DNA of 32,000 bases from Crocosphaera subtropica ATCC 51142 (GCF_000017845.1 NC_010546.1:2220001-2252000), one strand, 5' to 3'. Shown: positions 1 through 32,000, numbered from the stretch's first letter. Notes: generated from the letters alone by a model not told the origin. Program-made: numbers and translations.

Positions 1-57
1 AGTTACGTCATATTTGACTATATTTCTATTAACGATTAGGCTGATTCTAATGGCATT

Positions 58-975
58 TTAAGCAACGATTTCAAACTGACCATAGAAGATATGCCAGTTA
101 TTTTTACCGTTTAACTGTTTCCATATTTCTTCTAAATGCTTTGCTTTCCATTGTAGAGCTAGTTCATCTGGTTTAGCATTCAGTCGGGACAACTCTAAGG
201 GACTATCGGTAACAATTCCGATATATTCTTCTTTCCCTTCTGCATCAAATTGAATATCCCCACAAACAGCATTTGGCTGAGGGATTAAGACACTTTTTTC
301 AATTAGTTGATAATTGGGAGCAAAAGCTTGAGACGGCGTAATTAAATTTTGGGTAATATTTCCTTGTTTATCTTTCCCACGATTGAATAATATTAGATAA
401 TTTCCTGAACAATTTAACTCAATCTTTAAACATAAAGGAGTCAAAATAGAAAGTTTTTTGGTAGGTTCACCCTTTGGAATTTTCATTCCTTTTGCTCCGA
501 TTTCTTGAAATTGCATCCAATTTGTGTTGGATTGTGCTTCTTGTTTCCAAGTTTCCCAAATATAATCTTGTACCCAGTCAAAGTAGGGTCCATTCCATAA
601 CCAGTCATAAATAATTTGCCAAGGACTAGATTCAGATGCTTTTTTTCGTCCTGGTTTTCCTTTTTTATCTCCTAAACCAAGCTGAGTTTCAGTAATACCA
701 TCAGCCATTAGTTGTTCTCGAAAAACACTATTTATTTTTTTGATAATTTCTTTAATATTTTGTTGTAATCCATTTTCATATTTGCCAGGTTCATTTTCCC
801 TTTGAGACAATATCCTAGCAATTTCCGTATGACTCAGTGGATAATTATTAGGAGTGAAGCAATTATTAGGAGTGAAGCGTTCTATAAATAGGTGATACTG
901 AATTTCAGAACGAGTGTTGCCAGGAAAAATTTTTTTAGCAACGTATTCTAAGAATTGTTTGTCTAGATAAACCAT
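58..975 (-). CDS. Two-domain hypothetical protein: N-terminal HTH-like region plus C-terminal DUF4384-like domain
   Basis: 305-aa ORF with ATG start, transcribed divergently from the 1213/1595 genes. LSHTEIARILSQ resembles a sigma-70 region-4/LuxR-type HTH. The C-terminal stretch GNYLILFNRGKDKQGN...LIPQP...EEYIGIVTDSPL matches my recollection of the DUF4384 pattern, a family often fused or adjacent to caspase-type proteases. The family call is from memory and was not searched. Confidence 0.6.
   Translation of the reverse strand: MVYLDKQFLEYVAKKIFPGNTRSEIQYHLFIERFTPNNCFTPNNYPLSHTEIARILSQRENEPGKYENGLQQNIKEIIKKINSVFREQLMADGITETQLGLGDKKGKPGRKKASESSPWQIIYDWLWNGPYFDWVQDYIWETWKQEAQSNTNWMQFQEIGAKGMKIPKGEPTKKLSILTPLCLKIELNCSGNYLILFNRGKDKQGNITQNLITPSQAFAPNYQLIEKSVLIPQPNAVCGDIQFDAEGKEEYIGIVTDSPLELSRLNAKPDELALQWKAKHLEEIWKQLNGKNNWHIFYGQFEIVA
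843..878. repeat. Perfect 18-bp tandem duplication inside the 58..975 CDS
   Basis: aattattaggagtgaagc occurs at 843..860 and again at 861..878. It is in frame on the minus strand and gives FTPNNC-FTPNNY. Confidence 0.95.
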
Positions 976-1212
976 CTTGAGTTATTTTGAAGTAGTTTGA
1001 TCATTTTCAACCATAGCAAAAGTTTACTTAAAAAGAAAGAGCTTTTTATTTTAATTGATCTTTCTTTATTTTATTTAAAAATTTCTTCTGGACATTGATT
1101 ATCGTTGATTTCAATTTATTTTTGAATTAGGTATCGTAAACAAAGAAGCTTTTATGGCATTGACTTAAACAAGCAGTCTACTCACTTAATTTATAATTCA
1201 GGCAACGTTATC

Positions 1213-1530
1213 ATGTTATCAGTTTTACCATTGCGTCAGTTAGAAATTGTTGGACAAGAATATCTACTAAGTATTATTCCTCAAGCAAATATTGCACCCA
1301 ATACTTGGCAGTTTGAATTACGCAATAAGAGAAAATCAGGATTGATTCCTGGTGGATTTAAGTTAAGGTTACTCACAGAAGCAGGGGAGTCGTTTCCTAA
1401 TAATGAAGCTATCGCTACTGAAGCAGTGGAGAGTCTTTATCTAACTTTGAGCATCAAACCTAAAACCATTTTAATGTTAGAAATAGAACCAATCCCTGAA
1501 AATTATCATCGAGAAATATTAATTTTTTAG
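1213..1530 (+). CDS. Small hypothetical protein resembling the C-terminal module of DUF1822 proteins
   Basis: 105-aa ORF with ATG start, on the same strand as the giant gene and about 60 nt upstream of it. WQFELRNKRKSGLIPGGFKLRLLTEAGESF...LYLTLSIKPKTILMLEIEP...HREILIF resembles, from memory, the C-terminal part of cyanobacterial DUF1822 proteins (normally several hundred aa). No obvious SD. Confidence 0.45.
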   Translation: MLSVLPLRQLEIVGQEYLLSIIPQANIAPNTWQFELRNKRKSGLIPGGFKLRLLTEAGESFPNNEAIATEAVESLYLTLSIKPKTILMLEIEPIPENYHREILIF

Positions 1531-1594
1531 ACATTAATTTGCTTCTTAGTTTCTTTTCTGGTAAATAGTTTATTTAAGGATTAGAGAATTGAAA

Positions 1595-4500
1595 ATGTCA
1601 GCGATCGCAACAACAGCACAAAGATTAGAAATCGGTACAGCTAAACTCTGGATAGTTTTAGTGGGAGTGAATCAGTATGAGGATCGAAATCTTCGTAATC
1701 TGAAATATTGTGCTAATGACTGTCAAGAGTTAGCTGAAGTATTAGAGATCGCTACTCGACAATTTCAAGAGACAGAAATAATTGCCCTTTATGATGGAGG
1801 AGAGAAAATCCCTAATTTATCAGAAATTCATACCAGTATTGAGGCGTTTCAGTCAGCAAAACCAGAAGATACAGTATTATTTTATTTTTCAGGACATGGT
1901 TATTTAGATACGAATAATCAACCTATTTTATGTGTAGCAGATACCCAATTAGAAGATTTAGCAGGGACAGGATTAAAGTTAGATAGGTTGTTAAATCTAT
2001 TGAGACAATGTGAAGCAGAACGTCAATTAATTTGGATAGATGCTTGTCAAGAAAGAGATCAAGAAGATAACAGTATTCGGGGCAATACAACGGGTCAAAT
2101 TATTGCCATTTTAGAACAGCAAGCGCAACCGAAAAAGAATTTTTATGGAATGCTTTCTTGTGATATTAATGAACAATCTTGGGAGTTTGATGAGTTAAAA
2201 CATGGCTTATTTACTTACTATATCATAGAAGGCTTACGAGGAAAAGCTGCTAATGCTGAGGGTAGAATTGATGCGGATAGTTTATTTAGATATGTACAAT
2301 ACCAGAGTAATAAATTTATTCAATATAAGAAAAATATAATTAATACTAACAACTTTTTTAAAGGAATGTTGGGAAGTTTAAGAGAATCATCTAATCCAGT
2401 AAAAGTTAATCGATTTCCAGCTAATGCGTCTCAAACTCCCCGACAAGTGAGTAGAGGTGGCAGCAGCAGTGAATTAGTTATTGGGTTAGGTACTTCTTGT
2501 CATCAAAGAAAAGCATTAATTATTGATCAGTTATCTTTTTCAGAAACTAATATTCAGTTATGTCGTATTCTCCAAGATAAGGGAAGTTTTGAGGTTGATT
2601 ATTGTTTTTTGAAAGATAAGCGACAAAGGAATATTCAGGAGATTATCAGTGATTATTTACAAGAGGAAACGAATCAAACTTTGTTGTTGTATTTAACAGG
2701 AACAATTGAGATAACAAGTTCAGCAGGGTATGAATTAGTTTGTCAGCAAAATACAAGAATTAATCTTAAGTTACTAAGTCAACAGTTACAAACTTCTCCC
2801 ATTAAAGAAATTATGGTCATTGCTGATCTTTTCGATGTTGATCAAAATAATCAAAGTTTAAGTGAAGTTTTACAACTTAATCATGAAGAATTAAATAAAT
2901 CCTTGTGTGTAATTACAGCAACAAGTTCTCTTCCTAATAATAGACAATTTTTGAAGCAATTAATAACTATTTTAGAAAATGCAGGAGACTCAGAAAGAGC
3001 TTTTTGGGTTTCTGATTTAATAACTCAACTACAAAAATGGTGTCAGTCTCAATCTGGAATTAAGTTATTAAAACCTTGGTTATCAGATATAAGTGGAGTG
3101 ATGGAACTGTTAGTAGAAGCAGTACAACGTTCTAATAATAAAATATTTGAACTTGATATTTGTCCCTATAAAAGTTTAGAAGCTTTTACCCAAGAAGATG
3201 CTTACTTTTTTCATGGGAGAGAAGAGTTAATTAATGAAATTATTAATAAGTTAAAATCAACTTCTTTTTTAGCGGTTGTAGGAGCATCAGGCAGTGGTAA
3301 ATCATCGGTGGTTAGAGCAGGAGTTATCCCTCAATTACTCAGTAAAGGATTATATTGTCCTGACTTAGAAGCATATCAATCTTGTCAAACTTGGGTGATG
3401 TTTCCTGGAGAATCTCCTATTATCAATTTGGCTAAAATATTAGCACCCGATAATCCAGATTTCTTAGAAGGGGTTTTACAGTTAGGGAGTGATTCTTTAG
3501 CAGAATGGTTACATCAACAACCTCAAGAAATGTCCCTATTAGTCATTGATCAATTTGAAGAATTATTTACCCCTAAAGAAGAATTATTTACCCCTAAAGC
3601 GGAAGCAGAACAAGTTGATTTTATTCATCTAATATTAGGTGCGATTGAAAAATGTCAGAACTCTTTTAAAGTGATTATCACGTTGCGAAGCGATTTTCTG
3701 AATGAATGTTTAGCGATGGAAGAATTAGCTCCTTTAATTTCTAAATCTGAAATATTAGTCCCATCTTGTCGTCTAGAAGATCAGCAATATTGTCAAATGA
3801 TAGCTAAACCTGCTCAAAAAGTTGGGTTGGAGGTAGAAGATGAATTACTTAAACTTTTGTTAGGGGAATTGCAAGAAGGCAGTTTACCGTTATTACAGTA
3901 TGCTTTAGCAGAATTGTGGCAAGAACCCAAGCGAACACCAGGAAAGTTAACAGTTAAAGATTATCAGGAATATATTGGAAAATTAGGAAATTTTCTGAGT
4001 CAAAAAGCAGAAGAAACATATCGTAACTCGAATGAATCTCAGCAAAAATGCACTGAGTTAATTTTCTTACGGTTAGTCTTTTTAGCAGAAGAACAAGGAG
4101 ATAGTAATAAAGCGACTCGTCGTCGTTTACCCCTCTCAGATTTAAGAGTTGATGAATCGAAAGATGTTCTAGAAAAAACATTACAAGCATTAATTAAAGC
4201 ACGATTAATTGTGGTGAGTGGAAAAGCAAGTAATCTAGTTATGAATGAAAAAGAAAGGGTTACTCTTATTGAAAATAATGAGGAAAAGATTAATGAGCAA
4301 AATGAGGAGCAAATAACGGTAGAAGTTGCTCACGAAATTTTATTACGAGATTGGAAAACACTGAAATGGTGGTTAGAAAAAAATCGGGAGAAATATCGTT
4401 TAATTAGAGAAATTGAACGGAAAGCGGATGAATGGGAAAAAACAGGTAAGCAAAATGACGATAAGTTTTTATTATCTAAAAGAGATTTAGATAAATATGA

Positions 4501-6841
4501 GGAATTTTGTAAGAAGTATGCAAAGGAAATTTCTCCAATTAGTAACGAATTTATTGATATTAATATAAAAGCAAGAGATAAGAGAGAACAACTAGCTAAA
4601 CGTCGTCAGCGTCAGATTATTGGTGGTTTAACTGGAGGAATCGTAGGAATTTCAATGGTTGCTGTTGTTGCACTGTGGCAACTGCGTCGAGCAACTATTA
4701 ATGAAATAAATGCTCTTAGTAATAATGCGGAAGCATTACTAGCATCGAATCAGGAATTAGATGCACTGGTAACTGGTTTAAAAGCAGGAAGAAGAATAAA
4801 AAATAGTTTTTTTGGTGTTGATAATAAAATCAAAATTAAGCTTATTGGAAAACTACAGAATATTTTTTATCAAATTAGAGAGTTCAATCGTTTAGAAGGT
4901 CATGAATATGATGAACTAGGTATAACATTTAGTCCAAATGGTGAAATTATTGCTTCGTATGATATAAAAACTATAAGAATTTGGAATTTTAAAGGTAAAC
5001 TACTTACTACCATAAAAGCAGGCCATACAAGTTGGATTGATCAAGTAGTATTTAGTCCTAATGGTCAAATTGTTGCTTCTGCTAGTAGCCTGGCCTCTGC
5101 AACCACTGGCCAAGATGGAACAATAAAATTATGGAATCTTAAAGGAAAGTTACTGCATACGCTTAATGGTCATGGTCGTTGGGTAAACCAGGTCGTATTT
5201 AGTCCTGACGGTCAAACCATTGCTTCTGGTGGTTGGGATGGAACAGTAAAACTATGGAATCTCAAAGGAGATTTACTTCATACTTTTGAAGGTCAATTCG
5301 ATGGTGCTGCTTCCAGCGTTGCATTTAGTCCAGATGGTCAAACTATTGTTTCTGGAGGTTCGGATGGAACAGTAAAACTATGGAATCTTAGAGGAGATTT
5401 ACTGAATACACTTAATGGTCATGAATTCGAGATTAATAGAATACTATTTAGTCCCAGTGGGGAACTAATAGCCTCATCTAGTTATGATAAAACTATCAAA
5501 TTATGGAATCTCAAAGGAGATTTAATCCATACTTTTGAAGGTCATAAAGACGTAGTTGAAAATATCATGTTTAGTCCTAATAGTCAGTTCATTGTTTCTT
5601 CTGATTCAGAAGACATTAAATTATGGAAACTTGGCGGAAAATTAGTTCATACTATAAAAGGCAAAAAGTTGTTCCAAACATCTGGGGGACACAAAGTCCT
5701 ATTTAACTCAAATGGGAAAATAATTGCCTCTTCTGGTATAGATGGAACAGTAAAGTTATGGAACCTTATGGGAGAATTAATATATACCCTTCCAGGTAAT
5801 AATGTAACTTTTCATCCTAATGGTTTAATTGTTGCTTCTTCTGATGCCAAAGATATCAGATTTTGGAATTTTAGTGAAGAATTGCTGCACACATCTAAAA
5901 AATTAACAGATGATATAGGGGAAGTAGCTTTTAGCTCTGATAGTTCCCTCATTACTTCTTTTGGTAGGTTCGATGAAGTTATCAAGTTATGGAATCTCCA
6001 CGGTGATTTATTAGAAACTTTTCGAGGTCATCAAGACGGTGTTCTTGCAGTAGCCTTTAGTCACGATAGTCAATACATTGTTTCTAGTAGTGATGATAGA
6101 ACTATCAAGTTATGGAATCTCCACGGTGATTTATTAGAAACTTTTCGAGGTCATCAAGATAGTGTTTTTGCAGTAGCCTTTAGTCCAGATGGTCAATACA
6201 TTATTTCTGGAAGTAATGATAGAACTATCAAGTTATGGAATCTCCACGGTGATTTATTAGAAACTTTTCGAGGTCATCAAGATGGTATTTTTGCAGTAGC
6301 CTTTAGTCCAGATGGTCAATACATTATTTCTGGAAGTAATGATAGAACTATCAAGTTATGGAATCTCCAAGGCGATTTATTAAAAACCTTTGAAGGTCAC
6401 GTATTTTACATTAGTAGTTTAAGATTTAACCCAGATGGTCAAACTATTGCTTCTGCTAGTGCAGATAAAACTATTAAATTATGGAATCTTCAAGGTGATT
6501 TATTAGAAACCTTTGATGATGATGTAAATAGCATAGTATTTAGTCCAGATGGTCAAACTATTGCTTCTGCTAGTGCAGATAAAACTATTAAATTATGGAA
6601 TCTCCAAGGTGATTTATTAGAAATTTTTCAAGGTCATCAAGATAGTATTTTTGCAGTGGCATTTAGCCCAGATGGGCAAACTATTGCTTCTATTAGTGCA
6701 GATAACACCATCAAACTCTGGAGTTTAGACTTAGATGAGGTAATGACACGCGGTTGCGACTGGGTACGAGACTATTTAACCAATAACCCCAACGTCAGCG
6801 AAGAAGACCGAAAAATCTGCGATGGTATAGGTAACGAATAA
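1595..6841 (+). CDS. Multidomain orthocaspase (peptidase C14-like) - pseudocaspase - STAND P-loop NTPase (nSTAND1-like) - TM helix - 15x WD40 repeat protein
   Basis: Uninterrupted 5.2-kb ORF. The track starts at TTG 1589; the first ATG is 1595. Caspase His/Cys dyad: FYFSGHG (His codon 1895..1897) and IWIDACQ (Cys codon 2045..2047). PYKSLEAFTQEDAYFFHGRE leads into Walker A GASGSGKS (3281..3304) and Walker B LLVIDQFEELF (3536..3568). One hydrophobic helix lies at 4616..4684. Fifteen (I/V)(K/R)LWNL-type WD40 units follow. The C-terminal tail RGCDWVRDYLTNNPNV..RKICDGI is typical of cyanobacterial WD40 proteins. Confidence 0.95.
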   Translation: MSAIATTAQRLEIGTAKLWIVLVGVNQYEDRNLRNLKYCANDCQELAEVLEIATRQFQETEIIALYDGGEKIPNLSEIHTSIEAFQSAKPEDTVLFYFSGHGYLDTNNQPILCVADTQLEDLAGTGLKLDRLLNLLRQCEAERQLIWIDACQERDQEDNSIRGNTTGQIIAILEQQAQPKKNFYGMLSCDINEQSWEFDELKHGLFTYYIIEGLRGKAANAEGRIDADSLFRYVQYQSNKFIQYKKNIINTNNFFKGMLGSLRESSNPVKVNRFPANASQTPRQVSRGGSSSELVIGLGTSCHQRKALIIDQLSFSETNIQLCRILQDKGSFEVDYCFLKDKRQRNIQEIISDYLQEETNQTLLLYLTGTIEITSSAGYELVCQQNTRINLKLLSQQLQTSPIKEIMVIADLFDVDQNNQSLSEVLQLNHEELNKSLCVITATSSLPNNRQFLKQLITILENAGDSERAFWVSDLITQLQKWCQSQSGIKLLKPWLSDISGVMELLVEAVQRSNNKIFELDICPYKSLEAFTQEDAYFFHGREELINEIINKLKSTSFLAVVGASGSGKSSVVRAGVIPQLLSKGLYCPDLEAYQSCQTWVMFPGESPIINLAKILAPDNPDFLEGVLQLGSDSLAEWLHQQPQEMSLLVIDQFEELFTPKEELFTPKAEAEQVDFIHLILGAIEKCQNSFKVIITLRSDFLNECLAMEELAPLISKSEILVPSCRLEDQQYCQMIAKPAQKVGLEVEDELLKLLLGELQEGSLPLLQYALAELWQEPKRTPGKLTVKDYQEYIGKLGNFLSQKAEETYRNSNESQQKCTELIFLRLVFLAEEQGDSNKATRRRLPLSDLRVDESKDVLEKTLQALIKARLIVVSGKASNLVMNEKERVTLIENNEEKINEQNEEQITVEVAHEILLRDWKTLKWWLEKNREKYRLIREIERKADEWEKTGKQNDDKFLLSKRDLDKYEEFCKKYAKEISPISNEFIDINIKARDKREQLAKRRQRQIIGGLTGGIVGISMVAVVALWQLRRATINEINALSNNAEALLASNQELDALVTGLKAGRRIKNSFFGVDNKIKIKLIGKLQNIFYQIREFNRLEGHEYDELGITFSPNGEIIASYDIKTIRIWNFKGKLLTTIKAGHTSWIDQVVFSPNGQIVASASSLASATTGQDGTIKLWNLKGKLLHTLNGHGRWVNQVVFSPDGQTIASGGWDGTVKLWNLKGDLLHTFEGQFDGAASSVAFSPDGQTIVSGGSDGTVKLWNLRGDLLNTLNGHEFEINRILFSPSGELIASSSYDKTIKLWNLKGDLIHTFEGHKDVVENIMFSPNSQFIVSSDSEDIKLWKLGGKLVHTIKGKKLFQTSGGHKVLFNSNGKIIASSGIDGTVKLWNLMGELIYTLPGNNVTFHPNGLIVASSDAKDIRFWNFSEELLHTSKKLTDDIGEVAFSSDSSLITSFGRFDEVIKLWNLHGDLLETFRGHQDGVLAVAFSHDSQYIVSSSDDRTIKLWNLHGDLLETFRGHQDSVFAVAFSPDGQYIISGSNDRTIKLWNLHGDLLETFRGHQDGIFAVAFSPDGQYIISGSNDRTIKLWNLQGDLLKTFEGHVFYISSLRFNPDGQTIASASADKTIKLWNLQGDLLETFDDDVNSIVFSPDGQTIASASADKTIKLWNLQGDLLEIFQGHQDSIFAVAFSPDGQTIASISADNTIKLWSLDLDEVMTRGCDWVRDYLTNNPNVSEEDRKICDGIGNE
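1643..2323 (+). other. Domain: caspase/metacaspase-like (C14) protease, catalytic dyad intact
   Basis: LWIVLVGVNQY beta-strand start, CANDCQELAEVL, FYFSGH(103)G and IWIDAC(153)Q motifs in the canonical order and spacing of clan CD proteases. Confidence 0.85.
2504..3058 (+). other. Domain: second caspase-like unit lacking the His and Cys (pseudocaspase)
   Basis: Motif-for-motif parallel with the first domain. ALIIDQ matches LWIVLVG. LLLYLTGTIEITSSAGYELVC matches VLFYFSGHGYLDTNNQPILCV. KEIMVIADLFDV matches RQLIWIDACQER. SLCVITATSS matches YGMLSCDINEQS. FLKQLITIL matches LFTYYIIEGL. His is replaced by Thr/Ile and Cys by Leu. Confidence 0.5.
3161..4378 (+). other. Domain: STAND-class P-loop NTPase with helical/winged-helix extension (nSTAND1-like)
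   Basis: PYKSL.AF..EDA.FFHGRE lead-in, Walker A GASGSGKS, Walker B IDQFEELF, LRSDF sensor-like motif, and later VEVAHEILLRDWKTLKWWLEKNRE. This motif series is the one I associate with the nSTAND1 family often fused to WD40 in cyanobacteria and actinobacteria. Confidence 0.75.
3557..3598. repeat. Perfect 21-bp tandem duplication immediately after Walker B of the STAND NTPase
   Basis: gaagaattatttacccctaaa occurs at 3557..3577 and again at 3578..3598. It is in frame and gives EELFTPK-EELFTPK. Confidence 0.95.
4616..4684 (+). other. Predicted transmembrane helix between the NTPase and WD40 modules
   Basis: IIGGLTGGIVGISMVAVVALWQL is 23 hydrophobic or small residues. It is preceded by KARDKREQLAKRRQRQ (8 basic residues) and followed by RRATINE (2 basic residues). 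Confidence 0.75.
5981..6349. repeat. Three near-identical 123-bp tandem units (WD40 blades 9-11)
   Basis: Units start with atcaagttatggaatctccacggtgat at 5981, 6104 and 6227 (next unit at 6350). Units 2 and 3 differ at only 2 of 123 nt (gatagtgtt vs gatggtatt), changing Ser-Val to Gly-Ile just after GHQD. Confidence 0.95.
6431..6620. repeat. Direct repeat of about 76-78 bp with 114-bp period (WD40 blades 12-14)
   Basis: ccagatggtcaaactattgcttctgctagtgcagataaaactattaaattatggaatct(t/c)caaggtgatttattagaaa occurs from 6431 and again from 6545. The intervening blade is 38 aa and lacks the GH element (TFDDDVNS). Confidence 0.9.
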
Positions 6842-6963
6842 ACCTACTTCCTCACAAATAACTCAGCCTTTAACAACTTTTATTTATATTGATTTACCTC
6901 CACTTTATCTTCATTTTGGAGTCAGTTTACCATGCTTTCAGTTAAGCAAAACAGGTAAAACTA

Positions 6964-7311
6964 ATGAACTTTCAAAAACAACTGAGTCAATTAATTCGCT
7001 CCGATGAACTCATCGATAACCTACCCCCAATTGATATTTTTTCCTCTGCTAAAGATCATAATCACCTAGAACGACGTTTGCAACAAAGAGCCATTAATTG
7101 GGACATGATTAAACTCACAATAGCCTACGGCAAATTTCAGTATTATTCCCAAGCAAAAACCTGGACACTATTAGACAAAAACCTAAAATATACCCCCTAC
7201 CAAAAATTTATTGACAAATTAAGAGGACTGAGAATTATTGCTGCCAATTACGCTTCTGACAGTAGCCTCAGACTCAGTACCGCTTACTGGACATACGACT
7301 TGAGACGATAA
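6964..7311 (+). CDS. Hypothetical protein, possibly DUF4258-like (putative small RNase-type toxin fold)
   Basis: 115-aa ORF. HLERRLQQRAINWDMIKLTIAYGK and the later LRIIAAN....STAYWTY resemble the H..eR..eRgI....v..vl..G ... vvTvY pattern I recall for DUF4258. Weak; not searched. Confidence 0.4.
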   Translation: MNFQKQLSQLIRSDELIDNLPPIDIFSSAKDHNHLERRLQQRAINWDMIKLTIAYGKFQYYSQAKTWTLLDKNLKYTPYQKFIDKLRGLRIIAANYASDSSLRLSTAYWTYDLRR

Positions 7312-7364
7312 ATAGAAAAATTTATTTGTCTTTATTTTAACCCTATTTTTTAAATTGAATAGAC

Positions 7365-7385
7365 CCCTTACTATAGGTTTATCAG
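7365..7385 (+). promoter_or_regulatory. Conserved 21-nt upstream element, copy 1 (cccttactataggtttatcag)
   Basis: 19/21 identical to 8729..8749. Both copies end exactly 24 nt before an ATG (7409 and 8773). It contains a TACTAT/TATTAT -10-like hexamer. Confidence 0.5.
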
Positions 7386-7408
7386 CCAAAAGGAAAAAGC
7401 ATAAAACC

Positions 7409-7930
7409 ATGTTCAATACTTCAAAAAATCACGCCTTAAAAATCAAACCAATTCTTTCTATTGCCTTAGCCACTCTTTCTACTGCTTTAGTTAGTTTATC
7501 TGAACAAAAAACCAATGCACAAAATATTGATCTTCCCAGTGTTGCTATTATTCCTATCTGTGTTCAAACCACACCAGAAGGAACTAAAACTCTTAATGCC
7601 CTAACTGAAGAAACTTCATTATTCAAATGGTCTGAAGTCTATCCCAAATTCTTTCTAATGTATGATTGGCATTTCTGGACTGAATATGTCCCTAAAAACA
7701 GAACAAAGCTTTGCGGAAATAATAGTCCAATGATTTATAAAACTCTAATGCTCATTAACAATAAAAAACCAATTAATCCTGATATTGTTAGTGTTTTAGT
7801 CGTATTAGCAAAAGTCCCAGAAGACCAAATCAACCAGAAGGGTTATGTTGAATTTTGGATGACAGAAAAAGAATCTGACCAATTGAAGAAAGCTTTCGCT
7901 TCTTACAAAATTATTGATGAAAGACTCTAA
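7409..7930 (+). CDS. Small exported protein of unknown function (signal peptide)
   Basis: The track ORF starts at 7355, but I prefer ATG 7409. MFNTSKNHALKIKPILSIALATLSTALVSLSEQKTNAQ is a Sec-type signal peptide, and the conserved upstream element would otherwise lie inside the CDS. No recognisable family. Confidence 0.6.
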   Translation: MFNTSKNHALKIKPILSIALATLSTALVSLSEQKTNAQNIDLPSVAIIPICVQTTPEGTKTLNALTEETSLFKWSEVYPKFFLMYDWHFWTEYVPKNRTKLCGNNSPMIYKTLMLINNKKPINPDIVSVLVVLAKVPEDQINQKGYVEFWMTEKESDQLKKAFASYKIIDERL

Positions 7931-7990
7931 TTAATTTACTCTCTCTTCGTTAATATCTCAAGATACTCAACCTCCATTGATTTTTTAACC

Positions 7991-8551
7991 ATGAATAAAA
8001 CAGTCTCCAAACTCGCACTTTCCCTTATTTTACTAACCAATGTTAATCCTGTTTTAGCAGCATCCACTTCTCACAATACTCAGTTGTCAAAAGAGGTTAT
8101 TATTGTAGCATTTTGGAACCATATTAACCAAGCAATTGATACTATCAAAAAGGGAAGTCAAACCATATCTGACATCCAAGAACGCCAAAGACAAGACGCA
8201 GAAAGAAAAAGACGACAAGACGCTTTGGAACAAGCTCGCAGAGAAACAACAGAAAGACAACTTCAAGAAGCACAAAGAAGAAGAGCGTATTTTGAAAGTC
8301 TTTCTCCAGAAGAAAAACAAGCATACATTGAGCAACAAAATGCAATCAAACAACAACAAGCTGCTGCTAATTTGTTAATTCTAGGCTTGTTTGCAGACTT
8401 TATCATCGGCAGTGGTAGTGAAAGTTATTCCCGTCAAGAAACACCAGGATACATAATACAAGAAAATCGTAACTCTACCCCAACTTATCAACCTACTCCT
8501 GTGAAACCAATACATCCCAATTATGGCAGTTGTCATAGTTATGATTGTTAG
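7991..8551 (+). CDS. Exported/membrane protein with charged coiled-coil segment, unknown function
   Basis: 186-aa ORF. Signal peptide MNKTVSKLALSLILLTNVNPVLAAS; highly charged ERQRQDAERKRRQDALEQARRETTERQLQEAQRRR; hydrophobic segment AANLLILGLFADFIIG; C-terminal Cys pair (GSCHSYDC). Confidence 0.6.
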   Translation: MNKTVSKLALSLILLTNVNPVLAASTSHNTQLSKEVIIVAFWNHINQAIDTIKKGSQTISDIQERQRQDAERKRRQDALEQARRETTERQLQEAQRRRAYFESLSPEEKQAYIEQQNAIKQQQAAANLLILGLFADFIIGSGSESYSRQETPGYIIQENRNSTPTYQPTPVKPIHPNYGSCHSYDC

Positions 8552-8611
8552 AATTCATCCCAAAACAGATTTACATTAGAGCAATTTCAAGACTTGTAAA
8601 CCCCTGTTATA

Positions 8612-8633
8612 GAGGACAGGAAATCATGTCCTC
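8612..8633 (+). terminator. Possible hairpin terminator after the 7991..8551 gene
   Basis: gaggaca (8612..8618) pairs with tgtcctc (8627..8633) across an 8-nt loop. It is followed by ttctcctc, which is only a weak U tract. Confidence 0.35.
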
Positions 8634-8728
8634 TTCTCCTCACAAAAAAACTTATCTCTTCAGCCAATCAAGTTATTTATTTATATTTATTTACATTGAT
8701 CTTCTTTGTTTTGTTGTATGAAATAACT

Positions 8729-8749
8729 CCCTTATTATAGGTTCATCAG
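8729..8749 (+). promoter_or_regulatory. Conserved 21-nt upstream element, copy 2 (cccttattataggttcatcag)
   Basis: See copy 1. It has the same 24-nt spacing to ATG 8773, and the downstream leader and first codons are also similar (MFNTSKNH vs MQNTSITH). Confidence 0.5.
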
Positions 8750-8772
8750 TCGAACACAAAGAGTCTAAACTC

Positions 8773-9249
8773 ATGCAAAATACTTCCATCACCCACTCTG
8801 ACAAACTTCATTTTGTTTCTCTACAAAAGATCAAAAATACACTATTTGGTTTTACCCTTTTTCTAACCTGCTTTCATCCTAGTTTAGTCTTTGCTCAATA
8901 CAACTACGAAATTCAACAATTGCAACAACTTAGAGCAGATTATCAACTACAAATGAAAAATTTACAGACAGAAATGGGGACTTACATGATAACTAATCCT
9001 AAAGCATCTGCTGCTGTTTTAGCTTCAGGAGTCGGCTTTGCAGGGATTTTATCAAAGAATCTAAATGGCACTGCCAAAGTAGTTATAGCAGGAGTAGGAC
9101 TAATAGGAGTTAACCACTGTCTTGATGCTAATAATCGTCAGCATTGTGCCACAGTCTTCGCTAATTTGAATTCCTATGCGACTCAACTCAATAACTACGA
9201 TGAGCAAATCAACTTAATAGACCAGCAAATCAATTACCTACAGAGATAG
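8773..9249 (+). CDS. Small exported/membrane protein of unknown function
   Basis: 158-aa ORF. N-terminal hydrophobic segment LFGFTLFLTCFHPSLVFAQ (signal-peptide-like), a Q-rich coiled segment, and glycine-rich hydrophobic segments AAVLASGVGFAGIL and VVIAGVGLIGV. Confidence 0.6.
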   Translation: MQNTSITHSDKLHFVSLQKIKNTLFGFTLFLTCFHPSLVFAQYNYEIQQLQQLRADYQLQMKNLQTEMGTYMITNPKASAAVLASGVGFAGILSKNLNGTAKVVIAGVGLIGVNHCLDANNRQHCATVFANLNSYATQLNNYDEQINLIDQQINYLQR

Positions 9250-9392
9250 AACAACAATAATAGAGAACCTTATGAGGAATCAGAATATCACTACATAGCA
9301 ATACCTTAAGGTTCTCTAATTCGCAATAAATAACACTTTTGAACTTCATTAATTCTTTAGTTTCTTGATATTTGCAAGAAGAGGAAATTCTT

Positions 9393-9869
9393 ATGAAAAA
9401 AATGACATTTCCCGACAACCTACTATTAAAAAGTTGGGTCTTTTGGATCATAGTAAAATGTAGTCTAAAAATTTCTTACGAAATGAATTCTACTGATACA
9501 TTGACACAGTGGGGAAAAGATTCTTTTTATGGATTAATCTTACCTTGGTTTTGTGGCGCAATTTGGTCTGAATTTGGCTTTTTATCAATGGGAGCGATCG
9601 CAGCAAATATCTATATTGTATTCGTCATTCTTTTCCAGATTTATAGCTTATCATCTAGTCTCAAAAAAGTCATCTGGACATTATTTGTCTTGGCAATGTT
9701 TACAATTTGGCTCGAACCCTGGATTACATTTGTTATTAGGGGCAATTTAGAAGCTTTATTATCTTTTACCCTATTAAAAGGAATTTTGTTTGCTGCTGAT
9801 GCTATTTCTTCTGCTGTCTGGTTTATGTTGACTTACTGGATTTGCGAAACACTTGATAAGGAATTTTAG
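9393..9869 (+). CDS. Polytopic small membrane protein of unknown function
   Basis: The track ORF starts at TTG 9372. I prefer ATG 9393 because gagga lies at 9380..9384 (8-nt spacing). At least four hydrophobic helices: WVFWIIV, FYGLILPWFCGAIW, MGAIAANIYIVFVILFQIY, VIWTLFVLAMFTIW, ILFAADAISSAVWFMLTYWI. Confidence 0.6.
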   Translation: MKKMTFPDNLLLKSWVFWIIVKCSLKISYEMNSTDTLTQWGKDSFYGLILPWFCGAIWSEFGFLSMGAIAANIYIVFVILFQIYSLSSSLKKVIWTLFVLAMFTIWLEPWITFVIRGNLEALLSFTLLKGILFAADAISSAVWFMLTYWICETLDKEF

Positions 9870-9955
9870 GAAGTTTTTTGAAATAATTTTGTTAGGCCGA
9901 TAATAAAACTCTAATCTAGTTTTTTACCTTCAAGTTAAGATTAATGTAGTAATAT

Positions 9956-9990
9956 AAAAAATTAGGGGGATTATCAGAGGATAATCCCCC
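9956..9990 (-). terminator. Strong rho-independent terminator for the HlyD operon (between convergent genes)
   Basis: A perfect 11-bp stem, gggggattatc (9965..9975) with gataatccccc (9980..9990), and a 4-nt loop agag. On the minus strand the stem is followed by TAATTTTTTAT (A run 9956..9961 on the plus strand). It lies 34 nt after the HlyD stop. Confidence 0.75.
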
Positions 9991-10023
9991 CTACAACTAT
10001 TATAATCTTTCCTTGAAAAGTCA

Positions 10024-11652
10024 TTAATCTACCGATTTTAAAGCATCAAGTTTCTTAACCAAAGATTCAGCCACTAAACTAATTACTCGTCGTTTTTCAT
10101 TGACAATAACATTCGCACTAATGGACATTCCTGATTGTAAGGATAATTCTCGACCATTGACCGATAGATTTTGTGTTTCTAAACGAATCAAAGCAGGAAA
10201 ACGATAAAAAGGATAAATTTCATCAGGTTCTAAGGCATCTTTACCAATAGAAATGATTTTGCCTTGAATGTCCCCATACTCACTAAAATTAAAGCTATCA
10301 ATTCTCACATCTACTGGCATTCCTTCTTTCACAAAACCAATATCTTGATTGGTAATAAAGACTTCTGCTATCAAGAAATCTTGAGGAACAATTTTCAGTA
10401 AGGGTTGACTGGCTTTAGCAACAAAACCAGGTTGAGACGCTTTGAGATCAAAAACAACGCCACTGGTATCAGCCTTTAAGTTTTGGTAGGTTAGATTGAG
10501 TTTTGTTTGAGAAAGTTCACTTTCAATTTGAGACAGACGCTTTTTATTTTCGACAATTCGCTTTGTTAATTGACTGTAAATTTCGGCTAAACGTTGCTCA
10601 TTAGCAGCAATTTGTCCTCTCAAATTTGTTTCACCATCTGCCATAATATTGTTTAATTTCTGCTGACTTTGAGACAGTTCTAATTGCAGACGTTTTTGTT
10701 CTTGAATGAGGCGATCAATATCAGCTTGAGTGGATTGAATGGTTTGACGTTGCTGATTCATATCTAAGCTGGCTTCTGCTTCTCTTTGCGACAATTCTGC
10801 TCGCAATTCATTGACCGCTTGTAATTGTTTATCATATTGAATTAAGGCGATCGCTCCTTCTTCTTTTAACGGTTCAATTCGGTTTAAAATTTGTTCTTCG
10901 GTTTGCAGACTTTGTTGAGTATTTTTTAACCCAGATTGATCCCGTCTTTGAATATCCACTAAGTTTTGTTTTTCGGTGGCTAACTGTTTTTTGGCATCAG
11001 CTAACTGTACTTGATTTTGTTGCAGCCGTTTTTCTAATTGAGCCATATCTAAGCGAGCGGTTTGAATACGGGCATTAGACTGCGCTCGCAATGCGTTGAG
11101 ACGGGCTAAATTTTCCCCATTAACATTAGGAATATCCCCTGATAATTTCGCCCGAAATACTTGATTTTCTGTCACTAATTCTGCTCTTTCTCGACCCAAT
11201 TGAGCAATTTCTAAAGGAAGATTAGGGGGCAAGTGTCGGGGAATGGAAGCAGCATTCTGCATCAGAGCTTGATAATATTGATTTTCTTGCCCTAGGGATT
11301 GTTTTTCTTCATTGAGAGACTTCAAACGAGCAACAGTGTTGGTCGTATCAAAGGTAACGAGTAAATCCCCTGGTTGAACCCGTTCGCCATCTTCAACATG
11401 AACTTGGGTAATAACCCCACCGACAGGGGTTTGCACTTCTTTTACTTTGCCTTCTGGTTTTAACTGTCCCGTAACAGGAACCGTTTGTTCAATTTGAGCA
11501 ACACAAGCCCAACCCAGACCAAAGCTACTCACCCCCATCACTGTCCACAACAGAGCTTTAGACCAAAAACTGGTCTGACGAAACGCTAAGGTGATTTGAG
11601 TGGATTCAGGAGAGGAAAAAGCGGATTTTTTGGCACGAATTAAGTGATTCAT
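10024..11652 (-). CDS. hlyD: HlyD-family type I secretion membrane fusion protein
   Basis: N-terminal TM (ALLWTVMGVSSFGLGWACVA), barrel-sandwich motif VGGVITQVHVEDGERVQPGDLLVTFD, a long Q/E-rich coiled coil, and C-terminal beta-barrel motifs (GMPVDVRIDSF, LQSGMSISANV). I prefer start ATG 11652 (MNHLIRAKK), with GGAG about 10 nt upstream, over the track start 11685. Confidence 0.9.
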   Translation of the reverse strand: MNHLIRAKKSAFSSPESTQITLAFRQTSFWSKALLWTVMGVSSFGLGWACVAQIEQTVPVTGQLKPEGKVKEVQTPVGGVITQVHVEDGERVQPGDLLVTFDTTNTVARLKSLNEEKQSLGQENQYYQALMQNAASIPRHLPPNLPLEIAQLGRERAELVTENQVFRAKLSGDIPNVNGENLARLNALRAQSNARIQTARLDMAQLEKRLQQNQVQLADAKKQLATEKQNLVDIQRRDQSGLKNTQQSLQTEEQILNRIEPLKEEGAIALIQYDKQLQAVNELRAELSQREAEASLDMNQQRQTIQSTQADIDRLIQEQKRLQLELSQSQQKLNNIMADGETNLRGQIAANEQRLAEIYSQLTKRIVENKKRLSQIESELSQTKLNLTYQNLKADTSGVVFDLKASQPGFVAKASQPLLKIVPQDFLIAEVFITNQDIGFVKEGMPVDVRIDSFNFSEYGDIQGKIISIGKDALEPDEIYPFYRFPALIRLETQNLSVNGRELSLQSGMSISANVIVNEKRRVISLVAESLVKKLDALKSVD

Positions 11653-11713
11653 GAGATTGACTCCGATAAGTAAGTATCTGGACAAAAATAAACATTACGG
11701 TGAAGTGAGCAAC

Positions 11714-11748
11714 GTGAGTTCGGTGTTAGGAGTTCGGAGGTCAGAGGG
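11714..11748 (-). repeat. Heptanucleotide tandem array (AACTCCG family) in the ABC-HlyD intercistronic spacer
   Basis: The minus strand reads ccctctg acctccg aactcct aacaccg aactcac (5 units). This is the same consensus as the array at 28366..28407. Confidence 0.7.
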
Positions 11749-11822
11749 AGAAGAATATCAATTTAAGTCTCTAGTTACTTTTGAGAATTGGTATAAGTTT
11801 TATTCCTGCACTCCTAAACTCC

Positions 11823-14810
11823 TCAAAGCTGCGTTTCCTGTTGCTGATAAAGGCAGTAATAACGTCCTTTCAGGTTCATTAATTCTTCATGGGTTCCCAT
11901 TTCTGCCACTGATCCGGCATCCATCATCAGAATTAAGTCAGCGTGTTGAATAGTATTGAGACGATGGGTAATGAATAAAACAGTGCGGTTTTGAAAAGCT
12001 TGAGCGAGGTTGTGACAAACTGTTTGCTCTGTGCGGTAATCTAGTGCGCTAGTTGCCTCATCCATAATTAATAGATTCGGTTGTTGTAGAACAGTACGAG
12101 CGATCGCAATGCGTTGTCGTTGTCCTCCTGATAGGGATGATCCCCGTTCCCCAACACGGGTGTTATAGCCATTGGGCAAGTCCATAATGAAATCATGCGC
12201 TCCGGCAATAGTGGCTGCTTCAATAATTTCTTCGCTAGAGGCATCGGGATAAGTAAGAGCGATATTTTCTTCGATGGTGCCATCAAACAGGAGAGAATCT
12301 TGAGGAACGACCCCAATTTGACGACGCAGGGAATAAAGTTCTACTTTGGAGATGTCGTAACCATCGAGAAGAATTCTGCCTTGGTTGGGTTGATACAGTC
12401 TGACAAGTAGTTTGGTTAAGGTACTTTTTCCTGAACCACTCTGACCAACGATCGCCACAAATTTGCCACTAGGAATGGTTACATTAACATGGTTGAGTTG
12501 CAATGTTCCGCCACTTTTGAAGGAAAAAGCTACATTTTCATAGGTAATTGTGCCTTTTACAGTGGGCATGGGTAGATTACCCTGTTGGTCTTCCTCCTGT
12601 TCTTGGGGAGTATCCATAATGTCGCTTAACCGTTCTAAAGAGAGTGCCGTTTCTTGGAATTTCTGCCATGTTTGAGCCAAACGCATCAACGGAGAGGTAA
12701 CGTAACCCGCAATAATACGAAAGGCGATCAGTTCCCCCAGAGTTAAGTGACCTTCGACAACTAAATAAGCCCCCATCCACAACACCAATAATTGAGACAG
12801 TTTGTTGAGGAAATTACTAGCAGAACCCGCTAACGCAGCCGTAGTCGAGGTTTTAAACCCTGATTTAACATAACGGCCATAGCGTTTTTGCCATTGCCAA
12901 CGGGATCGGGTTTCAATATTTTGAGCTTTAACGGTTTGAATACCCGATAAAACTTCCACTAAATAGGATTGGGTGTGACTACTCTTTTCCGCTTTCGTTC
13001 TCAGTTGTCGACGGACAATAGGAGAAACCATGAGGGTGAGTATCATAAACACAGGAACCGTCATCAAAGCAACTAAGGTTAATTGCCAACTGTAAATGGC
13101 CATGACCAAGATATAGAGTAAGGAAAAAATCGTATCGATAATGACAGTTAAAGCAGTTCCCGTGAGAAAAGCACGAATATTCTCTAATTCACCCATGCGA
13201 TGGGCTAATTCCCCTACAGGACGCTTTTCAAAGAAGCGCAACGGTAAACGCAACAAGTGATCGATAATTTGAGAACCCAAACTTAAATCAAGGCGATTAG
13301 TAGCATCATTAAATAGATAGGTTCGTAAACTGCTTAATATGCTTTCAAACACAGCAATGACCAACATCAAAATCCCGAAAATGGGTAAAGTCTCAAGACT
13401 TTTTTGATTAATGGCTAAATCAATAATACGCTGCACCACAAAAGGGTTTACCAGTCCAAAGAGTTGGATAAAAAAAGACGCTAACAACACCTCAAATAAA
13501 ACCTTGCGATACCGAATTAAGGAAGGCAAAAACCAACGAAAGCCAAATTTTTGCTGTGGGGTAATCTCATTTTTTTGTAACAGTAATGCTTGTCCCATCT
13601 CACCCCAAAGATCAAGGAATTGAGGTAATTGGTAGGACTTAATACCCCGTTCAGGAATTCCTAAGACAACCCCTTTCCCACTGCTTTCAAATAGAACAGC
13701 AAAACTTTCTTGCCAGGGAATTAATGCAGGAACCGGTAAGCGAGCAATAGCATTAGTCGGAACTTGAACAATTTGGGTATTCAGTCCCATTAATTCTGCT
13801 ACCGCCGAACATAAGGGCAAAGATAGAGAACCAGTGCGTTGATATTGGTCGCTGAGAACCCGATGAACCGTAGAGCGACGGAACGACATTCCCCAATGTT
13901 TAGCAATCATGGCAAAACAAGCTAAAGGGGCTTCTATGTCTCCGACTCCTCGAATATGACGGTAGGGGAAATGGGGAGGGGTTGGAATGAGATTTTGGGG
14001 TTTTGAGTCTAATGAAGGGGTTTGTTGTATCAGACGTTCTAACTGTTGCCGTTCTTGGGTCGGGGTTTCAGGGATCGAATCTTGAGTGGTTGGTTTGCCT
14101 TGGAAAATTAAGACTTTAAAATCGAGAAGCGGTAAGCCAATTAAACGAACCGCTTGTCCTTTGACTTCTAAATAGGATTGATTTGCATAGATAAGATGTC
14201 CAACTGAAAGATTATTAACCGTTCCGGCACTACTAATGAGCCAGAGGCGATCGCGATCGAGTTGATGGTTAGATAACTTGCCAGGGAGTAAATAGCGAAT
14301 CTGCGCCTTAGTAACCGCTTTTTGTGCCAGTTCTTTGAGATCGACATCAGCCAGGGCTTGTGTTTGTAGTTGTCGTCCTAGGACATCAAACCCTTCAACC
14401 AAAGCACAACGTTGTTGCCACAGCCCTTCTTGTAGTAGGATGTGTGCCTGGACAAATTGTCGGAATTCATCTACAGCGATGGTGAAGCAAACGGTGTCTT
14501 CTCTAGCGAGGACGGTTTCACAGCCAAGATGACGCAGATTACTAATCCAACCAATTAAAGCACCAGGTTTGAGAAGTTCTAGGGTCATTTCTTGCCCCGT
14601 TCGAGGATCTTGACCTAACAAACGAGCTTGACCTTGGTATAAAATAGCAATCTGTTGGGGAATTTGATTACGGGTTAAAATAGGGGTTCCCATCGGATAG
14701 AATTGAACTTGTAATCGTGTCGATAGTTCAACCCGTGCAGCTTGAGGTAATTGATTAAAGGGAAATGTTGCTGCTAAAAAGTCTTGAGTGGTAATTTGAG
14801 TGGGGATCAT
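11823..14810 (-). CDS. Type I secretion ABC transporter (HlyB-like) with N-terminal cNMP-binding-like domain(s) and a catalytically inactive C39-like domain
   Basis: 995 aa. C-terminal NBD with Walker A GQSGSGKST, signature LSGGQRQR and Walker B LLIMDEATSALD. Six-helix TMD. C39-like region EAPLACFAMIAKHWG...ESFAVLF, in which the catalytic Cys position is Ala and the His position is Ser. The N-terminal ~125 aa have the cNMP-binding beta-barrel pattern but lack the Glu and Arg of the phosphate-binding cassette (PGALIGW...LGCETVLA). Confidence 0.9.
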   Translation of the reverse strand: MIPTQITTQDFLAATFPFNQLPQAARVELSTRLQVQFYPMGTPILTRNQIPQQIAILYQGQARLLGQDPRTGQEMTLELLKPGALIGWISNLRHLGCETVLAREDTVCFTIAVDEFRQFVQAHILLQEGLWQQRCALVEGFDVLGRQLQTQALADVDLKELAQKAVTKAQIRYLLPGKLSNHQLDRDRLWLISSAGTVNNLSVGHLIYANQSYLEVKGQAVRLIGLPLLDFKVLIFQGKPTTQDSIPETPTQERQQLERLIQQTPSLDSKPQNLIPTPPHFPYRHIRGVGDIEAPLACFAMIAKHWGMSFRRSTVHRVLSDQYQRTGSLSLPLCSAVAELMGLNTQIVQVPTNAIARLPVPALIPWQESFAVLFESSGKGVVLGIPERGIKSYQLPQFLDLWGEMGQALLLQKNEITPQQKFGFRWFLPSLIRYRKVLFEVLLASFFIQLFGLVNPFVVQRIIDLAINQKSLETLPIFGILMLVIAVFESILSSLRTYLFNDATNRLDLSLGSQIIDHLLRLPLRFFEKRPVGELAHRMGELENIRAFLTGTALTVIIDTIFSLLYILVMAIYSWQLTLVALMTVPVFMILTLMVSPIVRRQLRTKAEKSSHTQSYLVEVLSGIQTVKAQNIETRSRWQWQKRYGRYVKSGFKTSTTAALAGSASNFLNKLSQLLVLWMGAYLVVEGHLTLGELIAFRIIAGYVTSPLMRLAQTWQKFQETALSLERLSDIMDTPQEQEEDQQGNLPMPTVKGTITYENVAFSFKSGGTLQLNHVNVTIPSGKFVAIVGQSGSGKSTLTKLLVRLYQPNQGRILLDGYDISKVELYSLRRQIGVVPQDSLLFDGTIEENIALTYPDASSEEIIEAATIAGAHDFIMDLPNGYNTRVGERGSSLSGGQRQRIAIARTVLQQPNLLIMDEATSALDYRTEQTVCHNLAQAFQNRTVLFITHRLNTIQHADLILMMDAGSVAEMGTHEELMNLKGRYYCLYQQQETQL

Positions 14811-14821
14811 GGTTATTTTGC

Positions 14822-14863
14822 GGTGTAGGGTTTTGGGGGTAGGGTGTAGGGTGTAGGGTGTAG
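14822..14863 (-). repeat. Heptanucleotide tandem array, 6 units of CTACACC (sense strand), immediately upstream of the ABC start codon
   Basis: The plus strand reads ggtgtag ggttttg ggggtag ggtgtag ggtgtag ggtgtag. It ends 11 nt before ATG 14810 on the minus strand, and no SD-like purine run lies between. Confidence 0.9.
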
Positions 14864-14872
14864 AGAGAAAGT

Positions 14873-15628
14873 TTAACTACCGAACGCCTGAACTCCCTCA
14901 GAAACCATAATTCTAGGAATTTGACGCTGTAATTCTTGGTGCAACCATTGGTTAAACAGTTCATTGAGTAACCGTTTTTCCATTGCGTCATTTAATTGAG
15001 CCGGTAAATATTTTTCGAGGCGAACGATCACAAACCAATTTTCAATCCGAGTTAAGGGTAATAATTGACCAGGTTTGTGTCGTGTTAACAGTTTGGCAAG
15101 GGTCGGATGGGGAGAAGACAAAGCAACCGGTCCGATCAAGCCTCCTGTTTGAGCTTCTGGCCCCTGAGAATAACAACGAGCAACTTCTGCAAAGTCTTGT
15201 TCTTCTTCTTGGATGCGAAAATAAAGTTCCCGTGCCACCATTGCTTTATTAATGCGGAGTAGAGAGTACATTACTTGGTCAAGTTGGCTTTTGCGTTGCA
15301 AGAAATAAGCCTCTAACTTATGGCCCCAAGTGATCTGTTTAAATTGTTCAATCTTGCATTGACGGATGATTTGTCGGTTGAGTTGGGTTTGCGTTAATCC
15401 CTGTTTTTGCAACCATTGTTGTTTTTGTTCAGGGGTGATCAATTTCTGTTGCTCAAAAAACTGGTCTAAAGCTTGTTTTGTGCGATCGCTGGCAATTTCA
15501 ATATAGGCGATCGCTTCATCGATAATGAGTTCTCGTACCAGTGACGATAACATTTGATAGTCAATTAGCCTTGTCAACAGTTCTGAAGGGCTAAGGGTTT
15601 GGTGTCCAACTTCTAAAATGGCTGTCAT
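14873..15628 (-). CDS. Parvulin/PpiC-type peptidyl-prolyl isomerase-like protein (no signal peptide)
   Basis: 251 aa. FAEVARCYSQGPEAQTGGLIGPV...PGQLLPLTRIENWFVIVRLEK follows the rotamase pattern (FaelA..yS.....GG.lG.....G......t..G.H...). The two conserved parvulin His positions appear substituted (SLLRI and NWFVIV). It is the first gene of the minus-strand secretion operon. Confidence 0.75.
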   Translation of the reverse strand: MTAILEVGHQTLSPSELLTRLIDYQMLSSLVRELIIDEAIAYIEIASDRTKQALDQFFEQQKLITPEQKQQWLQKQGLTQTQLNRQIIRQCKIEQFKQITWGHKLEAYFLQRKSQLDQVMYSLLRINKAMVARELYFRIQEEEQDFAEVARCYSQGPEAQTGGLIGPVALSSPHPTLAKLLTRHKPGQLLPLTRIENWFVIVRLEKYLPAQLNDAMEKRLLNELFNQWLHQELQRQIPRIMVSEGVQAFGS

Positions 15629-15881
15629 GGTTGTCCTACTTCAACGCTCTAACGTCTCAGTAGGTTCGTCTTTTTTGTTTTATGCAAGTATTTTTGCGAT
15701 CGTTTTTGTAACTCACAAGTATGGGAATTGCTATAGTTCGACAGAAATATTTTTTTAGCCAAATGATCTGCAACTGTGCATAAAAATTCTAACTTCACCC
15801 TAAGTATTCATAGAGAGGGTTAAAACTAAGCTTCTTTAACCTTTTATCCATGCAATATAAATCAATTACAGGAGTAAGAAC

Positions 15882-17699
15882 ATGGCACAAGTAGACAACG
15901 ATACCATTGTTGGTGGCGAACAAGGGGACGTTATCTTTGGTGGTTTCGACGCAGACTTAATCGAAACCGGCGATGGATCGGACTTGATTTTCAGTGGTTT
16001 TGGTGACGATACCATTGATGCTGGCGGTGGCGATGATGCTATCTTCAGTGGTTTCGGCAACGATAACATCAATGCAGGAGACGGTAACGATTTTGTCTTC
16101 AGCAGTTTCGGTGATGACACCATTGATGGTGGCGAAGGAGACGATCTCATCTTTAGTGGTTTTGGTGATGATCAGATCAATGGTGCTAATGGTAACGATG
16201 CTATCTTCAGTGGTTTCGGCAACGATAACATCGATGCAGGAGACGGTAACGATTTTGTCAACGCAGGGAAAGGCAATGATTTTGTCTTTGGTGGTGCAGG
16301 AGTCGATACTCTCGACGGTGGTAAAGGTAACGATACCGTTGACGGTGGCAAAGGCAATGACATTATGAATGGTGGAGCCGGTAATGACCGTCTCATCTGG
16401 AATAATGGCGATGGTAGCGATATCCTTGACGGGGGGAAAGGTTACGACATCTCTGAAGTTAACGATGCTGAGTCCGCCGGCGATGACTTTGTTCTCGGAC
16501 AAAACGGCGATCGGGCTTTGTTTGAACGGGTCAATTTAGGCCAGTTTAGCCTCGATGCCGATAATGTCGAAGCCTTTGAAATCAATGCCAGTGGTGGGGA
16601 TGATCGTCTCACCGTTAATGACTTATCTAACACTGATGTAGAACAGGTTAACTTTTCTGGTGGAGAAGGTAATGATGTTCTCGATGGTAGTCAAACCGAT
16701 ACTACTCTGGTCGCTGATGGGGGTGTTGGAGATGATTTACTGCAAGGGGGTAATGCTGCTGATACCCTCAATGGTGGTGCTGGTAATGATACTGTTCTCG
16801 GAGGAGGTGGTATTGATGAACTGAATGGCGGTGATGGCGATGACATCATTGATGGCCAAAAAGGCAATGATATTATGAATGGCGGAGCCGGTAATGACCG
16901 TCTCATCTGGAATAATGGCGATGGTAGCGATATCCTTGACGGGGGGAAAGGTTACGACATCTCTGAAGTTAACGATGCTGAGGCCGCCGGCGATGACTTT
17001 GTTCTCGGACAAAACGGCGATCGGGCTTTGTTTGAACGGGTCAATTTAGGCCAGTTTAGCCTCGATGCCGATAATGTCGAAGCCTTTGAAATCAATGCCA
17101 GTGGTGGGGATGATCGTCTCACCGTTAATGACTTATCTAACACTGATGTAGAACAGGTTAACTTTTCTGGTGGAGAAGGTAATGATTTCTTGAATGCTAG
17201 TGGTACTAATACCCCCATCTTTGCTGACGGTGGTGTTGGTGATGACATCCTCATTGGTGGAGGTGGTAACGATACCATCATTGGGGGTGCTGGAAGCGAC
17301 CTCATTATTGGTGGGGGTGGTAACGATGTTCTTATTGGCGGAGATGGGGCAGATGCCTTTGGATTTGATAGTAACGCAGCCTTCGATCTCAATGATATCG
17401 GGAGCAATGAAATTCAAGACTTCCAAGTCGGAGAAGACCAGATTATCCTCGATAAGACCGTATTTGCTGCTCTCTCCAGTGGTGCTGGCGATGGTTTTGA
17501 AATTGCCAATGAATTTGCTGTGGTAGCCAATGAAGCTGAAGCGGATGCCAGTGAAGCAGCGATTCTCTTTAATTCGAGTACCGGAGCCTTAATTTACAAC
17601 CAAAATGGTGCAGAAGCGGGTTACGGTGATGGTGGTCAATTTGCTGTCTTAGAAGGGGTTGAAAACCTCACCGCCGAAGATTTTGCCATCAAAGAATAA
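15882..17699 (+). CDS. RTX (hemolysin-type calcium-binding repeat) beta-roll protein, probable T1SS substrate
   Basis: 605 aa, with aggag at 15870..15874, 7 nt before the ATG. It has dozens of GGxGxDxUx nonapeptides (SGFGDDTID AGGGDDAIF SGFGNDNIN ...), is Cys-free and acidic, and ends in a tail typical of cyanobacterial RTX proteins (ILFNSSTGALIYNQNGAEAGYGDGGQFAVLEGVENLTAEDFAI). Confidence 0.9.
   Translation: MAQVDNDTIVGGEQGDVIFGGFDADLIETGDGSDLIFSGFGDDTIDAGGGDDAIFSGFGNDNINAGDGNDFVFSSFGDDTIDGGEGDDLIFSGFGDDQINGANGNDAIFSGFGNDNIDAGDGNDFVNAGKGNDFVFGGAGVDTLDGGKGNDTVDGGKGNDIMNGGAGNDRLIWNNGDGSDILDGGKGYDISEVNDAESAGDDFVLGQNGDRALFERVNLGQFSLDADNVEAFEINASGGDDRLTVNDLSNTDVEQVNFSGGEGNDVLDGSQTDTTLVADGGVGDDLLQGGNAADTLNGGAGNDTVLGGGGIDELNGGDGDDIIDGQKGNDIMNGGAGNDRLIWNNGDGSDILDGGKGYDISEVNDAEAAGDDFVLGQNGDRALFERVNLGQFSLDADNVEAFEINASGGDDRLTVNDLSNTDVEQVNFSGGEGNDFLNASGTNTPIFADGGVGDDILIGGGGNDTIIGGAGSDLIIGGGGNDVLIGGDGADAFGFDSNAAFDLNDIGSNEIQDFQVGEDQIILDKTVFAALSSGAGDGFEIANEFAVVANEAEADASEAAILFNSSTGALIYNQNGAEAGYGDGGQFAVLEGVENLTAEDFAIKE
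16350..16676. repeat. 327-bp direct repeat, copy 1 (period 510 bp) inside the RTX gene
   Basis: By eye it is identical to 16860..17186 except at 3 positions (gac/gat, ggt/ggc, tcc/gcc). It encodes KGNDIMNGGAGNDRLIWNNGDGSD...FERVNLGQFSLDADNVEAFEINASGGDDRLTVNDLSNTDVEQVNFSGGEGND. Confidence 0.95.
16860..17186. repeat. 327-bp direct repeat, copy 2
   Basis: See copy 1. The single amino-acid difference is Ser to Ala in DAE(S/A)AGDD. Confidence 0.95.
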
Positions 17700-17776
17700 G
17701 TTAAAGGACGCAGGCGAGAAAATAAACAAGCCTCTCCCTGCTTCTCTGCTGACTTTACTAATAAAACGCTTAACGG

Positions 17777-17793
17777 AGGAGTATTGTACTCCT
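17777..17793 (+). terminator. Possible short hairpin terminator after the RTX gene
   Basis: aggagta ttg tactcct gives a 7-bp stem and 3-nt loop, followed by ttcta..agttttttt. The U tract is not contiguous. Confidence 0.3.
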
Positions 17794-17842
17794 TTCTACC
17801 AGTTTTTTTCTCAAACAACGCAATTAATTGGAGATAGGTACT

Positions 17843-18892
17843 ATGTTAAATCAAAGATCAAACAACCCTAAAGATACTTCTAAATGGTGGCGAGAAATTG
17901 GGATGGTTTCTCTAATTGCTTTAGGTGGATTGACTTATGGACTATTACAATATCCCGATGATTTCATCCCATCGCAACCCAATTTTGAGCAAATAACAGC
18001 TAATTGGCACATTCCTACGGTTCAAACCTTCACAGGAAATACTAGCGGTGTCTGGTCAGTTGCTCTTAGTGAGGACGGCAAAATTCTAGCCAGTGCAGGA
18101 CATGATGGACAGATTAGAATATGGGATATTGAACAAGGAATACTCTTACATCGCTTACCAGCGGAGAAACAGGCAGTTTTAGCCGTTGCCTTTAGCCCTG
18201 ATGACTCCATTTTAGCCAGTAGCGGACAAGACGGGATGATTCGTTTCTGGAATTGGCAGACTGGGGAGTTGATTACTCAACTTCCGGGTCATAATAAACC
18301 GGTACGTTCTTTTGTGTTTAGTTCTGATGGTCAAACCTTAATTAGTTGTAGTTGGGATAAGACCATTAAAATTTGGAATTGGCGCAGGGGAGAACTTCAG
18401 CAAACCCTTACAGGTCATTCGGTTGGGGTGTTTGCGATCGATATTAGTCCTGATGGTCAAACCATTGCTAGTGTTAGTAAGGATAAAACCATTAAACTAT
18501 GGGATGTTATGACTGGGGAATTAAAACAAACCCTAACGGGTCATGAAGACTCAGTGAGAACGGTTGCTTTTAGTCCTGACGGCCGTTATTTGGCCACGGG
18601 TAGCAATGACACAACGATTAAGTTATGGCAAGTAGCTACGGGAACGCTGATTGAGACGTTAAACGCTCATGAAAGTTTTGTCAATTCTGTTGTCTTTAGT
18701 TCTGATAATCAGACTTTAATTAGTGCGAGTCAGGATAATAAAATTAAGCGTTGGGATTTAAACAGTCTGACGGTTCTGCAAACATTTTCTGATCATAATG
18801 CGCCGGTGAATTCTGTCGCTTTAAGTGCTGATGGTCATCAATTTGTCAGTGGTAGTTGGGATAGAACTGTGAAAGTATGGCGACCTTTTTGA
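17843..18892 (+). CDS. N-terminally membrane-anchored 7-blade WD40 repeat protein
   Basis: The track starts at TTG 17828. I prefer ATG 17843 because ggag lies at 17831..17834. TM segment IGMVSLIALGGLTYGLL follows the basic stretch KDTSKWWRE. Seven WD40 units follow (IRIWDI, IRFWNW, IKIWNW, IKLWDV, IKLWQV, IKRWDL, VKVWRP). Confidence 0.9.
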   Translation: MLNQRSNNPKDTSKWWREIGMVSLIALGGLTYGLLQYPDDFIPSQPNFEQITANWHIPTVQTFTGNTSGVWSVALSEDGKILASAGHDGQIRIWDIEQGILLHRLPAEKQAVLAVAFSPDDSILASSGQDGMIRFWNWQTGELITQLPGHNKPVRSFVFSSDGQTLISCSWDKTIKIWNWRRGELQQTLTGHSVGVFAIDISPDGQTIASVSKDKTIKLWDVMTGELKQTLTGHEDSVRTVAFSPDGRYLATGSNDTTIKLWQVATGTLIETLNAHESFVNSVVFSSDNQTLISASQDNKIKRWDLNSLTVLQTFSDHNAPVNSVALSADGHQFVSGSWDRTVKVWRPF

Positions 18893-18938
18893 TCAGTGTT
18901 AATACCCATTCTAAGTTTTTTAGTAGAAATTGGATCGA

Positions 18939-19322
18939 TTATCCAGCAAAACTTAAGAATAATAAAACGCCTCCTAAAATAGTTTCTACACCTCCAGCTA
19001 TGCGAATATAGCGTTGTAAAAATTCATCAGACCAATTTTTAACGAAATTTGCCCAACTCGGAACCAGCAGATATAAAACGCATTTAGTGGTCACTAACCA
19101 CCCGATAATAGTAATCAAAACAGTCCAGTTAGTCACCCAAAGATTATGGCCAAACACAACAATTAATCCCCAAGGAAGGAACAAAAGTGACCAAAAAATT
19201 AACCCAGTTGGTTTTGTTAACAGTTCTTTGACTAAATCTTTCCAAACTGCACTTTGAAATAGATAGGATAGACCCGTTATGATTAAAAAACTAGCAATAA
19301 TCCGTTCAATTATTAGTGTCAT
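18939..19322 (-). CDS. Small integral membrane protein, unknown function
   Basis: 127-aa ORF with four hydrophobic helices, immediately downstream of and co-oriented with the 19429..20139 gene. Confidence 0.6.
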   Translation of the reverse strand: MTLIIERIIASFLIITGLSYLFQSAVWKDLVKELLTKPTGLIFWSLLFLPWGLIVVFGHNLWVTNWTVLITIIGWLVTTKCVLYLLVPSWANFVKNWSDEFLQRYIRIAGGVETILGGVLLFLSFAG

Positions 19323-19428
19323 AACTTACCTCCTTGATGACAACATTTTGACAAGGAAGGTCAGAAGTCGATAGTTTCATGTTTTCGACTCTTTGCTTTT
19401 ATTATAATCATTTTTGATCCAATTGGTG

Positions 19429-20139
19429 TTATGCCTCTTTAACCATAGCAAGTATCCAAGCAGCGACTAAACTAACCCAAACAAGCAATTCTAACCATTT
19501 AATCCAAAAAGTTCTCCTCCACCAAAGTTTAACCCAAGAAAAATTTACATTCTGCCCATAACTTTTAAGATTATTTGCCCATCGTAAAGGACTATCTTGA
19601 GGTGTATAGAACCAGTTAAACATAGAAAACAAGAAAGGTAATCCACCTACTTTAGCACTGACTAATAAATGAAAAGCTAAACTAATAAACATGATTACCC
19701 ATGATAGTAAATGGCCTAAATACCACACATGGTTAAGTTCTCCATTGGGCAACCATTTTTCGTCCATCATTTTGCCAGTAAAAACTGCAAACGTCAAAGA
19801 AATAAGCATTAATGTATTGATGACCCGATGAAGATGATAAGACCAACCTTTTTGGGAAATATGGGTTAAATTAGCTAAAGTGTTCCGTTGAATTAAACGT
19901 TTTCGACCCTGATGAAAAGCATAAAAAACTAAAGTAGGAAAAATTAATAACGTCCAAAGTCCAAAAGTCCCATGAATTCCTTCGATTTCTTCAAACTTGG
20001 GTAAAGGAATTTGTCCCCATCTACCGTCATAAACATCATAAGTCCAGTACGCGGTAATCATGGCTAAGATAAGGAATAAAGTGGTTAAACCATGTACAAA
20101 ACGGAGTAATAAAGGTTGATAAGGGCGTATAACTTTCAT
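19429..20139 (-). CDS. Cytochrome b561-like (bacterial di-haem b-type cytochrome family) membrane protein
   Basis: 236 aa, four TM helices with His residues placed as in the prokaryotic cytochrome b561 family: LRFVHGLTTLFLIL, GIHGTFGLWTLLIF, HLHRVINTLMLISLTF.FTG, LGHLLSWVIMFISLAFHLL. Confidence 0.55.
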   Translation of the reverse strand: MKVIRPYQPLLLRFVHGLTTLFLILAMITAYWTYDVYDGRWGQIPLPKFEEIEGIHGTFGLWTLLIFPTLVFYAFHQGRKRLIQRNTLANLTHISQKGWSYHLHRVINTLMLISLTFAVFTGKMMDEKWLPNGELNHVWYLGHLLSWVIMFISLAFHLLVSAKVGGLPFLFSMFNWFYTPQDSPLRWANNLKSYGQNVNFSWVKLWWRRTFWIKWLELLVWVSLVAAWILAMVKEA

Positions 20140-20225
20140 GATAATAACTAAGGCTTAAATTCGGTAGGCCCAAGGAAGAAAGAAGATAAGAAGCTATCTC
20201 TTTTTCCCTTTGCCTTTTGCTTTAT

Positions 20226-20501
20226 CTATTGTTCTGATTCAACCATAGAAAAGAATCCAGGAACCCTGCCGGCAGCTGCACCACCATCTTTCTGAGACAG
20301 GATGACCGCACTAATTTGATCGCTCATAACAGCCACTTTTTTTTCAGTTTGTTTCTCACAAGTTAACTCAATTAACTGAGAGGTTCCTGATTTCATGGCA
20401 TTGACAATCTGATTATAAAGTGTTTGTGCGTCTTCGACTTCTTTGCGTTGCACCGAAATAGGAAGAGGCGTATACTTTAGGGCTAAATCAATACTAATCA
20501 T
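20226..20501 (-). CDS. Small conserved hypothetical protein
   Basis: 91-aa ORF with aaggag 6-7 nt upstream of the ATG on the minus strand. The pattern (I.I.....P..I...........L...V..A...G...L.EL...K...KV.V....I..V.L......GR.PGF) is reminiscent of DUF3107-type small proteins. Weak. Confidence 0.55.
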   Translation of the reverse strand: MISIDLALKYTPLPISVQRKEVEDAQTLYNQIVNAMKSGTSQLIELTCEKQTEKKVAVMSDQISAVILSQKDGGAAAGRVPGFFSMVESEQ

Positions 20502-20661
20502 TAAGGCTCCTTGCGGTAAATGCTTTCTATTTTATTATGAGTGAAAAATGGGCAGTGTGGGGAGTGTGAGAAGGGGGTAGACTCTTGATCTAATACTGAA
20601 ACTTTAAAGGACGAAGAAAGAAGATAAAATAGTGATACCGTTGATCTTGGAAGTTGAATAA

Positions 20662-21126
20662 ATGAATACTTGCGTGTTAATGGCGAAAGTCATTAGTAAC
20701 CCAGAATTACGCTATACCCCAGATAACCAAACCGAAGTGGCGCAAATGTTGGTAGAATTTGAAGGGCGGCGAAAAGAAGATGCCCCCTGTACCTTAAAAG
20801 TTGTCGGATGGGGCGGTTTAGCAACGCAGATGAAAGAAAGTTGCACCGAAGGCGATCGCTTAATTCTTGAAGGCCGTTTAGCCATGAATACCTTTGAACG
20901 CAAAGAAGGATTTAAGGAAAAACGGGCAGAATTGGTAATTTCTCGCTTTTATCCTTTGGATGGACTAGCTGAGTCTTCTTCTGCGGATAATGTAGTTTCT
21001 TTTGATGCTGCGAAATCATCTCATCCGATGGATAATAGTTACGACGAAGATGACTATGATATGGATGAGTCAGAGGAAATGGGAACATCGTCCACCAACG
21101 AAGCTGATGATCCCATTCCTTTTTAA
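20662..21126 (+). CDS. ssb: Single-stranded DNA-binding protein
   Basis: OB-fold N-terminus (CVLMAKVISNPELRYTPDNQTEVAQMLVEF...LKVVGWGGLA...GDRLILEGRL...AELVISRFYPL), an acidic disordered tail, and the C-terminal DDPIPF tip typical of bacterial SSB. Confidence 0.9.
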   Translation: MNTCVLMAKVISNPELRYTPDNQTEVAQMLVEFEGRRKEDAPCTLKVVGWGGLATQMKESCTEGDRLILEGRLAMNTFERKEGFKEKRAELVISRFYPLDGLAESSSADNVVSFDAAKSSHPMDNSYDEDDYDMDESEEMGTSSTNEADDPIPF

Positions 21127-21173
21127 CCAATCTTTGTTATATTAAGCTATTGCTGAATAATAGAAAATGTAGG

Positions 21174-21229
21174 GTGGGCAAATCTAATTATCTTGAATCA
21201 TCGATAGTTAATTATGGTTATTTGCCCAC
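21174..21229. terminator. 10-bp inverted repeat downstream of ssb (possible terminator or structured element)
   Basis: gtgggcaaat (21174..21183) and atttgcccac (21220..21229) are separated by 36 nt and followed by ataatttttat. Confidence 0.3.
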
Positions 21230-21316
21230 ATAATTTTTATTCTTGTACTTCTCATAGGAATTTGAGTAATGATTTAAAATAGTTAAGTACAACCATAATC
21301 TCCTCCTAGTCCCAAG

Positions 21317-22429
21317 ATGGTCTTTTCACATCCTCAACATTTACATCCCTTACTCCCCCAAAATCAAGACTTACAAGCTACTGAAAAATTTGCTAAAAAA
21401 ATTAGCCAAACCCGTCAAGGTTACTTTGGTCTTCTGCAAAAAGAGATTAATGCTTTAATGGCTAACGATTCAATCACAACCTGTCAATTACGGAAACAAC
21501 TCGATAGTGTAGCAGCTATTCAAGAAGCTAATCAACAGCGTAGTGAGTTGCAAGACAAAATGTGGGCTTATACTCAGGCTAGTATTGATCATGAGCGCAA
21601 TTATCTCTTAGAAGCCTATGAACAACATATAAAAGGACTTTCTCAATTAGAATTAAATCCTAATTTAGTCATTCCCCGTCATCAAACTAAAGTAGATATT
21701 CACAGAATGCCAGGAGGTTATCTCAAAGATCAAGGAGACGATGATTTTTGGAGTGGTGTCCTCTATGATCATGGTGTTTTCCTCTATGGAAGAGGTTGGT
21801 TAGGTCCTCTTAATGATGAGTTTGGTCAAACTATTATTGAACAACTTTTAAAATCTCACTATCCTCAATTTAATCCCCAAAAAATTCTTGATATGGGGTG
21901 TTCTGTTGGTCATAGTACCCTTCCTTATGCCCAAGCTTACCCAGAAGCTGAAGTCTGGGGTATTGATCTAGGTGCGTCTTTGTTACGGTATGCTAGAGCA
22001 AGAGCCAATGGACTAGGGCAAAAAGTATATTTTGCTCAACAAAACGCAGAACAAACTGACTTTGAAGACAACCGTTTTGACTTAGTAGTTAGTCATATTA
22101 TTATGCACGAAATTCCTAATGTAGCTAAACAACGTATCTTTAAAGAAAGTTATCGTTTACTGAAAACTGGCGGAATTATGGTTCACTTAGATAGTTTATT
22201 ATTTATGTGTCCTTCTAATCCCCTCATGCGTTATTTCCGAGATACAGAGGTTTCCTATAATTCTGAACCATTTGTGGGTTGTGCAGAGTTAGAAGACTTA
22301 AAAAAAGCTGCACTAGAAGCAGGTTTTGCTCCTGAAAATTGTCATTCCTATCAACTTGCTGGTTACTACAGTGAACAACAGGGTTCAACTCAACCGAAAT
22401 GGTTGGCTTTGTGTGGGGTTAAAAGTTAA
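21317..22429 (+). CDS. Class I SAM-dependent methyltransferase
   Basis: 370 aa. Motif I ILDMGCSVGHST; post-I EVWGIDLG; motif II/III FDLVVSHIIMHEI and LLKTGGIMV. Confidence 0.8.
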   Translation: MVFSHPQHLHPLLPQNQDLQATEKFAKKISQTRQGYFGLLQKEINALMANDSITTCQLRKQLDSVAAIQEANQQRSELQDKMWAYTQASIDHERNYLLEAYEQHIKGLSQLELNPNLVIPRHQTKVDIHRMPGGYLKDQGDDDFWSGVLYDHGVFLYGRGWLGPLNDEFGQTIIEQLLKSHYPQFNPQKILDMGCSVGHSTLPYAQAYPEAEVWGIDLGASLLRYARARANGLGQKVYFAQQNAEQTDFEDNRFDLVVSHIIMHEIPNVAKQRIFKESYRLLKTGGIMVHLDSLLFMCPSNPLMRYFRDTEVSYNSEPFVGCAELEDLKKAALEAGFAPENCHSYQLAGYYSEQQGSTQPKWLALCGVKS

Positions 22430-22467
22430 TTGAAGGGTTTGATAGCAATATATCTCAGTTTTTGCTT

Positions 22468-22827
22468 TTAAATTTCTTCTGGATCAACCCCCATATCAAT
22501 TAGTTTTTCTGCTAATTTATCAGCCCTTACTTTTTCTTGTTTGGCTATTTCTTCGGGGGTAGAAATCCACTTTCTATTGCGATCGTACCAGCGTAACCAT
22601 AGTCTTTCTATCCCTTCATAAGAACCTTGCTAAAGTCCTAACCCTAAACCAATATCCTCTATCGAGATCCGAGATTCAATTAATTCTAATTCTCTGTAAT
22701 GACTTCCGGTTAACTGAAATGCCTTTAATTGATCAGTATAACGATCAAAAACAATATAATAAGGCACTCTCAAAATACGCTCATAAACCTCCCATTTAGG
22801 ATCATTTAGGGCATCGGTATGATACAT
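22468..22827 (-). pseudogene. Decayed Uma2-family (DUF820) endonuclease-like gene: 5'-truncated with an in-frame TAG
   Basis: The 65-aa ORF (KWEVYERILRVPYYIVFDRYTDQLKAFQL...IGLGLGL) stops at TAG 22630..22632. The same frame continues open for 53 more codons (QGSYEGIERLWLRWYDRNRKWISTPEEIAKQEKVRADKLAEKLIDMGVDPEEI) to TAA 22468..22470. Relatives, as I recall them, read ...LGLGLWQG.Y.GI.R.WLRWYD..., so TGG changed to TAG. The N-terminal ~100 aa of the family are absent (stop 5 codons upstream of the Met). Confidence 0.7.
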
Positions 22828-22874
22828 AATAATGACGCTTTAAAAACAATTAAAATCTAAATCATAGGCCAGTA

Positions 22875-23393
22875 TTAACGACAGCCTAAACTATCTCTAG
22901 TAGAAACCCCAGTCACTGGATTAACCCCTTCAGCCCGTTCACACATCAAAGAAACTTGATAGCGATCAATCACTGCGTTGGTAAAATCTGCCCCTGTAAT
23001 GGTAGCATCATAAAAGCGGGTACGAGTGGCGATCGCATCAACTAAAATCGCATTGGTCAGATCAGCAAAATCTAGGGTAACCCGATCCAGTAAGGAGGAA
23101 CTCAAGTTAGCCCCCTTCAAATTCGCTCCTAATAGTATCCCTTCTGTAAAAATGCTATAGGAGAGATTTGATCCCTCAAAATTGGCTTCTCGCATATCTG
23201 CTGCTGCGAATACACCCTTTTCTAAGTTCTTATGGGAAAAATCTTGTTGTTGTAACTCTCCGTAGGTATAATTTACCGTATTATCTTGAGCGATCGCTGG
23301 ACGAGCATCCAATAATATCCAGAGACTCACCAATACCATTAAACCCATTAAGGCCAAAAACCGTAACAATAACTTTTTCAGGGGTTTGAACAT
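22875..23393 (-). CDS. Pentapeptide-repeat protein with signal peptide (lumenal/periplasmic type)
   Basis: Signal-like [29 protein letters not shown], then A(D/N)LxX-type pentapeptides ([53 protein letters not shown]). I prefer start ATG 23393 because track start 23429 would overlap the upstream gene by 23 nt. Confidence 0.85.
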
Positions 23394-23406
23394 TTTATTT
23401 TTAATT

Positions 23407-24267
23407 TTACCAGTTGTCATCATTTTCATAACCTAACTTAATTAATAGGTTACTATATTTCTTTTTAAAGACCTTAATATGTTCGTCGTTAAAGTGATTT
23501 TTCCAGTCTCCTGCTACCCCTTTTCGATAATGGCTTTTCACGTCTTCTGTCCCAATGGTGCGACCTTTTGTTTTCTTTTGAAATCGATTTTCGTAAATAA
23601 TTCCTAATGCTGTTTCATAGGGTATTTTAGTCAAAGAAACATTAATTATAGGATTGTTCAATAATTTTTCTTGAGTTTTTCGAGACGTTATTGCTAAGAG
23701 ATAATTCCATCTTTCCTGATAGGTTGGTCGAGATTCGCTAACAATTCCTAGGAAGCGAAAAATATCAACAAAAGTTGCGTAAGAATCTCGGCTTAAATCT
23801 TCAAGTTTTATTTCCATCACATGATCTTGATTATAATTCCAACTTTCCATATCTTCTAAAACTCCCTGATTAAATTCTATCTCTTGCATTAACCCGTCAT
23901 CTTTTGAAACTTTTTGTAAAATTTCTCTTTCTTCTTTTAGTTGATCATAGTTATCAACAGGATGACTATAGAGGTGAGAATAATAAGCAGAAACAACAAT
24001 ATCTCTGGGATCTCTAATAACATGAAATCCTCTAAAATTATGGAAATCTTTAATATATTGATATTTGGCGTTAGTATAAGAAAAAATATCAAATTTTCTT
24101 TGTTTTAGAAATTCCTGAAGATCGTAGTTAAAAATTTCCTCATTATGGGCATGGCCATAAACTAATCCCATTTCGTTGGCTATTTCTCGCAAAATGCCCT
24201 GAATCCATTGAGTCGCACATTTATGATGTCCAAAAAAGCAAAGCAGCTTATTGTTGTGAGTATTCAT
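23407..24267 (-). CDS. Sulfotransferase-family protein
   Basis: 286 aa. 5'-PSB-like [11 protein letters not shown], 3'-PB-like [15 protein letters not shown], and C-terminal [13 protein letters not shown], characteristic of PAPS-dependent sulfotransferases. Confidence 0.75.
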
Positions 24268-24299
24268 AAGAGTTTACTATTAATTAGATTAATATTAAT

Positions 24300-25757
24300 T
24301 TAATATTCATCTTCAGAAGTTTTGAGAAAACTATCGCCTCTAAGCAAATCTTTAGCATCTAAGCCAATACGCAAGGTCAATTGAGAATCTAAGTCTCCCG
24401 TAGAAGATGCCTCTACTCTACCCATTCCTAAAGCAGTTTGCAAGTAATTTGCTGCTTCAAAATCTCCTTGCTGTACCACAATTTCGGTTTCCCGTAATAG
24501 TTGGGGTGCATCAGGGATAGTATAGACATTATGAATATCTTGTTTGGCTAAAAATTCTCTCACTTGATTGGCCAACCCTGGATCATCGGTGGCGTTTTGC
24601 AGAGCAATTCTAACACGGTTAGGAGAACGACGAGAAGAAGACTGCCATTGGGGAGTAATACCAAAATATTGTTCCATCACTTGATCCCGTCCCCTTTCAG
24701 ACATTACCCAATAACTACGGTTATCAAATTCTTCTTCTTGACTAAAGCGACCGGGTAACATGACCATTTGGACTTGATCTCGGTCAATTTGTCGACCAAA
24801 ATTAACCAAAGCCAGCATTTCTTCCCAAGTCAGATTGGTATCAATATGTTTTTCTAATAAGCCGATGGCTTGGGGAATACGAGGTATAATCGTGGGGCTT
24901 GTCATGCGTTGACGAAGGGCTTTTAGCAGTATCTGTTGTCGTTGCACTCGGCCAATATCACCATAGCTATCTTTGCGAAAACGGGCAAATTGTTCAGCCT
25001 GTTCTCCATTAAGAATTTGTCGACCTGGTTGTAAATCAATTTTCAGGTTTTGGGTTTTATCTTCATACTCCATAGCATAGGGTACGAACACTTCTACTCC
25101 TCCCACTAAGTCCACTAATTCAGTAAACGCATCGGTGGTGACACGAATATAGCGATCAATAGGAACATCATTGAGGGTTTTACTCAGTACCCTAGCCGCT
25201 AATCCTGGACCGCCATGAACATTAGCATCGTTAATTTTTGTGTAACCTCGTCCTGGAATATTCACCCGACTATCCCTAGGAACTGAGAGCATTTTAACGG
25301 AATTATCGGCCGGATCAAAACGTAAAAGTAAAATCGTGTCACTACGGCCTCCAAACCCTTCAAGACTCCCTCCGGGAGTATCTAACACCCGATCAATTCC
25401 TAAGACTAAAAGATTAACGGGACGAGATAAGCGATATTGCAGCAGCGTATTATCGATGACCGGGGAATTGGTCGAGGTAGAAGGGGTTTCTGTGGTGGTT
25501 TTCCAAGGATTGGTTATCTTTTGGGTTAGGGGTAAAATATTCTCAGAAACAGGACTCAAGAGGGTAATTGCTGCCCCTACAGTGGCTGAAAGTACCGCAG
25601 TACAACCGAAACCCATGCCCCATAACACCCCCCTAAAAAGAGGGTTTAGTGTCTTTTTTTGCCCTTGTTTATACATAGAAGGGGATTTATATGGACGAGA
25701 ACCTGATTTTCGTTGAAAACCAGATGTATTAGACACTCTGTTGACACTATTGGCCAT
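24300..25757 (-). CDS. LytR-CpsA-Psr (LCP) family cell-envelope polymer transferase
   Basis: N-terminal TM (VLWGMGFGCTAVLSATVGAAITLL), then VNLLVLGIDR...GRSDTILLLRFDP..NSVKMLSVPRDSRVNIPGRGYTKINDA..HGG, which is the LCP signature. I prefer start ATG 25757 (MANSVNR) with gagg 6 nt upstream; the track start is 25778. Confidence 0.85.
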   Translation of the reverse strand: MANSVNRVSNTSGFQRKSGSRPYKSPSMYKQGQKKTLNPLFRGVLWGMGFGCTAVLSATVGAAITLLSPVSENILPLTQKITNPWKTTTETPSTSTNSPVIDNTLLQYRLSRPVNLLVLGIDRVLDTPGGSLEGFGGRSDTILLLRFDPADNSVKMLSVPRDSRVNIPGRGYTKINDANVHGGPGLAARVLSKTLNDVPIDRYIRVTTDAFTELVDLVGGVEVFVPYAMEYEDKTQNLKIDLQPGRQILNGEQAEQFARFRKDSYGDIGRVQRQQILLKALRQRMTSPTIIPRIPQAIGLLEKHIDTNLTWEEMLALVNFGRQIDRDQVQMVMLPGRFSQEEEFDNRSYWVMSERGRDQVMEQYFGITPQWQSSSRRSPNRVRIALQNATDDPGLANQVREFLAKQDIHNVYTIPDAPQLLRETEIVVQQGDFEAANYLQTALGMGRVEASSTGDLDSQLTLRIGLDAKDLLRGDSFLKTSEDEY

Positions 25758-25990
25758 AATTACCTCAACACACCACAAACAATAAGTCAGAGGCTAAAAG
25801 TTCTGAAGTGGTCATCGTTGACTTCAAGTTGAGACTTTAACCTACTGATTAATCAGACAAGGGATCACTCTTATTCTGTTTTAGAAGCAGATTGAGACGA
25901 AGATGTTCCCTATTAGGTCAATGATAAACTCATCTTAAGTTAAACTGAGGGTAAGTAATGATAAAAGATGATTATTTAATTCTTAAAACA

Positions 25991-26251
25991 ATGGCAAAAA
26001 AACAAAAATTTCCTCACTTATTAGGATCAAAATGGACGGCTAAACAAAAAACATGGGGATGGCGACATTTTCAAGTAGTGAACCGAAAAAATCAAGGAAG
26101 ATTTGTCTTTGCAGAAATGGTTGCTTCTTGCGATGAAAATGTTCGTTTTTGGATCAATGCACAACAATTTAAAGATCGTTCTTTATGGCAACCCGGATGG
26201 CAAACTTTAGAAGAAATGAACCAACCAGAAGAAGCATTAGATATATTATAA
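25991..26251 (+). CDS. Tryptophan-rich small conserved protein (TIGR02450-like)
   Basis: SKWTA...WGWRHFQV........FAEM.A.......W......F.D...W.PGWQ fits the Trp-rich conserved hypothetical family as I recall it. The start could be 25958 or 25991. Confidence 0.6.
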   Translation: MAKKQKFPHLLGSKWTAKQKTWGWRHFQVVNRKNQGRFVFAEMVASCDENVRFWINAQQFKDRSLWQPGWQTLEEMNQPEEALDIL

Positions 26252-26357
26252 AAGTGATTAAAAAAGTATCATTGAATTAGTTTTTCATAATCTTTGTGTG
26301 AACCTATCCAAAACCGATAAATTTTCTTCCCTTGCTGTTTAACTGATGGAGTTTGAT

Positions 26358-27401
26358 TTACTCTTCTAATTTTTTTTGTAACCGTTTTAAAGTCTGATAC
26401 ATCTCAGGCAGTTTTTTATAAATAGCCGACGCTTTCAAATATAACTTATTAGGAACCGCCGGACTACTCGAAACAATTTCCCCGGCAGCCACATCATTAG
26501 GAATACCGGTTTGTGCTGTGGCGATCGCCCCATCTCCTATTTTAGCCTGGTTAGCCACACCCACTTGCCCGGCTAAGATCACCCGTTTACCCAAGGTAAC
26601 ACCGCCTGCTAAGCCAACTTGGGAGGCCATCACACAATTTTCGCCAATTTGACAGTTATGGGCAATATGTACTAAGTTATCTAACTTGGTGTTACGACCA
26701 ATGCGAGTGGTTCCCACCGCAGGGCGATCAACAGCACTATTACAACCGATTTCTACCCCATCTTCAAGGATGACATAACCGGACTGTTCCATCTTAAACC
26801 AACCTTCAGGAGTAGGAACAAAGCCAAACCCTTCGGCCCCAATAACAGCGCCACTGTGAATGACACAATCATTACCAATCTGCGCCCGTTCGTGAATGGT
26901 ACAATTAGCGTGAAGTAATGTGCGATCGCCGATAACTACGTCGGGATAAAGGACTACATTTCCCTGAATACAAGCATTATCGCCAATTTTCACCCCCTGT
27001 TGAATGATGACATGAGGGCCAATATAAACGTCTTTGCCAAGGGTAACACTGGGATCGATGACGGCAGTTTCGTGAATAGCAGGGAAGGGATTGAAAGGAG
27101 TGTAAAATAGTTTGATAGCGTGAGCGAAGGTTAAACGGGGTTCTGGGGTGCTTAACCAGGCTATACCTTTTTCGGTCGCTTCTTGCTGTAACCCCTTGTC
27201 ACGGGGCAAAATCAAAGCACTGGCCGCCGTTTTGGACACCATTGCAGCAAACTTAGACCCTTCAATATAACTTAACTGTTGTCCTTCTGCTTCGCTAACG
27301 GCTGCAACCCCTGTAATCTCAGGATTATTATCGTCATCAGTCGTTAAACTGTGTTCACTAACCAAAGGACTCAGTTTTTCAACAATTTCTTGAAATTTCA
27401 T
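26358..27401 (-). CDS. lpxD: UDP-3-O-acylglucosamine N-acyltransferase
   Basis: 347 aa from ATG 27401 ([10 protein letters not shown]). The track extension to 27551 is Cys/Tyr-rich and implausible. LpxD-type N-terminal domain ([36 protein letters not shown]), a long left-handed beta-helix of hexapeptide repeats, and a C-terminal helix. Confidence 0.9.
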
Positions 27402-27688
27402 CTTTATGTTAATAATATATAACCCTATTACTTCGTAGACGTAGACAGGGGTTGTACTGTTGCTGAATATAGCACTACCTAGGCAGTTAATGAGATTCCT
27501 CGTTTCCTCGGAATGACAATTACATAAATATACATGAATATAAGTGGACAATAGGTGTTGCAGACACAGATTATAAAATGTAAATTATATGGGCAACAGT
27601 CCAGTGATCTGCCAAAGAATGAGTAGAATAGAATTGGGACGGATCAATGCCAAGGATATCCGTCCGATGCTTGCCAGAGGTAAAGCTT

Positions 27689-28297
27689 ATGTCTTCAGTT
27701 GCCAGCGATCGCCTCATTACTCTGGATCTCAACCAACCCTTATGGGACCGTTTCTTTACCGTTGCCCCTTTAGTGATCATTGGTAGCAAAGAAGCCAACG
27801 GCAACTACGATCTGGCACCGAAACACATGGCGATGCCCTTCGGTTGGGATAACTATTTTGGTTTCATTTGTACCCCTCGTCATGGTACTTATCAAAATAT
27901 TGTTCGAGAAAAAGTCTTTAGTGTTAGTTTTCCACAACCGAATCAAATACTACTCACCAGCTTAACTGCTATCTCTCGTTGTGAGCAGAATCAAAAACCC
28001 ACCTTGTCCATCTTACCCACGTTTCCCACCACTAAGATAGACAGTGTTTACCTCGAAAATAGTTATCTGTATTTAGAATGTCAACTTGATCGAATTATCG
28101 ATGGATTTGGAGACAATAGCCTAATTATTGGCAAAATTATTGAAGCCCAAGTACAAGAAAAAGCCCTGAGACGAAGCGATCGTGACGACCAAGATATTTT
28201 ACTCGATATTCCTCTTCTAGTCTATCTTTCCCCTGGCCGGTATAGCATCATTGATCATAGTTTTTCCTTCCCGTTCCATGCAAGGTTTCATCGTTGA
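27689..28297 (+). CDS. Flavin-reductase-like (FMN-binding split-barrel) protein
   Basis: I prefer start ATG 27689 (MSSVASDR). FTVAPLVIIGSKEANGNYDLAPKHMAMPFGWDNYFGFICTPRHGTYQNI fits the flavin reductase-like domain pattern. Confidence 0.6.
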   Translation: MSSVASDRLITLDLNQPLWDRFFTVAPLVIIGSKEANGNYDLAPKHMAMPFGWDNYFGFICTPRHGTYQNIVREKVFSVSFPQPNQILLTSLTAISRCEQNQKPTLSILPTFPTTKIDSVYLENSYLYLECQLDRIIDGFGDNSLIIGKIIEAQVQEKALRRSDRDDQDILLDIPLLVYLSPGRYSIIDHSFSFPFHARFHR

Positions 28298-28365
28298 CTG
28301 ATTCAAAAATGGTTTTTAAAAACCTTAAATCATATATTTAACTATAATCTTGTTGCGACAATCAT

Positions 28366-28407
28366 AACTCCGAACTCCGAACTCTGAACGCTGAACTCTC
28401 TACTCCC
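28366..28407 (+). repeat. Heptanucleotide tandem array, 6 units of AACTCCG family, ending 4 nt before the M20 start codon
   Basis: aactccg aactccg aactctg aacgctg aactctc tactccc, then gaaa ATG (28412). There is no SD-like sequence. Confidence 0.9.
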
Positions 28408-28411
28408 GAAA

Positions 28412-29620
28412 ATGTCCACCCCTACCCTAACCCCTTCTCTTTCTCAACGACTGCTTGACTATCTCCACAGTCGTCATAGGGACATGGTGGATCTGTTGAA
28501 ACAGTTAGTCTTAGCAGAGTCTCCCTCAACGGTTGCCACGGCACAAAAACAGGTCTTATCCTTACTCAAAAATGCTCTCTTAAGCCGTCATTATCGGGTT
28601 CGCCATCTTGCAGGTCAAACCACCGGCGGACACCTCTTAGCAGTGCCAAAACAGCGCATTAAAAGACAACCTAGACAACTATTACTCGGTCATTGTGACA
28701 CAGTGTGGCCATTGGGAACCCTAGAAACCATGCCATTAGTCCAACGAAACGGCAAACTGTACGGCCCAGGGGTTTATGACATGAAAGCTGGATTGATCCA
28801 GACCATTTTTGCCCTAGAAAGTCTTTTATATCACGATCTAACCCCTAGGGTAACGCCCATCTTTTTAATTAATTCCGACGAAGAAATAGGCAGTAAAGAA
28901 TCTACCCCCTATATCCGTCGCTTAGTGCAAGGATGCGATCGTGTCTTTGTCATGGAACCCTCTTTAGGAGAAAGGGGACAACTGAAAACCCGTCGTAAAG
29001 GGGTGGGACGGTTTACGGTGAAAGTGGTGGGTAAAGCAGCCCATGCAGGGTTAGAACCAGAAAAGGGGGCCAGTGCCATTTTAGAGCTATCCTTTGTCAT
29101 TCAACAACTGTTTGCCCTCAATGATCCTGAACAGGGCATTACTGTCAACGTAGGAACTATTGATGGGGGTATTCGTTCCAATGTGATCGCCCCAGACAGT
29201 AAAGCAGTGGTGGATGTCAGGGTTCTTGACCAAGAAGACGCTCACAAAATAGAACAGACAATCCTTAATTTACAACCCACTACCCCCGACACTCAATTAA
29301 TTATTACAGGGAACATCGGCCGGCCACCGATGGAAAAAACCCCAGACAGTGAAAGGCTATGGCAACGAGCTTATCAACGGGGGTGTGAGTTAGGGTTAAC
29401 CCTGACAGAAGCGATCGCCGGGGGTGGATCGGATGGCAATACCACTAACCGCTATGCCCCTACTTTAGATGGGTTAGGTGCGGTAGGAGACGCTGCTCAT
29501 TCTCCTGGGGAGTTTATCTATCTCGATAGTTTAGTGGAGCGATCGGCTTTGTTAGCAAGTCTGCTCCTTGATCCTCCTTTGACCAGTGAACCGTTAAGAG
29601 ATAAAAATGATGAAAACTAA
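28412..29620 (+). CDS. M20-family metallopeptidase (carboxypeptidase G2 / glutamate carboxypeptidase-like)
   Basis: LLLGHCDTVWP, GPGVYDMKAG, INSDEEIGS, VFVMEPS, GKAAHAG, GGIRSNVIAPD, GGGSDGN and DAAHSPGEF are the metal-ligand and catalytic motifs of M20 dimeric peptidases. Confidence 0.85.
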   Translation: MSTPTLTPSLSQRLLDYLHSRHRDMVDLLKQLVLAESPSTVATAQKQVLSLLKNALLSRHYRVRHLAGQTTGGHLLAVPKQRIKRQPRQLLLGHCDTVWPLGTLETMPLVQRNGKLYGPGVYDMKAGLIQTIFALESLLYHDLTPRVTPIFLINSDEEIGSKESTPYIRRLVQGCDRVFVMEPSLGERGQLKTRRKGVGRFTVKVVGKAAHAGLEPEKGASAILELSFVIQQLFALNDPEQGITVNVGTIDGGIRSNVIAPDSKAVVDVRVLDQEDAHKIEQTILNLQPTTPDTQLIITGNIGRPPMEKTPDSERLWQRAYQRGCELGLTLTEAIAGGGSDGNTTNRYAPTLDGLGAVGDAAHSPGEFIYLDSLVERSALLASLLLDPPLTSEPLRDKNDEN

Positions 29621-30695
29621 TCTTTTAAATCCACCTTATTTATACAGTTCCTTAACTCGTATTGCTGATCTGCAAGTACGACCGTTTGATGTGATTTCTT
29701 TACCGCAAAAAGAATGGGAAACCGGGGATTATGTCGTTGGTGAAGTATTATCCCCTGTCCCTGTTAACCCTAAGTTAGAACTGCCTAACGGACGCTTAGC
29801 CAGTCTTTTAGAAGGCGATCGCATTATTGGGGCGTTTGGTATTCGACGGGCTACCCTAGAGGCAGTAGGAGAATGGCAGTCCATTGGAGAAGATGGACGC
29901 ATGGACAACATGACCTGTGCCGGGTTGTTTGGCAAAGTTACTTCTAAGTCCTATTTATTACCTCCCCTAACTTCCCTTCAATATCAAGGTCATGTGATGC
30001 GAAATGGTGAAAAAGTTTCTATGAAAGGGTTTGTCCCCACCATTCCCCATCGTAATTATGAGTGTCCCACTATCATGATTATCGGCACCTCCATGTCTGC
30101 CGGAAAAACCACATCAGGCCGCATTATTGTCCATCAATTAAAACAGTTAGGGTTGAAAGTTGTTGCAGCTAAATTAACTGGTGCCGGACGTTATCGTGAT
30201 GTTTTATCGATGGGTGATGCAGGGGCTGATTTTATTTTTGATTTTGTGGATGTAGGACTTCCTTCTTCCGTTGCCCCCCCTGAAGAATTTAGGGTCTTAG
30301 TACGTCAATTATTGAGTATGATGGCAACCAAAAAACCTGATGTGGTTGTGGTTGAAGCCGGTGCTTCTCCTCTCGAACCTTACAATGGTTCTGTGGTCTT
30401 AGAAGAACTGAAACCACACATTTGTTTGACGGTTTTGTGTGCATCTGATCCTTATTCTGTGGTGGGTGTTTGTCAGGGATTTGGCTTTTTACCGGATCTG
30501 GTTACCGGGATCGCCACTAGCACGTCTTCAGGGGTCGAATTGGTGAAAAAATTAACAGGAATACCCGCTTTAACTTTATCTGAACCTGGTTCTTTAGTGA
30601 TTCTTACTCAATTATTAAAAGATAAGCTAGGTTTGACTGGTGAAGTACCCCACCCTACTCCGTTGAGAGTGGGGCTTCCTACCCTCAAGAACTAA
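29607..30695 (+). CDS. P-loop (GxxxxGKT) protein of unknown function, translationally coupled to the M20 peptidase
   Basis: 362-aa ORF whose ATG overlaps the last 14 nt of the M20 gene. Walker-A-like IIGTSMSAGKTTSG, followed by VVVVEAG (Walker-B-like). Distantly reminiscent of DUF1611-type proteins; not verified. Confidence 0.7.
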   Translation: MMKTNLLNPPYLYSSLTRIADLQVRPFDVISLPQKEWETGDYVVGEVLSPVPVNPKLELPNGRLASLLEGDRIIGAFGIRRATLEAVGEWQSIGEDGRMDNMTCAGLFGKVTSKSYLLPPLTSLQYQGHVMRNGEKVSMKGFVPTIPHRNYECPTIMIIGTSMSAGKTTSGRIIVHQLKQLGLKVVAAKLTGAGRYRDVLSMGDAGADFIFDFVDVGLPSSVAPPEEFRVLVRQLLSMMATKKPDVVVVEAGASPLEPYNGSVVLEELKPHICLTVLCASDPYSVVGVCQGFGFLPDLVTGIATSTSSGVELVKKLTGIPALTLSEPGSLVILTQLLKDKLGLTGEVPHPTPLRVGLPTLKN

Positions 30696-30714
30696 CGCTT
30701 GTTTAATGTTGAAT

Positions 30715-31419
30715 TCAACTACCAACAGACGATAAACTTTTCATCGAACCAATTACCGCTTCTGCGACACCGCTAGAAGACGCAGGATTTTGACCCGTAA
30801 TTAAATTGCCATCTTGCACTACTTTTGCTTGAAAATCATCGGCGTTGGCATACTTTGCACCCAACTCTTTGAGACGACTTTCTAATAAAAAGGGAACCAG
30901 TTCATGAAGCCCCACGGTTTCTTCTTCACTGTTACTAAAGCTAGTCAGTTTTTTTCCTGCAACAAAGGGGGTTCCGTCTGCTTTTTTGGCTGATAATAAC
31001 CCGGCTGGACCATGACACACCGCAGCAATAATTTTACCAGCGCAGTCAAATGCTTCGACTAAATTAGCTAATTTTTCATTTTCACAGAGATCCCACATGG
31101 GGCCGTGGCCACCAGGAATAAAAATGGCATCGTAGTCCTCTGCTTTTATTTGTCCTAAAGGAACGGTATTGTTAAAGCGTTTTTGGGCGGTTTCATCTTG
31201 GAAAAAATGACGGGTGTCTTCGGTTTGAGCCTCATCTAAAATGCTTTTATCATCAATAGGAACGTCTCCCCCGTTAGGAGAAGCTAAAGTGACCTCGAAA
31301 CCTGCTTCTAAAAAGCGATAATAGGGGTTCACCGCTTCTTCGAGCCAAACTCCTGTTTCTTGGTCAGTTTCTCCCAGTTGTCTATGGGAAGTCAGCACTA
31401 AAAGAATTTCTGTTGTCAT
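30715..31419 (-). CDS. DJ-1/PfpI-family (class I glutamine amidotransferase-like) protein
   Basis: 234 aa. DAIFIPGGHGPMWDL and the nucleophile elbow IAAVCHGPAGLL, then ITGQNPASS at the C-terminus, typical of the DJ-1/HchA-like superfamily. Confidence 0.85.
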   Translation of the reverse strand: MTTEILLVLTSHRQLGETDQETGVWLEEAVNPYYRFLEAGFEVTLASPNGGDVPIDDKSILDEAQTEDTRHFFQDETAQKRFNNTVPLGQIKAEDYDAIFIPGGHGPMWDLCENEKLANLVEAFDCAGKIIAAVCHGPAGLLSAKKADGTPFVAGKKLTSFSNSEEETVGLHELVPFLLESRLKELGAKYANADDFQAKVVQDGNLITGQNPASSSGVAEAVIGSMKSLSSVGS

Positions 31420-31644
31420 AGGTCTTAATGGGTTGAGAATTAATGAAATATTCGACCCGTTACTGGGTAAAAATATTGTTTAAATTAGGAGTTATTTCCT
31501 AAATTGTTCACACTGTAACATAAGTATCATCTGAGTTTCGCCCCTCTAAAGGAGGAAGAAAGAAAAATCTTGGAGCCCTTGATTAAAATTTGGTTATTAG
31601 TGATTAGTTAGTTTCAAATATTGTTGAGATCAAAATTAGACAAC

Positions 31645-31671
31645 AAAAAATCCCCGTACTGATGACAGGGA
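31645..31671 (-). terminator. Rho-independent terminator after the 31701..31898 gene
   Basis: The minus strand reads tccctg tcatcagta cgggga tttttt: a 6-bp stem including one G-U pair, a 9-nt loop and a T6 tract. It lies 30 nt after the stop. Confidence 0.6.
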
Positions 31672-31700
31672 TATAGCAAGAGGAAACCAAATAAACTTGA

Positions 31701-31898
31701 TTAACGTCCTAAAGTTTGAGAATAGGAAACCAGTCCAGCACTGACCACTTGTCCAAAGTTGTTAATGCGATCTTGTTGTCCTACCCGTGTCGGGGCTAAA
31801 AATGTGTCGGTTAAGCCCATAGCTGTAAACATGACGGTAGCTGTGAGAATGATATAGTTGCGAAGGATGACAGTGTTGTTGGTGGTGGTGTTTAACAT
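31701..31898 (-). CDS. Small hypothetical protein with one hydrophobic helix
   Basis: 65-aa ORF (IILTATVMFTAMGL hydrophobic segment) followed by a terminator. No family recognised. Confidence 0.45.
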   Translation of the reverse strand: MLNTTTNNTVILRNYIILTATVMFTAMGLTDTFLAPTRVGQQDRINNFGQVVSAGLVSYSQTLGR

Positions 31899-32000
31899 TG
31901 GTTTGACCTCTTGTCCTCTTGTTACCCTTATCTTATGAGGTCATCAGGGGTGATGTCAGTCCCAAAAGTAAGGCATATTGGGGGTTTCGGCTATTTTTAT

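Follow-up and report, generated by a model that had tools for sequence, protein, structure and literature searches.

Bacterial NLR-like STAND proteins and protease-activated effectors are viewed as the prokaryotic origin of the logic behind apoptosomes and inflammasomes; in the characterised bacterial cases, cytoplasmic phage proteins are sensed and the list of effectors is short. Two related architectures, 'EACC2+CASPASE+nSTAND1+BetaPropeller' (1758 aa, a cyanobacterium) and 'nSTAND1+TM+BetaPropeller', are listed in the supplement of Kaur, Iyer, Burroughs & Aravind (2021, eLife 10:e70394; PMC8195603). In the EACC2-caspase systems of that study, a constant caspase-containing N-terminal module is followed by variable C-termini (STAND NTPases, repeats, TM-linked extracellular domains), an ECF sigma factor and DUF1822 (equated with TRADD-N+TPRs) appear as neighbours, the gene order 'DUF1822 then EACC2+caspase+X' is described, and neighbours are left as '?' in the tables. 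For other families, it was shown in 2025 that sensor-fused proteases, including caspase-Avs12, cleave adjacent latent effectors (bioRxiv 10.1101/2025.11.14.688446, PMC12642450), and the same paper mentions 'transmembrane STAND ATPases'. A STAND ATPase, a double WD40 propeller sensor and a caspase are likewise brought together in the Apaf-1 apoptosome and in cyanobacterial Apaf-1-like caspase-STAND-WD40 proteins, the bacterial proteins having the caspase fused in place of the CARD domain (Nature 2026, PMC13581612). In Craspase, the type III-E CRISPR system of Cas7-11, Csx29 and Csx30, the TPR-CHAT protease Csx29 has as its substrate Csx30, which is built from a conserved NTD, a flexible linker and a variable CTD, with DUF4384 as one of the CTD groups (10.1101/2022.08.17.504292).

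Here, we analysed a stretch of 32,000 nucleotides from Crocosphaera subtropica ATCC 51142 (the window; positions are counted from its first letter), in which a giant gene lies among several small ones. Because the giant protein is real and travels together with two small genes, the locus is probably a variant, known so far from its sequence, of the described protease-triggered defence and cell-death systems. We give about even chances to reading it as an NLR-like conflict module of three genes that acts through a protease; the outcome would be regulated cell death, abortive infection or, at the least, a drastic stress response. The NLR/Avs-like logic of effector, STAND domain and repeat sensor, already invoked in a preliminary description of this DNA, fits the verified domains as well as the systems of PMC8195603, PMC12642450 and PMC13581612. 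The same description had called the exact architecture uncharacterised. As far as we found, this is correct for experiments, and the literature yielded no published experimental or expression work on cce_2184 to cce_2187; the class as such, however, was already catalogued computationally in the supplement of PMC8195603. The features of the locus are as follows.

58..975, minus strand: partner gene, 305 aa (P0001), divergent; defined by its AF2 layout and its homologues
843..878, minus strand: perfect 18-bp tandem duplication in the partner gene, encoding an extra TPNNCF (TRF 2.0 copies, 100% match)
976..1212, no strand: intergenic spacer separating the 105-aa ORF from the divergent partner gene
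1213..1530, plus strand: 105-aa ORF, C-terminal quarter of a DUF1822 protein (Pfam)
1589..6841, plus strand: giant gene, 1750 aa, with caspase, pseudocaspase, nSTAND1, TM helix and 15 WD40 blades
1652..2305, plus strand: active caspase (Peptidase_C14), aa 22-239 (Pfam)
2489..3163, plus strand: pseudocaspase, aa ~301-525, lacking the catalytic His and Cys (hhalign against the caspase profile)
3164..4456, plus strand: nSTAND1 NTPase, aa 526-956, with Walker A GASGSGKS at 3281-3304 and Walker B IDQFEE
3557..3598, plus strand: perfect 21-bp tandem duplication (EELFTPK twice) directly after Walker B (TRF 100% match)
4616..4684, plus strand: single TM helix, aa ~1010-1032, IIGGLTGGIVGISMVAVVALWQL, with KRRQRQ before its N-terminal end and RR after its C-terminal end
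4874..6727, plus strand: WD40 array of 15 blades, aa ~1096-1713 (blade-end motifs and Pfam)
6964..7311, plus strand: cce_2187, 115 aa, putative divergent DUF4258 protein (RelE/ParE superfamily), starting 122 bp after the giant gene

The giant ORF comprises 1750 aa when read from a TTG start and 1748 aa from the ATG at 1595. The 1748 aa reported before correspond to the ATG start, but the residue numbers given with them (H103, C153 and K571) fit the 1750-aa numbering. Each of the five modules proposed for this protein was recovered by Pfam, hhalign, hydropathy or motif count. Between aa 22 and 239, the caspase matches PF00656 with an E-value of 1.1e-18 and 68.3 bits, the cutoff being 21.4, and the NCBIfam model caspase_w_EACC1 aligns to it with an E-value of 1.8e-31, below that model's cutoff. 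Its catalytic dyad, SGH103G and DAC153Q (codons 1895-1897 and 2045-2047), had been described as intact and is invariant in 13 orthologues.

The second caspase-like unit (aa ~301-525) has no Pfam match of its own, and a profile-profile comparison by hhalign relates it to the caspase domain with a probability of 93.9% and an E-value of 1.6e-7, pairing LLLYLTGT with VLFYFSGHG and IMVIADL with LIWIDAC. In all orthologues, its positions corresponding to the catalytic residues are replaced, His by T, S, R or K and Cys by I or L, in agreement with the earlier view of a dead second unit. PF25201, a name for this middle domain taken from precomputed homologue annotations, was ruled out; it denotes nSTAND6 and overlaps the P-loop. 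Caspase and pseudocaspase form a travelling unit that is found ahead of GUN4, DUF8082, FHA, WD40 and nSTAND1 C-termini: aa 1-524 of the giant protein are covered to 95-100% by proteins ending in GUN4, DUF8082 or nSTAND1 and to ~55-61% by those ending in FHA or WD40. A tandem of pseudo-protease and active protease is also known from separase. Catalytically dead caspase-fold units occur alongside active ones among the pseudo-orthocaspases as well, but as described in PMC6426788 these are stand-alone p20 domains with Tyr/Ser for His/Cys, whereas the unit described here carries T/S/R/K and I/L and is fused behind an active caspase. The constant N-terminal module with variable C-termini recalls the EACC2-caspase systems of PMC8195603. 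There, however, the alpha+beta EACC2 domain stands N-terminal to the caspase, whereas here, compared by description only, the caspase begins at residue 22 and the degenerate caspase-like domain follows it.

The STAND assignment of the P-loop NTPase holds with a nearly full-length match to PF20703 (E 7e-103, 345.6 bits against a cutoff of 27.1, profile positions 1-378 of 379) and with both Walker motifs intact. None of the 13 orthologues departs from Walker A (GASGSGK571S), and all of the 12 orthologues in which the Walker B region is present have IDQFEE. The EELFTPK duplication beside Walker B is unique to strain ATCC 51142 and absent from 11 orthologues; the seven additional residues could impair the ATPase in this strain.

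The predicted single TM helix (Kyte-Doolittle 2.14) is retained as a hydrophobic helix in 12 of the 13 orthologues, in some of them with a different sequence. Behind it, we counted 15 blade-end motifs, equalling the number of WD40 blades given before, and 12 stretches lie above the Pfam WD40 threshold; superstructure-forming repeats are thus present C-terminal to nSTAND1, with the TM helix in between. The WD40 array is the region most divergent among the orthologues (29-54% identity versus 54-82% for nSTAND1), and its last ~6 blades are 84% mutually identical at the DNA level. Divergence combined with near-identical internal repeats is as expected of a diversifying sensor.

This layout sets the giant protein apart from its relatives in several ways. 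The Apaf-1-like proteins of PMC13581612 belong to the AP-ATPases, whereas the ATPase described here falls in the nSTAND1 clade and is separated from the propellers by the TM helix; the pseudocaspase and the dedicated small partner genes are further additions. KrAvs12, which combines a caspase with EACC1, and the other protease-Avs systems of PMC12642450 share the principle of fusing a protease to a sensor, as caspase or trypsin on a STAND NTPase, and of having a small gene next to it, there a latent effector freed by site-specific cleavage. In the present locus, known from its genes alone, the sensor would instead lie across the membrane, and the adjacent genes appear to be outside the ten families of that study (MBL, alpha/beta-hydrolase, Pepco, EACC1, PCaspase, bGSDM, CATASP, MPE, CalpT and Csx30). 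Since the WD40 array would be placed opposite the STAND and caspase domains across the TM helix, direct autoinhibition of the ATPase by the repeats, as in Apaf-1 and Avs proteins, is unlikely, and the activation model proposed earlier, in which the WD40 array drives the switch, needs revision so that it works across a membrane.

The partner gene is transcribed divergently, as had been stated; the distance of 237 bp given with this statement is that to the 105-aa ORF, and 613 bp separate the partner from the giant gene. According to the AF2 model (pLDDT 81, pTM 0.78), the protein consists of an N-terminal helical module (aa 1-91), a basic, Gly-rich flexible loop (aa 92-117, GLGDKKGKPGRKKASESS), two helices (118-146) and a DUF4384-like C-terminal beta-sandwich (aa ~154-304). 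The loop has low pLDDT, contains on average 4.3 Lys/Arg residues per family member and includes a near-conserved G-R; position 110 is Arg in 27 of 36 members, so that R110 is not invariant across the family. The extra TPNNCF encoded by the 18-bp duplication is restricted to ATCC 51142 and missing from 35 homologues.

Two domain assignments had been made for this protein. The DUF4384-like C-terminus stands transitively through homologues, but not through the window copy itself, which has no Pfam match at E<=10, DUF4384 included, and none in NCBIfam or PADLOC. Among 36 close members, two match DUF4384, at E ~0.065; full-length homologues (tblastn E 1e-25 to 3e-28 with the window protein) reach PF14326 with 29.2 and 32.6 bits (cutoff 27), at aa ~170-250, and P0288 scores 29.3 bits against this profile. 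For the HTH-like N-terminus, by comparison, neither the family models of Pfam and NCBIfam nor a PDB profile search nor Foldseek gave support. The sole HTH-type Pfam match, to the HrcA winged HTH, was weak (E 0.18) and came from one of the 36 members, and between the predicted helices 49-59 and 70-84 lies a loop of 10 residues and not a tight turn. An SPX-domain match to the N-terminus (E 0.057) was taken as noise. Fold searches against PDB and BFVD returned nothing significant (TM <=0.32, generic Ig-like sandwiches), for which reason the HTH, Csx30-like and gasdermin-like readings of the partner are rejected or unsupported; no gasdermin was among the top PDB fold matches, and neither PDB profile nor fold searches indicated similarity to Csx30. 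Sequence and fold searches also recognised no toxic or enzymatic domain.

The partner family is small and confined to cyanobacteria, with 206 representatives in 1.84 billion proteins and 45 loci. The close homologues lie beside an orthologous giant gene in 13 of 13 other cyanobacterial loci, from Fischerella, Nostoc, Scytonema, Rivularia, Pleurocapsa, Mastigocoleus, Okeania and Oscillatoriales/Microcoleaceae genome bins, so that the suggested co-occurrence of partner and caspase-STAND gene is borne out across cyanobacterial orders. It survives in two rearranged loci (L003 and L006), where the genes are co-directional in the order giant, orf115, fam4, partner. More distant caspase-nSTAND1-WD40 genes lack both small genes. 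TPR-CHAT proteases are another caspase-fold family, and 21 of the 23 distant partner homologues sit beside a TPR(-CHAT) gene, with the partner directly upstream. In addition, there are CHAT, trypsin, TPR and STAND proteins that carry the C-terminal DUF4384-like module in cis. As the family accompanies caspase-fold proteases of two unrelated architectures and in some cases forms fusions with them, it is a strong candidate for a new class of protease substrates or effectors.

The CHAT-linked branch resembles two known systems. Like Craspase, it places a two-module protein next to a caspase-fold protease, with distant partner-family members directly upstream of TPR-CHAT genes; the locus described here, however, has no CRISPR context, and its protease is a C14 orthocaspase under a STAND ATPase and not part of an RNA-guided complex. 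The combination of partner, TPR-CHAT protein and a divergent ~115-aa membrane protein upstream further resembles, by name and composition, the caspase-TPR ternary system CATRA/CATASP, for which no matching NCBIfam or PADLOC model was found; unlike it, our own system combines a C14 caspase with STAND and WD40 domains and not with TPR-CHAT. The ~115-aa ORF of this branch was also considered as a DUF4258-like gene and rejected after a negative HMM search, being a small membrane protein. On the locus itself, PADLOC gave generic caspase and WD40-like matches only, and no system model of PADLOC or NCBIfam matches it. A DUF4384-type partner and a DUF4258-like gene are absent from the account of PMC8195603, and either name occurs 0 times in the main texts of the 2020 and 2021 papers.

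The 105-aa ORF fared differently. It does match the C-terminal part of DUF1822 (profile positions 275-370 of 370, E 1.5e-15) as described before, without being a full-length member, but it is not conserved: the full ORF is present in one of the 13 other loci (L010), and vestiges of ~30 aa occupy the corresponding position, on the same strand, in L001, L002, L005, L007 and L008. We therefore do not retain it among the linked genes, and it is probably the relic of an ancestral upstream DUF1822 (TRADD-N+TPR) gene. In the divergent intergenic region and its surroundings, promoter prediction did not exceed chance (32 promoter-like sites versus 34.8 expected), and an Rfam search of positions 1-9400 gave no match. 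Elsewhere in the window lie envelope genes and a cluster for type I secretion but no obvious defence island, and no cas genes were found among the scanned ORFs. A family of signal-peptide proteins (183-216 aa) follows cce_2187 in 9 of the 13 loci; it has no Pfam or NCBIfam name and is absent from the window by HMM search.

This neighbourhood bears on an alternative in which the module does not kill. The WD40 array would then sense an envelope, developmental or kin cue, and the partner would be cut like an anti-sigma factor or a Csx30-type regulator, resulting in reprogrammed transcription through regulated proteolysis across the membrane. Several observations are consistent with such signalling: behind a paralogue of the caspase-pseudocaspase family (L054), genes for a Sigma70_r4 and a DUF1822 protein are found; transcriptional output through an ECF sigma factor has been proposed for EACC2-caspase systems (PMC8195603); Csx30 acts via RpoE (10.1101/2022.08.17.504292); the caspase unit is also fused to the signalling-type domains GUN4 and FHA; signal-peptide proteins are conserved beside the cluster; and the locus lies outside any defence island. 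However, neither the partner nor the rest of the cluster contains a detectable sigma factor or DNA-binding domain, the upstream DUF1822 gene has decayed in this clade, leaving a relic and no sigma factor in the window, and a putative toxin-superfamily gene is conserved. We consider this alternative unlikely.

The putative toxin-superfamily gene is cce_2187, which was left out of the neighbour set of the preliminary description; of that set, the partner was retained and the 105-aa ORF was not. In 11 of 13 loci, the gene that comes immediately after the giant one is a homologue with 75-80% identity, a conservation exceeding that of both neighbours. DUF4258 is the top Pfam family in all 30 members of the cce_2187 family (best E 5e-7), and seven homologues carry a precomputed PF14076 match; the window copy itself scores 15.3 bits (E 0.026), below the cutoff of 25. 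The family has invariant His, Arg and Tyr residues, and in cce_2187 an N-terminal extension of ~32 aa precedes the core matching Pfam. For the AF2 model (pLDDT 89), the top Foldseek matches are HigB/RelE toxins, with TM 0.4-0.5 and a best E of 0.25, which is not significant. DUF4258 is counted among the toxin families of type II TA systems, within the RelE/ParE superfamily, with the antitoxin gene preceding the toxin gene, and no activity is known for canonical DUF4258 (mBio 2025, PMC11980606). In contrast to such toxins, cce_2187 scores below the Pfam cutoff, bears the extension and has no antitoxin-sized gene upstream, as it is preceded by the 1750-aa giant with no small ORF in between.

Relatives of cce_2187 with 41-69% identity are found beside a NACHT STAND gene, a NERD-UvrD helicase and a trypsin protease and inside an integrase/primase element. 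Some occur without any protease, and the gene may therefore be an independent mobile module. Accordingly, one can imagine that only the partner is coupled to the giant protease and that cce_2187 is a toxin-like or addiction gene hitch-hiking beside large conflict genes. Its unrelated genomic contexts, the membership of DUF4258 among TA toxins (PMC11980606) and the lack of a DUF4258 gene at the CHAT-linked partner loci by HMM search agree with this idea. It is doubtful nonetheless, as position, orientation and spacing are constant in the 11 loci across orders, including the rearranged L003 and L006, and as the gene outdoes its neighbours in conservation. Furthermore, an upstream antitoxin-sized gene is missing, the other contexts mostly contain STAND, protease or defence-like genes too, and no terminator was predicted between the giant gene and cce_2187, although the terminator scan was itself uninformative.

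Finally, the gene order might reflect inherited synteny without functional coupling, or the locus might be decaying and inert in this strain. The strain-specific in-frame duplications beside Walker B and within the partner gene, the gene remnant upstream and two visibly decayed orthologous loci, truncated or deleted (L001 and L013), point in this direction. Against it, the 5.25-kb ORF is intact at 32% GC, a composition in which stops arise readily, and its catalytic motifs are all invariant. The linkage holds across orders and through rearrangement, and the partner family is associated with caspase-fold proteases of two different architectures, with cis-fusions to such proteins. Altogether, we regard this explanation as very improbable.

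Returning to the reading as a conflict module, we infer from the anatomy and linkage of the locus everything that lies beyond them, namely membrane topology, ligand, oligomerisation, the identity of the cleaved protein and its site, and any toxicity. The giant protein would be a single-pass membrane protein with orthocaspase, pseudocaspase and nSTAND1 ATPase in the cytoplasm and the 15 WD40 blades across the membrane, in either the periplasm or the lumen of the thylakoids. Binding of a cue by the fast-evolving propellers would cluster the receptor, whereupon NTP-dependent oligomerisation of the STAND domains would bring the caspase units together and activate them. The caspase could then cut the neighbouring 305-aa partner, docked via its DUF4384-like C-terminal module, probably in the conserved basic, Gly-rich loop around R110. 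Such a site would suit the cleavage after basic residues (Arg/Lys) ascribed to orthocaspases in PMC6426788. Cleavage would free the N-terminal helical module as the output, and cce_2187 may represent a second output or an accessory, probably toxic.

More tentatively, we propose that the partner family is an unrecognised, cyanobacteria-specific class of substrates or effectors for both C14-STAND and TPR-CHAT proteases. In this locus, it would serve as the output of an 'outside-in' NLR, in which an extracytoplasmic cue perceived by the WD40 array is relayed to the STAND-gated caspase/pseudocaspase and leads to release of the partner N-terminal module and a RelE-like toxin. This combined proposal is possible, but we hold it with clearly less than even confidence.

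With its repeat sensor predicted to lie across the membrane from the ATPase and the caspase, the giant receptor poses the problem of how an extracytoplasmic domain can drive a STAND switch, and the pseudocaspase built in beside the active caspase is a testable addition to this logic. Its host is a genetically studied and ecologically important nitrogen-fixing unicellular cyanobacterium, and the locus bears on the long-standing, mechanistically thin claims of orthocaspase-mediated cell death in cyanobacteria.

The sequenced strain is Crocosphaera subtropica (formerly Cyanothece) ATCC 51142, which has a protein identical (100%) to the partner ORF. The locus contains a giant gene, its divergent partner and two small ORFs:

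58..975, minus strand: partner gene, 305 aa
1213..1530, plus strand: 105-aa ORF, its DUF1822 match limited to the final quarter of the profile
1589..6841, plus strand: giant ORF, 1750 aa with a TTG start, 1748 aa with an ATG two codons downstream
aa 22-239 of the giant protein, plus strand: caspase (Pfam Peptidase_C14, E 1.1e-18)
aa 526-956, plus strand: nSTAND1 (E 7e-103)
aa ~1010-1032, plus strand: TM helix, strongly hydrophobic (Kyte-Doolittle 2.14), flanked by KRRQRQ and RR
C-terminal region, plus strand: WD40 array, 12 stretches above the Pfam threshold, 15 blade-end motifs counted in the sequence
6964..7311, plus strand: cce_2187, 115 aa, starting 122 bp after the giant-gene stop codon

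The giant ORF of the preliminary description and its modules (caspase, STAND NTPase, TM helix, 15 WD40 blades) were all recovered by Pfam, hydropathy and motif count; the size reported there, 1748 aa, corresponds to the ATG start, whereas H103, C153 and K571 match the 1750-aa numbering instead. Pfam assigned no family to the middle region (aa ~301-525), where a second caspase-like unit without catalytic residues had been proposed. Profiles of the caspase domain and of the middle region, built from 67-72 homologues and compared by hhalign, matched with 93.9% probability (E 1.6e-7), pairing LLLYLTGT of the middle region with the catalytic VLFYFSGHG, and IMVIADL with LIWIDAC. The assignment as a pseudocaspase therefore holds at the profile level. 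Both catalytic residues of this unit are replaced in every one of 12 full-length orthologues extracted from other cyanobacteria (His by T, S, R or K, Cys by I or L). In the same sample, the His/Cys dyad of the caspase and Walker A are invariant, as is Walker B in the 11 sequences retaining that region, and 11/12 carry a hydrophobic TM helix, including those with a differing helix sequence. The caspase-pseudocaspase unit recurs before GUN4, DUF8082, FHA, WD40 and nSTAND1 C-termini, which fits the 'constant module, variable C-terminus' in the conflict-system catalogue of Kaur 2021 (PMC8195603).

The least conserved region among the orthologues is the WD40 array (29-54% identity vs 54-82% for nSTAND1), and its last ~6 blades form an array with a 123-bp period (window 5980-6698, also 5114-5422) and 84% mutual DNA identity. 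Fungal NLR sensors, which the array resembles, have highly internally conserved repeats and diversify by recombination; the divergence and the mutually similar blades would suit a diversifying sensor. Perfect in-frame tandem duplications of 21 bp (3557-3598, EELFTPK twice), directly after the giant-gene Walker B, and of 18 bp (843-878, an extra TPNNCF), within the partner gene, occur only in ATCC 51142, are absent from all orthologues examined and are recent events. Besides that, two loci carry two tandem giant-gene paralogues each (L010 1-9247; L011 1-9577), the second being ~50% identical to the first over the nSTAND1 region. Decayed giant genes were observed in Fischerella muscicola PCC 7414 (L001 7340-9649; split, ending after the first half of nSTAND1) and Okeania sp. 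SIO2B3 (L013 4776-9122; the TM helix and the bulk of the STAND domain lost by deletion), with the partner and the DUF4258-like (cce_2187-type) genes intact despite this decay.

A scan for the partner using one genome per species yielded 45 loci, from cyanobacteria or unassigned genome bins throughout, against which each window module was run by tblastn. The proposed co-occurrence of the partner with caspase-STAND genes was borne out: a giant-type gene (caspase-pseudocaspase-nSTAND1-TM-WD40) adjoins it in 13/13 loci with a close partner (44-55% identity). The two genes are divergent, as in the window, in 11/13 loci; L003 and L006 are rearranged, with giant gene, 115-aa gene, signal-peptide gene and partner all co-directional, and a linkage that outlasts rearrangement argues for function. 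Distant partner homologues (24-34% identity) never lie beside a caspase-STAND gene. Counting those of their loci whose 3' sequence extends for 1 kb or more, 21/23 have a TPR gene immediately 3' on the same strand, and tblastn found a CHAT domain in 18 of these (confirmed by Pfam, E 2e-27 to 2e-63). Like the C14 caspase, CHAT is a protease of the caspase fold (clan CD). The TPR-CHAT proteins at L024 11215-15219, L034 10819-16272 and L044 contain a strongly hydrophobic stretch between TPR array and catalytic CHAT part, apparently a two-TM hairpin. Upstream of 11 TPR-CHAT-linked partner genes, a small ~115-aa membrane protein without a family name is divergently transcribed; it may be a CATRA component, and this branch of the partner family may already be named under CATRA/CATASP.

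An exhaustive profile search of 1.84 billion representative proteins returned only 206 partner relatives, most of them two-domain proteins of ~280-320 aa. Longer matches are fusions of the partner's C-terminal module (profile positions ~128-301) with CHAT (P0252, P0325), trypsin (P0311), TPR arrays (P0278, P0282) or a STAND-type ATPase (P0314). That the partner family adjoins two protease architectures, and that its C-terminal module is fused in cis to members of those protein classes, strongly indicates that the DUF4384-like module works physically with these proteases. A comparable case is the TPR-CHAT protease Csx29, whose substrate Csx30 joins a conserved NTD through a flexible linker to a variable CTD, which is DUF4384 in one subgroup (10.1101/2022.08.17.504292).

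The partner has about 44 full-length cyanobacterial homologues, and the AlphaFold2 model from their alignment is confident (pLDDT 81, pTM 0.78): the chain is helical at its N-terminus, passes through a basic, Gly-rich loop modelled with low confidence (aa 92-117), and continues with two further helices and, from aa ~154, a beta-sandwich. It had no significant structural neighbour in PDB or BFVD, and its profile matched nothing significant among PDB sequences, neither HTH nor Csx30, leaving the 'HTH-like' N-terminus suggested earlier unsupported. A match of aa 6-91 to the N-terminal SPX domain of XPR1/SLC53A1 was non-significant (E 0.057) and probably noise. The 'DUF4384-like' C-terminus is supported transitively: the Pfam model is not reached by the window protein or its close relatives, but distant full-length homologues match it over the beta domain, two of them above the gathering cutoff. 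Every member has basic residues in the predicted flexible loop (mean 4.3 K/R), where G109 is invariant and followed by R in 27/36 members.

The third conserved gene is cce_2187. Its homologue lies directly 3' of the giant gene in 11/13 loci with 75-80% identity, above either neighbour, and L011 has a 75%-identical copy on the same contig outside the compared stretch. A scan between giant gene and cce_2187 found no terminator-like site. DUF4258 (PF14076) is the top Pfam match for 30/30 aligned family members (best E 5e-7), with the window protein at 15.3 bits, under the cutoff of 25. This family belongs to the RelE/ParE (BECR-fold) toxin superfamily, has unknown activity and usually lies 3' of an antitoxin gene (PMC11980606); no antitoxin gene was found at cce_2187. 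The AF2 model is confident (pLDDT 89); when it was compared with PDB folds, the highest-ranked matches were mostly HigB/RelE toxins, and no match was significant (best E 0.25, TM 0.4-0.5). Invariant residues include H34, R37, R38, Q40-R42, Y55, R87, R90, Y108 and W109. Divergent relatives adjoin a NACHT STAND NTPase (3/3 contigs), a NERD-UvrD helicase and a trypsin-like protease, or lie within an integrase/primase element. The family is not an exclusive caspase partner and looks like a mobile small module accompanying conflict-type genes. cce_2187 could be an independent hitch-hiker, or it could provide a second output, e.g. via loss of its ~32-residue N-terminal extension.

Two of these neighbourhoods are arranged as follows: at L046 5886-9354 the relative stands head-to-head with a NACHT/NCC-H/NCAB1 STAND protein (3/3 contigs), and at L051 9001-10124 it lies 39 bp upstream of the trypsin-like protease, beyond which come two COP23 genes and a PDZ protein. 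In 9/13 orthologous loci, a 183-216-aa signal-peptide protein (family 4, motif RLENTGNVPLRVYPQ) without a Pfam or NCBIfam name lies 3' of the DUF4258-like gene (L002 2998-3582, L003 8956-9540, L004, L005, L006, L007, L008, L009, L012). The window has at this position unrelated small ORFs (7355-7930, 7991-8551, 8773-9249) with signal-peptide-like N-termini. Both could be periplasmic companions of the presumed extracytoplasmic WD40 array.

The 105-aa ORF, previously put forward as a regulator, adaptor or substrate, is intact as a full ORF in one other locus only (Pleurocapsa, L010). Under relaxed tblastn, a further five loci matched its last ~30 residues at the equivalent place and strand 5' of the giant gene; the match had E 4e-5 in L001 and was weaker in L002, L005, L007 and L008. 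Kaur 2021 (PMC8195603) describes 'EACC2+CASPASE+variable' genes that are preceded by DUF1822 proteins ('TRADD-N+TPRs'), in many cases together with an ECF sigma factor. These EACC2-caspase/ECF-sigma/DUF1822 neighbourhoods are matched at L054 6001-10815: 3' of a paralogous caspase-pseudocaspase gene, whose product ends in DUF8082, lie genes for a 394-aa Sigma70_r4 protein and for a DUF1822 protein of full length (390 aa). Most simply, the 105-aa ORF would be a relic of an ancestral upstream DUF1822 gene and not a working component, with some doubt because the open frame survives in two genera.

The GC content is 32-35% over window 1-11000 (caspase-STAND cluster and following small ORFs) vs 40-48% over 11001-19000, which could reflect foreign origin or merely AT-rich repeat-protein genes. 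The surroundings (type I secretion cluster, RTX protein, another WD40 protein, envelope genes) are not a defence island. Window 10024-18892 holds the type I secretion-like cluster, with a HlyD-family protein, a 995-aa cNMP-binding, C39-like and ABC exporter protein, a PPIase-domain protein and a 605-aa RTX (HemolysinCabind) protein, and then a separate 354-aa seven-blade WD40 protein.

The supplement of Kaur 2021 (PMC8195603) lists 'EACC2+CASPASE+nSTAND1+BetaPropeller' (1758 aa), 'CASPASE+nSTAND1+BetaPropeller' (1732 aa) and 'nSTAND1+TM+BetaPropeller', with unannotated neighbours. There EACC2 precedes the caspase, whereas the extra domain of the giant protein follows it, a discrepancy in order between two domains that may or may not be equivalent. 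A 2026 survey (PMC13581612) notes Apaf-1-like STANDs of cyanobacteria that carry a caspase at the N-terminus and sense through WD40. A 2025 preprint (PMC12642450) mentions transmembrane STAND ATPases and describes sensor-fused proteases, caspase-Avs12 among them, that cleave latent effectors encoded next to them. The main text of Kaur 2020, of Kaur 2021 and of that preprint names neither DUF4384 nor DUF4258, PADLOC and NCBIfam hold no model for the partner or cce_2187, and a literature search on cce_2184 to cce_2187 gave no mention. The architecture is already catalogued; what appears undescribed is the conserved triad, along with the partner family that tracks proteases.

The ATPase and protease are probably cytoplasmic and the WD40 array extracytoplasmic, because the former need the cytoplasm and more positive charge lies N-terminal to the TM helix. 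Extracytoplasmic repeats would therefore not autoinhibit the STAND by direct contact as in Apaf-1/Avs. The preliminary description overlooked this membrane problem and cce_2187, and chose the wrong accessory gene; its observation was essentially right, as was the kind of system proposed. Activation would more likely start with ligand-driven clustering relayed via the TM helix and the preceding helical linker, after which the STAND domains would oligomerise in an NTP-dependent manner and the caspase would be activated by proximity, with the pseudocaspase perhaps serving as its built-in partner lobe. Orthocaspases are described as cleaving after basic residues (PMC6426788), and the partner loop at G109-R is a plausible, unproven candidate cleavage site; cleavage there would detach the helical N-terminal module from the C-terminal one that would dock on the protease. 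We see an even chance that the locus encodes a protease-output conflict module, and hold a version of it that signals without killing to be half as likely.
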